Positions 1 through 64,000 of a stretch of DNA of 64,000 nucleotides are shown one piece after another. The DNA comes from Prochlorococcaceae cyanobacterium (GTDB lineage Bacteria; Cyanobacteriota; Cyanobacteriia; PCC-6307; Cyanobiaceae), in NCBI GenBank assembly GCA_044375975.1, contig JBILLQ010000006.1, forward strand, positions 1,901-65,900. Reading direction: 5' to 3'. Within the stretch, counting starts at the first letter, position 1; each line of letters starts with the position of its first letter. The notes beneath the pieces were generated by a model. That model was given only the letters and a program-made list of their open reading frames with translations, was not told where the DNA came from and made no database searches. The position numbers were made by a program, and so were the translations under genes.

Positions 1-182
1 ATCTTGTCTTCCGAGACATTCAGAACAAAGGCCTTCATGTCCTTTGGCGAAGTCCAGTTGATCGTTCCAGATTCCCAGAAGTCGGGTCTGCTCTTGCTCG
101 GAGTTTTTCCTCCTTTCGTACCTCCGATCTCAGCAAGGCAGTAGGGCGCCCACCCCACCGGCAACTCCCGCCCCTCCGTCAC
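1..182 (-). CDS. hsdS: Type I R-M specificity subunit HsdS, N-terminal fragment (gene runs off the window start)
   Basis: The reverse frame reads V-TEGRELPVGWAPYCLAEIGGTKGGKTPSKSRPDFWESGTINWTSPKDM..., a typical start of an HsdS target-recognition domain. The GTG at 182 overlaps the hsdM TGA (GTGA). Confidence 0.75.
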   Translation of the reverse strand, partial: MTEGRELPVGWAPYCLAEIGGTKGGKTPSKSRPDFWESGTINWTSPKDMKAFVLNVSEDK

Positions 183-1681
183 ACCAACTCCTCCACCTCT
201 TCCCCCAGCTCCGCCAGGATCGCCCGCAAATCTTGAAGTGCCCCTTCCAGTTCCAGCATCGCCTCCTGGGCAAGCACAGCTGGTTCCGGCAGATCGGCGC
301 CATCTTCAGCCGAATCATCCTTCAGCCAGGCCAGATCGAGGCTGTCACCCCGGGCGGCAATCTCCTCGCGGCTGAAGCACTGCCAGCGGCCCTCCGGGCC
401 TGTGGCGGTGCGCGGCGCCAGCCCCAGGGGATCGGGGCCATAGGCCTCTTCAAACGCTACAAAATGCTCGCGGGTGAGCGGGGTGCGCTTGCCGAAGGCC
501 GGCATGTTGGCCCGCAGGTCGTACACCCATACAACTTCGGTGTTGCCCCGATCGCTAGCGCCGCAGGTAAAGAACAGCACATTGGTCTTCACGCCCTGCG
601 CATAAAAAATGCCGGTGGGCAAGCGCAGGATCGTGTGCAGGTTGCACTTTTGCATTAGATCCTCGCGGATCTGTTTGCCAACGTTGCCCTCAAACAACAC
701 GTTGTCGGGCAGCACCACCGCCGCCCGACCGCCGGGTTTGAGCGCGCGATAGATGTGCTGCAGGAAGCAGAACTGCTTGTTGCTGGTGGGGAAGGTGAAA
801 TCGGTGCGGCTCGGCAGGCCGCCGCCCTTCTTGGTGCCGAAGGGGGGATTGGTGAGGATCAGGCTGGCCGGTGGCAGACCCTGGCCGTCGCCGCTGAGCG
901 TGTCTCCATACCAGATGCCGCATTGCTCTGGCCGCGACTCCAGCCCGTGCAGCATCAGATTCATAAGCGCCAGCCGGTGCGTGTCCTGCACATGCTCCAT
1001 GCCGTAAAACGTGCGCTCGTAGAACTGCTTCTGCTGCTTCTCATCCAGCAGGCTCGGATCCTGGTGGTCTCGTATCCAGCGCTGGGCCGCGATCAGGAAG
1101 CCGCCCGTGCCGGCGGCCGGATCCTGAATCACGTCACCCAGCTGCGGCTGCATCACCGCCACCATTGCATCGATCAGCGGCCTTGGCGTGAAGTATTGGC
1201 CAGCGCCTGATTTCTTTTCCTCGGCGTTTTTCTGCAGCAAGCCCTCATAGAGATCGCCCAATCCCTCCTGGCGGGCGCTGTACCAATCGATCTTGTCGAT
1301 CTCGTCAACCAGCTTTTTGAGGGTGACCGGCTTCTTGATGAAGGTACTGGCGTTGGCGTAGATCTCTGTCACGATTGCCGAGGCAGGATCCGATTCTTTT
1401 TCTTCTTCATTTATCTCTTTATTTTGCTGGGATGGGCTCCCCAGCTTCAGCAGCAATTCCCTGTAATGGTCAAATTGACTGAGGCCCTGCAGGGTTTCAA
1501 GCACGTCCCAGCGCCATTCCGCTGGAATCCCCTCCTCCCGGCCAGTCTCCTTGGCCATCTTCAGGAACAACAGATAGGTGAGCTCGCTCACGTACTGGTG
1601 ATACGTCACCCCGTCATCCTTCAGCACATTGCAGAGGTTCCAGAGCTTGGCAACGATGTCGTGGGTGGTGGTGGGCATCAC
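179..1681 (-). CDS. hsdM: Type I R-M N6-adenine DNA methyltransferase subunit HsdM
   Basis: 500-aa ORF with AdoMet motif DPAAGTGGFL and catalytic motif LILTNPPFG. It has an HsdM_N-like N-terminus and is translationally coupled to hsdS. Confidence 0.95.
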   Translation of the reverse strand: MMPTTTHDIVAKLWNLCNVLKDDGVTYHQYVSELTYLLFLKMAKETGREEGIPAEWRWDVLETLQGLSQFDHYRELLLKLGSPSQQNKEINEEEKESDPASAIVTEIYANASTFIKKPVTLKKLVDEIDKIDWYSARQEGLGDLYEGLLQKNAEEKKSGAGQYFTPRPLIDAMVAVMQPQLGDVIQDPAAGTGGFLIAAQRWIRDHQDPSLLDEKQQKQFYERTFYGMEHVQDTHRLALMNLMLHGLESRPEQCGIWYGDTLSGDGQGLPPASLILTNPPFGTKKGGGLPSRTDFTFPTSNKQFCFLQHIYRALKPGGRAAVVLPDNVLFEGNVGKQIREDLMQKCNLHTILRLPTGIFYAQGVKTNVLFFTCGASDRGNTEVVWVYDLRANMPAFGKRTPLTREHFVAFEEAYGPDPLGLAPRTATGPEGRWQCFSREEIAARGDSLDLAWLKDDSAEDGADLPEPAVLAQEAMLELEGALQDLRAILAELGEEVEELV

Positions 1682-1698
1682 GATTCAGGGGTTGGGCG

Positions 1699-2079
1699 TC
1701 ACTTCGCCACGCTCACGGGGATGTTGGGGCTCTCCGGGTTCACATCCACGCTCTGCAGCTGCGGCCGCAGCACCAGGTCCATGTCCTCCATCGGGATCGC
1801 CCCCAGCAGCACCTCATTGCCCAGCACCATCGCTCCGGTGAAGCAGCGGCGGTTGCGGAAGCGCACCTCCACCGGGCCCACGTAGGGGACCGTGCGCCGG
1901 TGGCCATCGGCCAGCACCACCTCGCGGCGCTCCAGTTCCGACAGGCTCAGCTGGATTGCCAGGTGCTCCGGGATGCACAGGTGCACCGCCCCAGTGTCCA
2001 CCAGGGCCGACACCTCCAGCGGCGCCAGATCGGGCCGGGTGGGGTTGCTAAGCGAGAAGGTGCCGCGAGTCAATCCCAT
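1699..2079 (-). CDS. Retropepsin-like (clan AA) aspartic protease, small single-domain
   Basis: The ATG at 2079 gives 126 aa starting MGLTRGTFSLSNP..., with active-site signature ALVDTGAV. It lies 26 nt after the hsdR stop and 17 nt before the hsdM start. An alternative GTG at 2118 would overlap hsdR. Confidence 0.8.
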   Translation of the reverse strand: MGLTRGTFSLSNPTRPDLAPLEVSALVDTGAVHLCIPEHLAIQLSLSELERREVVLADGHRRTVPYVGPVEVRFRNRRCFTGAMVLGNEVLLGAIPMEDMDLVLRPQLQSVDVNPESPNIPVSVAK

Positions 2080-2105
2080 CAACTCACCGTAGCCAGCCAC
2101 TGGCT

Positions 2106-5100
2106 TCACGCCGCCCACACCTCACGCTTGAACTCACGCAGCACGCCATCCAGCTCACCGGCGAACATCCGATCGAGCCGCTGCCAGCCGCCCCCCTCGC
2201 GGCGGAAGATCAGGGCATCGTCATCGAGCGCTTCGCGATCCACGATCGTGATCGCCTTGGTTTGATTGGCGATGCGTTGCAACCACTGGCGTTGGGGTGT
2301 GGTCCAGCTGCGGGAGGCCAGGATCCGTTGCAGCGCCTTATCCACCCGCTGGTCGTAGGGCACCAGCGAATCTCCCAGAGCCGCCTGGCGGATGTAGCCC
2401 ATGATCGAAGCGGCCATGGCCTGGTTGGTGGTTTCACGCCAGGCTGTGGCCAGGGTCGCCTCGTTGTAGCCCCGCTGATCGAGGGCAAGCCTTAGCTCCC
2501 GCAGATCCTTGCGGGTGAGTTCCCAGGGCCGCTGCAGCACGGTGGTAAGGGCCGGCAGGTCGTTGCCGCTGTCGCGCACAAAGGCTGTGAAACCATCCAG
2601 GTAGTCCTCCGGGCGGGTGGCCTCGCCATAGCCCCGTTCAATCGATCGCAACGCGTCGTCGTGTTCGGAGAGGAATTGGGGCTTGGCTGGTCCGTCCCAC
2701 TGCTGATCCAACAACTCAGCCAAGCCGGGGATCGTGCCAAGCCAGCGCCTGGCCTCGGTGATCGGCAGCTGCTGCAGGCGGTTGATGAAGTCGGCGGGTT
2801 CTTCGCCGGTGAGCAACCGGAACTGGGCCGTTTGGTTTTCGCTCAACCGCTGTTGCTTGCGCCGCAGCTTGGCGATCAGCTGTTGTCGCACCAGCTCGCT
2901 CTCCTCGCCCTCCGTGGTTTCCAGTTCTTGGAACAGCTGGCTGAAGCTGATATTCGGGTTCACCACCACCGGCTTCATGTCTGTGAAGTTCTTCAGCGCC
3001 TCGTAGATCCGAACGGCATCAAAGATGCGGAAGTGGGTCTTGTCGATCGCATCACAAAGGCGGGTGGCGCGGCCGATCATCTGGTCGTAGAGGATGCGGC
3101 TGTTCATCCGCCGCAGGAACACGATGTTGCAAATGGCGGGCACGTCCACACCGGTGCTGAGCAGATCCACCGTTACGGCCACATTGGGAAAAGCTTCGTT
3201 CTTGAAGCGGCGTATCAACTGCTTGGGCTTATCACTGTCACCGGTGATCTTGGCAACCGCATCATTGGGCACACTGCCATAGCGACGCTGGAAGGCTTCT
3301 TTGAGCAGCATCACCACCAGATCGGCATGGGCGTCGCTAACGCAGAAGATCAGGGTTTTGTAGGGGGAAAAGGGATCCAGCTCATCGGCGAGCGCTTCGC
3401 AAACCACCTGGTTGAACGGGTCCGTGATCACATTGCGGTTGAAGGCCTCCACCTCAAAACGCAACTCATCCGGCGTAGTGAACTTATCAATCTGTGTGGT
3501 GGTTGGATCGTAAAATTTAACTTCCTCGCCAGCAGCCCAGCCAATGCCTTCGCTGGAGAGTTCGGTGTTGATTCGGATCGGTGGTTCATGGTCCACCAAA
3601 AAGCCATCCACCACCGCCTCGCGGTAGCTGTACACGAACACCGGTTTCCCAAAGATGCTCACCGTGTGCAAGGCCGGCGTGGCTGTGAGGCCGATCTTGA
3701 CGGCATCAAACATCTCGATCACCCTCCGGTACTTCGAGACGTAGTCGTTGAAATCTCTGAAGCGCAGCTCAAGCTCACTCAGCTCCCGATCTAGCAGATA
3801 GCCCCGGTGGCATTCATCCACCACGATCAGGTCGTAGGTGTCCACCGTGGGCTTTTCTTCCTCGCTGCCAAGCAACAGGCGCTGCACCATCGCCTGCACG
3901 GTGGCGATGTGTACTCGAGTATCGCTTTCTGCCTCGCGATCGCCCAGTTCTTTGATGCCGTAGATGTCGGCAAAGCTCTGCAGGCTCTCCATGCGAGTTT
4001 CCTTGAAGGCATCGGCGGCCTGGGTGCCGAGTTCAGAGCGGTCCACCAGAAACAGCACGCGCCGGAATCGCCCGGTTTTGAGCAGCCGATAGATCAGGGC
4101 AATACAAGTCTTCGTTTTGCCCGTGCCGGTGGCCATGGCGAGCATGATCTCCCGTTGGCCTGCTGCAATCGCCGCTTCAGTGGCTTCGATGGCTCGCCTC
4201 TGGTAGGGCCGCAGCGGAAAGCCAAAGCTGAACAATTCCTGCCGCAACTTCGCCTGGGCCAGATCCACGTCCTGGCGAGATAGCGCCTTGAGCCCCTCTG
4301 CTGAATACCAGCGTTCAAGGGGGCCGGCGAGATTGTCGCTGCGGCGCAGATCGCGGAACCAGATGCCGCTCTTGGTGCGCAGTTGGTTCAAGAAGGGTCG
4401 GCCATTGCTGGAGAAGGCGAAGGGGATGCGGAACTCGCCCGCTGAACCCCAACCCTGGGCCTTCAGTTCTGTTTCTTCACTTGGTTGGAAGTCCCGGCAA
4501 TAGCGCTCAGCCTGGGGCAGCTTGCCCGCCACATCCTTGTTGGCCCGCTTGGCCTCCACTGCCGCATACGGGGTCAGGCCAACAAACAGCAGGTAATCGG
4601 CGGGTCCGCTGCTGGTGGGCCACTCGGCGATGGCCAGGTTGCGGTTCTTTTGCGGTCGCGATCCCTTCCCATAACGAAGGGTCTGCGTGTCCGCCTCCCA
4701 GCCCGCTTGGCGCAACTGCTCGTCGATCAACTGGCGGGTGGCCGCCTCATCCAGTTCGATCGAACCAGCGGCTTTTCGTGCCGCCTGCAGCAATCCCGCC
4801 GAAACCGCTCCCGGTTGCCTGGCGGCGGTATTTTGAAGGGCTTCCAGTTGGGCAGCGAGGGCAACCTTGTCCACCTCAACCGCTGTGGCCAACTGTTCCC
4901 ATTGCTGCTGATCGTCGAGGGCCTGTTGCAGCTGGGCCTCCGTAGCGCTTAGCTGCTCGGCTACGGCACCTTCCTGGGCGCGGAAGGCATCAAGCGCACT
5001 CTGCAGGCTGGCCAGCTCAGCGCGTAGTCCTTCGCTTTCATCGGCCGGGGGCTGGGGAGGGCGAAATGGACCACTGCGGAACTCGGCATCCGAGAAGGTG

Positions 5101-5474
5101 CGGTGAAACCACACCCCCAACTGCCAGGCGATCTTGAGGGTGTTGAGGGCGCTGGCATGGTCGCCGTAGAGCTCATGGTTGGCGTCATTTCCTTTCGAGC
5201 GCAGGTCATGAAAGAGAGCTGACACCTCACGCTCAATCAGGCCATCGAACTCCAAGCGTCGAATCAAGGCCAGTTGCGTCTCCTGGGCGCTGGTGAACAC
5301 CCCAAAACGGGACGCCACCTGCTGGGCCAGCCGTTCACCAAGCTGCCTCAGCTTGATCAGTGCCGTATTCGGATCCTCGGGGAAATATCTTTCAGCTAGC
5401 GACCCAAGCCGGAACAACTGCTCGTCGTAACTGCGCAGATGGACGAAGTTGGTGCTCACAACATCTCCGCCCAT
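2106..5474 (-). CDS. hsdR: Type I restriction enzyme R subunit (HsdR-like) with N-terminal DUF4145-like domain and coiled coil
   Basis: 1122 aa. The N-terminus (..LFHDLRSKGNDANHE..) is DUF4145-like and is followed by an Ala/Gln/Glu coiled coil. A PD-(D/E)xK core follows (ADYLLF..VEAKR), then SF2 motifs MATGTGKT and VVDECHRGY. Confidence 0.9.
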   Translation of the reverse strand: MGGDVVSTNFVHLRSYDEQLFRLGSLAERYFPEDPNTALIKLRQLGERLAQQVASRFGVFTSAQETQLALIRRLEFDGLIEREVSALFHDLRSKGNDANHELYGDHASALNTLKIAWQLGVWFHRTFSDAEFRSGPFRPPQPPADESEGLRAELASLQSALDAFRAQEGAVAEQLSATEAQLQQALDDQQQWEQLATAVEVDKVALAAQLEALQNTAARQPGAVSAGLLQAARKAAGSIELDEAATRQLIDEQLRQAGWEADTQTLRYGKGSRPQKNRNLAIAEWPTSSGPADYLLFVGLTPYAAVEAKRANKDVAGKLPQAERYCRDFQPSEETELKAQGWGSAGEFRIPFAFSSNGRPFLNQLRTKSGIWFRDLRRSDNLAGPLERWYSAEGLKALSRQDVDLAQAKLRQELFSFGFPLRPYQRRAIEATEAAIAAGQREIMLAMATGTGKTKTCIALIYRLLKTGRFRRVLFLVDRSELGTQAADAFKETRMESLQSFADIYGIKELGDREAESDTRVHIATVQAMVQRLLLGSEEEKPTVDTYDLIVVDECHRGYLLDRELSELELRFRDFNDYVSKYRRVIEMFDAVKIGLTATPALHTVSIFGKPVFVYSYREAVVDGFLVDHEPPIRINTELSSEGIGWAAGEEVKFYDPTTTQIDKFTTPDELRFEVEAFNRNVITDPFNQVVCEALADELDPFSPYKTLIFCVSDAHADLVVMLLKEAFQRRYGSVPNDAVAKITGDSDKPKQLIRRFKNEAFPNVAVTVDLLSTGVDVPAICNIVFLRRMNSRILYDQMIGRATRLCDAIDKTHFRIFDAVRIYEALKNFTDMKPVVVNPNISFSQLFQELETTEGEESELVRQQLIAKLRRKQQRLSENQTAQFRLLTGEEPADFINRLQQLPITEARRWLGTIPGLAELLDQQWDGPAKPQFLSEHDDALRSIERGYGEATRPEDYLDGFTAFVRDSGNDLPALTTVLQRPWELTRKDLRELRLALDQRGYNEATLATAWRETTNQAMAASIMGYIRQAALGDSLVPYDQRVDKALQRILASRSWTTPQRQWLQRIANQTKAITIVDREALDDDALIFRREGGGWQRLDRMFAGELDGVLREFKREVWAA

Positions 5475-5494
5475 TGGCAGATCTTCTCACATAT

Positions 5495-5725
5495 CAGATG
5501 GCGTCGCTCTACCAGGAAGGCGCCGTAGCTCAAGGGTTCGCCACCCAGTTGAGGCGCGGGATCGACATCGAGCGCGACAGCAACGGGCTGCTCTTGGTGC
5601 GGGAGGAGAACAAAGGCGGCGGGGTCACGCTGCCGTTCCTGTGCCTCGGCTTCGCGGATTACATGAGCCACCAAGGCGAGCGAGCCATGTTCGCGACCGA
5701 TGGCGATCCGCTTGCGGCTGCATAA
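5495..5725 (+). pseudogene. Remnant resembling the C-terminal DUF3427-type domain of helicase/nuclease defence proteins
   Basis: ..LLLVREENKGGGVTLPFLCLGFADYMSHQGERAMFAT.. fits the hLFVR...pFxyLG..xyvsHxGerPM pattern as I recall it. There is no N-terminal catalytic part and the pattern breaks down at the end. Confidence 0.3.
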
Positions 5726-5834
5726 ACCCATCCCCGGAGCGTCCGTCCCGGAGGTGGCACTGGCGGTGTGAGTGGGGACAGCGTCAACGGCAAGAGTTCG
5801 TCAGAAAGAGATCACTGAACCTGGGCAAGCGGTC

Positions 5835-6040
5835 TCATGCCGCCACCCTCTCAGGGGCCAGGCTGGTTTCGCTGAACCCCCGCTGATCCAGGCCCAGCTT
5901 CAACTGGCGCAGATCCTGGCGGGTGAGTTCCCATGGCCGCCGCAGCACGGTGGAGAGGCCGGCAGGTCGTTGCCGGGGCTGCCGCCGGAACCTAGTGGTG
6001 GTGGTGAAGAAGAAGGCAGCGCGGCTGGCCAAGGGGGTGT
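5835..6040 (-). pseudogene. Frameshifted fragment of a second hsdR-like 3' region
   Basis: Encodes ..LSTVLRRPWELTRQDLRQLKLGLDQRGFSETSL.., against HsdR ..LTTVLQRPWELTRKDLRELRLALDQRGYNEATL.. (nt ~2490-2620). The upstream GNDLPA reads in a different frame. About 70 nt are near-identical at DNA level. Confidence 0.7.
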
Positions 6041-6122
6041 CGGCTCCGCATACATCGATAAACACTGAATAGCTCGATAACTTGGGCTAAGGTCTTTCTA
6101 GGTTGTCCGATGGTCGAGCTTC

Positions 6123-7310
6123 GTGGATCCCACTCGTAACCCGTTCGCCCCAGGAGCCGGAGCTCGTCCGCCCGAACTGGCTGGCCGCGAATCGATCATC
6201 GAGGCCGCCAACGTCGCCATGCAGCGCATCCAGCGCGGCCGGCAGGAGAAAAGCCAGATGCTGCTGGGTCTGCGGGGTGTGGGCAAAACCGTTCTGCTCA
6301 ACAGGCTCGCCCAGCTCGCCGAGGACATGGGATCCATCGTGGTACCTCTTGAGGCTCCTGAGGGTCAGCGGTTGGCCGCTTTTTTGGCGCCGGCCCTCAA
6401 GAGTGTGCTGCTGCGGCTGAGCCGTGTGGCCCAGGCCCGCGAACTCGCCCAACGCGGGCTGGGAGCCTTGCGCGGTTTTGCCAGTGCCTTCAAGGTGTCG
6501 ATCGGGGAGATCGAGCTGTCCATGTCTGCGGAACCGATCGCCGATAGCGGCAATCTGGAGATTGATCTGCCGGAGTTGATGGGAAGTGTGGGCAGGGCTG
6601 CGCAAGCAGCAAATACAAGTGTCGTCATCCTTCTCGACGAGGTGCAATATCTGTCAGAAGAAGATCTGCGCGGTCTGATCGTGGCCATGCACAGAATTGC
6701 TCAGCGAGGCTGGCCTGTGATCCTGTTCGGCGCCGGTCTGCCCCAGGTTGCAGCCTTGGCTGGGGAGGCTAAGTCGTATGCGGAGAGATTATTTGACTAT
6801 CCTGAGGTTGGTCCGCTGCCTTCCGCCGCAGCCCGTTCAGCTCTTCTCGATCCGATAGTGGAGGAAGGTGAATCCATCAGCGAGGATGCCCTAAATAGAA
6901 TCCTCTCAATCACCGAGGGATATCCTTATTTTCTGCAGGAGTGGGGCAAGCATTCCTGGAACACAGCGGGTAGATCCCCCATCACCGCAGACGATGTGGA
7001 GATGGCCAGCAGCCTGGCCACGGTGGCACTCGATCGAAGCTTTTTCCGCGTGCGGTTCGATCGGCTTACTCCTCGAGAACAGGACTATCTGAGAGCGATG
7101 GCCGCTCTGGGGCCTGGCCCCCATCGCTCTGGAGACATCGCCGATGCCCTGGGTATCAAAGTGCAACAGGCCGGACCGCTTCGTAACGGCCTGATCAAGA
7201 AGGGAATGATTTGGAGCCCAGCCCACGGGCAGACGGCTTTCACCGTGCCGATGTTCGACGCCTTCATGATCCGGGCCATCCCTGAATGGAAGCCGGAACG
7301 GTTGGTCTGA
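6123..7310 (+). CDS. AAA/ORC-like ATPase with C-terminal winged-helix-like region (orphan)
   Basis: 395 aa starting NPFAPGAGARPPELAGRE. Walker A is GLRGVGKT and Walker B is VVILLDEVQ. The C-terminus (..REQDYLRAMAALG..) looks wHTH-like. Confidence 0.8.
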   Translation: MDPTRNPFAPGAGARPPELAGRESIIEAANVAMQRIQRGRQEKSQMLLGLRGVGKTVLLNRLAQLAEDMGSIVVPLEAPEGQRLAAFLAPALKSVLLRLSRVAQARELAQRGLGALRGFASAFKVSIGEIELSMSAEPIADSGNLEIDLPELMGSVGRAAQAANTSVVILLDEVQYLSEEDLRGLIVAMHRIAQRGWPVILFGAGLPQVAALAGEAKSYAERLFDYPEVGPLPSAAARSALLDPIVEEGESISEDALNRILSITEGYPYFLQEWGKHSWNTAGRSPITADDVEMASSLATVALDRSFFRVRFDRLTPREQDYLRAMAALGPGPHRSGDIADALGIKVQQAGPLRNGLIKKGMIWSPAHGQTAFTVPMFDAFMIRAIPEWKPERLV

Positions 7311-7382
7311 ATCATGCTTCAGCAGATCGGGCGTGAGGGCGCCCTCACCCCACCCCACCCCACGGCTGGTACCGTGCTGGCC

Positions 7383-7550
7383 TTACACCCACTGGTTGCA
7401 CAAAAGCTCTGCTTGGGCGAGCACGGTTTTCACCGCCTCTTCCTGAAGATAGGGTGGATAGCCATATTTGCTAAGGATGCGTTTCACCATCACACGGATC
7501 CGAGCGCGGGCGCTTTCGCGTAAGGTCCAGTCAATGGTTACCATTGGCAT
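7383..7550 (-). pseudogene. Isolated C-terminal fragment of a classical HsdR (DUF3387-like tail)
   Basis: A 55-aa ORF below the track cutoff: MPMVTIDWTLRESARARIRVMVKRILSKYGYPPYLQEEAVKTVLAQAELLCNQWV. It matches the conserved HsdR C-terminal DWT.RE..RA..RV.VKR.L.KYGYPP pattern. No helicase body lies upstream. Confidence 0.65.
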
Positions 7551-7598
7551 GGTGAGCGGGCTGTGGCTTGATGACAGGAGCCGTATGACGCGAGAGTG

Positions 7599-7991
7599 TC
7601 ACTTACGGATCTGTGGGGGCCTCGGGGGGAAGTTCCCCGGGGCTACCCGGCGGGATTGTGGCGGGTGTGCTTCATGGTGCTTCTCCTGGCCCAGTTTGGC
7701 CGGTAGGGAAGCTCTCATTAGGGCTGGATCAGTTTCCGGGGCCCACGTCAGCTGCGCTGAACCGTCAACAGCGTCAGCATCAGCAGGAGGACTGCCATGA
7801 TCCGCCTGTTGCTGGCGCAGCAACCGCAACACGGATTTTGGGTGGTACCCACTGATCTCCACCAGTTCATCCACCAGCTCTGTTTTTCCCTGGCAACTCA
7901 GTGCCTGGTAACGGCTACGGGCCGTATCCAGTAGGTGCCGACGCCGCTGGCGCGGCAGGCGCCTTTCACTGGAGCTGGACGCCGGAGACAA
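7599..7991 (-). pseudogene. Transposase N-terminal (HTH) remnant, rve-type IS
   Basis: ..RYQALSCQGKTELVDELVEISGYHPKSVLRLLRQ.. resembles the KxxKxxILDEfxxxTGYHRKyAiRLL motif of integrase-core transposases. The remainder is low complexity and no DDE domain follows. Confidence 0.45.
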
Positions 7992-8056
7992 AGTGACAAA
8001 ATAGCTGAGTCAACATTACGTCGCCAGTAATGAAGGCAGTGAGTCAACACGCCCGC

Positions 8057-8356
8057 TTATCTACGCGTCGTCGGATTCAAAAAGGGATCGCATCCCCGAC
8101 ATGGCTGCCAGCCGCCGCCATGAGATGGTGCACCGTATTCTCCGGTACCACCAGCCATCTCCTCCAGATCCTCATCGCTGAGCTCCAGGTTCTGTTTTGC
8201 CTGATACTTCAACCAATCAGCCTTGCTGACATCAAACCCTGCTTCTTTCGCCAGGGCTACAGCCGCATCTAGGTCGGCAGCAGCCTGAAGCTTGTCCCTG
8301 AGAGCAGCATCATCCTTGAGCTTGACAAGCAGTGCTGCGAGTTGCTCTTCTGACAT
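8057..8356 (-). CDS. procA: Nif11-leader (N11P) class II lanthipeptide precursor, prochlorosin-like; core TGEYGAPSHGGGWQPCRGCDPFLNPTTRR
   Basis: The 70-aa leader MSEEQLAALLVKLKDDAALRDKLQAAADLDAAVALAKEAGFDVSKADWLKYQAKQNLELSDEDLEEMAGG ends in a double-Gly site. The 29-aa core has 2 Cys and 4 Ser/Thr. The ATG at 8356 was chosen by conservation among the three copies. Confidence 0.9.
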   Translation of the reverse strand: MSEEQLAALLVKLKDDAALRDKLQAAADLDAAVALAKEAGFDVSKADWLKYQAKQNLELSDEDLEEMAGGTGEYGAPSHGGGWQPCRGCDPFLNPTTRR

Positions 8357-8520
8357 CGTCTGATACTGCAGGCACCCATCCATTCATAGCCCAGCCCCCC
8401 ACAACCAGTCAGCAGCCCTCAGCACAAACTCACAAAGCCACTCCCATAGCCAGTCATCCCCACTCCCACCCCTACAACGGGCACTACGGCAGGTTAGAGA
8501 GTGATGGACTCAGCGAATGG
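8357..8520 (-). promoter_or_regulatory. Conserved 5' region/promoter of procA copy 1
   Basis: Almost identical to 9432-9595 upstream of copy 2. A possible sigma70-like pair TGACTG-17nt-TATGAA lies about 35 nt before the ATG (weak match). Confidence 0.35.
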
Positions 8521-9155
8521 TGCAGTGCCTTTCTGCCGTTGGCACCCACTCTCAATGGGTGCTTCAAGTGCTATGAGCGGTTCTGCCAAAACTATCTCCA
8601 TCTCACTAAAAGTGCTCCCAAGTGCCATTTGGGTATTCGGATCCTTAAGCGATTGTTTGAGATGGGAGTACTCAGGAGTAAAAAGAAGATGCGAGTATCG
8701 CTAGAGCAACGGCAACTGCTCTTGCATTTAACTTGCGTCTCAATCAAATACCTGGCAACTGGGGGCAGATTGCGGTAAGATTTGAGGACACTAATGGCAT
8801 CCGCGATGGCAACTGAGCGCGAATTATTTGGTAGTTGCGTTGAGGCAATGCGTGTATCGATAGAGTTAAAGAATGTAGGTGGCTAGCTTTACTCCGGATA
8901 GAAATGGCTGAAATTTTTTTGGATGGGGAAGCGGCTCAGGGTTGGCGGCGAACAGGCAAAAAGGTGCCAAGTCGGATGTTGCATTTAGGTGCTTTGAGAG
9001 TGATTGAAGAATTAAAAGCTCCTGTGGTTGCAGGGGCTTGAAGGATTGGGCTACTAAGTTTAACGAGGGGCGATTAGCACCGGGCATGAGGGCCGGCACT
9101 GGGGCGTACATTAGTAGTGCTATTACACTCCCAGTTAGTTATTGTGGTCTTAGGG

Positions 9156-9431
9156 TTAGAATTCATAGGAGAATGTTTGGAAGGGGTTTCGTGTGCAGGG
9201 GACACTATCATCAGTAATGGTGCCACCAGTCACCCCCTCCAGCTCCTCATCGCTGAGCTGCATGGTTTGCGTTGCCTGATACTTCAACCAATCAGCCTTG
9301 CTGACATCAAACCCTGCCTCCTTCGCCAGGGCTACAGCCGCATCTAGGTCGGCAGCACCCTGAAGCTTGTCCCTGAGAGCAGCATCATCCTTGAGCTTGG
9401 CAAGCAGTGCTGCGAGTTGCTCTTCTGACAT
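9156..9431 (-). CDS. procA: Nif11-leader lanthipeptide precursor; core TITDDSVPCTRNPFQTFSYEF
   Basis: 70-aa leader ending ..LSDEELEGVTGG. The 21-aa core has 1 Cys and 6 Ser/Thr. Confidence 0.9.
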   Translation of the reverse strand: MSEEQLAALLAKLKDDAALRDKLQGAADLDAAVALAKEAGFDVSKADWLKYQATQTMQLSDEELEGVTGGTITDDSVPCTRNPFQTFSYEF

Positions 9432-9595
9432 CGTCTGATACAGCAGGAACTCCTCCATTCATAGCCCAGCCCCCCACAACCAGTCAGCAGCCCTCAGCAC
9501 AAAATCACAAAGCCACTCCCATAGCCAGTCATCCCCACTCCCACCCCTACAACGGGCACTACGGCAGGTTAGAGAGTGATGGACTCAGCGAATGG
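9432..9595 (-). promoter_or_regulatory. Conserved 5' region/promoter of procA copy 2
   Basis: See 8357-8520; there is one mismatch over the 141 nt aligned. Confidence 0.35.
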
Positions 9596-10250
9596 CATCC
9601 TTCCTTCCTGCAACTGGCATCCACTCTCAAAGGGTGCTCCAAGCACTATAAGCGATATTACCAAAACTATCGCCATCATACCAAAGGTGCTCACAAGTGC
9701 CATTGGGTCAGTCGGATGCTCAAGCGATTGCTTGAGAAGAGAGTAAGCAGGAGCAAAAGAAGACATGAGTGTCACCAATGCAACGGCAAATACCCTTTAT
9801 TTTTGATTGTCTTTTTAATCAGCTCCCCGATGAGTTGGGTTAGATTGCTGTCGGATTTAGAAGGGATCATAGCATCGGAGATGGTGACAGGGAGCGGCGT
9901 ATATGGTGGCTGTGTTGAGAGAATAAGTGTATCGCCGGAGTTAAAGAGAGGAGATGGCTGGCTTTGCTCCGGGCCCACGTCAGGGTAGAAATAGCTAAAT
10001 TTTTTGGGCGGGAAAAGCGGCTCAGGGTTGGCAGCGAACAGGCGAAATGGTGCCAGGTAGGATGTCGCATTTAGGTGCTTTGAGAGTGATTGAATAACTA
10101 AAAGCTCCTATAGTTGCAGGGGCTCGAAGGGTTAAGATGCCGAGGTTAGCCGTTATCGCAAGAGGCGATTAGCCCTGGGCACGAGAGCCGGCAGTGGGGT
10201 GTACATTAGCGGTATCATTACACCCCTAGCGAGTCGTAGTGATCCCAGGG

Positions 10251-10508
10251 TTAGAAGTCGTAAGAGATATCTAACTCCCAGTCATCAAAAAAGGAACAAC
10301 CACCAGTCACCCCCTCCAGCTCCTCATCGCTGAGCTCCAGGGTTTGCTTTGCCTGGTACTTCAACCAATCAGCCTTGCTGACATCAAACCCTGCCTCTTT
10401 TGCCAGGGCTACAGCCGCATCTAGGTCGGCAGCAGCCTGAAGCTTGTCCCTGAGAGCAGCATCATCCTTGAGCTTGGCAAGCAGGGCTGCGAGTTGCTCT
10501 TCTGACAT
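10251..10508 (-). CDS. procA: Nif11-leader lanthipeptide precursor; core CSFFDDWELDISYDF
   Basis: 70-aa leader ending ..LSDEELEGVTGG. The 15-aa acidic core has a single Cys at core position 1 and Ser at positions 2 and 12. Confidence 0.9.
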   Translation of the reverse strand: MSEEQLAALLAKLKDDAALRDKLQAAADLDAAVALAKEAGFDVSKADWLKYQAKQTLELSDEELEGVTGGCSFFDDWELDISYDF

Positions 10509-10810
10509 CGCCTGACGGACATACGGTGTTAATGCCACCACTTAGCTTACCCCCAAGAGCCTTCAGTAGTCCTCAGCACAACCTCACAAAGTCACTCCCA
10601 TAGCCACCACGAGCTCCAAAGACCTCCCAGCACCTTTCCAAAGCCTTCTTCGCCCGCCCCGCCGAGCAGGTCGCCACCCCGCTCATCAGCTGCCTGCCAC
10701 GGACACCGCCGCCAAAGCCACAACAACGAAACGCTGTTTGAGGAATCTGAGCGGTTTTATGTCTCTGTGAGTTATGGCGTCCACCATTGTGTGGATGTGG
10801 TGGATTGCCA

Positions 10811-13800
10811 TCAGCCTCTCACCTGTGGCCAGTCCAGCAATCCCGCGCTCAGCAGCGCTGGCAGCCAGCGCAGACCATCCACGGCCTCAAGCAAAGCAAG
10901 CGCCACACCCGCCTTACCGGTGTAGAGACCGGGCAGGTTGAGCGAGCCGTTGTCGACGCTGAAATATGTATAGCCACCGCTGGCTCGAGCCTGGTTAATC
11001 ACGGCGCTCTCGGCTGCAGCCACAGGCGCTTCCAGCTCCTGGCCGCTGACTTGGGCATCAATCCGCAGCAGGCTGGTGAGTCCAAGCACCCCGCAGCAGA
11101 GATGGGCAGGAGCCTCGCCGGCGCGGCTCGAGAGTTGCTCCAGGCTGGTCAGCGTGCTGGCCCTGGCACTCTGCTGCTCGGCCGCAGTTTGTTCATCCGC
11201 CAGAGCCGTTGCACAAAGAATCCAACGCGAGAGCAGGATTCCAGGTGCCCCATGGCACCAGCTGAGCATGAATTCACTGGGTTCACTGCTGGTCCTGAAA
11301 TCGGGCCAGTTGCCACGATCGCCATCAAAAACGGATCGCTCATAGGCCACCGCATGGCGTGCTCCCTTGGCAAAGCGTTCCTCACCGCAGGCCTGGGACA
11401 ACCGCGCCAAGGCAGCAGCCATGCCTGCAGCGCCGTGAGAGAAACCTGTGAGGGGCTGCTTCCCGAGGCTGGGCAATCCCGCAGGCCAGCCGCCGCTATC
11501 GAGCTGGAGCGACAGCAATCGGTCACCGCAGATGACCGCGAGCTCCTGGGCCCTTGGGGTGCCTGCAAGCAGCAGCGGGCCGATCAGTCCACAAACCCCG
11601 CCGATCACATCGATGCCCTCATCGGCCAGCAGCCGCTCAGGGCGGAGTTGATCGATCAGCAGTTCGGCCAGCGCCGACGCATCCTGCAGCCCTGAACGCT
11701 GTAGCAACTGCAGCGCCAACAAGATCCCCCCCGAGCCTGCAATCCCATAGGGCTGATCGCGAACCAGGCGAAACAACTGATCATTACTGTTGCGCTCGGC
11801 CAGCTCGGCCAGGCTTTCAAAGCAGCTCCAGGCCCGTTTGCGCCACAGCTCAGCCGTCTCACCGGCGCTGGCCAGGGCGAGGCGGGCAAACAGCAGGGCG
11901 GTGCCGCTGCCGCCCGAATAAAGCGAATTGCCGATTAAACCGAAGTGGAACGATTCACCATCGGCACCCAGGTCGATGCCCAACCATTCGGGACGGCCCT
12001 TGGTGTCGCTGATGGCGTCATCCCAGAGCTCCTGACCCAGCCGAAACGCCTCCTGGCGGTAGGCCTCTGGATCGACAACGTCGTTTGCATCGCCTGTGGC
12101 GCTGGTGCGCACAGCCCCTGCGGCAGCGACCGCAGTGGCGCTTGTCTTCAGCTGCCGTGCAGCGATCGCGCCCCGGATCAGCTGCAGCTGGAAATCGATC
12201 TCAACCTGATCCAGAGTCAGCAGGCGCCGGCACGCGGCAGTCAGACCACTGGCTTTCATGAACTCCTGGATCGGAGCCAGTCCCTCGGGCAGTGGGAGCT
12301 CTTCACCGTCAATCGAATGCTCAAAAAAGGGGATGTCGAGCCGCTCCATCTGCAGCAGTTCGGCCTTCAGCATCAGCCAACTGATCGGCTTCTCCCTGGC
12401 CAGCACAAAGCTGCGGCTCAGCTGCTCGAGCTTGAGCCCATGCACCACTGCGTTGCGCAGAGCGGCTGGCTCCAGCATCTGCCGCTGAATGATGAAATAC
12501 AGGCGTGTGGCCCGTGCCACCAGGCGCCGCGGTTGGCCGCGGAAGCCATCGAGAGCCTGCTGCAGCAAGGGCTTCAGGCGGATGGCTTCCTGCAGCTGGG
12601 CGGCAAAGCCACTGCACAGCTCATCAACAAAATCGTTGAGGCGCTGGGGGCTGCCCAGGCCCACCGGCAGGCTGGTGGGCAACTCACAAGGCTGCCTCAA
12701 ACGGCCGGCCATCATGCCGTCGCTGTTGAGGCCCAGCCAGCCGGGCATGGTGCGTTCTGGCGGTGGCGGCTGAATGCCGAGGGCACTGATGTCCAAGGCC
12801 AATTTGCGGCCAGCGCCGACCATTAGCCACTGGGGCAGCAGGCCTGAGCGCAGCACCGAACCCTGCATCGACGTCTGCAACGCCGAGATCGCATCGGGAT
12901 CATCGCCGTCGTCACTGATCAGGTTGCGCGGATCGGCCTCCAGCAGAGTTTCGGTATCGATCAGGATCAGCTGATCGCCGCTGGCGATCAGGTTTTCGTA
13001 GTGGCAATCGGTGCAGCCCAGCAGGTGCAGCACCGCCATGGTGCGGCCTGCATTGGTGTAAAAGCGGGCCAGCTCCTCATCGCTTGTACAGGGGCGGTGC
13101 TCCACCCACTCCATGAAGCCGTAGCCATCTTGGTTGATCACCATCAGTCTGCGCAAAGGCTCCAGATCTGAGGTGTCGTTGAGCGCTTGCAGATAGGTCT
13201 GGTAGGTCGCATCGACCTGCATGTCCTTGGGCTTGTAGACAACCCTGCGTGCGTCGTCTCCATTACCAAAGGTCAAAATCGCCACCGCGCGGCCGCCTCG
13301 GTGCGGATCGCTCAGGCCCAGCTGGATCGAGGTCGGGTAAGCATCGCCAGCGATGGCGAAGTTCAGCGCCAGCTCTTTTCGGCTGGCGGCCAGCCGGCGC
13401 AGCATCTCTTCGCTGGCGTCCAGCCAGAGTCGGCAAACCACCGCAAGCAGGCGGCCCAGCACGGGATAGTCCGCCAGCAGCAAGCTGTAGCCGCTGCGCA
13501 ACAGGTCGCCAATGAAGCCGTCATAGGCCTGATGAACCGGGCCGCCCGTACCGTCGCCTTGGGCCCCCAGGTGAGCCAGCAGCATCTGGCCTGGGGTGCG
13601 CCGCTGGTGGAACAGCTCCCAGAGGGCCTGATCGGCCGTTTCGCACAACCGCTCCAGCAGGGCTTCTCCCAGATCTAGCCAGGCCGCCTCGGTGAGCTGC
13701 AGCTGGGAATCCAGGTCGGCGCAGCTACATTTAAGTCGTTCCAGCGCCCAGCTAGCGGCTGGCCGCCAGGCATGGGCAAACGGTTTGCTGGCCCCGCGCT

Positions 13801-14143
13801 CAGCCAGCAGCTGGTGCTCTGCGCAGGCAGCGGCATCGCGGCCCGCCTGGCGCAGGGCCTCCAGCAGCGGCCACCAATCAGGATTCTGCGGTACGGCCAG
13901 ATCCGGTGGATCCAGAGCCCAGACAGCGCTGGTCTGATTCAGTCCGTTCCAGGCGAGCCGCTTGTCGAAATTGTCAGGCTGATCGGGGGCCACCACCTGA
14001 CGCCAGCTCTCAAGCGCCAGGTTGCTTTGTAGGTTGCCTGGTACGGCCATCGCCGCTTCAAGCCGCTGATGCAGGCTCCAGCCCTCGCGGCGCAGTTGCT
14101 TCTCGAGCGTGGTGTCCTGCTGCTCCGAAACCACGTCCTGCAC
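10811..14143 (-). CDS. lanM: Class II lanthipeptide synthetase LanM (ProcM-like, CCG zinc-site type)
   Basis: 1110 aa. The N-terminal dehydratase region contains [19 protein letters not shown]. The C-terminal LanC-like cyclase has [16 protein letters not shown] and HLCCGVLG. Confidence 0.95.
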
Positions 14144-14196
14144 TGGGTGAACCTTTGAATGACCAGGAGCCTAGGTTTTGTGTCTCACCAGGTTCG

Positions 14197-16368
14197 TCAC
14201 CCCTCCATGCGATTCAGGTAGCCACCCGGCTGGTGCTGAAGTTCGTCAAAGGTGCCCAGTTCACTGATCGTTCCGCCAGAGATCACAGCGATCTGGTCGG
14301 CAGACTCGATCGTTGAAAGTCGATGGGCAATGGCAACCCTGGTGATCGCCAGCGATGCGAGGGTGCGGGTCACCGCCGCCTGCGTTGGGGCATCCAGGGC
14401 ACTGGTGGCCTCATCGAGGAGGAGTATTTTGGGTTTGCCGATCAGAGCTCGGGCCAGCGATAGCCGCTGCCGCTGGCCCCCTGAAATGCCCATGGCCCCC
14501 TCACTGATCATGGTTTCGAGCTTCATCGGCATGCGCTCCACATCGTCTGCGATCGAGGCCTGATCCAGCGCCTGCCACACCTCCTCACGGCTGTAGGCCC
14601 TGCCGGCGCGCACCACGTCATAGATCGAACCCGTGGGCAGGGGCGAGTTTTGCAACACCACCCCGAGCTGGCGGCGGTACTGGCGCACAGCCAGGTTGCG
14701 CAGATCGATCCCGTCGATGTTGATCACGCCAGCTTCCGGTTCCATCAACCTCAGCAGACAACGCAGCAGGGTGGTCTTGCCACAGCCAGAAGCGCCCGTG
14801 ATCGCGGTATAGCACCCTTGCGGAATGGTGAGATTAATCTGCTTAAGCAGCGGCGCTGACGCATCTGCATAGCGCACCTGCAGGTTATTCATTTCAATCT
14901 GCCCCACGAGCTTATGCATCTGCGCGGCCGCCCCATGGCCGGCTTCAGGGGTGGCAAACATCACCACGCTGCTGCGCTCCCAAAGCACCATCAGCTTGGC
15001 CACCGAGTTTGCCACCTGCACCGTCAGGGATGACAACTGGCTGTTGAAGGACACATAGGCCGCCTGAAAGGCGACAAAGGCCGCCACAAGCTGGTTGGCG
15101 CCCATCATCGCAAGTCCACCTGAATCGGCGGCCTGGGTCTTGGCCTGATCCAGCATCCACACCAGAGCGATGAACACCACCACCTGGCCCAGGGGTGTGA
15201 GCACCCTGGCCAGCACTTCCAGGGCATTGTTAGCGGCCTGACCCCGAACCATCAACGCACCGAGACGCACCACATCGTTTATCCACTGTTCAAAGACAAA
15301 GGGCTCACTGCCGCTAACTCGGATCTGGGGCATGCCGACCACGGCTTGCAGTCCCATGTCATTGATCCGCGCTTGGCCCTCCTGAAGGGGTTGTTCGAGC
15401 TTGGCGGCCTGGAGCACCAGCAGCAGCATCACCACGGCACTCACCAGGCTGAATGCCGCTGCCACCAAGGCCAACTGGGTCTGGTAGATAAACATCAATG
15501 CCAGGTTGCTGAGTGAAAACAGCAGGCCCAGCCCGGCGTTGAGCAGGCCGCTACTCATTAGCTGCCGCATCTGACTGATTGAGCCCACCCGGGTCACCAG
15601 ATCGGCGGTGCCCAGGGTCTGGAAAAACGCGATGGGCAGCCGCAGCAGGTGGCTCCAGACCCCTGCCTCCAGGCGCAAGTTCACCAGGGATTCCATCCGC
15701 ACTGTGGCCAGGCTGCTGAACCCTTGGGACACCACCGTGCACAGGGCGATCAACATCACCACCAGCGAGGTTTCGACCACTAGCCGCAGCTCCCCCAGGG
15801 GCAACACCGTGCCCACCAGGAACGCGGTGAGCATGGGAATGCTGAGGTTGAAGATCGCCACCACCACAGCGCTGAAGACGACCGTGAGCAAGGGGGTGAT
15901 GTGGCTGCCCAGGGCAAAGCTCAACAAACTTCCGAGGGAAGCCAGGGGGACCGGCAGTGAGGCATAGAGCTCGAAGGCGTAGGGCTTCAGCGCCAACTCA
16001 GGCTGCAATGGCAGGCGCTGACCGCTGCGGGGGTCAAAGGTGACGGTTTGTCCAGCCAGGCGATGCACTGCCAAGGATCGGCCATCGTCTTCCGCAAAGA
16101 CAATCAACATCGCCCGGGTGGAACGGATTAGATCGGTTGGTGTTTTGACCTCCCGGTGGGTGATGTTGTTGATCTCAAGCAGATCGCTAAAGCTGCCTTC
16201 GGAGGGAACAATGGGGCGCCCATCCCCAAGCACCGCCATGGCGTAGCTCAAGGCCCTGCAGCTTGGATCACTCGAATTGCCGCTAAAGGTCAGCTCGTCC
16301 AGCCCCTGCTGCTGCACGGCGGCCATGCCCCGTAGGAGCGCCTGCTGACGGGTGTGCGCGAGGGTCAT
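14197..16368 (-). CDS. Bacteriocin-export ABC transporter permease/ATPase, no active peptidase domain (NHLM/N11P system second ABC)
   Basis: 723 aa with a non-catalytic N-terminal domain and a 6-TM region. Walker A is GASGCGKTT, signature ISGGQRQRL, Walker [17 protein letters not shown] overlap with the upstream ABC gene. Confidence 0.9.
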
Positions 16369-18554
16369 TGTCTGCGTCCTGCTGGGGCACTCACCAGCTC
16401 GGCCTCCAGCAGCAGCCGGTAGTGCCCGTTCGCTTCTGCCAGGTCCTTCGGGTGGCCCTGTTCAACCAATTGACCTTGTTCGAGCACTATGACCCAATCG
16501 CTAATCTGGGCTCCATACATCCGGTGAGCCACGGTAACCAAGGTGCGAGGTGTACGTTTGATTGCCGTTAGAATTTGCTGCTCTCTCCGTTCATCGAGGG
16601 CACTGGTGGCCTCGTCCATCAGCAGCACGGTGGGCTGGTGCAGCAGGGCCCGGGCAATCTCAACCCGCTGACGCTGACCGCCGCTGAGGTTGCCGCCGCC
16701 CTCGCCCAGTTGCATTGCCAGAGCACCGGCACCGCCCAAATCATCGAGTAGGCCCGCTTCAGCCAGAGCGGTCAGGGCGTCACTGGAGCGAAAGCGTGGA
16801 TCCCAGAGGCTGAGATTCTGCTCCAGCGTCGCTGGGAAAAGAAAAACATCCTGGGAGACAAGGGCAATCGAGGCGCGCAGGGTGGGATCGTCCCAATCGA
16901 GCCAATCGCGGCCGTCGTAAAGGATTCTCCCCTGACTGGGGCGATACAGGCCGGCGATAAGCCGCAGCAGGGTCGATTTACCCGAACCACTGCCCCCAAC
17001 GATCGCCAGATGTGCTCCTGCCTGAAGGCTCAGGTTCAGGCCGCCAAACATCAGCGGCGTGGTGGAACTGAACTGGTACCCCAGATCGCTGAGCTCCAGA
17101 GAACCGGCCAGCTGTCGCTGAGGGCGATCGTCTGCTGCCGCCATCTGAAAACTGCGAACCAGCGGATCAACTTCGGTGTCGATCACATCATTTACCCTAC
17201 CCATTTCGCCGTCGAGCTGCTGCAGCTGGGTGCTCAGCAAGTTGAGCTGCTGTAAGGGGGCCTGAATCATGCCCATCAGAAACTGAAATGCCATCAATTC
17301 ACCTAGGGTAATTTGCCCCATGATGATCATCACACCGCCAAGCAGGATCACACTGCAGCGCAGCAAAAATCCCGAGGTGGTTCCGATCAGACCCACCAGC
17401 GAGGTGGCCAAAGATTGTTTTTGCAGCTCAGCGAGTGCATCATTGAAACTTCCAGACCATTGCATGAATGATTCATTTTCCAGGCCACTGGCCTTGATGC
17501 TCTCAATGCACTGGATCACATACATGCCAATACCAGCAGCCTTTCCCTGCAGCACTGCTAGCTTGTAATTGTCGCCTTTTCTCACCTCGCGAATCCAAAG
17601 AGTAAGGGCGGAATTGCCGCCGGCAATCGCTACTGTGAGCAGGGATAGCCAAGGGGAGATCAGCAGACCAACCAGCAGGGCCAGCAGGCCTGAGCCGAGC
17701 GAGAGCACAAAGCCGATGACGCCATTGACGCTGAGTTGCACCAATGAGAAAGGCAGAATCAACCGCGTCGCCACCTCACCCCGCATGCGTTGCACGAAAT
17801 AGCGATACGGCAGGCTGAAGAGGGAGATATAGAGCAGGCTGCTGATGCGTTTAAGCAAGAGGAAGCCAAGGCTCCGCAGCAACAGCTTCTGAAGATTAAG
17901 CAGCGCGATTAGCACCACCACAGCGATTCCCGTGATCCAGATTGTTGGGATCGCGATGTTTTCCCGACCCTCTTGAAGAAAACTATCGATGAACTGGCTG
18001 GTGGCACCGGCGATGAACAGCTCGGGCAGGGCCCCTGCCAGCGACACTAGGGCGAGCCAAGGGATCAGGCTGAGATAGGGCTTGAGCAGGCTGGGCACCC
18101 AGTGATAAAGCCCGGGCTCGCTGCCTCCACGCCTGAATGCCGAGCCTGGGTGTAGCTCCAGTACGACGCCGGTGAAGCTGGCCTGGAACTCCTCCCAGTC
18201 GACACGGCGGCGCCCACTGGCGGGATCACTCAGAAACGCTTGGCCGTGCTCGAAGCCTTCGAGCACGAGAAAGTGATTAAAATTCCAGAACAGGATGCAG
18301 GGGTAATGACCAGTCTTGAGCAGCGCATCGGCGCTGCGGCGAAAGGCCTTCACCTCGAGTCCGTAGCTCTGGGCAGCCCGCTTCAGTTGTATTGCGGTGA
18401 CCCCATCGCGGCTGATACCACATCGTTCACGCAACTCGGCTAGAGGCAGAATCTTGCCCAAATAAGCCATCACGATCTTGAGGCTGGCGGCTCCGCATTC
18501 CACCGACTCATACTGCAGCACTGTGGAGGTCACCACCCGAGACTTCCGATTCAT
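16365..18554 (-). CDS. Bifunctional C39 peptidase / ABC transporter (double-glycine leader cleavage and export)
   Basis: Starts MNRKSRVVTSTVLQYESVECGAASL, with catalytic Cys20 at 18495-18497. NHFLVLEGF supplies the His motif. The ABC part has GGSGSGKST, LSGGQRQR and [15 protein letters not shown] overlap with the hlyD stop. The 779-aa track ORF is an upstream extension. Confidence 0.9.
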   Translation of the reverse strand: MNRKSRVVTSTVLQYESVECGAASLKIVMAYLGKILPLAELRERCGISRDGVTAIQLKRAAQSYGLEVKAFRRSADALLKTGHYPCILFWNFNHFLVLEGFEHGQAFLSDPASGRRRVDWEEFQASFTGVVLELHPGSAFRRGGSEPGLYHWVPSLLKPYLSLIPWLALVSLAGALPELFIAGATSQFIDSFLQEGRENIAIPTIWITGIAVVVLIALLNLQKLLLRSLGFLLLKRISSLLYISLFSLPYRYFVQRMRGEVATRLILPFSLVQLSVNGVIGFVLSLGSGLLALLVGLLISPWLSLLTVAIAGGNSALTLWIREVRKGDNYKLAVLQGKAAGIGMYVIQCIESIKASGLENESFMQWSGSFNDALAELQKQSLATSLVGLIGTTSGFLLRCSVILLGGVMIIMGQITLGELMAFQFLMGMIQAPLQQLNLLSTQLQQLDGEMGRVNDVIDTEVDPLVRSFQMAAADDRPQRQLAGSLELSDLGYQFSSTTPLMFGGLNLSLQAGAHLAIVGGSGSGKSTLLRLIAGLYRPSQGRILYDGRDWLDWDDPTLRASIALVSQDVFLFPATLEQNLSLWDPRFRSSDALTALAEAGLLDDLGGAGALAMQLGEGGGNLSGGQRQRVEIARALLHQPTVLLMDEATSALDERREQQILTAIKRTPRTLVTVAHRMYGAQISDWVIVLEQGQLVEQGHPKDLAEANGHYRLLLEAELVSAPAGRRQ

Positions 18555-20125
18555 TTGTTGTCGACCACCAGGCCAAGAGCACGCCTGAGTGCAGGCATCA
18601 CGAATTCGACCGGCCGCCGATACGTAGTGGTGATCTGCACGTCGGCCAGGGTGGCCAGGCGCACAGGGTGGGGCGGCAAACGTCCCGAGCTCCAGCGGTA
18701 GCAATCGTAGCTACTGCCACTTCTGCACCGGTCCGGAGTGGTTTGCTCCAGCTGAACCCGCGCCAGATACGGAGTGAGAGTGATCTGTTGGATCGGATTT
18801 ACCAGGGCACGACTCCCCACCGCTCCCAGTAGCCCATCACCCTGAAGGGGCAGCTTGTTGACCTCAATGACACGCCCTGGAATGCCACCGTATTGGGCCC
18901 GGGAGATCCCCTTCGGCGTCACCAGCACCTTCATACCTTCACTCACCTGCTGGGCGGCTGAAGGGTCTAGAAAAACGGGAATTAAACTGGGCAGAGATGG
19001 TGACATCTTCGTGAATATGAGCAGCTCATCACCTTGTTTGACAAAAGTACCATTCACGAAATTGCGGGCCAGGATATAGAAGCCATTCACGGGCGCAAAA
19101 ATGGTTGTGGCGCTGAGGTAACTGACTAGTTGATTTTCGAGCTTGTTAAGGTTGTCAATGCTTGAAACGATGGCTTGCTTCGACTGCTCAAGCTGCTCAT
19201 CGCGACTGATCGAGGTGTTGACCTGAGCGGAGTCGGCGCTGAGCAGCTGCCCCTCAAGTGCATTGATGCGCGATTGCTCTTCCAGCACGGTGGTGCCAGG
19301 TAAATACCCCTGCTTCCAAAGGGTTAGATAGCGTCGATAAAGATCACGACGTTGCTTGAGTTCGGCAACAAGAGTTTGCCGCTGGTTGCTTTGTAAGCCT
19401 CCCAACTGGCTAAGGGTGCCCGCTCGAGCAAGTCTTTCGGAGCGCTGCTGGCGATGCAGCTTTTCGGCTGGCAGTATCCCCAGTAAGGCTGCATTTAACT
19501 CCAGATGGGCGGCTTCATTCTCTATGCGGGCTATAACGGTGCCACTGGGATAACTCAATGTGATCGGTCTGCTCTGGCGTTCAACAGCTTTGGAGGTTGC
19601 CAGGTTTGCCGGTAAGAGAAACGTCTGGCCCTGTACGGATGCCAGTGCCGCTTGCACCAGTTCTGCCAACTTGGCCGCATCATTCACATTGCTGGTGAAG
19701 ACGGTGGCTTGGCTCCGCCAGAACTGACCCAACATCTCATTGCGTTGACGCTGCAGCGCCGGCAGGTTGTTGGCACCAAACCCGCTCACCTGATAGCGAA
19801 GGATCCCCGAGCTGGCCGCATTCAGGCTTTCCAAACCGCCAGGCGGCACGATCGCGCCGGTGCCGTTCACCTGGACCGGAACCCGAGCCAGGACCGACCA
19901 AAGCACCCCGAGCATGGCGATGGCGGCCGCAGCAATCGCCGTGAGCCGAACTGGCAGCGGCAAAAAGGCGACCGGTTTGGTGGCATCAGCTCCAGCCTTG
20001 AGGCGCTCCAGCGCCACCTGTTCAAAGATCTCGAAGCGTTCGGCCGCCCGTTTCGGGGAACCGCCGCATTCGACTGGGGCAGAGCCCTGTTCAGGATTGA
20101 ATCGATCGTCCGGGGGGGAGGGCAT
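18551..20125 (-). CDS. HlyD-family membrane-fusion/secretion protein of the bacteriocin exporter
   Basis: 524 aa with a single N-terminal TM (LTAIAAAAIAMLGVLWSVLA). It has long coiled-coil segments and a C-terminal beta-barrel-like region, as in type I secretion adaptors. Confidence 0.85.
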   Translation of the reverse strand: MPSPPDDRFNPEQGSAPVECGGSPKRAAERFEIFEQVALERLKAGADATKPVAFLPLPVRLTAIAAAAIAMLGVLWSVLARVPVQVNGTGAIVPPGGLESLNAASSGILRYQVSGFGANNLPALQRQRNEMLGQFWRSQATVFTSNVNDAAKLAELVQAALASVQGQTFLLPANLATSKAVERQSRPITLSYPSGTVIARIENEAAHLELNAALLGILPAEKLHRQQRSERLARAGTLSQLGGLQSNQRQTLVAELKQRRDLYRRYLTLWKQGYLPGTTVLEEQSRINALEGQLLSADSAQVNTSISRDEQLEQSKQAIVSSIDNLNKLENQLVSYLSATTIFAPVNGFYILARNFVNGTFVKQGDELLIFTKMSPSLPSLIPVFLDPSAAQQVSEGMKVLVTPKGISRAQYGGIPGRVIEVNKLPLQGDGLLGAVGSRALVNPIQQITLTPYLARVQLEQTTPDRCRSGSSYDCYRWSSGRLPPHPVRLATLADVQITTTYRRPVEFVMPALRRALGLVVDNK

Positions 20126-20137
20126 GCTATGGCGTCC

Positions 20138-21799
20138 TCAGTGTTTGGCCAGGGTGTTGACCCGCTGCTCCAGCAGGGGCTTGGTGCCAACGGGCCAGCG
20201 GGCCGAGCTTCGATATAGCCTCGCCACCGCACTGTTGTAAGTGCGCTCAGCGCTCGCGTAATCGTTGGCCGCACCGATGGCCTGGTTCAACGCCACCACG
20301 AGTGAGGATATATCGCTCACGCCGACCAGATACCTCTCTTGTACGGCGGCGGCGGCGACCTGGGCAGCCTGGAGCTGGGCCCGGCTGCTCTGCAGCGACA
20401 GCAGGCTGGTCAGATAGGTGGCATAGTAATTTTCAACTTCCCGGGTAACGCTAAGACGAGTTGTCGCTGCTTGATTCAGGGCCTGACGGGCGGCGGCCTT
20501 CTGTACCTCGGCTTGGGAGGCATTGATGCCACCATCGAAAAGCTGCCAGGTGAAGCCCACGCCATAGCCCCCGTTCCACTTAAGGGTGTGGTTGTTGATC
20601 TGCGTGCTTGTGCTGCCGTCAAGACTTCTTCCTGTGCTCTGGTCGGTTGTGTTGCTGTTGGCGTAGCCGCCGCTGGCCCCAAGGCTGAAGCTGGGCCAGT
20701 AGGTGTTGAACAGAGCGGTGGCCGTCCAGCTGGCACTGGCGGCAGCGGCCTGGCTCGCCTGAATTTCCTCCCGCAGCCTCAAGGCTTGCTCGATCGTTGA
20801 CTGGAGGGGCTGATCCCAATGGCCCAACGTGATCGGTTTTTTGGTGGGTAACGCAAGTGTGCCTGGGGGCAACGCCATGGTCTGAGCCAGTAGGGAGGAA
20901 GCATCGATCAGCTGCCGGTAGGCATTGATCAGCGTGCTCAAGGTGGAGTACTGCTGGGTGCGGATTTGTTCAACATCGGCAATGCTCACCAGGCCATCAT
21001 TGAACTGAGCCTCCGTTATTCGTACCTGGCGGCGAATTACATTCAAGATCTCGCTATAGGATTCGATCAGCTGTCTCTGTTCCTTTAGGCTGAAGTAGGC
21101 CTCCTGAATCTCAAGGACCAGGTTTCGGGCGCTCACGTCAAACAGAAGCTGCTGTCTCTTTAGACTTTCGCTGGCTGCATTGATGCTTGCACCCCGGCTG
21201 GAATTAAAAAAAGTCCAGCCAATCGTGATGCCCAGATTAACCGCTGTGGCGTTGGAGGCGCTGGTTGAACTGGTGCTTATCCGACCATCGTTGGCGGCCG
21301 AAATGGTGTTGGTGATATTGAAATTCTGACCGGGCACGTAGGAGCTGGATGCCACGCTCAATGTCGGATACCACTGGCGCCTCACGGCGATCAGATTCCA
21401 TTGCTGGCCCTGGATCTCGGCATAGGCTGCTGCCAGAAGTGGATTATGGAGCAAGCCCGCCTCCAGGGCTTCATCCAGGCTGGTGGTGCGGGAGCGCGCA
21501 TTAAGCTGAAGCTGCAACTCCTGAAGCTGCGCTTGCAGTTGATCAGCCAGAGGATTGGGCCGAACCTGGGGGGCCGCGATGCCGTCAATGCGATAGCCAG
21601 CCTTGGCTATGCCGAGTGGATATTGGGAAACCAGGCAGGCCATCAACACAATGATCCTTGAGAGCTTCCATGCAGAGCTGCCATAGGGTCTGGACTGGTA
21701 GCACCTCCTGGAACAATCGGCCAATGCAATGGATTTCTTCAAGCTCACGCCGTAGCCAGGCAACAGGTGGGATGTATTGCCCCTCTGCTCAACGGTCAT
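20138..21799 (-). CDS. TolC-family outer-membrane efflux protein
   Basis: 553-aa ORF with a two-fold repeated helix/strand pattern (..LEAGLLHNPLLAAAYAEI.. and ..LNQAATTRLSVTREV..). It ends 12 nt before the hlyD start. The true start is uncertain (possibly an internal Met). Confidence 0.8.
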   Translation of the reverse strand: MTVEQRGNTSHLLPGYGVSLKKSIALADCSRRCYQSRPYGSSAWKLSRIIVLMACLVSQYPLGIAKAGYRIDGIAAPQVRPNPLADQLQAQLQELQLQLNARSRTTSLDEALEAGLLHNPLLAAAYAEIQGQQWNLIAVRRQWYPTLSVASSSYVPGQNFNITNTISAANDGRISTSSTSASNATAVNLGITIGWTFFNSSRGASINAASESLKRQQLLFDVSARNLVLEIQEAYFSLKEQRQLIESYSEILNVIRRQVRITEAQFNDGLVSIADVEQIRTQQYSTLSTLINAYRQLIDASSLLAQTMALPPGTLALPTKKPITLGHWDQPLQSTIEQALRLREEIQASQAAAASASWTATALFNTYWPSFSLGASGGYANSNTTDQSTGRSLDGSTSTQINNHTLKWNGGYGVGFTWQLFDGGINASQAEVQKAAARQALNQAATTRLSVTREVENYYATYLTSLLSLQSSRAQLQAAQVAAAAVQERYLVGVSDISSLVVALNQAIGAANDYASAERTYNSAVARLYRSSARWPVGTKPLLEQRVNTLAKH

Positions 21800-21915
21800 G
21801 TTTCGCTGGCATCCAGGATGCAGAACTTGACCGCAATGGATCGATCCATGGAAGGGCTACCGCCATCATTTTCGGTAGCGTTGATCAAGGGTCCTTGATG
21901 CTATCAACATCATGA

Positions 21916-22332
21916 TCAAGTGGCAGTGTTCAGCTGCACACGATCAGCAGCGCCACGATCGATCTCAAGGAGACGATCCGCGAGGGCGCCAAGCTCAAGC
22001 GGCGCCACCATCCTCCCCGTACACCACGAGAACGGCTGCTGGAGCTCAGCCAGCTCAGGGATGCCCACCGGATCGCTGCTGCGCTGGAGGCACTGCAGCT
22101 CAGCAGCGATCCGGTGGCCCTGCTGGAAACAAGGAGCAGCGCTAGGCGGCTCATGGCGCTGGCTCCGGGCAGGTACCACGAGGGTCAGCTGCGCTCGATG
22201 GAGCGGCGCGTCAAGGAATGGCGAACAGCCCGAGCAGAGCGGCTGGTGGGGGTGATGCGATCAGCCGGAAAGGGTAAGCAGACAGAGGAAACGGCCAATC
22301 CTGTCGCGACACCAATTGGAAGCCCCACTTAA
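21916..22332 (+). pseudogene. Transposase/integrase N-terminal remnant (no start codon, no catalytic domain)
   Basis: The open frame reads ..IDLKETIREGAKLKRRHHPPRTPRERLLELSQLRD..PGRYHEGQLRSMERRVKEWRTARAERLV... It resembles the ..GQLRTLQRRVKxWR.. motif I recall from rve-type IS transposases. Confidence 0.4.
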
Positions 22333-22399
22333 TCATGCAAAGCGGTGGCTTGGTTTTCGATGATGCTTGACGAGAGCTTGAGCTGGTCCCAACAGCTTG

Positions 22400-22810
22400 T
22401 TAGGAGCGATGCACGTGAACTTGCTTCCAGGCCCCCTCTAGTTTTTGCCAGATGCGGGTTTCGCAGCAACTGCTAGTGATCGCTTCATCGTCCAGTCGGC
22501 GTTGGGTAAGTCGTGTATAGCTCAGAACAACGGCAGCATCGCTAAGCCAGCGCAGATGGGGCCTGGCCATGCTCACGTTTACAGAGCAGCTTTTACCATT
22601 GGTGTTAATATTAGCATTGCTGTCTTCGTCGGAAAAATAAAAACGATGAAAGGCTAATCCCTCCGCCAGGATGCCGTTGGTTTCGGCTTCGAAGCAGCTC
22701 AGGGATGGATCGCAGTAGCTCGCATAGCTGTTCCAGTCCCCGCTTGCCACGCTTTCCAGCATGGCTTGATTGAGGGCAAGAATCTCTTGATCGCTGGCAG
22801 AGTGGTTCAA
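22400..22810 (-). CDS. NTF2-fold protein, SnoaL/DUF4440 or CaMKII-association-domain like
   Basis: 136 aa; ..ILALNQAMLESVASGDWNSYASYCDPSLSCFE.. and ..CCETRIWQKLEGAWKQVHVHRS are typical of this fold. 4-nt overlap with the mtnBC stop. Confidence 0.7.
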   Translation of the reverse strand: MNHSASDQEILALNQAMLESVASGDWNSYASYCDPSLSCFEAETNGILAEGLAFHRFYFSDEDSNANINTNGKSCSVNVSMARPHLRWLSDAAVVLSYTRLTQRRLDDEAITSSCCETRIWQKLEGAWKQVHVHRS

Positions 22811-24159
22811 GAGCTGATCTGTAGCAGGCTGTACCGTTCAATTTTCGCAAATCCCCCGGCATCGCGCTGCGGGTTGTCTGATCGGTAACTAAACAGCACC
22901 TGCATCCCTGCCGCCGCCGCCGCCTCCAGCTCAGCCTTGACATCACTGATAAATAGCACCGAGCCTGGCGCCACTTTCATCTCCTCGGCGATTTTGTTAT
23001 AGCTCTGTGCCTGCTGCTTGCCGCCTGTATTAGTGTCAAACCAATGGCTGAAAAAATGTTTTATATCGCCGGTGTTGCTATGGCCATATAGTAGCTGTTG
23101 TGCCCCAATGGACCCGGATGAGTAAACCGCTAATGTGAGGCCTTGCAGCCACCAGCGCTGTAGCGCCGCGGGCACGTCTTCGAACAGGGGGGCTTGTAGT
23201 TCGCCTGCTGCATATCCTTGCTTCCAGATTAATCCCTGTAATTGCTTCAGGGGTGTGAACTTGCGATCGTTTTTAATCAGCCATTTTATGTAAGCTGTGA
23301 TTTCTGCCTTGGGACTGAAGGGTAGACCCGCGGCGCTGGCATCCGCGTCGGTCTGCCAGCTATGGCTTATTGCTTCGATCAGGGCTTTTACTTCTGCATT
23401 CTGACCATTGATTTGTAAGTACTGATCTACTGAATTGCTTGCGTAAGGGAACAGTGTATTGCTCACGTAACTTACTGGGCAGGTTGTGCCTTCTATGTCG
23501 AGCAGCAGATGGGTGACGCCTGCTATCTCGGTGGGTGTGAGTTCCTGGGGTGCCAGCAGCAACTGTCGCCAGCGCTGTTCCAGCAGGAATTCGAGGATTT
23601 CTAGATGTCTCTGGGCACTGCTGAGATCCTGCCCCCAGGCGTAGAGGCCATGCCCTGCGATTAGCAGCCCTTGGGGGGCTTTGCTGAGCAGCGGCCGGGC
23701 TGCGGCACTGAGCCGTTCTAGATCTTGATCATTTGGCAATACCGGCAGGGCGACTGTGGTGGCATGGGTGCTAATCCCCGCCAGGCCCTTGAGCATCTCC
23801 AGATCGCTGAGCAGCAGTTCGGCGGGCTGGTGTTGGCCGAGGCGTTGGGACAGCAGCGTGGCAGCTTGGGAGTGGGTGTGCAGGACGGCACCTGCACCGG
23901 TCTGTTCGACGATGGCCAGATGCAGCAGCGTCTCGGCGCTGGCCTTGCCCTGGCCCCTTTGCACCTGGCCCGCTCCATCCACCACGATCAATTTTTCCGC
24001 TGCCACCGAACCCTTGGCCACGCCGCTCGGTGCCATCAATAGCTGCAGGGGTTGGCGTTGCAGCACACAGCTGAAATTGCCGCCGGTGCCTTCGCACCAG
24101 CCCCGCTGATGGATAGCGGCCATGGCGGCCGAAAGCTGTTGGGCTAGGAGGTGTTGCAT
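22807..24159 (-). CDS. mtnBC: Fused methylthioribulose-1-P dehydratase (MtnB) / enolase-phosphatase E1 (MtnC)
   Basis: The N-terminal half has the class II aldolase motif RGWCEGTGGNFSCVL. The C-terminal half has the HAD motif LLLDIEGTTCPVSYVSNTLFPYA. The start was taken at ATG 24159 (MQHLLAQQL), downstream of the mutM stop. Confidence 0.85.
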   Translation of the reverse strand: MQHLLAQQLSAAMAAIHQRGWCEGTGGNFSCVLQRQPLQLLMAPSGVAKGSVAAEKLIVVDGAGQVQRGQGKASAETLLHLAIVEQTGAGAVLHTHSQAATLLSQRLGQHQPAELLLSDLEMLKGLAGISTHATTVALPVLPNDQDLERLSAAARPLLSKAPQGLLIAGHGLYAWGQDLSSAQRHLEILEFLLEQRWRQLLLAPQELTPTEIAGVTHLLLDIEGTTCPVSYVSNTLFPYASNSVDQYLQINGQNAEVKALIEAISHSWQTDADASAAGLPFSPKAEITAYIKWLIKNDRKFTPLKQLQGLIWKQGYAAGELQAPLFEDVPAALQRWWLQGLTLAVYSSGSIGAQQLLYGHSNTGDIKHFFSHWFDTNTGGKQQAQSYNKIAEEMKVAPGSVLFISDVKAELEAAAAAGMQVLFSYRSDNPQRDAGGFAKIERYSLLQISS

Positions 24160-24185
24160 AGGAATCAATGCTGGATTTGGCCTGA

Positions 24186-25034
24186 TTAGGTTTGGCAGCT
24201 TGGGCACCAATGGCTGCTGCGGCCCGATAGCTTCTCGCGCCGGATTGGAGTGCCACAAACGCGGCAGGGGGCACCGCTGCGGCGATAGACCCAGGCCTGA
24301 CCGCCATAGTTGCCGTTGGTGCCAGTGAGGTCGCGGAAATCGCTGAAGGTGGTGCCGCCGGCGCCAATGCTGGCCTCAAGCACCTCCACCAGGGCCTTTG
24401 CCAACCGCTCTAGCTGGGTTGGCCGCAACTGGCCGCTGGGGGTGTCGGGGCGGATACCGGCGGCAAAAAGGGATTCATCCGCATAGATATTGCCAACGCC
24501 AGCCACCAGCGATTGATCTAGCAGGGCGCTTTTAATCGCCCGCTTTGAACCCTTGAGCATCTGGTGGAGATGGGCGGCGTTGAACTCTTCGCTGAACGGT
24601 TCTGGTCCGAGATGTTTCAGCCCGGTGATCACCGATGTCAGCTCCACTGCTGGCGGCACCCACCACATGGTGCCGAAGCTACGCATGTCCACGAAGCGCA
24701 GCTCCACCCCTTGGCGATTCCACAGTCTCACCCGCGTATGGCCGCAGGCCTCGCGGGGCTGTTCCAGCCAGAGAAACTGGCCGGTCATGCGCAGGTGTAC
24801 CCCCCAGTGGCCGCCAGCGGCGCCGGTTTCTGTTTTGAGGCTGGCGATCAAGTATTTGCCGCGCCGCCGCCAGATTTCTGGCCGGCAGTGTTGGAGTGCG
24901 GCGATAAAGGCGGCTGGCTGCTCGGGACTGGCGATGGCCCGATCGCGCAGCACTTCCACCCGCTCGATCAGGAACTGTTTGGTGCGCTGTTCCAGGCCGC
25001 GCCTGACGGTTTCAACTTCGGGCAGTTCCGGCAC
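24186..25034 (-). CDS. mutM: Formamidopyrimidine-DNA glycosylase
   Basis: The GTG at 25034 gives (M)PELPEVETVRRGLE, the canonical Fpg N-terminus. The C-terminal zinc finger is CRVCGTPIRREKLSGRSSHWCPSCQ. Confidence 0.95.
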   Translation of the reverse strand: MPELPEVETVRRGLEQRTKQFLIERVEVLRDRAIASPEQPAAFIAALQHCRPEIWRRRGKYLIASLKTETGAAGGHWGVHLRMTGQFLWLEQPREACGHTRVRLWNRQGVELRFVDMRSFGTMWWVPPAVELTSVITGLKHLGPEPFSEEFNAAHLHQMLKGSKRAIKSALLDQSLVAGVGNIYADESLFAAGIRPDTPSGQLRPTQLERLAKALVEVLEASIGAGGTTFSDFRDLTGTNGNYGGQAWVYRRSGAPCRVCGTPIRREKLSGRSSHWCPSCQT

Positions 25035-25316
25035 GGGAGGTGGGCTGGTGGAGCCTGGGGGCGCCCTTTGTTCGCAGGGACTGGACAACAAATTTACATG
25101 GGCTGTTGCTCCCAGACGGCTCGACACCACCAACAGGGGCTTCTCCCGATTCAGCTGCACTGGCTAATTGCCGCCTGTCTTGGATCGGGAAATTTGCCGA
25201 GCTAGAGAGGCTTCTGGAGAGGCGTACAGGTGCGCGGCGATTAAAAAACCACCGGGTTTGCAATGAAGCAAGCTCGGTGGCTTTTGATTTTTGGCTTCTG
25301 CCCGGGGGCAGGAGCT

Positions 25317-25526
25317 TCAGGCTTTCTCGAGCTCGGCTTCGGAGAAATTGTTCGTGTTGATGCCGCCTTCAGAGCCGCTGTAACCGTTGTAGTTCACCTT
25401 CTCGAAGCGAACCACCACGGGGTAACGAATACCGGAGGTGTCGACCGTGGCGACGGTGCCGACTTCGTTGAACCAGTAAGACTCAGGGCGCTTGATGCGC
25501 ACTTTGTCGCCGCGGGAAATGGCCAT
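25317..25526 (-). CDS. psaE: Photosystem I subunit IV PsaE
   Basis: 69 aa: [51 protein letters not shown]... The track ORF (104 aa) is an upstream extension. Confidence 0.95.
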
Positions 25527-25669
25527 CGCTGGGTTGGGGATCGGGTGGCTGCCAAAGGGACGATAACTGCCATTGGTCAGTTCAATCAGAGCGGTGTCAC
25601 GAATCGTCGCCCTTGCAGGGGGGGAGGCCATGGCACGATCGCGGGTTCCCCCCTCTGCCCTGAGCCGCC

Positions 25670-26707
25670 ATGGTCGCCGCCCCCCCGCAGCTCCCTGGGC
25701 TGAGCCTGGAACTGCCGGATCCCGACAGCGACACGATCAGCACGATGGAATTCCTGGCCCGGCTGGAGGAGGCCTGGGCTGTCTGCGATCGCTTCGATCT
25801 GCAGACCGAGATCTGCCGTGGTCGGATCCTCAGGGCCGTACGCGATCGCGAAAAGCGTGGTGGCGAGGGCAGGGGCACGGGCTTTTTGCAATGGCTGAGG
25901 GAGCGGGAGATCAGCAAGACCCGCGCCTATTCCTTGATCCAGCTGGCCGACTCCTCCGATGACCTGGTGGGGGAGGGGATGCTGGAGCTGACCAGCGTGA
26001 ACAATTTTTCCAAGCGCGCCTTCCTGGAGACCTCCCAGGCCGATCCAGAGGTGCAACAGCTGATCAGTGAGGCAGCCAATGAGGGGCAGCAGATCACCCG
26101 CAAACAGGTGCGGCGCCTCACCGACGACTTCACCGCCGCCACCAGCCCCCTGTTGCCCCAGGAAATCCGTCAACGCACCGCCGAAAACCTGCTGCCGGCC
26201 CGGGCGGTGGCTCCCCTGGTGCGGGAGCTGGCCAAGCTGCCCGACCAGCAGCAGGACGATCTGCGGCGGGTGCTGAGCGACGAACCCGAACTGGATCGCG
26301 TCAAGGACGTCACTAACACGGCCCGCTGGCTGAGCAAGGCGGCGGCGGCGGGCCTGGCGGTGCGGGCCTGTCAGCTGGAGCATCTCGATCTGGACAAGGC
26401 CGTGCAGGAGGCCCAGCGGCTCGATGCCCTGGGTTTGTTGGCGGATTCCCTCGCCCAGGCCCAGGCCCTGGAGTCTGCGGTGCTCAAGTTGCACACCTGC
26501 TGGCGTCGATTGAATGGACTCCAGGAGCGGCTGTGGGTGGAGAGCGGCAGCAGCACGCCCCATCTGCGCGAAGTGATGGTCGCCCTGCAGACCCTCACCG
26601 GCAGCACCCTGCGGGTCTCGCTGGGCGAGTTGGCGGGGGGTAAGCGGCTGCGGTTGCAGCTGGTGGAGGAGTCGCCTGAGCAGCTGGATTCTCCAATGCT
26701 GCCCTGA
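25670..26707 (+). CDS. Conserved hypothetical protein (helical; possibly DUF3102-like N-terminus)
   Basis: 345-aa ORF with gene-like third-position GC. ..[45 protein letters not shown].. is HTH-like. The start may be the internal MEFLARL at 25745. Confidence 0.6.
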
Positions 26708-26801
26708 GTTGGTTGGCGGGCCTGGCTTTGGGCCCTTGGCTGGGCATGGATCCGAGGAGTTGGCCCCGGCCGGTCGCTAGTGTCTGCGGGCTGTTCCTGG
26801 G

Positions 26802-28556
26802 ATGTTGTTGGCGCCAGACGCGCTGGAGCAAAGTCTGCAGCAACATTTCGGTTGGCTGGGGTTTCGGCCGGGACAGCGCCCCGTGATCGAGGCCCTGTTG
26901 GCCGGCCAGGACTGTCTGGCGGTGTTGCCCACGGGCGGTGGTAAATCGCTCTGCTATCAGTTGCCGGCCCTGGTTAGGGGGGGCTTGGTGCTGGTGATCT
27001 CACCGCTGGTGGTGCTGATGCAGGACCAGGTGAGTCAGCTGCAACGCCGTGGCATCCCCGCGGCCTGCCTGCATCGGGGGTTGTCGCCGCAGGACTGCCG
27101 CTCCTTGCATCAACGCCTGCGCCAGCACCAGTTGCGGCTGCTTTATCTCGCCCCGGAGCGGTTGCAGGCGGAGGCCACCCGACAACTGCTCGACGAATTG
27201 CTCGATGCCTCCCAGCTGGTGGCCGTGGCCGTGGACGAAGCCCATTGCATCAGCGCCTGGGGCCATGACTTTCGCCCCGATTACCGCCGCTTGGGCCAGT
27301 TGCGTCAGCTCTGCCCCGGCGTGCCCCTGGTGGCCCTGAGCGCCACGGCGGCGCCGCAGGTGCGTGCCGACATCATCCGGCTGTTGCAGTTGCGGCGCCC
27401 CCTGGTGCAGGTGAGCTCCGCTCGCCGCGGCAATCTCATCTACTCAATGCAGCGGCGGCCCGCCAATCCGCTACCGCTGCTGTTGGAGCTGCTGGCCAGC
27501 AGCCGTGGCGCGGTGCTCATCTATGCCCGCACCCGCCGCTCGGTGGATCATTGGGCGGCCGCCCTGACGGCGGCAGGGGTGACGGCGATCGCCTATCACG
27601 CGGGCATGGATCCCCATGGCCGGCAGTTGGCTTTGGAGCATTTTCAAGGCCAGCCTCGGCCGGTTTTGGTGGCCACGGTGGCCTTCGGGATGGGCGTCGA
27701 TCGGCCGGATGTGGGGCTGGTGTTGCATCTGGATCTGCCCGCCAGTGCCGAGGCCTATCTCCAGGAATCGGGTCGGGCCGGCCGAGATGGTTTGCCCGCC
27801 CGCTGCCTGCTGTTATTTGATCCGGGCGATCGCAGCAGCTTGGGCTGGGCGATGCGCAGCTTGGCCATGCGCCCCAGTGGAGACCCGCCGCTGCTGGATC
27901 AGCAGCGGTTGGCGCAGGCCCAGCGGCAGCTGCGGCGCATGGAGGCCTTGGCCGAGGGCGAGGGCTGCCGGGAGCAGGCTTTACTCCTGGTGGTGGGTGA
28001 ACTGGCCAATCCCTGCGGCCGTTGTGACAATTGCCTGGCCCAGCGACGACGCCAAAATTGGTCTGAACAGGCGGTAATCCTGCTCGATGCTGTTGCCCGG
28101 CGGCCGGGCGGTGATCTGCGCAGCCTCGCCGAATCTCTAAGTAGCTCTGAATCCCTGGCGAGCCCTCTATCCCTGGCGAGTCCCCTACCCCTGGCTGGCC
28201 CGGTTCGGCTGGATAGCTCTGTTGCTCTGGAGGGGCAGGTATCGCCGGTTGACCCAATAACTGCGGTTAGTAGTCTATCTCCAGCAAGCTCCTTGTCTCC
28301 AGCAGGCGCTATGTCTACAGCTGGCTCCTTGTCTCCAGTTAGCCCCCTATCTCCAGCTGGCTCCCTATCCTTCTCCAGTTCAGTAGGCCAGGCTCAACTA
28401 AATGGAGGAGATGCTGGTCATTGGGCCTGGCTGGCTCGGCGGCTGGTGCAGGAGGAGTTGATCCAGGAGAGCGATGATGGGCTGCAGCGGCTCTATTTGA
28501 AGCTGCTGGGGCGCAATTACCTGCAGCGACCTTGGCCGTTGCTTTGGCCGGCTTGA
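26802..28556 (+). CDS. recQ: ATP-dependent DNA helicase RecQ with repeat-expanded C-terminal region
   Basis: Motifs LAVLPTGGGKSLCYQLPAL, AVDEAHCISAWGHDFRPDY and the Zn cluster CGRCDNC. The C-terminus contains in-frame 18-bp repeats. Confidence 0.9.
   Translation: MLLAPDALEQSLQQHFGWLGFRPGQRPVIEALLAGQDCLAVLPTGGGKSLCYQLPALVRGGLVLVISPLVVLMQDQVSQLQRRGIPAACLHRGLSPQDCRSLHQRLRQHQLRLLYLAPERLQAEATRQLLDELLDASQLVAVAVDEAHCISAWGHDFRPDYRRLGQLRQLCPGVPLVALSATAAPQVRADIIRLLQLRRPLVQVSSARRGNLIYSMQRRPANPLPLLLELLASSRGAVLIYARTRRSVDHWAAALTAAGVTAIAYHAGMDPHGRQLALEHFQGQPRPVLVATVAFGMGVDRPDVGLVLHLDLPASAEAYLQESGRAGRDGLPARCLLLFDPGDRSSLGWAMRSLAMRPSGDPPLLDQQRLAQAQRQLRRMEALAEGEGCREQALLLVVGELANPCGRCDNCLAQRRRQNWSEQAVILLDAVARRPGGDLRSLAESLSSSESLASPLSLASPLPLAGPVRLDSSVALEGQVSPVDPITAVSSLSPASSLSPAGAMSTAGSLSPVSPLSPAGSLSFSSSVGQAQLNGGDAGHWAWLARRLVQEELIQESDDGLQRLYLKLLGRNYLQRPWPLLWPA
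28272..28379. repeat. In-frame 18-bp x6 tandem repeat inside recQ (SLSPAG-type)
   Basis: Units are agtctatctccagcaagc / tccttgtctccagcaggc / gctatgtctacagctggc / tccttgtctccagttagc / cccctatctccagctggc / tccctatccttctccagt. A second 18-bp x3 block lies at ~28151-28204. Confidence 0.8.
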
Positions 28557-28591
28557 GCCTGGCGCCCGTGTTCAGCTGCCCTGGCATTGGT

Positions 28592-30850
28592 TCAGCTGCC
28601 CTTGGCTTTGCACAGGTCGCTGACAAGCTGCTGCTCAGCATCACTGCGGGGACCCTCCCATGTTTTCCACTGGCCGCTCTGGCTGGTGGAGTTGAGTTTG
28701 CGGGCGCCGCAATTGATCGCCGTATAGAGAGGCTGACCCTCGCCATTGAGGCTGGGGGCCACGTAGCTGCCACCCATCGATTGCCAGTTGGCCCAATCCA
28801 CGCTAATCGGCCCGTAGGTGCGCCAGTCAGGAGCAATATTTTTCGCCGTTTTGCCGCTGTCCAGGGGCTTGCTGCCCCCCAGGGCTCTACTGCTAACCGC
28901 ACTGCTAACTGCACCACCGCCAGCAGGGGCGGCACCGCTATCAGTGGTGGCAATTTTGGCGCTGGTTCCTGCTGCTGCTGCTGCTGCTGATGATGATTGG
29001 CCGCCAACTCTGCCAGCGACACCCCTGGCAGAAGCATTTGCCGCAGCAGTATTTGCCGCGGAACTGTTCGGGGTCGAGCCGTTCGTGGCGGAACTGTTCG
29101 GGGCTGCACTGTTCGGGGCTGCACTGTTCAATGTGGAACTGTTTAATATTGAATTGTTTTGTGCGGAGCCACTGGCTGTTGGGCTGGTCCTGGCGGCTGG
29201 TTTCGCTGTGATTGGGCTTGATTTTTCTGGTTTGGGATTGGCTGAGTTGCCGGAGCCGGCACCTGAGCTGGCCATGCTTGCGGCAGTGGTTGCTGCGGCT
29301 GGCGAGGCAATAGCTGCTTTCTTGGCGGGCGCGGTGCCATTGGCAGTTCCAGTGGCAGTGGCAGTGCCAGTTGCAGTGGTATTGGCAGTAGTAGTAGTGT
29401 TGGCAGTTGCAGTAGCGGTCGTTGCCGCAGACTGGCCAGCGGCTGTGATTGGGACTGGGTTGGCCTTAGCCGTTGTTGATTTGCCTGTTGTTGGTTTGCC
29501 AGGTATTGCGCCGCCAGTTGTATTAATTACCACTGGACTGCTGGTGGGCCTACTGGTTTGGCCTTGGCCAAAGGCGGGGCTGGTGGTGCCTGGATTTGGC
29601 GTTACCCGGGGCTTGTTGGTGGGAGCGGCTGGGAAGGATTGCCCTGGGTTGGCAGCCGTAGTTGCCTTGGCGCTGGCTTTGGGTGCCGCTGGCTTGGCAG
29701 GGGCTGGTTTGGCGGCGACCTGGCTGGCGCTGCCAGTTGGTTTGACAGGGTTACTGGGTTTGGTTGGGGTCACCGGCGGCGGCGCCGTGAGCTTGAGGCG
29801 GGTGCCGCTGAGTACTAGATCGGGGTTGCTGATGTTGTTGATCACCACCAATTTGTCCATTGGCACTTTGTATCCATCGGCAATTTGGGAGAGGCTCTCC
29901 CCCGATTGCACCACGTGCTCCTTGGCTTTGGGGTTGTAGGCCTGCCCTGCAGGTTTGGCTGTGGCAGACCTGGATGTGCTGCTGCTCGGGGCCGTGACTT
30001 GAGTGCCTGGAATTAATAACTGGCTACCGGCCTGGAGTTGGCTGGGATCGCCAATGCGGTTGCGCTGCATTAGTTGATTCACCGTGGTGTCATAACGCTC
30101 GGCAATTTCCGAGAGGGTTTCACCCTCTTTCACGCTGTAGGAGAAGCTGCGACCACTGGTCCCAGGGGCGGCTGCTCCACCATCTCGGCCGCCGCGGCTG
30201 CTGTTCGCCGTGGTAACGGCACCGCCAGGCAGCAGCAGGCGCTGGCCGGCTTGCACCAGCTTGGGATTCTCGATGCCATTGGCCCGCATCAACTGCTGGA
30301 GGCCAACGCCGTTGCGTTCGGCGATCTCGGAGAGGGTCTCGCCGGGCTGCACCACCACCGTGCCGGTTTTGGCGCTACCGTTCGGGCCGCCGTTGGCTCG
30401 GCCGCCGCTGCGGCTCCTGTTCGCCGTGGTGGCGGCACCGCCAGGCAGCAGTAGGCGCTGGCCGGCTTGCACCAGCTTGGGATTCTCGATGCCATTTGCC
30501 CGCATCAGCTGCTGGAGGCCAACGCCGTTGCGTTCGGCGATCTCGGAGAGGGTCTCGCCGGGCTGCACCACCACCGTGCCGGTTTTGGCGCCACCGTTCG
30601 GGCCGCCGTTGGCTCGGCTGCCGCGGCTCCTGCCCGATGGGGCCGTTGCACCGCCAGGCAGCACCAGGCGCTGGCCGGCCTGCACCAGCTTGGGATTCTC
30701 GATGCCATTGGCCCGCATCAGCTGCTGGAGGCCAACGCCATTGCGCTCGGCGATCTCGGAAAGGGTCTCGCCGGGCTGCACCACCAGATCGGCAAGGCCA
30801 GGCAGGGGGAGGGCCACCGCCAGAACCAGGGCGGCAAGGGCGCGGCGCAT
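28592..30850 (-). CDS. Secreted LysM-repeat peptidoglycan-binding protein with long Pro/Ala/Thr/Asn low-complexity spacer
   Basis: Signal peptide MRRALAALVLAVALPLPGLA. There are five LysM modules (VVQPGETLSEIAERNGVGLQQLMRANGIENPKLVQAGQRL x3, plus two divergent). A ~330-aa low-complexity region and a Cys-containing C-terminal domain follow. Confidence 0.9.
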   Translation of the reverse strand: MRRALAALVLAVALPLPGLADLVVQPGETLSEIAERNGVGLQQLMRANGIENPKLVQAGQRLVLPGGATAPSGRSRGSRANGGPNGGAKTGTVVVQPGETLSEIAERNGVGLQQLMRANGIENPKLVQAGQRLLLPGGAATTANRSRSGGRANGGPNGSAKTGTVVVQPGETLSEIAERNGVGLQQLMRANGIENPKLVQAGQRLLLPGGAVTTANSSRGGRDGGAAAPGTSGRSFSYSVKEGETLSEIAERYDTTVNQLMQRNRIGDPSQLQAGSQLLIPGTQVTAPSSSTSRSATAKPAGQAYNPKAKEHVVQSGESLSQIADGYKVPMDKLVVINNISNPDLVLSGTRLKLTAPPPVTPTKPSNPVKPTGSASQVAAKPAPAKPAAPKASAKATTAANPGQSFPAAPTNKPRVTPNPGTTSPAFGQGQTSRPTSSPVVINTTGGAIPGKPTTGKSTTAKANPVPITAAGQSAATTATATANTTTTANTTATGTATATGTANGTAPAKKAAIASPAAATTAASMASSGAGSGNSANPKPEKSSPITAKPAARTSPTASGSAQNNSILNSSTLNSAAPNSAAPNSSATNGSTPNSSAANTAAANASARGVAGRVGGQSSSAAAAAAGTSAKIATTDSGAAPAGGGAVSSAVSSRALGGSKPLDSGKTAKNIAPDWRTYGPISVDWANWQSMGGSYVAPSLNGEGQPLYTAINCGARKLNSTSQSGQWKTWEGPRSDAEQQLVSDLCKAKGS
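30218..30790. repeat. 216/213-bp tandem repeat (about 2.7 copies) encoding near-identical LysM modules
   Basis: Copy starts are at 30218, 30434 and 30647, and the copies are almost identical at nucleotide level. Confidence 0.85.
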
Positions 30851-30855
30851 GGAAG

Positions 30856-31080
30856 CACTTCTAACCAGAGACTCAGGTTAAGATGCCTTTGACTTCCTCC
30901 CCGCCGTGAACAGCGGAGATTCCTTCTACGCTAGGCATGGGAATGCCTCACCGATCGGGTGGGTTGGCGCTTCACAGCCTGCTGCCACCGCAAGGGTGGA
31001 CTTATGCGCGGCTCCACGCCCGTTTCGACTCTCCGCCAGTCCGGCGGCGAGAATGTTCAAAGCGGCGTTGATATCGCGGT
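30856..31080 (-). ncRNA. Predicted TnpB-associated omega/right-end RNA (extent approximate)
   Basis: In IS605-family elements this RNA spans the tnpB 3' end plus the right end. A 9-bp hairpin TCTCCGCTG-TTCA-CGGCGGGGA (30898-30919) followed by GGAAGTCAAAG lies 7-28 nt after the tnpB stop. Confidence 0.35.
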
Positions 31081-32330
31081 CGTGAACCGTTTCGCAACTC
31101 GGGCACTGCCATTCCCGAATCGACAGCTCCTTTTTGCCATCCTTATGGCCGCAGGCTGAACAGACCTGGCTGGTGGGCAGCCATCGGTTGATTACCACCA
31201 CTTGGCGGTCGTATTGCGCAGCCTTGGATTCCAGCAGGGTGCGGAACTGCCGCCAACCCGCATCGGCGATCGAGCGGGCCAGATTTTTGTTTTTGAGCAT
31301 CCCCGACACATTCAGGTCTTCCAGCACCACCGTTTGGTTTTCGCGGATGATGCGGGTCGAGAGCTGATGCAAAAAATCGAGGCGCTTGTCTGCAACGGCG
31401 GCATGGAGTTTTGCCACCTGCCGCCTGGCAGCCGCCAAGCGATTGGAACCCTTTTGCTTATGCTTGAGGTGCCGCTGCAGCCGCCGCAGCCGCTTCAGCG
31501 CAGAGCGCAGAAACTTCGGCGGGGCGATCTTTTCACCGGCTGATGTGACGGCGAGGGATGCCAAGCCCAGGTCAATGCCGATCGCCTTGCCATTGGCAGG
31601 CAGAGGCGTTGGCTCCACTTCCACCACAAAGCTGGCGAAATAGCGCCCGCTGGCGTCACGAATTACCGTGACGCTGCTGGGAGCCGATGGCAGATCCCGG
31701 CTCCATTCGATCGGGACAATGCCGATCTTGCTCAGCGTCAGCGTCTGTTCGCCCGTGCGGAATACATGGGCCATGAAGCGGATCGACTGAGCCCCACGAC
31801 GCTTTTTAAAGCGAGGCGCCCGCACCTTCGGCCCTTTGCGCTTGCCGCTCAGGCTGGCCCACCAGTTGCGGAACGCCTGATCCAGGTCGCGTACGGACTG
31901 CTGCAGCACCACATTGCTGGGGTTCGACAGCCAGGACCTTTCAGGGATTTGCTTGGCCTGAGTGATGCAGAGCTTCGCCAGCACCGGGTAGCTGCTCTTC
32001 TTGCCTGCGGCGTACAGCTCACGGCTTTTGGCCAAGGCGTCGTTCCAGACCACCCGCGCACAGCCGAACGCCTTTGCCAGCGCCAGCTGTTGATGGGGGT
32101 GCGGGTAGAGGCGGTAGCGGTAGCGTTGCTTCACACCAACCATCATGCCAACGTTGTGGTGTAATGGCGCAGCCACCGCTCAGGCGAGGTAGGCACAGCA
32201 TTTTGAGGTTGATTATTACCTAGGTCTTTGTTTCCAAATGCCGCAAAAAAGCTTGGGCGACGCCGCACTGGAGCGGATGCACGGAGTCTGCCTGGGCGTC
32301 GCCCAGAAGATGGGCTGATGGGCTTCCAGC
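30870..32330 (-). mobile_element. IS200/IS605-family, IS1341-like tnpA-less element (ends not determined)
   Basis: An intact tnpB, a right-end hairpin, and an 11-bp inverted repeat (32254-32264 / 32295-32305) 108-160 nt upstream of the tnpB ATG as a candidate left-end hairpin. No tnpA is present in the window. Confidence 0.4.
30926..32146 (-). CDS. tnpB: TnpB (OrfB) RNA-guided endonuclease
   Basis: Starts MMVGVKQRYRYRLYPHPHQQLALAKAFGCARVVWNDAL. The RuvC triad context is AIGIDLGL, VVLEDLNV and HDRDINAALNI. The zinc ribbon is CSACGHKDG..WQCPSCETV. Confidence 0.9.
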   Translation of the reverse strand: MMVGVKQRYRYRLYPHPHQQLALAKAFGCARVVWNDALAKSRELYAAGKKSSYPVLAKLCITQAKQIPERSWLSNPSNVVLQQSVRDLDQAFRNWWASLSGKRKGPKVRAPRFKKRRGAQSIRFMAHVFRTGEQTLTLSKIGIVPIEWSRDLPSAPSSVTVIRDASGRYFASFVVEVEPTPLPANGKAIGIDLGLASLAVTSAGEKIAPPKFLRSALKRLRRLQRHLKHKQKGSNRLAAARRQVAKLHAAVADKRLDFLHQLSTRIIRENQTVVLEDLNVSGMLKNKNLARSIADAGWRQFRTLLESKAAQYDRQVVVINRWLPTSQVCSACGHKDGKKELSIREWQCPSCETVHDRDINAALNILAAGLAESRNGRGAAHKSTLAVAAGCEAPTHPIGEAFPCLA

Positions 32331-32455
32331 TATTGGAGCTGAACGGCGAGGCGGACAACTTTGCTGATGGTGGGGGGCGCCTCGCACATCGCCACTCCTC
32401 GGCGCGGGATCAGCGCATAATTTATGCCATTATTTTTATATAAATCACACAATTA

Positions 32456-32492
32456 GGTTTATGTAAAATATTTTATAAATTTTACATAAACC
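32456..32492 (-). terminator. AT-rich perfect 14-bp palindrome overlapping the ALDH stop codon (possible intrinsic terminator)
   Basis: ggtttatgtaaaat-attttataa-attttacataaacc. On the ALDH strand it is followed by taattgtgtgatttatat. It sits in a ~100-bp AT-rich patch in a GC-rich context. Confidence 0.35.
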
Positions 32493-33900
32493 ATTTCATC
32501 AGCTTTAATTTATCGCCATAGGGGGGATATCGCAAAGGCATATCTAGCCAGAAGGGGCGGCTTACCACGCTGCGTTGATGGCTGAAGCTGCGGAAGCCCG
32601 CTTCTCCATGGCCTTGGCCCATGCCGCTGGCACCCACCCCCCCGAAGGGCAGTTCGGCCGCCACGGCCTGGATCACCACATCGTTGAACACCACGCCGCC
32701 GGAACTGCTGGCCTCCAATACCCGCTGCTGGGCTGCGGCACTGCGGCTGAACAGGTAGAGCGCCAGCGGCTTGGGGGCCCGCCGCACCTGGGCCAGGGCT
32801 TGTTCCAGGTTGTTCACTGTCATTACCGGCAGTAGCGGGCCGAACAGTTCCTCCTGCATCAGTGGGTCTTCCAGGCTGTCCACCGCCAGCACCGTGGGTT
32901 CAATGCGCCGCTCGCTGGCATCGCTGCCACCGCCCACCAGTACCTGGCCGCGCTGCCGAGCTCCCTCCAGCAGTTTCTCCAAGCGATGGAAATGACTGGC
33001 GTTGACAATCCGAGTGAGGTCTGGATTGGTTAGCGGCTTGTCGCCATAGAACTGGCGCAGTTCCTTAGCGATCTCGGCCACCAGGGCATCGCGCACCGCT
33101 GGCTGCACCAGCACATGGTCGGGGGCGATGCAGGTTTGGCCGGCGTTGAGGCCTTTGCCCCAGGCCAGGCGCCGAGCGGTGATGGTGATGTCGGCGTCGT
33201 CCAGCACGATCACCGGACTCTTTCCCCCCAGTTCCAGGGTCACCGGCGTCAGCTGCTTGGCGGCTGCCTGCATAACCAAGCTGCCAACCCGGCTGCTGCC
33301 GGTAAAAAAAATGTGGTCAAACGGCTCTTCCAGCAGTTGGGCCGCGGTATCGGCGCCGCCGAGCACCACCTGTAGCTGCTCGGCGGCGAAGGCCTCGGGC
33401 AAGATGCGGGCGATCAGGGCGGCGGTGTGGGGTGCCTGCTCCGATGGCTTGAGCACCACGCTATTGCCGGCGGCCAGGGCGCTGACCAAGGGGTGAATGC
33501 AGAGCTGAAATGGATAGTTCCAGGGGGCGATGATCAGTACACAGCCCAGGGGCTCGCACTGCTGCCAAACCCGCCCTGGGCGCAGCACAAGATCGACTGG
33601 AAAGGGTTTAGCTTTGATCCAATGGGGCAGCTGGCGACGACAGAGTTTGATTTCCCTGCGCACTGTCGCCAGCTCGGCATGGGCCTCCAACGCAGCTTTG
33701 CCCAGGTCGTTAGCCAGGGCCTCAACTATCTCGTCTTCGTGTAGCTTTAATAGCTCTTCTAGCCGTGTTAGCTGTTGCAATCGCCAGCTCAGGGGACGGG
33801 TGACGCCCATTAACACAGGTTCCCGCATCGCCGCCAAGCTTGGCTTCAGCAGCGGACTCAAGGCCACTGGGCTAGGCAGGGAACTGGTCATGGCAGGCAA
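32482..33900 (-). CDS. NAD(P)+ aldehyde dehydrogenase, class 3-like
   Basis: 472 aa with the ELGGKSP motif and catalytic Cys context GQTCIAPDHVLV. APWNYPF is near the N-terminus. Confidence 0.9.
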   Translation of the reverse strand: MPAMTSSLPSPVALSPLLKPSLAAMREPVLMGVTRPLSWRLQQLTRLEELLKLHEDEIVEALANDLGKAALEAHAELATVRREIKLCRRQLPHWIKAKPFPVDLVLRPGRVWQQCEPLGCVLIIAPWNYPFQLCIHPLVSALAAGNSVVLKPSEQAPHTAALIARILPEAFAAEQLQVVLGGADTAAQLLEEPFDHIFFTGSSRVGSLVMQAAAKQLTPVTLELGGKSPVIVLDDADITITARRLAWGKGLNAGQTCIAPDHVLVQPAVRDALVAEIAKELRQFYGDKPLTNPDLTRIVNASHFHRLEKLLEGARQRGQVLVGGGSDASERRIEPTVLAVDSLEDPLMQEELFGPLLPVMTVNNLEQALAQVRRAPKPLALYLFSRSAAAQQRVLEASSSGGVVFNDVVIQAVAAELPFGGVGASGMGQGHGEAGFRSFSHQRSVVSRPFWLDMPLRYPPYGDKLKLMKWFM

Positions 33901-34008
33901 TTTTGCTGGTATTAGAGGGCATTTCAGCCTTGGGGCTCTTGGCTGCTCAGGCGGCTCAGTCAGGCGGCTGAGGTTGCTCAGGCTGGCTGGGGGATATTCA
34001 GAGTTTTC

Positions 34009-34701
34009 TTAGAGCCATTCGAGTTCGCTGTTGTGTTTGCAGACCTGATGGTAGGCGATGCGAATGTCTTCAATCAGGGCTTTAATGGCGGGGCGATTCA
34101 GGTTTTCGCTGCGGATGAGGGCGACATCTGTGCAGATTGGTCCTGGGTTTTGCTGGCAAGACTGGTCTTGATTGCCTGTGGCCGGCTTTGATTTGGTGAT
34201 CGTTGACCGCAGCTCCAGGGGGTAGCGCACTAGGCCGATGGCGGTCCAGGGCCCCCAGCTGAATGGCTCCCGGTCGAGCAGGTCTTGGCAGGGCAGCACC
34301 TCCAGGCCACAGACGACAGCTAGGTCTAGCACTCTCGCATCAAGGAGTTGCAGGGTGCGTTCTTCTTCTTGCCAATGCCGCGGCAGGGGGGGAGACTTCA
34401 GCTGACGCAGCAGGGCGGTTTCATTCCACCAGCTGCCGACCCAGTTGAGATGGGAGGCACCGCGGCGCATCCGCATCAGCTGGGATGCTTGCCGCAAGGA
34501 ATACAGTACTTCTTGGTTGCGGTGGGCCCTGTAGGTGCCGTTTATTTTTCTAAATCCGAGATCCAGAGACTGACTTACATGTCGATATATGCGCGATACC
34601 GAGCTTTGGTCGCAGTTGGTCAGAGATGCCACGACATTGGTGCTGGGCGTGACTTCCAACAGGTCAATGATTGGCAGGCAGTCAATCAGGATGTCGCGCA
34701 T
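34009..34701 (-). CDS. Hypothetical protein with LysR-like HTH-looking N-terminus
   Basis: 230-aa ORF. ..VVASLTNCDQSSVSRIYRHVSQSL.. resembles a LysR-type HTH, and no effector domain is recognisable. Confidence 0.5.
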   Translation of the reverse strand: MRDILIDCLPIIDLLEVTPSTNVVASLTNCDQSSVSRIYRHVSQSLDLGFRKINGTYRAHRNQEVLYSLRQASQLMRMRRGASHLNWVGSWWNETALLRQLKSPPLPRHWQEEERTLQLLDARVLDLAVVCGLEVLPCQDLLDREPFSWGPWTAIGLVRYPLELRSTITKSKPATGNQDQSCQQNPGPICTDVALIRSENLNRPAIKALIEDIRIAYHQVCKHNSELEWL

Positions 34702-34787
34702 CGCTCTGGGCTCGGTGGTAGGGGGGTGTAATTAAGAGATTGATGAAACTATTGGCTCCGATGGCGGCTGCTTAGGCCCATGTTGAC

Positions 34788-34935
34788 GTCCTGGTGAGTA
34801 TTAGAATCCTGATGCATATTGAAGCCCTGCCGAGTGCCTGAATCCTGCTGCATGCTGCAAGCCTGCTGCGTATTGGAATCCTGCTGTGTGTTGGCATTGC
34901 ATTATGCGCTGGAGTTGTGATGTCTATTGGCGTGA
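34788..34935. repeat. Degenerate ~17-20-bp periodic array upstream of 34009-34701
   Basis: Recurring tattRgaatcctgMtgca-like units (gtattagaatcctgatgca, gcctgaatcctgctgca, gtattggaatcctgctgtgt ...). Confidence 0.4.
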
Positions 34936-35745
34936 TGCGGCTTGCTGGTTTGGGGATGAGACATGGCCGGCTATTCGGGTTGAGTATTTGAGCTGGTGCT
35001 GAGATTGATTGGGCTTGTTATTTGCTAGCGATTCTCTGGCAAGCCGCGGTTGGGCCTGTGGGGCCGATGGGGTGGCCTGGGATCCCAGGCCTGAAAGTCG
35101 CTTGATTTGCGGCGGTCCAGGGCTTGCTTGCGCCTGGTTTCGTTGCGCTGCTCGGCCTGAGCCAGCGGGCTTCTGGTTGGGGTTATTTGGGTTTGAGAGT
35201 AAATACTGTTATTTTTTTGAGTGCCGATGCTCAGCAATAGAAGATCAGCTTTCCTCCATGGTCGTATCAATATCAGTTGTGATTTGGCATTCATTGTTGA
35301 ATAATGTGTGTTGATTTGGTTGCCGCGGTCGCAAGCCTTCTGGAGGAAAAGCTGTGCGTAATTGTGTGTCCAGATCAGCGATTGGTCTTGGCTGAATTTG
35401 GCAGGGATCCGGGCTGGATCGCTCTGGATTGGTGTTGCAATAACTGTGCCACCTGGGGTCCTTTTGAGTTGTGGACTGAATGTCACTTTTTTGTCATCTT
35501 GCTGACACATGGCTGTCATGCAGGTGACAGCTGGTGCCGCTGGGGCTGGTGCTGCTCGCTTGCGCTCGGGGTTGTGGTTGCTCGCTTGCGCTCGGGGTTG
35601 GCGCTCTGTCCCTTCCTTTGGCGTGCGGTATCGGGCCAGTGCAGATGGCTTTTCTTTAATAACTATTCCAGGCCCGGCAGCACTGAATTCTGGGACGCGG
35701 CCGGCATTCGGCGTTAATTGAATGCTGAACTTGCATGCAACTTAA

Positions 35746-36063
35746 GTGCAAGGCTTTTGCCACATAAGTGCAACTGGCTCTGCGGAGCCGGAGCGCTTGA
35801 GGCAGTGCTCCGCCCCGCTCAGCTCGGCAGCAGAAGGGTGTCTGCAGGAAGTCGGCCCTGCGTTGGGCGAGCTGGGAGAAGAGGGGTGCTGGGCAGGCAG
35901 CGCCTCCGCCTTCAACAGAGCGCGGCTGGAAGCCATCAGCGGCTTGGCTACTTGGCTGCCCAGCAAGCTCGTTCAGACTCTGCTGGTGACGCTGGCCAAA
36001 ACGCTCGACCTCCACCAGCGAACCCCGGTTGCTATGGGGTGGCGGAGGGTTTACCAGGTTTGA
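35746..36063 (+). CDS. Hypothetical ORF (weak)
   Basis: 105 codons with GC-rich third positions typical of real genes here. It has a GTG start and no recognisable family, and may be a gene fragment. Confidence 0.25.
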   Translation: MQGFCHISATGSAEPERLRQCSAPLSSAAEGCLQEVGPALGELGEEGCWAGSASAFNRARLEAISGLATWLPSKLVQTLLVTLAKTLDLHQRTPVAMGWRRVYQV

Positions 36064-36214
36064 CAGGGCTAGTCAGGTTTCTAACAACTTGCCGATCTGG
36101 TTAGATCACCTGTGGATGCCATAAACAATCTTCCACAATAAATCTCTATGCCTATGGGCAGAGAAGCTATTGGGGCAGAGCAGCGAATAGAGGTAGAGCC
36201 CCTGGGGGGATGGA

Positions 36215-36286
<72 letters not shown>

Positions 36287-36296
36287 ATGTGGAAGG

Positions 36297-36378
36297 TGGG
36301 CCGGGTTGGATTTGAACCAACGTAGGCAGAGCCAGCGGATTTACAGTCCGCCCCCATTAACCACTCGGGCACCGACCC
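36297..36378 (-). tRNA. tRNA-Tyr (anticodon GUA), long variable arm
   Basis: The reverse complement has acceptor GGGTCGG...CCGGCCC-A. The anticodon arm is GCGGA CTGTAAA TCCGC and the T arm is TTGGT TCAAATC CAACC. It is 10 nt upstream of tRNA-Thr. Confidence 0.95.
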
Positions 36379-36430
36379 GAACCACACCCCAAGAACTTAC
36401 CAGCCGGCCATCACCCCTGGCCCTCCCCCC

Positions 36431-36877
36431 ATGCAACTGCTTGCTCTTCACGGCCCCAACCTCAACCTGCTTGGCACCCGGGAGCCTGGCCTATACGGCA
36501 GCAGCAGCCTTGAGCAGATCAATGCTGAGCTGCAGCGGCGGGCGACGCAGCTGGGGGCCAGCGTCGACTGCTTCCAGAGCAACCACGAGGGCGCCCTGGT
36601 GGACCGGATCCAGCAGGGCCGCGGCGCCGTGGATGGGATCTTGATCAATGCCGGCGCCTACACCCACACCTCGATCGCCATTCGCGATGCCCTGCTGGCG
36701 GTCGAGATCCCCTACGTGGAGCTGCACCTGAGCAATACCCATGCCCGGGAGCCCTTTCGGCACCACTCCACCCTGGCCGACAGGGCCGTGGGGGTGATCT
36801 GTGGCTTTGGCGCCACCAGCTACCAGCTCGCCATGGAGGGGCTGGTGCAGCATCTGCGGCGGGCCGCCGGCCGCTAG
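36431..36877 (+). CDS. aroQ: Type II 3-dehydroquinate dehydratase
   Basis: [23 protein letters not shown]... and ..[24 protein letters not shown].. are canonical AroQ. Confidence 0.95.
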
Positions 36878-37003
36878 GTCAGCTAGGCCGGCTGGGCCAG
36901 GCGGCAGCATTGGTGCACCGCCTTTGAGCAGTCCCTTCGCCTCCTTGCCCTTTGGCTCCTGGCTTTGAGCAGCGCCGTTGAGACCCCTTTGCCCCCCCTG
37001 TCG

Positions 37004-37738
37004 ATGCAGCCAGTAGCCGCTCACCCACTAACTGCGCAGCCAGCAGCCGCTCAGCCAGCAGCCGCTTTGAAATTCGCCGCCCTGGAATCGGGCGCTCTGG
37101 AATCGGGCGCATCCGAATCGGGCGCTCCGGCAGCGGACGCGCCGGAATCGGCCAAGGCGCGGGTCAAGTGGCTGGCGGCCCCCACCAGTGGCGCTTGGCT
37201 GCAGCAGGCCCTAGCCCATCCGGAGCTGCTGTTGCTCGACCATGCCCACTGCGAGCGCAAGGCGGCCGGGGCGGCGCTGCAGCTGATGTTCCGCTATCCG
37301 GGCGATGGCGAGTTGGCTGCGGTGCTCAGCCCCCTGGCGCGAGAGGAGCTGGAACACTTCGAGCGGGTGCTGGCTTTGTTGGAGAGGCGCGGCATCGCCA
37401 TGCGGCCCCTGGCGGCGCCGCCCTATGGCGCCGGTTTGGCCCGGCAGGTGCGCCGCGAGGAGCCCCAGCGGATGCTGGATAGCTTCCTGGTGGCGGGCTT
37501 GATCGAGGCCCGCAGCCATGAGCGTTTGGCCCTGCTGGCCCACCACAGCCCCGACGCCTGCCTGCGGGCTCTATACGGCGATCTGCTGGCCAGTGAGGCG
37601 CGCCACTTTGGCCTCTACTGGCTGTTGTGCGAGCGGCGCTGGCCCCGGCAGCTGGTGATGGAGCGGCTGACGCAACTGGCCCAAGCGGAGGCCGAGCTGT
37701 TGGCCTCACTGCATCCCCAGCCCCGCCTGCACAGTTGA
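37004..37738 (+). CDS. miaE: tRNA-(ms2io6A37) hydroxylase MiaE with repeat-containing N-terminal extension
   Basis: The di-iron motif context is LLLLDHAHCERKAAGAAL, ..EELEHFERV.. and ..LIEARSHERL... ATG 37004 is preferred over TTG 36965. Confidence 0.85.
   Translation: MQPVAAHPLTAQPAAAQPAAALKFAALESGALESGASESGAPAADAPESAKARVKWLAAPTSGAWLQQALAHPELLLLDHAHCERKAAGAALQLMFRYPGDGELAAVLSPLAREELEHFERVLALLERRGIAMRPLAAPPYGAGLARQVRREEPQRMLDSFLVAGLIEARSHERLALLAHHSPDACLRALYGDLLASEARHFGLYWLLCERRWPRQLVMERLTQLAQAEAELLASLHPQPRLHS
37082..37156. repeat. In-frame 15-bp x5 tandem repeat in the miaE 5' region
   Basis: Units are ctggaatcgggcgct / ctggaatcgggcgca / tccgaatcgggcgct / ccggcagcggacgcg / ccggaatcggccaag, encoding [25 protein letters not shown]. 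Confidence 0.8.
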
Positions 37739-37787
37739 GGCCGCGCCCTGCCCCGCCTCGACCCACCCCGCTTCTACCGGCCCTGGC

Positions 37788-38510
37788 TCAAGCCTGGCTG
37801 GGCAGTTGGTCGAGGCCGGGATAGCGGCTGGCGATCGGATCGCCAGTGAATTCGGCCACCCAGCCCTGGGGGTTGTTGAAGAAGCGCAGGGCGCAGAAGC
37901 GGGGGGCTGGCCCCATGTCAAACCAGTGCTTGGTGCCGGCGGGCACGGCGATCCAGTCATCGGCCTCACACAGCACCTGCAGCACCTCATCGCCCAGGTG
38001 CAGACAAAACAGCCCCTGGCCCTCCACGAACAGGCGCACCTCGTCTTCGCTGTGGGTGTGCTCGGCCAGGAACTTTTGCCGCAGGGCCTGGCGATCCGGG
38101 TGGTCGGGGGCCATGCGGATCACATCCACCGTGGGGTAGGCGCCCCCCTGCTGCACGGCGGCGACCTCCTGGGCGTAGGCGGTCAGAATTGTTTCCTGAT
38201 CGGCATCGTCGGCCAGCTCCACCCGGGCGGGCCAGCGCTGGAACAGCACCCCCCGCTTGGCCAGCTCTTGGCGGATCAACTCGCCGTCCCAGGTCTGCAG
38301 CGTCGGCTGCGGCTGGCTGGGGTTCAGAGCCTCGGCACCGGGCCCCTGGGCGGCTGCCGAGGCGCTAGGGGCTGCACCGCCGCTGGCGGGGCTTGTGGCG
38401 GGGCTTGTGGCGGGGCTTTCGCTGGGGGTGGAGCTTTTGCTTGAGGTGGAGCTTTCGCTTGAGGAAAGATTGGGGGTGCTGGTGGGGCTGTAGATGGCCA
38501 GCATCGTCAT
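37788..38510 (-). CDS. mtnD: Acireductone dioxygenase (ARD, cupin) with Ser/Thr/Pro/Ala-rich insertion near the N-terminus
   Basis: ..RGVLFQRWPA.., ..FLAEHTHSEDEVRLFVEGQGLFCLH.. and ..IAVPAGTKHWFDMG.. are ARD motifs. Residues ~10-70 are low complexity, built from 12- and 18-bp repeats. Confidence 0.85.
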   Translation of the reverse strand: MTMLAIYSPTSTPNLSSSESSTSSKSSTPSESPATSPATSPASGGAAPSASAAAQGPGAEALNPSQPQPTLQTWDGELIRQELAKRGVLFQRWPARVELADDADQETILTAYAQEVAAVQQGGAYPTVDVIRMAPDHPDRQALRQKFLAEHTHSEDEVRLFVEGQGLFCLHLGDEVLQVLCEADDWIAVPAGTKHWFDMGPAPRFCALRFFNNPQGWVAEFTGDPIASRYPGLDQLPSQA

Positions 38511-38578
38511 CGGTCTGCTCCCTGGGGGGGGTGCTGCTGAACTGACCCTAGGAATGCCGAACCCACGCTTTGATTGTC

Positions 38579-39325
38579 ATGCCCTCCAACGAGCCGGCGG
38601 CCGCCCTGACGCTGGTGGGGGTGGGGCCAGGGGATCCAGACCTGCTCACGGTGGCGGCGGTGCGGGCCCTGGCGGCGGCGGCCGTGGTGGCCTATCCGGT
38701 GGCCCGCGAGGGGGACAAGGGCATGGCCGCCACCATCGCCGCCCCCTGGATCGCCGCCCACCAGCAGCGCTTGCCCCTGCTGTTTCCGATGACCGACGAG
38801 GCCCAGCCCCGCCGCTCGGCCTGGCGGGCCGCCGCCGATCGGCTCGCCGCCGAGGTGGCGGCCGGCCGGGCCGTGGTGCTGCTCTGTGAGGGCGATGTGT
38901 CGCTGTTCGCCACCAGCAGTTACGTGCTGTTGGCCCTAAGGCGCTTCCATCCCCACTGCCCGATTCGCCTGATCCCCGGCATTGGCGCGGTGGCGGCGGC
39001 GGCGGCGGCCGGAGCCTGGCCCCTGGCCCTGCAGCAGGAGGGGCTGCTGATTCGCCCCACCCCCGACGACGGACGCGAGCTGGAGCTGCTGTTGGAGCAG
39101 GCGGCAGCCAACCAATGGGTGCTGGCCCTGCTCAAGCTGGGCAGGCGCTGGTCTTGGGTGCGGCCCCTGCTGGAGCGCCGCGAGCTGCTGGAGGGGGCCC
39201 TCTTCGCGCGGCGGGTCGGCTGGCCCGATCAGCTGGTGGGCTCGGCCGCGGCGGTTCCAGCCAGCGAAGCCCCCTACTTCTCGCTGCTGCTGATCCGCCA
39301 GGGCTGGCCGCCGGTGCTGCCCTGA
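38579..39325 (+). CDS. cobI: Precorrin-2 C20-methyltransferase
   Basis: LTLVGVGPGDPDLLTVAAVRAL at the N-terminus and ..LCEGDVSLFAT... The size is typical of CobI/CbiL. Confidence 0.85.
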   Translation: MPSNEPAAALTLVGVGPGDPDLLTVAAVRALAAAAVVAYPVAREGDKGMAATIAAPWIAAHQQRLPLLFPMTDEAQPRRSAWRAAADRLAAEVAAGRAVVLLCEGDVSLFATSSYVLLALRRFHPHCPIRLIPGIGAVAAAAAAGAWPLALQQEGLLIRPTPDDGRELELLLEQAAANQWVLALLKLGRRWSWVRPLLERRELLEGALFARRVGWPDQLVGSAAAVPASEAPYFSLLLIRQGWPPVLP

Positions 39326-39388
39326 GGCCAGCAGGCCCAGTGCTTGCATGGGCGCTCCTTGGATAGCGGGCTTCCCGGAGCGGATTTG

Positions 39389-40135
39389 ATGACTGCCCTC
39401 GATTGGCTGGCCCTGCTCCACCCGGTGCTGATGATCCTGTTCGTGTATCCGGTGGTGGGGGCCACGATCCGGCTGGGGATCCTGGTGCGGGAGAAGCGCC
39501 TTGGGGTCACCCAGCAGCCCGCCCTGGTGCCCCGCGAACACGCCGACCACGGTCGCTGGCTGAGCGCCGGCGTGGTGATGGCCGTGCTGCTGGCCCTGCT
39601 GTACTCCTTCCTTAGCAAGGCCTGGGCGGTGGAGGCGGCCTTCAGTGGTGGCCTGGCGCGCCTGGCGCTGCTGCTGGTGGTGGCCGGCACCCTGGTGGCC
39701 TTGCTGGCCCTGCTCACGGTGAAGCGGGCCGTGCTGCGGGCCAGTTTTGCCTGGCTGTGCTGGGCCGGCCTCCTGGGCCTCGGCAGCCAACCGGAGATCT
39801 GGCGCCTGTCCGACAACCCCTTTTCCGCCGCCTTCTGGAGCTCCCACTACTGGAGTGGGGTGCTGCTGACAGGTCTGCTGCTGTTCAACTTGGCGGCCCG
39901 CCCTGAGATTATCCGCCGACCCTCCTGGCGGCGGCTGCACATCGCCTCCAACCTGCTGGTGATGGTGTTGCTGGCGGTGCAGGCCATCACCGGCAGCCGC
40001 GATCTGCTGGAAATCCCGCTCAGTTGGCAGAAGCCGGCCATTTATGGCTGCGACTTTCAGAACCGCACCTGCCCGGAGCCAGCTGCTGCGGCACCAGGCT
40101 CCGCCGGCCCGGACCCAGGGGCTGCACCGGCCTGA
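39389..40135 (+). CDS. Integral membrane protein, DUF4079-like
   Basis: MTALDWLALLHPVLMILFVYPVVGATIRLGILVREKR.. followed by several TM helices. The family call is from memory. Confidence 0.6.
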   Translation: MTALDWLALLHPVLMILFVYPVVGATIRLGILVREKRLGVTQQPALVPREHADHGRWLSAGVVMAVLLALLYSFLSKAWAVEAAFSGGLARLALLLVVAGTLVALLALLTVKRAVLRASFAWLCWAGLLGLGSQPEIWRLSDNPFSAAFWSSHYWSGVLLTGLLLFNLAARPEIIRRPSWRRLHIASNLLVMVLLAVQAITGSRDLLEIPLSWQKPAIYGCDFQNRTCPEPAAAAPGSAGPDPGAAPA

Positions 40136-42113
40136 GCAGCCGAGCCAGCAGGGCCAGCAGGGTCTGCCACTCCGGCGGCGCCTGGCGCACCGGCCAGGCC
40201 CCCGGGCGGCCGTAGAGCCAGCGCAGCAGGGCCCGATGCGCCTGGGGATTGTCAAGGTGCCAGCGCAACTGCCACCGCTGCCTCGGCCCGGCGATCGGCT
40301 CCAGGCTGGCCAAGGGCAGGGGCGGTAGTGCTGATCCGGTGGCCGCCGAGCTGAGCTGCAGCGGCCCGGCGTTGGCGGGCCAGTCCCCCTCTGGCCAGTC
40401 CCCGCCCGTCCACAGTTCAGCGCCGGTTTCACTGAGGGCGTACAGCTGCACGGCGGCCCCCCAGGAGTCCGCTGCCGCCGAGCGGGGCTGCAACACGGCC
40501 GGCAGCTCCAGGGACAGCCAGGGGGTGGGGTCGGCCTGGGGTGGATCCCAGCAGGCCCGCAGCGCCACCAGCAGCCCCAACTGCGTCAGGAGGGACCACA
40601 ACAAACCCACAGCGCCAGCGCCGCCCGCCTCCTGCAGCAGCAGCCGGGCCACCAGCACCAGGTTGAGCCCGTTGAGCAGCAGCAGGGCCACCAGTGGCAG
40701 GGCCAGGGTTGCGGCGATACCTCCCCTGCTTTGGCTGCGGTGTTTGGGGGTGATGCGGAAGGGCTGGATGCGGCCCAAGAGGCTGGCCAGCACCGTGGCG
40801 GCCAGGGGAGCGGCCAGGCTCCAACCGGGTAGGTCGGCCAGCAGGGCATGGCGACTGCCGCGGTTCAGCCAGCCCGTGCTCAGCAGCAGCGCGGCCCAGA
40901 GCGGCAGCAGCAGCCCCAGCACCGCCCCATCGCTGAGCTGGATCGGCGTCACCCCCAGCAGGCCGATGCTCAGGGGCATCAGCAGCAGGAGCAGGCGCGG
41001 CACGGTGTTGAACCAGTGCAGCGCTCCCTCCAGATAGGCCAGCCGTTGGCCCCAGCCCAGCCCCCGCAGCCGCAGCGGCCCCTGGCGCAGCCGCAAGGCC
41101 TGCAGGGTGCCGGCGGCCCAGCGCTGCCGCTGGCGCACGAAATCGAGCATGGATTCAGCCGCCAGGCCGGCGCTGAGCTTTTCGCCCAGGTAGCGCAGCT
41201 GCCAGCCCCGGGCCGCCAGGACCATGCCGGTGACCAGGTCTTCCGAGACGGCCTGCTCCACAAAGCCGCCGATCTGGTTGAGGGCCGAGCGGCGCACCAC
41301 AAAGCTGGTGCCGGCGCACACCACCGCCCCCCAGGCGCTGCGCACCGGCTCGATCCAGCGGTAGAAGCTCTCCTCATCCGGCAGCAACCAGGCCTCCAGG
41401 CCAAGGTTGCGCATCACCGGATCGGCATTGAAACAGTGCTGGGGCGTCTGCACCAGCGCCACCTGGGGCTCCAGCAACAGGCCGATGGTGCGCTCGAGAA
41501 AGTGCTGCTGGGGCACGAAATCGGCATCGAACACCGCCACCAGCTCCCCCTGGCCCAGGGTCAGGCCGGCGTTGAGATTGCCGGCCTTGGCATGGAGCCG
41601 CTGGGGTCGGTGGTGGTAGCGGCAGCCGTAGGCCGCGGCCAGGGCAGCCACCTCCGGCCGGTCGACGTCATCCAGCACCCAGAGGGTGCGGTGCTGGTAG
41701 TGCAGGCTGCTGCAGCCCAGCAGGCACCGCTCCAGCACCGGCAGCGGTTCGCCGCAGGTGGGAATCAGCACATCCACCCAGGGGCGCCAGCTGCTGGCCT
41801 GCCAGCGGGCCTGGGCCCCATCGGCTTCGACGCGGCCATCGCTGAAGCGGCGCCAGGCCAGCAGTAGCGGCAGGAGGCCGCTGAGCAGCAGCCAGCCCTC
41901 CGCCAGCAGCAGCAGCACGCTCAGACTGGCCGCCAGGGGTGTCGTGAGGTTGAGACTGGCGCTCACCCGCCAGTGCAGGTAGCGCAGGCTGAACAGGCTC
42001 AGCAGCAGCAACAGGCTGCGGCGCATCCACAGGGGCCGGCTCGCCTCCGGGCGGCGGCTGAGCCACAGGGGCCAGAGCAGCGCCAGCCACGGGAGCAGCA
42101 GTTCCGCAGTCAT
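40020..42113 (-). CDS. Family 2 processive glycosyltransferase, cellulose-synthase-like, with PilZ-like C-terminal region
   Basis: [27 protein letters not shown] and QRQRWAAG (the QxxRW motif). The ATG at 42113 overlaps the dus stop (ATGA). The track ORF's 177-aa Arg/Pro-rich upstream extension is rejected. Confidence 0.8.
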
Positions 42114-43243
42114 CCCAGCTGCGCTGCAGCGGTTGACAGCAACGCCAGGGCGTTGGCTGGGGTGGGCGCGCGCATCAGGGCGTGGCGCAGCTGGGGGGCA
42201 CCGGCGAAGCCATTGCAGGTCCAGCCCATGTGCTTGCGAGCAATCAGCAGGCCGTGGTCGCCTTTGGCCGCCACCAGGGCCTGCAGCTGCTCGGCCGCCA
42301 GGGCCAGCTTCGCGGCGGGGCCGGGCGTGGGCGGAATCGGTTGGCCGGCCAGGGCCGCATCGAGCTGGCCCACCAGCCAGGGGGCGCCCATGGTGCCGCG
42401 GCCCACCATCACCCCATCGGCACCGGTGATCGCCAAGCAGCGCAGGGCGTCCTCCGGGGTGTGGATGTCTCCGTTGGCGATCACCGGAATCGTGAGCGCT
42501 TGCTTCACCGCGGCGATGGCGGCCCAGTCGGCGCTGCCCTTGAAGCCCTGCTCGCGGGTGCGGCCGTGCAGGGTGAGCAGCTGGGCGCCTGCAGCCTCCA
42601 GCCGGCGGCACCAGTCGATGGCTGACGCCTCGGGTGCCCCGCACCAGCCCAGGCGCGTCTTCACGGTCACGGGGATGCCCACGGCGGCTGCCACGGTGTC
42701 GACGATCCGGGCCGCCAGCTCGGGGTCGCGGATCAGGCCACTGCCGCCACCTTTGCTGGCGATCTTCTTCACCGGGCAGCCCATGTTGATGTCGATCAGA
42801 AAGGCGCCGGCGGCTTCGGCACGCTTGGCCGCCTCGGCCATGGCGGCGGGGCGGTGATCGAACAGCTGCACGCCGATCGGGCCGGCTTCGTCCCCGAGCT
42901 CCTCCACTTTTTGCACCCCAAAGCCCAGTTCCAAGCTGGTGGCATTCACCATCTCGGTGAACAACAGGGCATCGGGAGCCCAGCGCCGCACCAGGCCCCG
43001 GAAGATGCGATCGCTCACCCCCGCCAGCGGCGATTGCAACACCCGGCAGCGCAGCTGGCGGCTGCTGCCATTTCCCTGCAACCGCAGCGGTTGGTGGAAG
43101 GCGCTGGTGGGCGGGGCTGACTGGGGCAAGGGGGGTGCGGGCAAGGGCCGAGCTGGCGAGGGCCGAGGTGGCGAGTGCTCATAACAGAGTGTCCTGCAGG
43201 CAGCGGCGCTGGTGGGCGGCGCTGGTTCGGGCAAGGGCGCCAT
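42110..43243 (-). CDS. tRNA-dihydrouridine synthase
   Basis: [31 protein letters not shown].., ..[12 protein letters not shown].. and ..[10 protein letters not shown].. are Dus motifs. The start is uncertain; ATG 43243 was chosen to avoid overlap with the divergent gene. Confidence 0.85.
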
Positions 43244-43311
43244 GGCTTCAGGCGGGGCTGTCAGCGAGGCGATCGGGGGATGCGTAGCTCTCCCAGCGCG
43301 ATGATCCCCAG

Positions 43312-43905
43312 ATGGCACCACTCCAGCCCTCCACCCCCTTGCCAGCCGCCCCCACTACTTATTCCTACCCCCTGAGCCGGGCGCTGCTGGAGGCGGTGTT
43401 GGCAGATCGGCTCAGCGATCGCTACGTGTGTGAGCTGGTGTGGACAAGGCTGGGATATTCGCCCGCTACTACCGCGGGTTCGCCCGCTACCGGTTCGCCC
43501 GCGCCGGAAGAAGCGCTGAAGCCGGATCCCGCTGCCCCCAACGCAGCAGCGGTGTTGCCGGCCCTATCCGCCCCCTGGAGCGCGGGTCCTGCCACGCCTG
43601 CCGATTGGGCCGAGGCCTTCCCGGTGGCCCCCGAGTTGATCGCCACCAGGTCCGCCAGCGTGCGCCTCACCCGCTCGATTGCCGCCGAGCACAAGCAACT
43701 TTTAAAGCAGCAATTGGGTTTTGCCGGCTATCGCATCGGCGAGCTCTACCCTCGCCGCACCCGTCGCGCCACCGCCGTGAACTGGCTGCTTGCTCAGTTG
43801 GCCGAGCGGGGCGAACCCCTGCCGGAGCTGGGACCCCTGCCGCCCTTGCTGGAGCCGCCGGCCGATCCGGTGCGGGGGCATCCCGGCGACCTGCCGGTGG
43901 GCTGA
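43312..43905 (+). CDS. Conserved cyanobacterial hypothetical protein (DUF1823-like)
   Basis: ..[16 protein letters not shown].. and ..[15 protein letters not shown].. resemble DUF1823 as I recall it. An Ala/Pro-rich insertion sits in the middle. Confidence 0.55.
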
Positions 43906-44735
43906 GGGGGGTGGAGGTTTGCCGTTTAGCAAGAGGATGCGGATCACTCTCCTAGCCTTGGATTTAAAGTTGATTTATCAATGCAGGCGGTTGCCCCCTG
44001 TTTGCGAAGAGGACTTTTAATTAACTTGTTCCAGATATTTTCTTTACGCTAATCTCAAAGGTGGCTGATCGGATTTAGGCGCTGGATCTCGGAAAGGGTC
44101 ATCAGAATCCAGATGGGGTCAGGATTGGTGACCGCCATGCGCATCGATGGTCTGGGCAATTAAATGACAAAGAGGTCTGTCAATACATTAGTGTATTAGT
44201 CCGTTAATATTAGTGCTGCTGCCAATGATCCTGTTCAGGCCTGGCAACGGTTTTGTCCAGAAGTAAAGATTGAGCACAAAGGTCGAATCATCCACCACCG
44301 TCCGTCCAAGGAGAGCTGTTTTTTTATCGGCACCTCCTTGGCAGTCTGGAGTCTGGTCTGCACCGGAAAGCCTTATTCAGCGAATCGGCGGCTGGAGGCG
44401 GGCTCCTGATGCCCGGGTAGGAAGATCATGGGTATAGACCATCTAGTTGTAAACGTAACCTGCAAAAGATCATTGTGGTCGCACCGTGGCCAAGTTATTC
44501 AGGGATGATAAGTTAACCAATTTGCTCATGCTCGCCAGCGGTCGTGCTTTTGCCAATGAGTAGTGTGGTTGTAATGAGTCGCGCAGGTTGCCAGTTTGGG
44601 TTCTGATGGTGAAAATGATCGAGATGGAGAGGCGTCAACTTCTAGGCGGAAGCGGTCCCCAGCGGATACCGTTCAATCCCCACCCTGTATCCCGCTAAAC
44701 TTCAGCAGTGACTTATCCACCACCAGTTATCCGCT

Positions 44736-45443
44736 ATGTATCGTTACTGTCGCCGCCTGGTGCCACACCTGCTGCCGGAGCCCTGGTTGCCGCTGCAGGC
44801 TATCCCGCTCCTGTCGCTTAGCCTCTGCTTATGGTTTGGGCCGGCTGTCTTGGCCAAGGAGGCGAAACAAACAATCTGCTGTCGCTCTTCCGGTGGTACC
44901 CGGGGCACCTGTCTGAATCTGTGGGTCCACCTGGTGCCACCCAGTAACCGTTTCAATCCGGGCACCAGCCGTTTGATCGCCATGTTGCAGGGGCCCTCTG
45001 CCCAGCCCACCGCTATGGCCCTGCAGCTATCTAATCTGGCGGGGGATCCGGTGGGCGGCCAGATGCTGCCAGCCCAGGGGGTGGGGGTGCGGTTGCTGAA
45101 GCTGCCAGCAGCGGACCGACCAGCCCTTAATCAGCCTCTGGTTTGGGAAAGCTTTCCCAGCTGTCAGCCCAATAAACCACCCACGAGGTCCATCCTGGTG
45201 GCCGAACCGCTCCAGAATCCGAGCTCCAGTCCTGGGCCAAAGGATGTCAGTTACCAGACGCCCTTGAGGGACCGGAGCCAAAACGCCTTAGCAGCCTTGA
45301 GAAAGGCCTGCGGTGGGATGGCGGACACCAAAAGCTTGCTGGATGCCTTTGGCTTCCAAGTAGAGGAGTGGTCTGCGAAGCTGCCACCACAACTGCCGGT
45401 GTATTGCGAAACTCTCTCGGTTCAGTCCCTGGGGATTAGATAG
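44736..45443 (+). CDS. Secreted DUF928-like protein
   Basis: Signal-like N-terminus. SGGTRGTCLNLWVHLVPPSNRFNPGTS.. and ..LVWESFPSCQP.. fit the GTRGxC...aLvP...T / W....C pattern of DUF928. Confidence 0.6.
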   Translation: MYRYCRRLVPHLLPEPWLPLQAIPLLSLSLCLWFGPAVLAKEAKQTICCRSSGGTRGTCLNLWVHLVPPSNRFNPGTSRLIAMLQGPSAQPTAMALQLSNLAGDPVGGQMLPAQGVGVRLLKLPAADRPALNQPLVWESFPSCQPNKPPTRSILVAEPLQNPSSSPGPKDVSYQTPLRDRSQNALAALRKACGGMADTKSLLDAFGFQVEEWSAKLPPQLPVYCETLSVQSLGIR

Positions 45444-45476
45444 CAGCAGGCTTTTGGGGCTCAGGCAGCGCCAAGC

Positions 45477-45529
45477 CCAGGGCATCAACTGGCGTAAAGC
45501 CCAGTTCATCGACCAGGTCCATGCCCTGG
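45477..45529. terminator. Nested hairpin between convergent DUF928 and cyclase genes
   Basis: Outer 9-bp stem ccagggcat/atgccctgg encloses an inner 6-bp stem aactgg/ccagtt. There is no clear U-tract. Confidence 0.3.
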
Positions 45530-45542
45530 TATCAGGTGGCCC

Positions 45543-47876
45543 CTAGGATTGGTCATCAACTGGCTCCAAGCCCTGGGCATCAGCTGGCCTCAGCGAGCAA
45601 ATCAGCTGTTTGAGTTCTGTTGGCATCACGCTGAACATGATGCGAAAATTGCCGTTGAGTTGCTCACGCACCTTGCCGTAGGCATCACCGCCGATGCCAG
45701 GGAAGCTCAGCACCAGGTTGTCGAAGGGTTTTAGGTGGCCTGCTGGCAGCACGATCCAGCACTCCCTTTCGGCTAGTTGCGTGACCTGGGCAGGCCGCGG
45801 TGAACCTTCCCGCTGATTCTCCTTGATGAGGCAGTAACTAATTTCTATCGATTGCTCCAGGGTATATGGGGTAGAGCTGGCGATTGGCAGGGCGAGATTG
45901 TGGGTTCCGGAGATGGAACCAATCGAAACTACCTGCAAGGGTTCGCTGGATCCCTTCACCTCCACCTGGTACTCGGCATCGATCCGCAGCGGCGCTGCCA
46001 CGGCATTAACCGTTGATTGGGATGCAAGCACCTCACCACCAATTGTTAAAGCTTCAATGCGGGCCGCCAGGTTCACAGCAGCCCCCACCACGCCATACTT
46101 GGCCCGCAGCCGCGAGCCGATCGTGCCGGCCACCACATCACCGGTGCAAAGCCCAATGCCCATCTCGATTAGCGGCAGCCCCTGGTCGGCGTTGGTTTGA
46201 TTAACCATCTCCATGGCAAGCTGCATGGCAAGCGCACAGGCAATGGCGGATTCGGCGTGGTCTTCGCGCACAAGGGGCGCGCCGAAGATTACTAGAATTG
46301 AGTCGCCTAATACCTCGTCGATCGTGCCGCCATACTCCTCGATCACATCAAATATCACCGCGAGGTAAATGTTGAGGATCCTCACCATGATTGAAGGATG
46401 GTGATTATCGCTGAGCAGGCTGAAGCCCCGCAGATCGCTCATTAGAACCGTGACCTTGCGCAGCTCCATTGCCTGCGGTGGCTGGTCCGGTGGTGGCTGG
46501 TTGGCTGGTGGATGTTCAGGCGGTGGGTTGCTGTTTTCCAGTAGTTCACCGACCACTTGTTTGGATACAAATCGATCGAACAGGCTGCGCACATGCTTGC
46601 CCTCCCTCTCCAGCAGAAGCCCCTTGATCTGCTGCTGGCCGGCGCGGCGGCTCCAGGCAGCTGCGGCCAGCAGCGCAAAGGTCGCCAGGGGTAGGGCGGC
46701 ATCGAGCCACACACCCATCGCCAGTAATGCCGCCGTTGCCCCCACCGCCAGCAGCAGTGTGGCGGCCACCAGCCCCAGACTGCGCCGCAGGCTGGGAACC
46801 GCTTCGCCGCTGATCACCCCAGCTCCGATCGCCAGCAGCAGCAGCAAAACATTCACCGCAGCAGGAGCGGCCTGGATCCCCAGCTGCTGGCCGGCCGCAA
46901 GGGCCAGCAGGGCGGCCAGGCGGTGGGCGTGAATTTCCACCCCGGGGATTTGAAACTGTCTTTCACCCTGTCTCCATTTGCTGAAGGGAACGGTGAAGTT
47001 GTCCTTGCTGGAGGGCGCCACCATCCCGATCAAAACGATGCTGCCGCGCAGCTGCTGGACCTGCTCAGGGCTCAGCTGGTTGCCCAGCAGCTTGCCCAGG
47101 TTCCAGCTGGGGAAGCTGCCCGGTTGGTGGTAAGCAAGCATCTGTTGCAGGTAGCCAGGAGCGCTCACAGCGGCTTCCGGTAGATAGCCTCCGGAGCCTT
47201 CTTCCAGGCCCGCCAGGCTGGTTGGCTGCTGCTCCAGTCTGCGCAGCAGCTGGTTGCTGCCCGTGGCGATCTGGAGCAATCGCATCGGCAGGGACACCTT
47301 GCCTTGCCGATGCCCGCCGCTTACGTGCAGCAGATCGCGCCGCACCAGCCCATCTTGGGGATCTGTGTAGAGGTCTGCATAGGCCTGGCGATCGGGAGGT
47401 GTACCGGGGATCGCCCGTTTGCCATCGAGCTCGAAGTAGATGGAAACCAGCCTGGGGTTGGTGCGGGCCAGTCGGCGCAACCGCCGCCAGCCGGCACCGA
47501 CCGGCCGCTCGCAGAACAGATCCAGACCGATGGCGCGCACACCGAAGCGATCCAGCCGTTCCACCGCATCGGCCAGCTGCTGATCGGCAATCAGGGGGCC
47601 GTAACGGTTCAGGTCAGCTTCGTTGATGCCGATGATCCGCACCGCTGTGCTAGCCCCGGAGGGGGCAGGTCGGAGCTGCACGGCCAGGTCGTAGGCGAGC
47701 AGATTGACCCGTTCGGTGATGCCGCTTTGGCGCAGGCTGAGCAGCAAACCAAGGGCGGCGGCGTAGGGAACCAGGTCCCGCAGGATCGCACCAAGACCGA
47801 TGCCGGCACCGGGGAAGCGACGGGCCACTAAAAGCGATAGACCACTTTTGTATACAAGCCACTGCCGAGGATCCAT
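45543..47876 (-). CDS. CHASE2 sensor / transmembrane / class III adenylate-guanylate cyclase with extra C-terminal beta-rich domain
   Basis: CHASE2: ..RVNLLAYDLAVQLRP..IIGINEADLNRYGP..AIGLDLFCERP... TM helices follow. Cyclase: VTVLMSDLRGFS..GDSILVIFGAP..GIGLCTGDVVAGTIG..VNLAARIE. The start is ATG 47876 or GTG 47828 (TAGTG junction with tpsB). Confidence 0.85.
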   Translation of the reverse strand: MDPRQWLVYKSGLSLLVARRFPGAGIGLGAILRDLVPYAAALGLLLSLRQSGITERVNLLAYDLAVQLRPAPSGASTAVRIIGINEADLNRYGPLIADQQLADAVERLDRFGVRAIGLDLFCERPVGAGWRRLRRLARTNPRLVSIYFELDGKRAIPGTPPDRQAYADLYTDPQDGLVRRDLLHVSGGHRQGKVSLPMRLLQIATGSNQLLRRLEQQPTSLAGLEEGSGGYLPEAAVSAPGYLQQMLAYHQPGSFPSWNLGKLLGNQLSPEQVQQLRGSIVLIGMVAPSSKDNFTVPFSKWRQGERQFQIPGVEIHAHRLAALLALAAGQQLGIQAAPAAVNVLLLLLAIGAGVISGEAVPSLRRSLGLVAATLLLAVGATAALLAMGVWLDAALPLATFALLAAAAWSRRAGQQQIKGLLLEREGKHVRSLFDRFVSKQVVGELLENSNPPPEHPPANQPPPDQPPQAMELRKVTVLMSDLRGFSLLSDNHHPSIMVRILNIYLAVIFDVIEEYGGTIDEVLGDSILVIFGAPLVREDHAESAIACALAMQLAMEMVNQTNADQGLPLIEMGIGLCTGDVVAGTIGSRLRAKYGVVGAAVNLAARIEALTIGGEVLASQSTVNAVAAPLRIDAEYQVEVKGSSEPLQVVSIGSISGTHNLALPIASSTPYTLEQSIEISYCLIKENQREGSPRPAQVTQLAERECWIVLPAGHLKPFDNLVLSFPGIGGDAYGKVREQLNGNFRIMFSVMPTELKQLICSLRPADAQGLEPVDDQS

Positions 47877-49486
47877 TGATCCCAGAAGGCGGGTGCACCA
47901 CTTTGGAACTGTCTCACCCAACCCAGCTCCAGCTCGCCGTGGCGGCCACGGGTCCAGCGCAGCAGCAGCCCGGTGGCACCGGCGCTTTCGGTGAGGGTGG
48001 CGCCAGGCACCTGGATCCACACCTTGCCGGCCCCGATGAAGGGCACCAGCTGGATGGCATCTTTGGGCGCACGCCACAGCAACCAGGCGAGCTCGGTGGC
48101 GCCCAGCAGGCCACTGTCGCCGCTCACCACCTGCCCTGGTAGACCCCTCAGGCCGCTGTCGCTGCCGAGGCTGAAGCCCATCGGATTGGTGAGGGGAGTC
48201 ACGGCAAGCTGGCCGGCGGCCCGCAGGTTCAGCTGCCAGCGCGGCGCCAACAGCCAGGAGCTGGTTAGTTGGGCGCCAACAGCCCGCGATTGGCTGGGCA
48301 CGATGCCGAGGAAGTCGAGCTCCTGCCTTTGCTCTGTTGTGCTCAAGGCACCGATGCCTTGCAGGCCGTAGAGGTTTGCGTTCAGGGCCAGCGGGCCCGC
48401 CACCCTTTCGTACCCCAGGCCGATGCGGGCGAAGCCGGTGCGCAGCCAGCCTTGATCGCCACCACCCACGATGGCGGGAAAGCTCTCAGCGCCCAAGAAG
48501 GCGTCATTGCGATTGACGCTGATGCCGGCAAAGACAGACCAGCGCTCGCGCAGCGATTCGCGCAGGGTTAAATCCAGCTGGCTGAACAGCTGCAGTTGGC
48601 GAAAGCTGAGTTCGTGCAGGGGCGGCAGTGCCTCCACCAGCTTGCGGCGGCTGGCCCCGAAGGCGGTGGTGAGGCTGAGGTTGTCGAGCAGGGGCAGGGT
48701 GTAGCTGAGCGACCCATTCAGGGAACCGATCTCAGGATCGGAATCCGTGTTGATTTCGCCGAACAGCAACAGGCTGTCGCCGTTGAGCAGGGCGTTTTCC
48801 TTGAACAGGGTGCCAAGGCCCCGGAACTGGCCGCTGCCACCGTTGCCGTCATTGCGCAGGGCCAGTTCGCCCCGCAGGGGCTGGGAGCCTGGCTCGGCGG
48901 TGACCAGCAGCAGGGCCCGGCTGGAATCCTCGCCGATGCGGTTGAGGTTGATTTTCAGTAGCCCCACGCCGGGAAGCTGCTGGATCTGGTTGATGGTGGC
49001 GGTGATCGTCGGCAAGTGCAGCACGCTGCCCTGGCTTGGCGCCAGCAGTCGCCGCAGCCGCCGCTGCAGGCGTTTGCTGGAGCTCACCACCTGGATCGTC
49101 TCGATCCTGCCGGCCACTACCTCCAGTTCGCCTGGCGGGGGGATTGGTTGGGGTATGACGCGGCTGTTGATGTAGCCATCGGCAAACAGCTTGGAGCGGA
49201 GGGCAGCGGCGCAATTGTTGAGGCCTGCCGCTGGATCGCTGTTGGCCAGGCAGTTCCCCAAGATGCGGGAGAGTTGAGCGGGGCTGTAGGGGTTAAAGCC
49301 CCGCAGCTGAGGCACAGCGGCAGTGGTGCCAGGCGCAGCCGGGAAGGGGGCGTCAAACGGAGCGTTAAGGGGCTTGGTGCGCGGTTGCGGCGGTGCGGGA
49401 ATGGTTTGCTGTTGCCCTGCCCCCGGCAATCGCACCGGACCCGGCTGCAGTGGAGGCGATACCAATTGGGCCAGCAAGGGCAACAT
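47828..49486 (-). CDS. ShlB/FhaC/HecB-family two-partner-secretion transporter (TpsB; POTRA + beta-barrel)
   Basis: 552 aa. The POTRA-like region is ..LRSKLFADGYINSRVIPQPIPPPGELEVVAGRIETIQV... The C-terminus is an aromatic-ended barrel (..YTKVVYRF). Confidence 0.85.
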   Translation of the reverse strand: MLPLLAQLVSPPLQPGPVRLPGAGQQQTIPAPPQPRTKPLNAPFDAPFPAAPGTTAAVPQLRGFNPYSPAQLSRILGNCLANSDPAAGLNNCAAALRSKLFADGYINSRVIPQPIPPPGELEVVAGRIETIQVVSSSKRLQRRLRRLLAPSQGSVLHLPTITATINQIQQLPGVGLLKINLNRIGEDSSRALLLVTAEPGSQPLRGELALRNDGNGGSGQFRGLGTLFKENALLNGDSLLLFGEINTDSDPEIGSLNGSLSYTLPLLDNLSLTTAFGASRRKLVEALPPLHELSFRQLQLFSQLDLTLRESLRERWSVFAGISVNRNDAFLGAESFPAIVGGGDQGWLRTGFARIGLGYERVAGPLALNANLYGLQGIGALSTTEQRQELDFLGIVPSQSRAVGAQLTSSWLLAPRWQLNLRAAGQLAVTPLTNPMGFSLGSDSGLRGLPGQVVSGDSGLLGATELAWLLWRAPKDAIQLVPFIGAGKVWIQVPGATLTESAGATGLLLRWTRGRHGELELGWVRQFQSGAPAFWDQWILGSGLYTKVVYRF

Positions 49487-49498
49487 GCGTTAAAAAAT

Positions 49499-49602
49499 CA
49501 GCAGGTACGGGCAGCTGATAAAGGCAGTGGGTACAGGCAGCAGATAAAGCCAGCTGATAAAGCCAGCAAGTAAAGCTAGCAGGTAAAGGCAGTGGGATTT
49601 GT
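49499..49602. repeat. 13-bp x8 tandem array filling the tpsA-tpsB intergenic spacer
   Basis: Units are cagcaggtacggg / cagctgataaagg / cagtgggtacagg / cagcagataaagc / cagctgataaagc / cagcaagtaaagc / tagcaggtaaagg / cagtgggatttgt (plus strand). Confidence 0.85.
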
Positions 49603-52600
49603 TACCAGGGACTGCCGGTGAGAATCATGCCTGCCCAATAGTATGGATGGCTGAGGCCTTGGGAGAATAGGGTCTGTTCTTCTCGTGAGAGACCTCTCAC
49701 CAAGGTGGATTTCGACTGGCCCGTCAGCTGGTTTGGCCCCACCAGGCGATCCCCCACGAGCTTCACCTCTCCGTGTAGGAAGGCTTGCCGGGTGGCCTGG
49801 AGTGCCTGATCCTTGGCCAGGCCCCACTTGAGGTAGCGATAGAGCTGGATGTAGAAGGCGGCAGTGGCGGTGTCGTCCACCTCCCAGAGGCTGCCGAGGC
49901 CGCTGCGGGCGCCGGCCTGGAGGGCCATGCCAACGAAACCGAGTTCGCTCTGTTCATCCCCCAGGGCGGTGAGGCAGGCGCTGAGGGTGATTAGTTCCAG
50001 GGGATTGCCGCTGCTGCGGGAGCGCAGGCGGCGGCCCAGCTCCGCCAGGCTCAGGGCCTCTGTTGGGGTGTACAGCAAGCCGGTGCTGGCTTGGCCGGGC
50101 ATGAAGCTCACATGGGTGGCGATATGCAGCTGCCCCACCTGGCTGGCCAGGGCTTTGTCCATCAGGGCTGCGGGGGTGAAGGCTTCATTTAGCAGTAACT
50201 GGGAGGGGTTTTCCTGGCCCAGGGCCTGCAGCTCCTGGCGCACCATGGGCAGGGGCGCCAGGCCGTTGCTGAATTGGCTGGCCCCCGCCAACAGCATCTG
50301 GCTATTTTTGCTTGGCTGGCCATTGCTTGGCTGACCATTGCTTGGCTGGCCATTGCTTGGCTGACCAGGATTGAGCTGCTGGTTCTTCTGGCCAGGATCC
50401 AGATCAATCAGCCCCAGTGAAGGTGTAATGGTGATGGCATAGAGATCGCCCAGCAGGGCATCACGGCCCTGCACTTGCACTGGCAAGGCGCCATAGGGGA
50501 TGGCCTGCAGCCCCCGATCCACCTCCAGCAACAGGGCCGTGATGCCCTGCTGGCGCAGGCTGGGCAAGAGCGGCTCGATCAGGGCCCGGGTGAGCTGCTG
50601 AGCTGGATCCTTGGCTCTGTCTGGCAGTGCTGAACGGCGGCTGAGCTGGCGCTGGATGCCGCTGATCCAAGCATCAAGATCGGCCCGGGCCACTTCGCTG
50701 CTTCTGCTGATCGGCTCCCCCTGGGCTGTGAGCAGAATGGCGCTGATTCGGGTCTTGCCCGAGGCTTGATCATCCCTTTGCAGGTGCAGGATGGCGGGGC
50801 TGTAGGGTTGAATTATGGAGCCTCTTAAGCCGGCTAATTCACTGGTCTGAGCTTGCCTGATCGGAGCCAGGGGTTGGGATGAAGCCGATAGCTTGCTTGC
50901 CAGGGAAAGTCTTTGCTGCAGTTCGGCAATGCTGCGTAACTTGCCGGAGCCTGGGGTTAGGCCCAGGGCCTTGGCTGTCTCAATCATGGAGCGATTCTGG
51001 GACTCCATGAACTTGGAGCTGGCGGTATCCTGATTTATATTGATGGATACTGATTGGGAGTTAAGAGAAGATAAAAGGGAGTTTTGTTGGCTTTGATTTG
51101 TTGGTATGAATTGTGTTGCGGAAAGGTTTTGATTTTTATCGGCGACTTTAGCTATGCTGGTAATTTGATACGAATTTTCCATGCTTGCGAGTTGACGGAT
51201 AACGTCTTTTTCCGCAATCTCTTTCAATGCTTCTATAGAGAAAAAGGTGTCTGCGTTTTTAAGCGGCTGGGGCCCGAAAAAACTTTTTTCGTCAAGAATA
51301 TAATTATTATTGGCTGCAAATAAATTGATTCCGCTATATTCTATGGATATGGAGGCGGGAGCCTTGGCGTAGTCTGCTCGCAAGGTGCTATCTCGAATAA
51401 TCAGTGAATTAGCGAAGGTGTTTATGCCAATTAGCGGATATGCGCAAGCACTGCAAAAATCTGAAATATCTGCATCGTTAAGATTGTCAGCGAGAATAAA
51501 AGTATGATCAACTAAGATATTTCCACTTGTTCCAAGGTATATTAAGCCTGCCTGAGACTCTTTATTCGAGATGTCTAGTGGCTTCCCTGCCATGGCTTCG
51601 AGAGATGAATGCCGTAGTTCAATACCAGATTGACTATCAGATATTAATGCAATTGAACCAGATATATTTTCATGGGGAGGATCGCCACTTGAGACACTTA
51701 AGCCAGAGTTTTCGGTGTTAATACCGCCTTTGGAGAAGATATTAATTTCACCTCCGGTTCCAGCAGCATTTGTGATTGAAAAGCTTTGTAGACTCCCGTA
51801 TCGGCCACTCAGATTATTCTGGTTTAAGCTAAGCAGAGGGCTTTCCAAGCCGCCCCCTGCCGTAGAAGAACGAGCCAAAAGGCTTGAATTTTCATTGATA
51901 TGGATTGATTTTGATTCATCACTGCTATAGAGGCTAATTTTTCCACCATAAAATACAAGAGGAAAGGCAAAGTCTTCGTACATTACTGTCTTTTCGCCAT
52001 TGATAATCGGAAAGCGATTCGTTGAGACATCAAATATGCTAGCTTTAATGGCTATACCGCCAGCACTAGTTAAGGTAATCCGTCCATCTCCTGCACCGTA
52101 TCTAGAAAAAAGACTTGAGTTTTCAACGTTTATGCCACCTAGTTGTTCTTTTCCATCGGCTTGTAAATAAATTTGACCAGCCATCGTGCTGCTTGAGTCG
52201 GTGGATACAGTGCTAGAATCTAAAGAAATCTTACCCTTCGCTTTCACGTATACAAAACCACTTCGATCAGCTATTATGAACATATCCAAGCCCTCTCCAA
52301 GGGAATTATTATTAAGAGATGTCGCAACGTTCAAAGAAGCATTGATTTGAGAATTATTTGAAATATAGACATCTTGATTTGAAAATAGCCCAATTCTAGG
52401 ATAGGTTATTCGTATGGATTCGAACTCTGCTGGATCACTTTTGAGGGCTGGCGCACTAAGATCTGCAAGGCTATAAGCGGAAACATCTAGAACGGAATTA
52501 GATATTGAGATGCCTTTGCCTGGGCCGGATAAATTATTAGCAGCGAGTTGAATCCATCCCTTAGGCGCTTCAAGTCTACTTTTATCCAAGGAAATATTGC

Positions 52601-53462
52601 CGGAGGATAGTAGTATCTGCTGACCTTTCAATAGGCTACTGTCAAGATGAATAGATCCTTTTTGTGCTGCATCTTGGTTGGCTGAACTGCGCACATCAAT
52701 TAAGCCCCACTGGCCTGGTTGCCCGGCAGTGATGGCGACATCATTGAGATCAACTTGATGGCCAGCGAGCCAAATGCTGCTACCCGCGTAGAGTTTGGTT
52801 CCGTGTCCTGAAACAGTAAGTAGATTGCCACCCGTAGCATTCAACAGCAGGTTACGGTCAACAGAGATCAGTCCACCCTCCAACACGATGGATCCGCTGC
52901 CCATCAAGCCCAGGCTATAAGGGTTGCCATCTGGGGTGCTGAGCTCACTGAAATTAAGATTTGGCCCTTGGTTAAGTAAATGTACATCTCCCTTTCTTGT
53001 GCCTAATACATCAAAGTAATTGCGGCCTAGCTGCATGCCAAGTGCCGTAGTTAAAAGTAGACTTTGTACATTGGTTATTTTCGCCCCAGAGCCCATCCAG
53101 ATGCCGCCTGGAGATAGCAAGAACAAATTGGCTGGGGATGACAGCGAGAGAGGCTTATTGAGGTAAGTGCCAGAGCCATTGGTAACCCCTATGATTACAT
53201 TACCAAGCCCTTGGGTGTTAAGTCTGATGTCACTGATTCTTTCGCGTGTATCAAAAGAACTAAGTCGATGTAGCAGGTTTGATCCCGACTTACTTCCTCC
53301 ACTGATGGCGCAACTTCCTGCGGTACAGCTACCAAAAGCGCTTCCATTCACCCTTGTCCCCAAGCCGCCGGCGGTAACCTGTGCGGCGGCTGTATTCGAT
53401 AGCAGGAGAGGATAAAATCCAAAAATATACAGCGAAAAGCAAGCTAATTTTAAGTATTTCAT
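49602..53462 (-). CDS. Two-partner-secretion passenger: TPS (haemagglutinin-activity) domain + beta-helix repeats + C-terminal CHAT caspase-like protease
   Basis: Signal peptide MKYLKLACFSLYIFGFYPLLLSNTAAA. TPS motifs are GSNLLHRLSSFD, NVIIGVTNGSG and ANLFLLSPGGIWMG. The CHAT end has LHIATHVSF (His1117), ITLSACLTA (Cys1163) and HPYYWAGMILTGSPW. Confidence 0.9.
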   Translation of the reverse strand: MKYLKLACFSLYIFGFYPLLLSNTAAAQVTAGGLGTRVNGSAFGSCTAGSCAISGGSKSGSNLLHRLSSFDTRERISDIRLNTQGLGNVIIGVTNGSGTYLNKPLSLSSPANLFLLSPGGIWMGSGAKITNVQSLLLTTALGMQLGRNYFDVLGTRKGDVHLLNQGPNLNFSELSTPDGNPYSLGLMGSGSIVLEGGLISVDRNLLLNATGGNLLTVSGHGTKLYAGSSIWLAGHQVDLNDVAITAGQPGQWGLIDVRSSANQDAAQKGSIHLDSSLLKGQQILLSSGNISLDKSRLEAPKGWIQLAANNLSGPGKGISISNSVLDVSAYSLADLSAPALKSDPAEFESIRITYPRIGLFSNQDVYISNNSQINASLNVATSLNNNSLGEGLDMFIIADRSGFVYVKAKGKISLDSSTVSTDSSSTMAGQIYLQADGKEQLGGINVENSSLFSRYGAGDGRITLTSAGGIAIKASIFDVSTNRFPIINGEKTVMYEDFAFPLVFYGGKISLYSSDESKSIHINENSSLLARSSTAGGGLESPLLSLNQNNLSGRYGSLQSFSITNAAGTGGEINIFSKGGINTENSGLSVSSGDPPHENISGSIALISDSQSGIELRHSSLEAMAGKPLDISNKESQAGLIYLGTSGNILVDHTFILADNLNDADISDFCSACAYPLIGINTFANSLIIRDSTLRADYAKAPASISIEYSGINLFAANNNYILDEKSFFGPQPLKNADTFFSIEALKEIAEKDVIRQLASMENSYQITSIAKVADKNQNLSATQFIPTNQSQQNSLLSSLNSQSVSININQDTASSKFMESQNRSMIETAKALGLTPGSGKLRSIAELQQRLSLASKLSASSQPLAPIRQAQTSELAGLRGSIIQPYSPAILHLQRDDQASGKTRISAILLTAQGEPISRSSEVARADLDAWISGIQRQLSRRSALPDRAKDPAQQLTRALIEPLLPSLRQQGITALLLEVDRGLQAIPYGALPVQVQGRDALLGDLYAITITPSLGLIDLDPGQKNQQLNPGQPSNGQPSNGQPSNGQPSKNSQMLLAGASQFSNGLAPLPMVRQELQALGQENPSQLLLNEAFTPAALMDKALASQVGQLHIATHVSFMPGQASTGLLYTPTEALSLAELGRRLRSRSSGNPLELITLSACLTALGDEQSELGFVGMALQAGARSGLGSLWEVDDTATAAFYIQLYRYLKWGLAKDQALQATRQAFLHGEVKLVGDRLVGPNQLTGQSKSTLVRGLSREEQTLFSQGLSHPYYWAGMILTGSPW
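50308..50367. repeat. In-frame 15-bp x4 repeat (QPSNG)4 inside the CHAT-protein gene
   Basis: ttgcttggctggcca / ttgcttggctgacca alternate four times. Confidence 0.85.
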
Positions 53463-53903
53463 GCTTGGTGTATCGGAGTAGATGTCAATTTTAAATCAGA
53501 ACGATTAGAATGTCAAGTTTCTCGTCTGATCGCAGATCTGTTGTGCGAGCGGAGGCTTTTGTGTCGCCCTAAGGACTTATAGCCGCCTAAAAGTCTGATC
53601 ATGCCAATCCTACGGCGTTGATCGAGCCTCCCGGGGCCATTATTCCACTGATCCAGGGAGTTCAGGCTATCCAGCAATCGGCACCCACCTCACCCCCCGG
53701 TGCTTACGGCCCCTGCAAGCTAAAGCCATCAACCTTGTGGCTGCCAATCAGTTGGCCTTACCTCAGGCTAACAACAACGCTGATCGGTAGCGGGTTGGGC
53801 CAGTTACCCACGGAGATCTTGCTGTGAAGAATTGCAACAAAGCGACAGGGTGCTGCCCATCCTTTAAGTAGTTTTACTTTGCTACAATAACTTGCCTATC
53901 TAA

Positions 53904-54146
53904 ATGAAGAGAGTTACTTCTGGATTGACAAATCTAAGCAAAATTAGTTTATTTTTCGTGTTATTGCTGATGATTGTTCTTTCAATAGCGTCTCCGGTTT
54001 TTGCGCAAGAATCTAATTCCGAAGCCGTTCCGATATGCGTAAAGGGTTTATCATGTCCAGATTATGAAAAAAGCAAGCCTTGTAATAATTGTTCCTATTG
54101 TAAGTGGAATTTTTTTCAACGTAAATGTATGAATAGATTACAGTGA
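53904..54146 (+). CDS. Small secreted cysteine-rich peptide (46-aa mature, 6 Cys)
   Basis: Canonical signal peptide MKRVTSGLTNLSKISLFFVLLLMIVLSIASPVFA|QES. The mature Cys pattern is C-x5-C-x8-C-x2-C-x2-C-x8-C. An 80-codon ORF in a very AT-rich stretch is unlikely by chance. Confidence 0.65.
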   Translation: MKRVTSGLTNLSKISLFFVLLLMIVLSIASPVFAQESNSEAVPICVKGLSCPDYEKSKPCNNCSYCKWNFFQRKCMNRLQ

Positions 54147-54575
54147 TTGCACAGATCATTCCGTCATGCTGCTCGCATTTTAGGGGTGCAGAGCTGGGAA
54201 AGTTTTTAGGCTATTTTAGGGAGAATCTGGAGAACTCAAGCTATCATCAATAGAGCTCTGATGCTAAGGTGACTCCCAGCCAACTTTAGTTGACAATTTG
54301 CTAGTTTTTCAGGATTTTCTTAGTTAAAATCGCTCTTTCTGGGAGATGTAGTTTTGTGGTTAGTCAATAAATTTGTATTAATAATTAAGCGCTGATAGAG
54401 GCTGTAGACGTGTAGACTTAAGGGTTAATAAATATTTTTGTCTGAATGTCGCGAAATGATATGATCTCCGGGGGCACAGTGGTGCGTTGCCTGGTGCCCC
54501 TACGCACTTGCGATTGCCATGAAGATGACCACGCTGCTGCCGGTTGGCCAGCCTTGGGCATGTCTGATAGGTGCT

Positions 54576-54863
54576 TCAAGCCATACCCTTCGTTGTAAAC
54601 GTGCCATCACTGTTGTAAGTGACCATGATGCTCGACAGTCCGGAGGTGAAATCGCACTCGGCACTGATGCTGGTGTCATATCCCACTAAGTAGCCGGGAG
54701 GATAATAGCCTACCTTGATGTAGTATATTGACTGCGGCGCACAAGATAGCATCTGGTTAGGGGGCGGAGCCACATAGCTTGACAGCACGATTTTGCCATC
54801 GTCCATTATCACAGCAACGCCGCAATAAAGATTCGGTGGCTGGATCTCACTATAGATCGGCAC
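54576..54863 (-). CDS. Hypothetical beta-rich protein or C-terminal fragment (GTG start; frame open upstream to 54960)
   Basis: 95 aa with 4 Cys and Tyr/Pro/Gly-rich strands. The same frame is open upstream (..SGSINPPGGENGRDGEASSFLAEGGDGTFVIQ) without an ATG. A homopolymer (8 nt) lies at 54885-54892. Confidence 0.4.
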   Translation of the reverse strand: MPIYSEIQPPNLYCGVAVIMDDGKIVLSSYVAPPPNQMLSCAPQSIYYIKVGYYPPGYLVGYDTSISAECDFTSGLSSIMVTYNSDGTFTTKGMA

Positions 54864-55020
54864 CTGAATGACGAATGTGCCGTCCCCCCCCTCTGCCAGG
54901 AAAGATGACGCCTCTCCATCCCGACCATTTTCACCACCAGGGGGGTTGATGGAGCCGGAGGGAGCTTTTCAGGGCGTCGTTACAGCGAGACCGCAAAAGC
55001 TGAGGTGAGAAGGCGGATGA

Positions 55021-55047
55021 GCCCGCGCCAAGAAACCTGGCGCGGGC
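55021..55047 (-). terminator. GC-rich hairpin after the 55058-56281 gene
   Basis: gcccgcgcca-agaaacc-tggcgcgggc: a 10-bp perfect stem (11 bp with G-U). The downstream tract is only moderately U-rich. Confidence 0.45.
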
Positions 55048-55057
55048 GGAATGAGCC

Positions 55058-56281
55058 TCAGGGATGGGGGAGGGAAAGGGCCCTTACTGGGCGCAAGGGT
55101 AGGTCAGCACAGCACCCAGAACCCAGGCCACCGAGGCGTTGACGTTGCCAGCCACCCGGCTCTGGGGGGGGCGAGAGGGTGATCGTGATCGTGTCGGAGC
55201 TGCCTGAATGGCTGGCCTGGGAGGAATAGGTGGATTCCGTGGCGCTGGCCAGGGGGATGCCGAGGAAGGTGACCTCGGTGGAGGTGTTTTGCTGGAGGGT
55301 GGTGAGGATGCTCTGGTAGTCAGAGCTGCTGAAATCGATGCCCTGATCAGGCGCAAACTTGAAGCCGGAGACATCGCTGCTGCCATTCTTGATGGCCTGC
55401 TGAATCGGGCCGAAGTAGGCCCAGTTCTGGTCTGTGGACATATTGAAGGGTGCAGGCCCGAAGTTCACCAAATTGCAGCCCGAGAAGGTCATTTCAATCG
55501 AGATCTGATTGGAGCTGGTCGCGATCTGATCCTGGAAGTAGCTGGCACTGCCGTCACAGCTAATACTGAAGAAGTCAAGGATCGGAATCGTGAAGCTGCC
55601 GCCACCATTGATGCTCACCTGATATTCGCTCTGGCTGGCGCGGCTGACCGACATCGTGATCAAGATCTGGTTGGCGCTCGGATCGTCGAGGAAATCTTTG
55701 ATCTTCGCGAGGTTGGGGCTGATTGTATAAGCGGGATAGGTGTTGTTGTTGTTGTCGTCAGCCGCCAAGCCACCATTGCCATCCGCCGGATGCTGCACGG
55801 CGCTCAGGGCCTGCTGCAGGTAGTTATTGTTCATCGTCACGGCATTCTGCAGGCTGATGCTGCTACCGATTGCGTTGAGCCAGTCCGCCAGCACCGGACG
55901 AATGGGTTGACCACTTGCCGGAGTATTGTTGAGCAGGGCATTGAGGTTAGTGGAGGCCTGCATCGCCGCGAGCGTGGTGGCTGGCTCGGCCCACTTGGTG
56001 GCAATGGTGCTGGTAATCATGTCGATCGCCGCCATGCCGGGCTGGGCGGTGGGCAGGGCGCCATAGGCCTGAACCCAGGCATCCAACAACGCAACCTGCT
56101 GGTCTTCAGCGTTTCGCTTCGCCGCCACCAATTGGGCCTGATCAGCCTTGGCGAGAGAATAGTTGACTTTGCTGAGGGCGTTAATGAACTGGTTGCTGAA
56201 CCTGGAGTGAAGGAGCAGACATGGGAATGCGTGTGGCTGTGGTGGTGATGCGGCAGCGACTTGTTGCGCCGCCTGAATCAA
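55058..56281 (-). CDS. Unknown protein: helical N-terminal half, Ser/Thr/Asn-rich beta C-terminal half; probably frameshifted at a C8 tract and 5'-truncated
   Basis: 407-aa ORF with a TTG start just after an in-frame TGA. After ..ITITLSPP the text becomes Arg/Gly junk. The -1 frame (ORF 55084-55386) ends plausibly with ..QSRVAGNVNASVAWVLGAVLTYPCAQ. The homopolymer is at 55164-55171. Confidence 0.6.
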   Translation of the reverse strand: MIQAAQQVAAASPPQPHAFPCLLLHSRFSNQFINALSKVNYSLAKADQAQLVAAKRNAEDQQVALLDAWVQAYGALPTAQPGMAAIDMITSTIATKWAEPATTLAAMQASTNLNALLNNTPASGQPIRPVLADWLNAIGSSISLQNAVTMNNNYLQQALSAVQHPADGNGGLAADDNNNNTYPAYTISPNLAKIKDFLDDPSANQILITMSVSRASQSEYQVSINGGGSFTIPILDFFSISCDGSASYFQDQIATSSNQISIEMTFSGCNLVNFGPAPFNMSTDQNWAYFGPIQQAIKNGSSDVSGFKFAPDQGIDFSSSDYQSILTTLQQNTSTEVTFLGIPLASATESTYSSQASHSGSSDTITITLSPPPEPGGWQRQRLGGLGSGCCADLPLRPVRALSLPHP

Positions 56282-56519
56282 CGATCCTTCAGCCGCTGGC
56301 GAAAGGCTGTCAGCCAGGGTTCAATGGACTGATGAGATGCTGACACCAACCTGACTACAGCCGAACGATTAACTTTCAGCTGGCTGACAGCAGGGTGGCG
56401 CCTGGCCGGGCTGGGCGTTGTGTCTCACCTGGTTCATCAGCGGAGCAGAGTGGCGAGCTGATACTGGTGTGAGCACGACTTGTCAAGCGACTGCGGGGGG
56501 TGAGATGTGACCTTTTTTT

Positions 56520-64000: not shown

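Follow-up and report, generated by a model that had tools for sequence, protein, structure and literature searches.

A ProcM-type lanthipeptide gene cluster with a dedicated exporter and three precursor genes in a freshwater picocyanobacterium

Positions 8057-21799 of the window, the whole 64-kb stretch of DNA analysed here, hold a ProcM-type lanthipeptide gene cluster with a dedicated exporter and three precursor genes. Taking the evidence jointly, the best explanation, and one that we consider very probable, is that it represents a class II lanthipeptide system of the prochlorosin (ProcM) type from a freshwater lake picocyanobacterium. All eight ORFs lie on the minus strand in the order given by the initial annotation: tolC, hlyD, a C39-ABC gene (ABC1), a second ABC gene (ABC2), lanM, and three Nif11-leader precursor genes (A1, A2, and A3). 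Matches to TIGR/NCBIfam and Pfam profiles placed the family assignments of the cluster proteins far beyond chance. A tblastn search of the 64-kb window revealed no Nif11 leader beyond A1-A3, and no YcaO or SDR tailoring genes adjoined the locus among the flanking ORFs tested.

The synthetase gene, lanM (10811-14143, minus strand), has a GTG start and encodes 1110 residues with DUF4135 and LANC_like domains, scoring 677.9 bits against TIGR03897. Its earlier description as ProcM-like held: the class II catalytic motifs are all intact (D279/H281, K304, D379-H381-N384, D396, R540/T546, H903, C963, and C1016-C1017), and positions 11090-11101 on the minus strand specify the ProcM-type CCG zinc motif. 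This CCG is common to LanM, ProcM of Prochlorococcus MIT 0707, and 12 other relatives. LicM2 (6st5) matched LanM at E 9e-53 with the catalytic motifs aligned, but carries CHG at this site. Based on the conserved residues and on the ProcM and SyncM literature, LanM would bind the shared leader, phosphorylate and then eliminate Ser/Thr residues of the core to yield Dha and Dhb, and add Cys thiols at its tri-cysteine zinc site to form (methyl)lanthionine rings. On the same grounds, a single LanM would serve all three cores.

The precursors A1 (10251-10508), A2 (9156-9431), and A3 (8057-8356), all on the minus strand, scored 75.9, 71.1, and 72.7 bits, respectively, against leader_Nif11, whose model cutoff is 32 bits. 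Their leaders occupy 10299-10508, 9222-9431, and 8147-8356. Counted after the GG site, the cores CSFFDDWELDISYDF (10254-10298), TITDDSVPCTRNPFQTFSYEF (9159-9221), and TGEYGAPSHGGGWQPCRGCDPFLNPTTRR (8060-8146) comprise 15, 21, and 29 residues, as had been reported. At the DNA level, the leaders are 93-96% identical and the cores only 35-46%, the break in conservation falling exactly behind the GG codons. In each leader, V or M occupies -4 and L occupies both -7 and -12; residues at these positions sit in the pockets of LahT.

The peptidase of the exporter is predicted to fit these leaders. ABC1 (16365-18554, minus strand), a peptidase-containing ABC exporter of the PCAT/AMS type, comprises Peptidase_C39, ABC_membrane, and ABC_tran domains with canonical ATPase motifs (Walker A, Walker B, signature, and H-loop). 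Its start is the ATG at 18554; a longer ORF with a TTG start (16365-18704) was rejected. Counting from this ATG, the TGC at 18495-18497 is indeed Cys20, and His94 and Asp110 lie at 18273-18275 and 18225-18227. The C39 domain (about 18141-18554; Peptidase_C39, E 2e-31) has LahT150 (6mpz) as its best structural relative (E 7.5e-40), with the Gln/Cys/His/Asp set kept and Cys20, His94, and Asp110 aligned with LahT Cys27, His101, and Asp117. This likeness, together with the GG site and the hydrophobic residues at -4, -7, and -12, supports the proposed fit between double-Gly leaders and C39 peptidase. By homology to LahT and PCAT1, the domain is predicted to cleave after Gly-Gly.

ABC2 (14197-16368, minus strand) is a half-transporter with ABC_membrane and ABC_tran domains and canonical ATPase motifs. 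It contains no recognisable peptidase domain: its N-terminal domain of ~135 residues matched nothing in PDB or Pfam, aligned with the C39 domain at E 0.043 only (hhalign), and gave an AF2 model with a pLDDT of 42. The membrane-fusion (periplasmic adaptor) gene, hlyD (18551-20125, minus strand), encodes a protein that matched TIGR03794 (NHLM_micro_HlyD) over residues 263-515 only (E 1.2e-27); its N-terminal half matched nothing, and the protein has no Pfam match. The tolC-family outer-membrane channel gene (20138-21799, minus strand) encodes two Pfam OEP domains (E 1e-49) and a match to TIGR01844 that falls below the model cutoff (E 1.5e-30). Its start is uncertain, public gene calls being 553 and 501 residues long, and the signal-peptide region conserved among homologues lies ~45-66 residues into the long ORF. 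The initial annotation had read the exporter as the N11P/NHLM export set. The best matches of HlyD, ABC1, and ABC2 are indeed TIGR03794, TIGR03796, and TIGR03797, but scores of 96.9, 660.6, and 542.5 bits fall below the NCBI curated cutoffs of 156.2, 853.3, and 709.4 bits. As judged by sequence, the three proteins are related to the Haft export set without being equivalog-level members. By homology to LahT and PCAT1 and to type I secretion systems, the core is predicted to cross both membranes via paired ABC1 and ABC2, with HlyD as the adaptor and TolC as the channel.

The spacing of the genes divides the locus. As annotated, the reverse complements of 18551-18554 and 16365-16368 both read ATGA, forming 4-nt stop/start overlaps at hlyD/ABC1 and ABC1/ABC2. 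The gaps are 12 nt between tolC and hlyD and 53 nt between ABC2 and lanM, as compared to 302 nt for lanM-A1, 819 nt for A1-A2, and 799 nt for A2-A3. The argument for an operon from overlaps and short gaps thus stands for tolC through lanM, to which it is limited, but fails for the precursors. The tightly packed tolC-hlyD-ABC1-ABC2-lanM segment is probably a single operon whose genes would be transcribed together. A1, A2, and A3 probably lie outside it as separate downstream transcription units, because each has its own promoter-like motif and a terminator-like hairpin follows two of them, A1 and A2.

The sub-cutoff scores would also suit another reading, in which TolC, HlyD, ABC1, and ABC2 make up a type I secretion system of general use, placed beside lanM by chance and not serving these peptides. 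Genomes do differ in how the exporter is oriented with respect to lanM. Nevertheless, the two are linked in at least seven related loci from freshwater Cyanobium and marine Synechococcus: L001, the sister genome, and L017, a marine Synechococcus locus, have the same five-gene order, and the linkage extends to L005, L008, L016, L018, and L020. This linkage is preserved over 43-99% protein identity, the stop/start overlaps run on to the 53-nt gap ahead of lanM, the C39 domain is closest to LahT, a processor of Nif11 leaders, and the leaders bear the corresponding GG and hydrophobic residues. We therefore regard a chance neighbour as very improbable and the exporter as dedicated to the lanthipeptide system.

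The initial annotation treated the precursors as the tail of an operon and missed that they form tandem cassettes of ~1075 nt. A full cassette consists of a promoter-like element, a near-identical leader, a variable core, a terminator hairpin, and a convergent dead TnpA_REP fragment. The upstream elements of A2 (9457-9520) and A3 (8382-8445), both on the minus strand, are the same conserved promoter-like element, which in A2 has CTGACT at -35 and, after an 18-nt spacer, TATGAA(T) at -10. The conserved element of A1 (10539-10599, minus strand) has weaker -35/-10 matches. The counterparts of the element in L011 and L014 carry TATAAT and TATAAA; a consensus promoter scan did not call the promoter-like motifs of the array. 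Terminator-like hairpins with T-runs, conserved across loci, follow A1 (10104-10123, minus strand, ~130 nt past the stop codon) and A2 (9018-9037, minus strand). The A1 hairpin agrees with the marine consensus hairpin (bioRxiv 10.1101/2020.03.09.984088). Its folding energy is -10.9 kcal/mol vs -18 to -20 in relatives, the hairpins of the window being weakened by mismatch (-9 to -11 kcal/mol, z-scores of -0.9 and -1.9).

On the plus strand, truncated and frameshifted C-terminal remnants of TnpA_REP (RAYT, Y1 transposase) run convergent with A1 (9545-9922) and A2 (8470-8831). Of the first, only the C-terminal half is left: in tblastn, full-length 241-residue PF01797 queries aligned with it over query residues 119-241 only, in two frames. 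A profile search retrieved PF01797 proteins, including those of Prochlorococcus MIT9313, MIT9303, and MIT1323, and a copy in L014 matched NF047646 (E 2.9e-5). Hairpin, promoter-like element, and remnant are all kept in L001, L004, L007, L011, and L014. A3, the last cassette, has neither hairpin nor remnant; it has lost the conserved 3' flank and adjoins unrelated sequence with a group II intron fragment. The near-clonal contig L025 shows no differences from the window over ~7.5 kb and then a different second cassette, A2 having been replaced. Whole cassettes may thus be swapped by recombination in their conserved flanks, and cassettes may also diversify through indels at the leader/core boundary; one such indel, of 3 nt directly behind GG, distinguishes the window from L001.

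The cores were thought to be unrelated, which does not hold for cores 1 and 2: both terminate in SY(D/E)F, have a conserved 3' flank in common, and belong by sequence to an acidic, recurrent family of cores with Y(D/E)F at the C-terminus. Several members of this family lack Cys, including close relatives of core 1, so lanthionine may be dispensable for the core 1 peptide family. Such acidic, Thr-start cores (A1, perhaps A2) could be lanthionine-independent altogether, exported linear or only dehydrated via the same leader and C39 exporter, for example with an N-terminal 2-oxobutyryl group from Dhb1; LanM would then be dispensable or act as a dehydratase only. In L001, a 97%-identical lanM is immediately followed by Cys-less TFFDDWELDISYDF and TVIVEAWMHWHSYDF, and L025, whose LanM protein is identical, has Cys-less TVLFEDYRVSLTWVNKGPEDYEF at array position 2. 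The Cys of A1 arose via a 3-nt indel and a substitution directly behind GG. Among distinct cores of the hit list, a sample skewed towards the query, 5 of the 14 that end in [DE]F are without Cys, as compared to 7 of the other 93 (Fisher p 0.009), Thr is first in 12 of the 14, and the mean net charge is -2.9 vs +0.2. Nonetheless, all three cores of the window contain Cys and Ser/Thr, Cys9 and Ser6 are kept in three diverged A2 homologues, and Cys-less ProcA/SyncA cores are known in marine strains (PMC10783134) and could be decaying copies. On balance, lanthionine independence is a minority reading, rather unlikely yet of some weight. For core 1 as a lanthipeptide, a Cys1-Dha12 ring is plausible because SyncM closes rings in either direction that can span as many as 14 residues (PMC8524650).

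Some features of the array would fit a locus in decay, left over on an island rich in mobile elements and no longer making peptides: dead transposase fragments in the spacers, mismatches in the terminator stems, type I restriction-gene fragments close by, and an array end that abuts an unrelated ORF and the intron fragment. Against this, the five large ORFs are intact with all catalytic motifs, and dead TnpA_REP fragments are normal in active marine prochlorosin loci. The proteins of L001 are 97-99% identical to those of the window, the exact LanM protein sequence occurs on 8 contigs that stem from four or more independent samples, and the A3 protein, of which P0296 is a diverged orthologue, occurs on 31 contigs. 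Decay is accordingly a highly unlikely account, and the cluster is a real but ordinary example of a known lanthipeptide locus type. Novelty, as implied initially, was overstated: besides its recurrence, a module of this kind has been described (PMC2887384, PMC10783134), a public metagenome contig matches the window exactly, and all eight proteins are in public databases, correctly named where a source name is given.

The locus resembles the prochlorosin systems (ProcM/ProcA) of Prochlorococcus MIT9313 and other LLIV strains in its class II LanM, which bears the tri-cysteine CCG zinc motif, in its Nif11-type leaders ending in GG, in having one synthetase for several precursors with conserved leader and variable core, and in precursor genes that face TnpA_REP fragments, the space between them holding a conserved hairpin. 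It differs in that LanM is only ~45% identical to ProcM of MIT 0707, the host belongs to a freshwater Cyanobium-like lineage, and the 64 kb contain only three precursors, all adjoining lanM. Its exporter is complete and collinear with lanM, whereas the 23-kb stretch of the MIT 0707 locus that was examined has only an ABC2 tail fragment beside procM. SyncM/SyncA of marine Synechococcus MITS9509 and the clusters of PMC10783134 likewise combine a ProcM-like CCG enzyme with TolC, HlyD, ABC transporter, and C39 protease genes near lanM. The marine loci L017, L018, and L020 have the same five genes, with identities of 43-46% for LanM and 25-45% for exporter proteins; SyncA and marine cores differ from those described here.

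The NHLP/N11P cassette of Haft et al. 2010 (TIGR03794, TIGR03796, TIGR03797) similarly joins an HlyD-like protein, a peptidase ABC, and a peptidase-less ABC, and adjoins Nif11-derived precursors (PMC2887384); here, tolC joins the operon, making four components rather than three. LahT150 and PCAT1 (PDB 6mpz, 4ry2) share the C39 fold signature and the conserved Gln, Cys, His, and Asp, and LahT150 cuts the leaders of ProcA and of ProcM-modified ProcA peptides (PMC6363468). LahT and PCAT1 are homodimeric exporters from Gram-positive bacteria, whereas ABC1 is paired with a peptidase-less ABC, an adaptor, and an outer-membrane channel. Finally, the array matches the procA-tnpA_REP arrangement of Laurenceau et al. 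(bioRxiv 10.1101/2020.03.09.984088) in its convergent C-terminal fragments, regular spacing, and conserved hairpin of the form AAGCCC..GCAGGGGCTTTTT. That preprint called the association unique to marine picocyanobacteria and favoured core indels over swapping; here, the association occurs in lake MAGs, and the difference between L025 and the window looks like whole-cassette replacement.

The ORF list of the window contains eight minus-strand genes in the order proposed by the initial annotation: tolC (20138-21799), hlyD (18551-20125), ABC1 (16365-18554), encoding an ABC protein with a C39 peptidase domain, ABC2 (14197-16368), encoding a second ABC protein, lanM (10811-14143), and the Nif11-leader precursor genes A1 (10251-10508), A2 (9156-9431), and A3 (8057-8356). 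The type I secretion set is complete within this one gene string, comprising two ABC proteins, an HlyD-type adaptor, and a TolC protein. The reverse complements of 18551-18554 and 16365-16368 both read ATGA, as had been claimed, so that the stop codon of hlyD shares bases with the start of ABC1, as does that of ABC1 with the start of ABC2. Numbering from the ATG at 18554, the codon at 18495-18497 is TGC, in agreement with the annotated Cys20. A longer ORF for ABC1 beginning with TTG (to 18704) was rejected as an artefact of ORF definition. The intergenic gaps are 12 nt between tolC and hlyD and 53 nt between ABC2 and lanM; on the precursor side, they are 302 nt (lanM-A1), 819 nt (A1-A2), and 799 nt (A2-A3). 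A search for inverted or direct repeats around the whole locus, a sign of a composite transposon, found none.

LanM scored 677.9 bits against the NCBIfam model TIGR03897 (cutoff, 304) and has the class II layout, with dehydratase and LanC-like cyclase domains in a single polypeptide. Specifically, the N-terminal dehydratase domain (PF13575, DUF4135) spans residues 226-608 (E = 4e-99) and the C-terminal cyclase domain (PF05147, LANC_like) spans residues 738-1093 (E = 4e-36). Two characterized synthetases aligned with the protein: LicM2, whose structure has been solved (6st5; E = 9e-53), and CylM (E = 1e-17). Based on CylM and LctM, we take the kinase and elimination residues to be DxH, the Lys of VYKPK, DxHxxN, the Mg-binding Asp, and an Arg/Thr pair. 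The corresponding motifs in LanM are SDPHRGG (278-284), VYKPKD (302-307), DCHYEN (379-384), LIDTE (394-398), and the Arg/Thr-pair motif (539-549), and all five match identical motifs in LicM2. The catalytic motifs of LanM are intact.

The zinc ligands of the cyclase domain are C963, in SWCHGAPG, and C1016-C1017, in LCCG; at the position of the latter, LicM2 reads CHG. The CCG motif is shared by ProcM of Prochlorococcus MIT 0707 and 12 relatives, that is, by every relative checked. This motif, which marks a zinc site with three Cys ligands and takes the place of CHG, has been used as the criterion for the ProcM family (PMC10783134). The assignment of LanM as a ProcM-like synthetase was thus supported by the tri-Cys site, together with the presence of one lanM and several precursors with a shared leader. 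The LanM of the alphaproteobacterium Roseovarius lutimaris DSM 28463 (L019, 10001-13165) is 42% identical to that of the window and retains CCG, so the ProcM-type zinc site is not confined to cyanobacteria.

The exporter proteins were evaluated against the models that Haft et al. tied to NHLP/N11P precursors, TIGR03794, TIGR03796, and TIGR03797 (PMC2887384). ABC1 contains Peptidase_C39 (PF03412, E = 2e-31), ABC_membrane, and ABC_tran domains, and its best family is TIGR03796. ABC2 contains ABC_membrane and ABC_tran domains, with TIGR03797 as its best family. HlyD best matched TIGR03794, in its C-terminal half only, and also matched TIGR01843; TolC contains two OEP domains (Pfam). The scores were below the NCBI curated cutoffs: 660.6 versus 853.3 for ABC1, 542.5 versus 709.4 for ABC2, and 96.9 versus 156.2 for HlyD. 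The claim of an N11P/NHLM export set therefore stands as to best-matching models and domain layout and falls short at the equivalog cutoffs, which makes HlyD, ABC1, and ABC2, as judged by sequence, diverged relatives of the Haft set and not equivalog-level members. The proteins probably work like the NHLM/N11P set.

The C39 domain of ABC1 is closest to LahT150 (6mpz, E = 7.5e-40), followed by PCAT1. Its Gln14 (oxyanion), Cys20, His94, and Asp110 align with residues of LahT147, with residue n of ABC1 corresponding to residue n+7 of LahT. By this offset, Cys20, His94, and Asp110 are the published LahT triad of Cys27, His101, and Asp117. LahT150 cuts off ProcA leaders, and its hydrophobic pockets accommodate leader residues -4, -7, and -12 (PMC6363468). 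The leaders of A1, A2, and A3 have V, V, and M, respectively, at -4, and all have L at -7 and -12, consistent with the proposed match between leader and peptidase. In both ABC1 and ABC2, the Walker A, signature, Walker B, and H-loop motifs are canonical. ABC2 begins with a domain of approximately 135 residues that is conserved among homologues, has no recognisable peptidase, and returned no PDB or Pfam match. Comparison of the ABC2 N-terminus with the ABC1 C39 profile using hhalign yielded an insignificant local match of 17 columns in the Asp region (E = 0.043, probability 1%), and a single-sequence AlphaFold (AF2) model of the domain was unusable (pLDDT 42). In the proposed mechanism, ABC1 would cleave at GG while exporting the peptides via an ABC1/ABC2-HlyD-TolC conduit.

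The exporter genes also adjoin lanM elsewhere. They are collinear with it in the sister genome (L001) and in L017, and lie on the opposite strand in L005, L008, L016, L018, and L020. All four exporter genes are present in these lanM-linked loci except L016, whose contig ends inside ABC1. TolC, HlyD, ABC transporter, and C39 protease genes had already been noted near marine lanM genes (PMC10783134). The idea that the exporter is adjacent by coincidence has the opposite-strand arrangements and sub-cutoff scores to be set beside this recurrent linkage and the leader-peptidase agreement; we consider coincidence most improbable.

The three precursors, with Nif11-like leaders of approximately 70 residues, matched the leader_Nif11 model TIGR03798 with 75.9 (A1), 71.1 (A2), and 72.7 (A3) bits (cutoff, 32.3), and the match reaches the model end at GG; PF07862 also matches. 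Using the leader in tblastn, exactly three copies were found in the 64-kb window, with no fourth Nif11 leader, and there is only one lanM. When cut after GG, the cores are CSFFDDWELDISYDF (A1, 15 residues), TITDDSVPCTRNPFQTFSYEF (A2, 21 residues), and TGEYGAPSHGGGWQPCRGCDPFLNPTTRR (A3, 29 residues), the lengths originally given. A full-text search with the three core strings and that of one relative found no paper. Core 1 contains one Cys and two Ser, core 2 one Cys and six Ser/Thr, and core 3 two Cys and four Ser/Thr; all three thus have the Cys and Ser/Thr of lanthipeptide precursors. SyncM, the marine Synechococcus counterpart of ProcM, closes rings as large as 14 residues in both directions (PMC8524650), which makes a Cys1-to-Dha12 ring chemically plausible for core 1. 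LanM would dehydrate and cyclise all three cores.

The description of the cores as mutually unrelated did not hold for cores 1 and 2, which both belong to a family marked by a Thr start, acidity, and a [DE]F end. We evaluated these features in 107 distinct cores taken from the match list, a sample that is biased towards the query. In this query-biased list, 14 of the 107 cores end in [DE]F. A Thr start occurs in 12 of these 14 versus 16 of the 93 others, and the mean net charge is -2.9 versus +0.2, subject to the same bias. Again within this biased list, 5 of the 14 are Cys-less versus 7 of the 93 others (Fisher p = 0.009). At the A1 position, the sister genome encodes the Cys-less TFFDDWELDISYDF, which differs by a 3-nt indel and a substitution directly after GG. 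Cys is absent from close A1 homologues and from the cassette that stands in for A2 in the near-clonal contig L025. These absences bear on the main alternative, that the Y(D/E)F core family does not need lanthionine; on the other side are the Cys and Ser/Thr of the window cores. We regard the alternative as rather unlikely and retain modification of all three cores by LanM as the working mechanism.

Diverged orthologues of core 2 keep Cys9 and Ser6, and those of core 3 keep Thr1, Ser8, Cys16, Cys19, and Thr27, which argues, from sequence comparison, that cores 2 and 3 are under selection. Decay of the locus would have to be reconciled with the intact motifs of LanM and the ABC proteins. We judge decay to be very unlikely.

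The precursors are arranged as tandem repeats with a spacing of 1075 and 1077 nt. At the DNA level, the leaders of A1-A3 are 93-96% identical and the cores 35-46%, with the drop occurring exactly after the GG codons. Similarity between A1 and A2 returns for SY(D/E)F, the final four codons, and for the stop, and continues downstream. The last leader codons at the leader/core junctions (10299-10337, 9222-9260, and 8147-8185) are G-rich, GGAGGGGGTGACTGGTGG; G-quadruplexes were predicted at the leader/core boundary in a preprint on the marine system (bioRxiv 10.1101/2020.03.09.984088).

Five other lake genomes share the spacers of approximately 800 nt, with 66-85% conservation across 500-600 nt, and their LanM proteins range from ~65% to 97% identity to that of the window. 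The multi-genome alignment of the spacers revealed a hairpin and T-run ~100-130 nt past the precursor stop, in agreement with the marine consensus hairpin of Laurenceau et al. (bioRxiv 10.1101/2020.03.09.984088). In the relatives, this hairpin is a strong terminator (-18 to -20 kcal/mol); the window copies are weaker owing to one mismatch, at -9 to -11 kcal/mol. A conserved element lies 40-96 nt ahead of every precursor ATG and is followed by CTGAC(T/G), 17-18 nt, and TATGAA, TATAAT, or TATAAA ~35 nt before the ATG, a plausible promoter. A consensus promoter/terminator scan of 7500-22900 detected sites no more often than in shuffled sequence and did not pick up the cassette signals, the promoter-like motif lying under its threshold. 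Based on the hairpins and upstream elements, the precursors are probably separate transcription units, each of which would be transcribed on its own. The argument for an operon accordingly holds for tolC through lanM and not for the precursors.

Each spacer copy in the alignment also contains a conserved ORF on the strand opposite to the precursors. The copy in L014, one of the compared public loci, extends into RYIHANP..AG and matches the model for REP-associated tyrosine transposases (NF047646, E = 2.9e-5). A profile of the ORF retrieved proteins of 205-241 residues with a Y1_Tnp domain (PF01797), as well as proteins of Prochlorococcus MIT9313, MIT9303, MIT0702, and MIT1323. The identity as a transposase came only from this cross-genome alignment and profile search; the window's own spacer ORFs matched no Pfam or NCBIfam family, including the catalytic HUH and Tyr core (PF01797). 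The copies at 8470-8831 and 9545-9922 (plus strand) are frameshifted and correspond only to residues 119-241 of the 241-residue homologues, and the window has no intact copy of TnpA_REP, the Y1 transposase also called RAYT. By these comparisons, the window copies are remnants of TnpA_REP genes, not transposases. A small protein on the sense strand of the spacer was rejected, the frames differing between copies and amino-acid identity, as judged by eye, being lower than DNA identity. No RNA known to Rfam was found in the spacers, the sole nearby match being a fragment of a group II intron that lies outside the array.

Across ~7.5 kb, a stretch running from ABC1 to A1 with its spacer, L025 and the window do not differ. 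In the second cassette of L025, the leader is ~95% identical and the core, TVLFEDYRVSLTWVNKGPEDYEF, is Cys-less and unalignable; the 3' flank stays conserved for ~150 nt, including the terminator hairpin, and diverges beyond that. From these two sequences, a whole cassette seems to have been replaced through recombination in conserved flanks. The array would evolve through such cassette exchange and through boundary indels.

A broader reading joins core family and cassettes. In it, the Thr-starting, acidic cores ending in Y(D/E)F (A1, A2, and many lake relatives) would form a conserved class of their own among exported Nif11 peptides, maybe linear or dehydro-peptide signals, and units of promoter, leader, core, hairpin, and dead transposase would be swapped as whole cassettes between near-clonal freshwater picocyanobacteria. 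As a third or more of the distinct Y(D/E)F members sampled are Cys-less, lanthionine rings would not be needed for function. This combination is unlikely as a whole; if true, the array would be a recombination-driven peptide repertoire, and the procA-TnpA_REP linkage, procA being the marine prochlorosin precursor gene, would extend beyond the sea.

The surroundings of the array include several mobile or fragmentary sequences. Just past A3, a group II intron domain V/VI (RF00029) was detected at 7576-7651 (plus strand; 48.3 bits, gathering score 40, E = 2e-6); with no reverse-transcriptase ORF nearby, this is probably a fragment. Directly after A3, a 130-residue ORF (7599-7991, minus strand) replaces the 3' flank conserved after A1 and A2; its N-terminus resembles, by eye, a transposase/integrase-like helix-turn-helix. 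Neither this ORF nor those between tolC and the upstream gene matched a Pfam or NCBIfam family. An intact type I restriction-modification pair (179-5474, minus strand) comprises HsdM (179-1681, N6_Mtase domain) and HsdR (2106-5474; NF008521, 1528 bits). A 55-residue ORF at 7383-7550 (minus strand) corresponds to the C-terminal end of the R subunit in type I restriction (T1RH-like_C, E = 9e-20), and a short ORF at 5835-6065 (minus strand) is similar to the tail of the intact HsdR; the two ORFs look like debris of restriction genes, lying between the restriction-modification system and the array. The same interval holds an AAA_16/AAA_22 P-loop ATPase of 395 residues (6123-7310, plus strand). On the other side, 600 nt upstream of tolC, a CaMKII-association-domain/SnoaL-like protein (22400-22810, minus strand; E = 3e-27) has a start that overlaps the stop of an upstream 483-residue ORF (22807-24258), with no evident link to the cluster.

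Farther away, a TnpB-type gene (30926-32176, minus strand) has HTH_OrfB_IS605, OrfB_IS605, and Cas12f1-like TNB domains, with no Y1 transposase detected next to it. The GC content of the stretch at 37000-43000 is ~70%, much higher than in the remainder of the window, and this stretch contains a family-2 glycosyltransferase/cellulose-synthase-like ORF (40020-42644). A low-GC island at ~50500-54500 (42-47% versus ~60-70% elsewhere) is overlapped by a 1286-residue ORF with a C-terminal CHAT domain (49602-53462, minus strand). A ShlB/FhaC-type protein is encoded upstream of this ORF at 47828-49486, as is a CHASE2-adenylate/guanylate cyclase at 45543-48077.

The window is identical to the ENA/JGI metagenome contig Ga0453728_0000143 (79,396 bp). 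Public collections already include all eight proteins, and the source names, if given, are LanM, TolC, ABC subfamily B protein, and nif11-like-leader peptide; the public annotation of the locus is already correct. The initial observation is confirmed, and its interpretation is supported with the corrections described. Among genomes, the nearest is a Lake Mendota MAG (Prochlorococcaceae), whose LanM is 97% identical and whose gene order is the same, followed by Cyanobium and Synechococcus lake MAGs (62-75% identity). LanM is 43-46% identical to that of marine Synechococcus and to ProcM of Prochlorococcus MIT 0707. Prochlorosin-type matches in a freshwater lake had been reported as a BAGEL4 call (PMC8221699).

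By itself, the locus adds to the prochlorosin family three uncharacterised cores and one ProcM-like enzyme (~45% identity with ProcM); in peptide engineering, this family is valued as a tool that tolerates varied substrates. It also presents the full prochlorosin architecture in lake picocyanobacteria, with exporter, tri-Cys synthetase, per-cassette transcription signals, and a link to dead TnpA_REP. The main additions are the occurrence of the procA-TnpA_REP architecture in freshwater, the core family poor in Cys, and the apparent near-clonal cassette swap. Dense time-series metagenomes from such lakes could allow cassette turnover to be watched directly.

In Prochlorococcus MIT 0707 (L021), procM has beside it only a short fragment (13236-13472) that matches ABC2 residues 643-721, which suggests that an exporter once beside procM was lost or moved in that lineage. 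The convergent arrangement of procA and TnpA_REP fragments was called unique to marine picocyanobacteria (bioRxiv 10.1101/2020.03.09.984088), but the convergent pattern of precursors and TnpA_REP fragments is present in lake genomes. The window locus has the same convergent fragments and hairpin as the marine system, and differs in coming from a lake, not the sea.

Follow-up and report, generated by a model that had tools for sequence, protein, structure and literature searches.

The 64-kb stretch of DNA analyzed here (the window) contains a set of tandem genes that we interpret, with a probability of roughly 75%, as the peptide-precursor array of a class II lanthipeptide cluster of the prochlorosin type, carried by a freshwater picocyanobacterium; on this reading, the units of the array have been diversified by homologous recombination. 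Each unit of ~1.08 kb is a cassette joining a procA gene to a tnpA_REP relic, composed in order of a promoter-like region, a leader, a hypervariable core, a 3' untranslated region with a hairpin, a conserved intergenic block, and the relic on the opposite strand. The locus is a freshwater case of an architecture known from marine relatives and not a new kind of system. What an earlier reading of this DNA overlooked is the nature of the 3' flank, which is a tnpA_REP relic with an intergenic hairpin, and the prior publication of the architecture from those marine relatives.

Lanthipeptide cluster and precursor genes

The gene content is that of a prochlorosin-type class II lanthipeptide cluster, with an OEP, two NHLM ABC exporters, a CCG-type LanM, and three Nif11-leader precursors, the last lying directly behind LanM and the exporters.

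14197..18704, minus strand: two NHLM-type ABC exporters, the upstream one with a C39 double-glycine peptidase domain
10811..14143, minus strand: LanM, a CCG-type class II lanthipeptide synthetase; immediately upstream of the precursor genes
10251..10508, minus strand: precursor A3; leader 10299-10508, core CSFFDDWELDISYDF at 10254-10298; Nif11 PF07862 E 6e-16, TIGR03798 E 1e-21
9156..9431, minus strand: precursor A2; leader 9222-9431, core TITDDSVPCTRNPFQTFSYEF at 9159-9221; Nif11 E 2e-15, TIGR03798 E 5e-20
8057..8356, minus strand: precursor A1, terminal cassette; leader 8147-8356 ending GCTGGTGG, core TGEYGAPSHGGGWQPCRGCDPFLNPTTRR at 8060-8146; Nif11 E 4e-15, TIGR03798 E 2e-20

LanM matches Pfam DUF4135 (E 4e-99) and LANC_like and scores 678 bits against TIGR03897 (cutoff, 304). 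A zinc site with three Cys ligands in the LanC-like domain (CCG type) is the defining trait of ProcM-like enzymes; here, inspection places the putative ligands at Cys963 in WCHG and Cys1016-Cys1017 in LCCG. The exporters have TIGR03796 (E 3e-198) and TIGR03797 (E 2e-162) as best NCBIfam matches, both under the curated equivalog cutoffs; the one with Peptidase_C39 (E 2e-31) and ABC domains, at 16365-18704, is the match to TIGR03796. As one LanM is present for three precursors with a common leader and unrelated cores, the enzyme is probably promiscuous across them. It alone would modify the peptides of the array, which the C39 ABC transporter would subsequently cleave and export.

The precursor genes start at a true ATG (MSEEQL) at 8356, 9431, and 10508, stop at 8057, 9156, and 10251, and score 56 to 59 bits against PF07862 (cutoff, 23.8) and 71 to 76 bits against TIGR03798 (cutoff, 32.3). 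Their 210-nt leaders belong to a longer subtype (…DVSKADWLKYQAKQTLELSDEELEGVTGG) and end in the double-glycine motifs VTGG or MAGG, with a G-rich run GGAGGGGGTGACTGGTGG at the leader end and the sequence GGTGACTGGTGG at the leader-core junction, the octamer form of which is RCTGGTGG. The A1 to A3 cores contain Cys plus Ser/Thr. The population contains five more cores at this locus; as the variant cores of haplotypes L003 and L033 lack Cys, a lanthionine ring is not possible from every cassette. A3 is present on 10 public contigs, A2 on 11, and A1 on 31; A1 occurs in every haplotype whose contig reaches the array end and is not followed by a homologous 3' flank.

The closest loci among the matches listed are from freshwater Cyanobium, Synechococcus UW140, and a lake MAG, at least nine related loci were confirmed in the contig scan, and the leader shares 54 to 58% nucleotide identity with marine PROS-7-1 leaders. 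Because the nearest loci are from freshwater and the leader is unlike the marine type, we file the cluster as prochlorosin-type and not as a strict prochlorosin cluster.

Anatomy of the repeat unit

The tandem cassette of ~1.09 kb described in the initial annotation was recovered, with start-to-start distances of 1,075 and 1,077 bp, and most of the accompanying claims agreed with our alignments. The 5' regions at 8380-8520 and 9455-9595 are identical at 140 of 141 positions, copies 1 and 2 differ in 10 of their 70 leader residues (8 of these among the last 18), and the core codons are indeed unalignable, the core DNA being 18 to 33% identical after alignment, which is the noise level. Homology returns at ...GA(C/A)TTCTAA (SYDF or SYEF plus stop), the last codons (Y-D/E-F) thus belonging to the conserved 3' flank, and runs on downstream at 77.9% identity between 8897-9158 and 9984-10253 (271 columns). 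Of the proposal that conserved flanks bracket the core, the conservation stands, and yet the homology of units 1 and 2 extends farther, across the whole spacer of ~1.0 kb. Per-window identity is strongly nonuniform, at variance with the uniform divergence that had been named as grounds for refutation: it is 56 to 80% in the spacer and ~90% near the hairpin, jumps to 98 to 100% at 8520, stays at 94 to 98% through the leader to ~8200, and falls to 30 to 46% in the core. The longest fragment with at most one mismatch spans 142 columns, versus a maximum of 82 in 10,000 permutations. Three-way homology of the units stops at ~10605.

8357..8520, minus strand: homogenized upstream tract of unit 1, with promoter-like CTGACT (8412-8407) and TATGAA (8388-8383)
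9432..9595, minus strand: homogenized upstream tract of unit 2, with promoter-like CTGACT (9487-9482) and TATGAA (9463-9458); contains the 5' edge of a transposase relic
10509..10605, minus strand: promoter-proximal region of unit 3, sharing 64 to 65% identity with its counterparts in units 1 and 2
8470..8828, plus strand: tnpA_REP (RayT) relic, residues 139-257 of the homolog, frameshifted near 8720 and recovered in two frames by tblastn with P0098 (E 6e-26); converges on A2
9545..9922, plus strand: tnpA_REP (RayT) relic, residues 139-261 of a 261-aa homolog; tblastn with P0098, E 8e-28; converges on A3
8841..9013, no strand assigned: conserved intergenic block between relic end and hairpin; counterpart in the other spacer at 9936-10099
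9014..9039, minus strand: conserved hairpin 3' of A2; exact motif match, predicted fold of -9.4 kcal/mol
10100..10125, minus strand: terminator-like hairpin 3' of A3; matches the motif with a single mismatch (0 such matches expected by chance), predicted fold of -10.9 kcal/mol

The hexamers CTGACT and TATGAA were picked by eye and not called by the consensus promoter scan; TATAAT sits in the alignment column of TATGAA in the relatives L010, L012, and L014. Each cassette is probably transcribed on its own, and purifying selection on promoter and leader must contribute to their conservation.

The claim that no ORF in the spacers is conserved between copies does not hold. The plus-strand ORFs at 8332-8778 and 9407-9988 share homology and match the C-terminal domain of RayT/TnpA_REP (E 1.5e-29), a homology revealed only by an exhaustive HMMER search with the 193-aa window ORF; Pfam searches of the spacer ORFs on both strands gave nothing, the C-terminal domain had no match among PDB sequences or in Pfam, and the 130-aa antisense ORF of L020 gave only noise when compared with PDB sequences. 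The homolog P0098 matches Y1_Tnp (PF01797, E 1.5e-13) and NF047646 (E 4e-18); its cluster includes proteins annotated as RayT. Each relic retains the 3' 40 to 45% of a RayT/TnpA_REP gene and has lost the catalytic half, including the HUH motif and the catalytic Tyr (residues 60 and 122 in P0098), and each faces its upstream precursor across the conserved hairpin. No intact tnpA_REP was found by tblastn and Pfam scans in the window or in the related loci searched.

The hairpins resemble, as compared by eye, the published consensus ACTCAAAGCCCTTGCATTAGCAGGGGCTTTTTATT. They were delineated by alignment with relatives and by folding, have weak fold z-scores (-1.1 to -1.7), and were not called by the terminator scan; the motif is confined to the cassettes and is seen again after Nif11 genes in related loci. 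A search for inverted repeats of at least 20 nt between 7000 and 12500 returned none, and Rfam gave no family within the cassettes; outside them, it identified a group II intron relic. The block at 8841..9013 is the best-conserved part of the spacer (84 to 90% identical between copies) and is kept in L010, L012, L014, and L020 and, around the hairpin only, in the marine L019. We considered whether it is coding and treated it as noncoding, because its antisense ORFs change frame between members and its sense ORFs cross the hairpin. It has no stable reading frame, codon periodicity and stop counts over 10 spacer copies revealed no intact frame (the best frame in the sense direction and the best in the antisense direction have one wobble phase in common, so that periodicity cannot separate them), and word-indexed homology searches with its consensus sense and antisense translations matched only short, domain-less hypothetical ORFs.

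Probable recombination among units and strains

The initial annotation had suggested that the conserved flanks allow gene conversion and core exchange, and this is backed by a mosaic unit, a conversion tract, the junctions of two-copy haplotypes, and swapped cores. Unit 2 is a mosaic, grouping with unit 1 at 32 informative sites in the 95 nt upstream of the ATG and with unit 3 at 7 sites in the last 60 nt of the leader. In the sister haplotype L031, the unit 1 copy carries unit 2 bases at 12 of 12 diagnostic sites (8521-8556), so that the end of the homogenized tract is polymorphic, lying ~37 bp apart in L031 and the window. In the two-copy haplotypes L030, L032, and L037, as well as in L033, the upstream part of which is interrupted by an IS element, the sequence switches from unit 2 to unit 1 type between 8521 and 8429, a position inside the 140/141 tract that would be as expected for unequal crossover.

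Cores have also been replaced as a whole. In cassette 1 of L031, the 5' region and leader show no difference from the window; an unrelated core comes next, followed by 125 bp with 14 differences, after which the sequence is again free of differences. L003 runs for 10.9 kb with 0 differences before a different second cassette. Unalignable cores lie between identical or nearly identical flanks in haplotypes that differ by ≤1% elsewhere. The replaced segments start at the junction octamer RCTGGTGG and enter the 3' flank, reaching past the hairpin in L003 and to the hairpin edge (~10125) in L031; their true 5' end cannot be placed, as the leaders are already identical. A second ACTGGTGG inside the L031 core was considered as a fusion scar and dropped, as the octamer is common in this genome.

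The mosaic, the conversion tract, and the replaced cores support recombination. We hypothesize that ordinary homologous recombination, among units and between strains, produced the identity mosaic: gene conversion and unequal crossover would keep promoter and leader near-identical while shifting copy number, and whole cores with ~125 to 270 bp of 3' flank would be brought in from other cassettes. The agent is probably general RecA-type recombination and not a dedicated enzyme; no recombination protein was found linked to the array.

All haplotypes are short-read metagenome assemblies, and the sharp identity boundaries might in principle be assembly or repeat-collapse artifacts: the contigs of L004, L005, and L008 stop within the array, as is usual for repeats. 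We regard this as extremely improbable. The three-copy sequence recurs in independent samples and two pipelines, with L002, L006, and L008, from independent assemblies, 99.99 to 100% identical over all boundaries. For the two-copy contigs, the assembler could in principle have skipped a repeat in any strain whose identical tract is longer than the k used. The exact identical run is 91 bp in the window type and 134 bp in the L031 type, both below the 141 of the k141-named (MEGAHIT-style) L032 and L033, and the two-copy haplotypes come from three independent assemblies. Further, the 12 flipped bases of L031 are not producible by k-mer-overlap misassembly.

Selection alone, acting after an old tandem duplication without exchange between copies, is a very unlikely explanation. 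Under this scenario, promoter and leader are kept by the requirements of LanM, the C39 peptidase, and the transcription machinery, and the core drifts or diversifies through point changes and indels. The leader is under functional constraint as a member of the Nif11 family, the A3 and L033 (SFFDDFSLYVSYDDY) cores are related through substitutions and one indel, and published work sees indels as the driver of core divergence (Laurenceau et al., bioRxiv 10.1101/2020.03.09.984088). However, the 140/141 tract is noncoding in the sense strand and only ~70% conserved between genomes, and leaders are 94 to 96% identical in nucleotides within this genome versus 52 to 84% to those of other genomes. Neither the mosaic of unit 2 nor the unalignable cores between identical flanks fit this scenario, and it is largely refuted by L031, in which 12 paralog-specific bases flip jointly between two near-identical haplotypes.

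A further alternative, which we consider unlikely, is that the cassettes arise and diversify through a dedicated RayT/TnpA_REP mechanism: a full-length enzyme, the gene of which lies elsewhere in the genome, would read the hairpin and/or the leader-core junction on single-stranded DNA and mobilize or rewrite the core segment. This is the hypothesis of Laurenceau et al. (10.1101/2020.03.09.984088), who published the association of procA with tnpA_REP. In its favor, a relic converges on every nonterminal precursor, block and hairpin are kept in freshwater relatives and the hairpin in a marine one, relics in the window, L003, L033, and L014 are all cut at residue ~139 to 142, and the replaced segments span the junction octamer into the 3' flank. 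Yet intact tnpA_REP is absent from the loci searched, the relics lack HUH motif and Tyr, the hairpin is not scattered as REPs are, and the events fit plain homologous recombination, i.e., a crossover in a long identical tract and a conversion tract with variable ends. Moreover, the same authors' postsubmission note reports no strong evidence for or against causality (10.1101/2020.03.09.984088).

It is distinctly unlikely that hairpin, block, and the tnpA_REP 3' end together form the working end of a RayT-dependent cassette system, in which a RayT acting in trans cuts the hairpin and the RCTGGTGG junction and replaces or duplicates the core segment. If true, this would be a peptide-library diversity generator driven by a single-strand transposase and conserved from marine to freshwater picocyanobacteria. 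Contig Ga0634388_02413 carries tandem 7-kb mobile-element-like units bounded by the same Nif11 gene, hairpin, and relic; were the RayT-dependent system real, these would be the same ends capturing other cargo. RCTGGTGG is 6-fold overrepresented versus dinucleotide shuffles; it ranks with codon-driven CTG-rich octamers, and we draw no conclusion on a role as a chi site.

Comparison with known systems

Marine Prochlorococcus LLIV and Synechococcus carry prochlorosin procA clusters, reportedly described by Li in 2010 and Cubillos-Ruiz in 2017, and the latter work is said to have already described the cassette architecture in marine picocyanobacteria. As in these clusters, the Nif11 leaders end in GG, one (here presumably) promiscuous CCG-type LanM serves several precursors encoded in cis at regular spacing, the leader is conserved with diversity in the core, and a GCTGG[N]GG-like octamer lies at the leader-core junction. 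Clusters of procA facing tnpA_REP are likewise already described in marine picocyanobacteria, an association in which the leader end carries a sequence capable of forming a G-quadruplex (Laurenceau et al., bioRxiv 10.1101/2020.03.09.984088); as there, C-terminal tnpA_REP fragments converge on procA, with a conserved intergenic region and a hairpin of nearly the same sequence. In contrast to the marine clusters, whose hosts are Prochlorococcus LLIV and Synechococcus 5.1, the host's relatives here are from freshwater, the leader is of a longer subtype, the precursors lie directly behind LanM and exporters, the last codons belong to the 3' flank, some cores lack Cys, and population haplotypes directly display recombination events.

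The question at stake is how picocyanobacteria make thousands of prochlorosin cores behind one conserved leader, a diversification whose precise molecular events have been called elusive (Laurenceau et al., 10.1101/2020.03.09.984088). At this locus, a small natural set of nearly identical haplotypes, which have two or three cassettes and together at least seven different cores, makes single events (a shifted conversion-tract end, a crossover in an identical tract, and whole-core swaps between identical flanks) directly readable. Models based on homologous recombination, chi sites, or RayT could be tested on it in a simple setting. Further, the locus extends the procA-tnpA_REP cassette architecture to freshwater lineages, which suggests that the association is old or repeatedly maintained.

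With proteobacterial REP/RAYT systems (E. coli TnpA_REP, PDB 4ER8, cited in Laurenceau et al.), the cassettes share a homolog of a Y1 HUH transposase and a conserved short hairpin. They differ in that only catalytically dead C-terminal relics are present and the hairpin occurs once per cassette rather than in dispersed clusters. Identical flanks around hypervariable cores are also found in the patE-type precursors of cyanobactins and in further "natural libraries" of RiPPs or toxins, and the array resembles these in having near-identical recognition and flank sequences around unrelated cores in otherwise near-identical strains; however, the enzyme chemistry is another, cyanobactin cassettes lie within one ORF, and the cyanobactin unit has no transposase relic. 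Integron arrays also consist of tandem same-orientation cassettes, each with a structured 3' element and with strain-variable content and number. Unlike integrons, the array has no integrase (none among the 30 large window ORFs by Pfam scan), attI, or attC-like site, the individual cassettes have promoter-like regions of their own, and the junctions lie in long homologous tracts instead of at a site-specific core site.

The lanthipeptide cluster and its surroundings

The three precursor genes close a run of minus-strand genes in the window, whose G+C content is 61%.

Genes of the cluster, in cluster order
20138-21799, minus strand: OEP outer-membrane factor
18551-20125, minus strand: 524-aa protein with no Pfam match
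16365-18704, minus strand: NHLM-type ABC exporter with a C39 peptidase domain
14197-16368, minus strand: second NHLM ABC subunit
10811-14143, minus strand: LanM
10251-10508, 9156-9431 and 8057-8356, minus strand: Nif11-leader precursors A3, A2 and A1 (units 3, 2 and 1)

LanM carries the motifs WCHG (Cys963) and LCCG (Cys1016/1017), which make up the three-cysteine zinc site characteristic of ProcM-like enzymes, and on this basis the array belongs to a prochlorosin-type class II lanthipeptide cluster. Judging from the family assignments, the single LanM would modify the peptides of all precursors, and the C39 ABC transporter would cut them after GG and then export them.

Every cassette has a promoter-like element read by eye (CTGACT-18 nt-TATGAA, about 30 nt 5' of the ATG), with TATAAT at the alignment column of TATGAA in three related loci (L010, L012 and L014), and a hairpin with a T-rich tail ~120 nt past the precursor stop. 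A consensus scanner run on the cassettes called neither element and the hairpin fold z-scores are weak; we therefore infer that each cassette appears to be a separate transcription unit. The octamer RCTGGTGG ends every leader (minus-strand junctions 8148-8155, 9223-9230 and 10300-10307); GCTGGTGG is the E. coli chi sequence. The 64 kb contain the octamer 51 times, where dinucleotide shuffles, which leave CTG GTG codon usage uncontrolled, predict 8.3; it is not seen past 48.6 kb of the window and ranks alongside other codon-driven words.

Beside the array lie type I restriction-modification genes (hsdM, 179-1681; hsdR, 2106-5474), an AAA ATPase gene (6123-7310) and a stray C-terminal HsdR fragment (PF11867, 7383-7550); the neighbourhood resembles a variable genomic island. 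At 7576-7651 on the plus strand, a match to domain V/VI of a group II intron (RF00029, 48.3 bits, gathering score 40) is a relic just past the last cassette, as a reverse-transcriptase ORF is absent nearby. Besides this relic and the tnpA_REP relics of the spacers, the only mobile-element gene in the window is that of TnpB (IS605 OrfB), at 30926-32176.

Stepped identity and the content of the spacers

The units are spaced 1075 and 1077 bp apart, in line with the tandem cassette of the initial annotation. Its near-perfect match between 8380-8520 and 9455-9595 (140/141) was reproduced, as were the 10 differences among the 70 leader residues of A1 and A2, 8 of which fall within the final 18. The cores, described as unalignable, are 18-33% identical after alignment, and homology restarts four or five codons before the end (…SYDF*/…SYEF*).

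Identity between units 1 and 2 in a 50-nt sliding comparison
Most of the spacer: 56-80%
Around the hairpin (9040-8940): about 90%
From 8520, after an abrupt step: 98-100%
Through the leader to about 8200: 94-98%
Final 50 nt of the leader: 70-80%
Core: 30-46%

Neither uniform divergence nor assembly collapse, both named by the initial annotation as alternatives, accounts for this stepped profile. When the cores are left out, the longest stretch with no more than one mismatch covers 142 columns, against a maximum of 82 in 10,000 permutations, so divergence between units 1 and 2 is not uniform; and contigs from other samples (L002, L006 and L008) are 99.99-100% identical to the window across every boundary. 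Unit 2 has a mosaic structure. Across the 95 nt preceding its ATG it groups with unit 1 against unit 3 at 32 informative sites, and over the final 60 nt of the leader it groups with unit 3 against unit 1 at 7 sites. Over their first 180 nt the leaders are 94-96% identical within the genome, compared with 52-84% to the leaders of other genomes.

Downstream homology does continue (77.9%, 8897-9158 versus 9984-10253), but it is not confined to two flanks as had been thought, since the whole spacer is homologous between units 1 and 2. Nor are the spacers devoid of conserved ORFs, as had been claimed: both hold conserved remnants of tnpA_REP. Searches of spacer translations against Pfam and PDB sequences, and two word-indexed homology searches, returned short anonymous ORFs only, whereas an exhaustive HMMER search with the plus-strand ORF 9407-9988 matched 103 clusters, including the full-length, 261-aa proteins P0098 and P0153. 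Pfam assigns both to Y1_Tnp (E = 1.5e-13 and 3e-18), and both match the REP-associated tyrosine transposase model NF047646 of NCBIfam with E = 4e-18, which falls short of the curated cutoff. In IMG, proteins of the P0098 cluster carry the name "REP element-mobilizing transposase RayT". By tblastn, P0098 residues 139-257 map to plus-strand 8470-8828 with one frameshift, and residues 139-261 to 9545-9922. P0098 has its HUH motif at residue 60 and its YIHANP tyrosine at residue 122, so the catalytic half is missing from both relics. The initial annotation is partly confirmed: every number was right, and the claims on spacer ORFs and flank-only homology were wrong.

Each relic is convergent with the precursor gene upstream of it, and a conserved ~170-bp block and the hairpin lie between them. 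The hairpin, AAGCCCCTGCAACCACAGGAGCTTTT at 9014-9039, has a copy with one mismatch at 10100-10125; no further copies occur in the 64-kb window, and none are expected by chance. It also follows Nif11 genes in related loci, including that of marine Synechococcus PROS-7-1, and closely resembles the hairpin consensus published for marine procA-tnpA_REP pairs. No other spacer segment is as well conserved as the block (8841-9013 and 9936-10099), whose copies are 84-90% identical, and it is kept in freshwater loci L010, L012, L014 and L020; in PROS-7-1 the hairpin and transposase relic are matched but the block is not. Gene callers place short ORFs on both of its strands, with frames that switch among members.

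Three-unit homology stops at about 10605/9527/8452, where the transposase relic starts in units 1 and 2 and unit 3 has a methylpurine-DNA glycosylase (mpg, PF02245) relic in its place (~10640-10830, plus strand, antisense between A3 and the lanM stop). Further mpg relics lie at L012 4180-4515 and L020 347-640. In L012 (Cyanobium T1B-Tous), an mpg 5' fragment (FFARPAE…) is found upstream of the cassette promoters, the first copy confirmed by Pfam and the others read only from ORF translations, which suggests that the cassette promoter derives from an mpg-procA divergent region. L020 to L022 are on a 42-kb contig (Ga0634388_02413, JGI 3300072551) with at least four tandem ~7.07-kb units, each with small ORFs, a VapE-like/D5-type primase (879-885 aa) and an HTH protein. 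A Nif11 gene, hairpin and tnpA_REP relic are present in every unit; in the one examined in detail, an mpg relic joins these three at the boundary, and the tnpA_REP relic covers residues 116-257. These units resemble mobile elements lined up between precursor cassettes.

Core replacement among population haplotypes

Same-locus contigs, all from short-read metagenomes, were collected from many samples by exact-protein look-ups for A3, A2 and A1, and five array arrangements were parsed from them.

Haplotypes, with cores in order from LanM
H1, window type: CSFFDDWELDISYDF / TITDDSVPCTRNPFQTFSYEF / A1
H2, contig L003: A3 / TVLFEDYRVSLTWVNKGPEDYEF / contig exits the array
H3, contigs L030, L032 and L037: TGT[L/R]TSRYNCKAYWTGGEVDN[L/W]VFTTTDDF / A1, two copies only
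H4, contig L031: TGTLTS… / TIIDDSVPC… / A1
H5, contig L033: SFFDDFSLYVSYDDY / A1, preceded by the end of an IS5-like transposase

These haplotypes record three kinds of event, the first of them core replacement, in L031 and L003. Cassette 1 of L031 has no differences from the window in its 5' region and leader, a core that is unrelated and 45 nt longer, and then 14 differences over 125 bp followed by none. L003 matches the window without a difference across 10.9 kb and diverges from about 9558 (upstream tract, 12%; leader, 5%; core, 59%); the first 150 bp past the stop are again about 95% identical, and no homology is left by about 8890. The 5' end of a core replacement is unplaceable because the leaders were already identical. 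The inner-cassette cores TVLFEDYRVSLTWVNKGPEDYEF (L003 11071-11352) and SFFDDFSLYVSYDDY (L033 788-1045) lack Cys and therefore cannot form lanthionine rings.

Around unit 1, the L031 spacer differs from the window at few scattered sites; 13 of the 14 differences within 8521-8896 fall in 8521-8556, where 12/12 unit-diagnostic sites are in the unit-2 state. Since these 12 sites flipped together, the homogenised tract ends ~37 bp further out than in the window; the closest outer-side diagnostic site is just 7 bases off, and misassembly through k-mer overlap could not have produced the moved tract. The last cassette of H3 and H5 changes from unit-2 type (up to 8521) to unit-1 type (from 8429), which is a crossover inside the 140/141 tract, as expected of unequal homologous exchange. 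A two-copy contig could be produced by repeat skipping if the assembler k were shorter than the identical run; the runs are 91 bp (window type) and 134 bp (L031 type), both below 141, and L032 and L033 are k141-named (MEGAHIT-style) contigs. A1 was carried by 31 contigs, A2 by 11 and A3 by 10, which fits a constant terminal cassette with variable inner ones.

Within lanM, L031 and L005 differ from the window by 20 and 14 substitutions in the tracts 11277-11393 and 12079-12161; outside both ~100-bp tracts there are almost no haplotype differences, and the clusters look like recombination tracts imported into the synthetase gene itself. The C-terminus of the IS5-like DDE transposase in L033 (1-294) lies directly 5' of the cassette array, and L010 has a similar transposase at 3160-3699.

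Recombination and comparison with marine systems

The evolutionary behaviour of the array is best explained by general homologous recombination, which, acting between cassettes and between strains, would homogenise promoter and leader, alter copy number and bring in whole cores, with purifying selection on the leader superimposed. The initial annotation had read the architecture as one that permits core shuffling or gene conversion, and this interpretation is supported by the unit-2 mosaic and the population haplotypes. Gradual change is seen too: the A3 and L033 cores are linked by substitutions and one indel. It is unlikely that a dedicated RayT-driven mechanism diversifies the cassettes, as nothing at the locus requires one and the 64-kb window yielded neither an intact tnpA_REP nor an integrase or reverse transcriptase.

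The procA genes of marine Prochlorococcus and Synechococcus are located in cis, often evenly spaced, and are faced by full-length or C-terminally truncated tnpA_REP; the intergenic region, hairpin included, is conserved to the same degree as the leader, and diversity is centred precisely on the core (Laurenceau et al., bioRxiv 10.1101/2020.03.09.984088). Those authors put forward diversifying recombination and mention a chi-site model as well, and their post-submission note leaves causality open (bioRxiv 10.1101/2020.03.09.984088). Up to 16 precursors are reported to occur in tandem runs in marine Synechococcus (PMC10783134). The window array matches the marine procA-tnpA_REP architecture feature for feature. 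It differs from the marine systems in that its relatives, among the matches listed, come from freshwater (Cyanobium, Synechococcus UW140 and a lake MAG), its leader is of a longer subtype, its precursors follow LanM and the exporters immediately, its C-terminal Y-(D/E)-F is conserved as part of the 3' flank, and some cores of the locus lack Cys. The novelty of the locus is low to moderate, and its most useful new aspect is the haplotype series; the architecture is already known from marine relatives, and its occurrence in freshwater is new.
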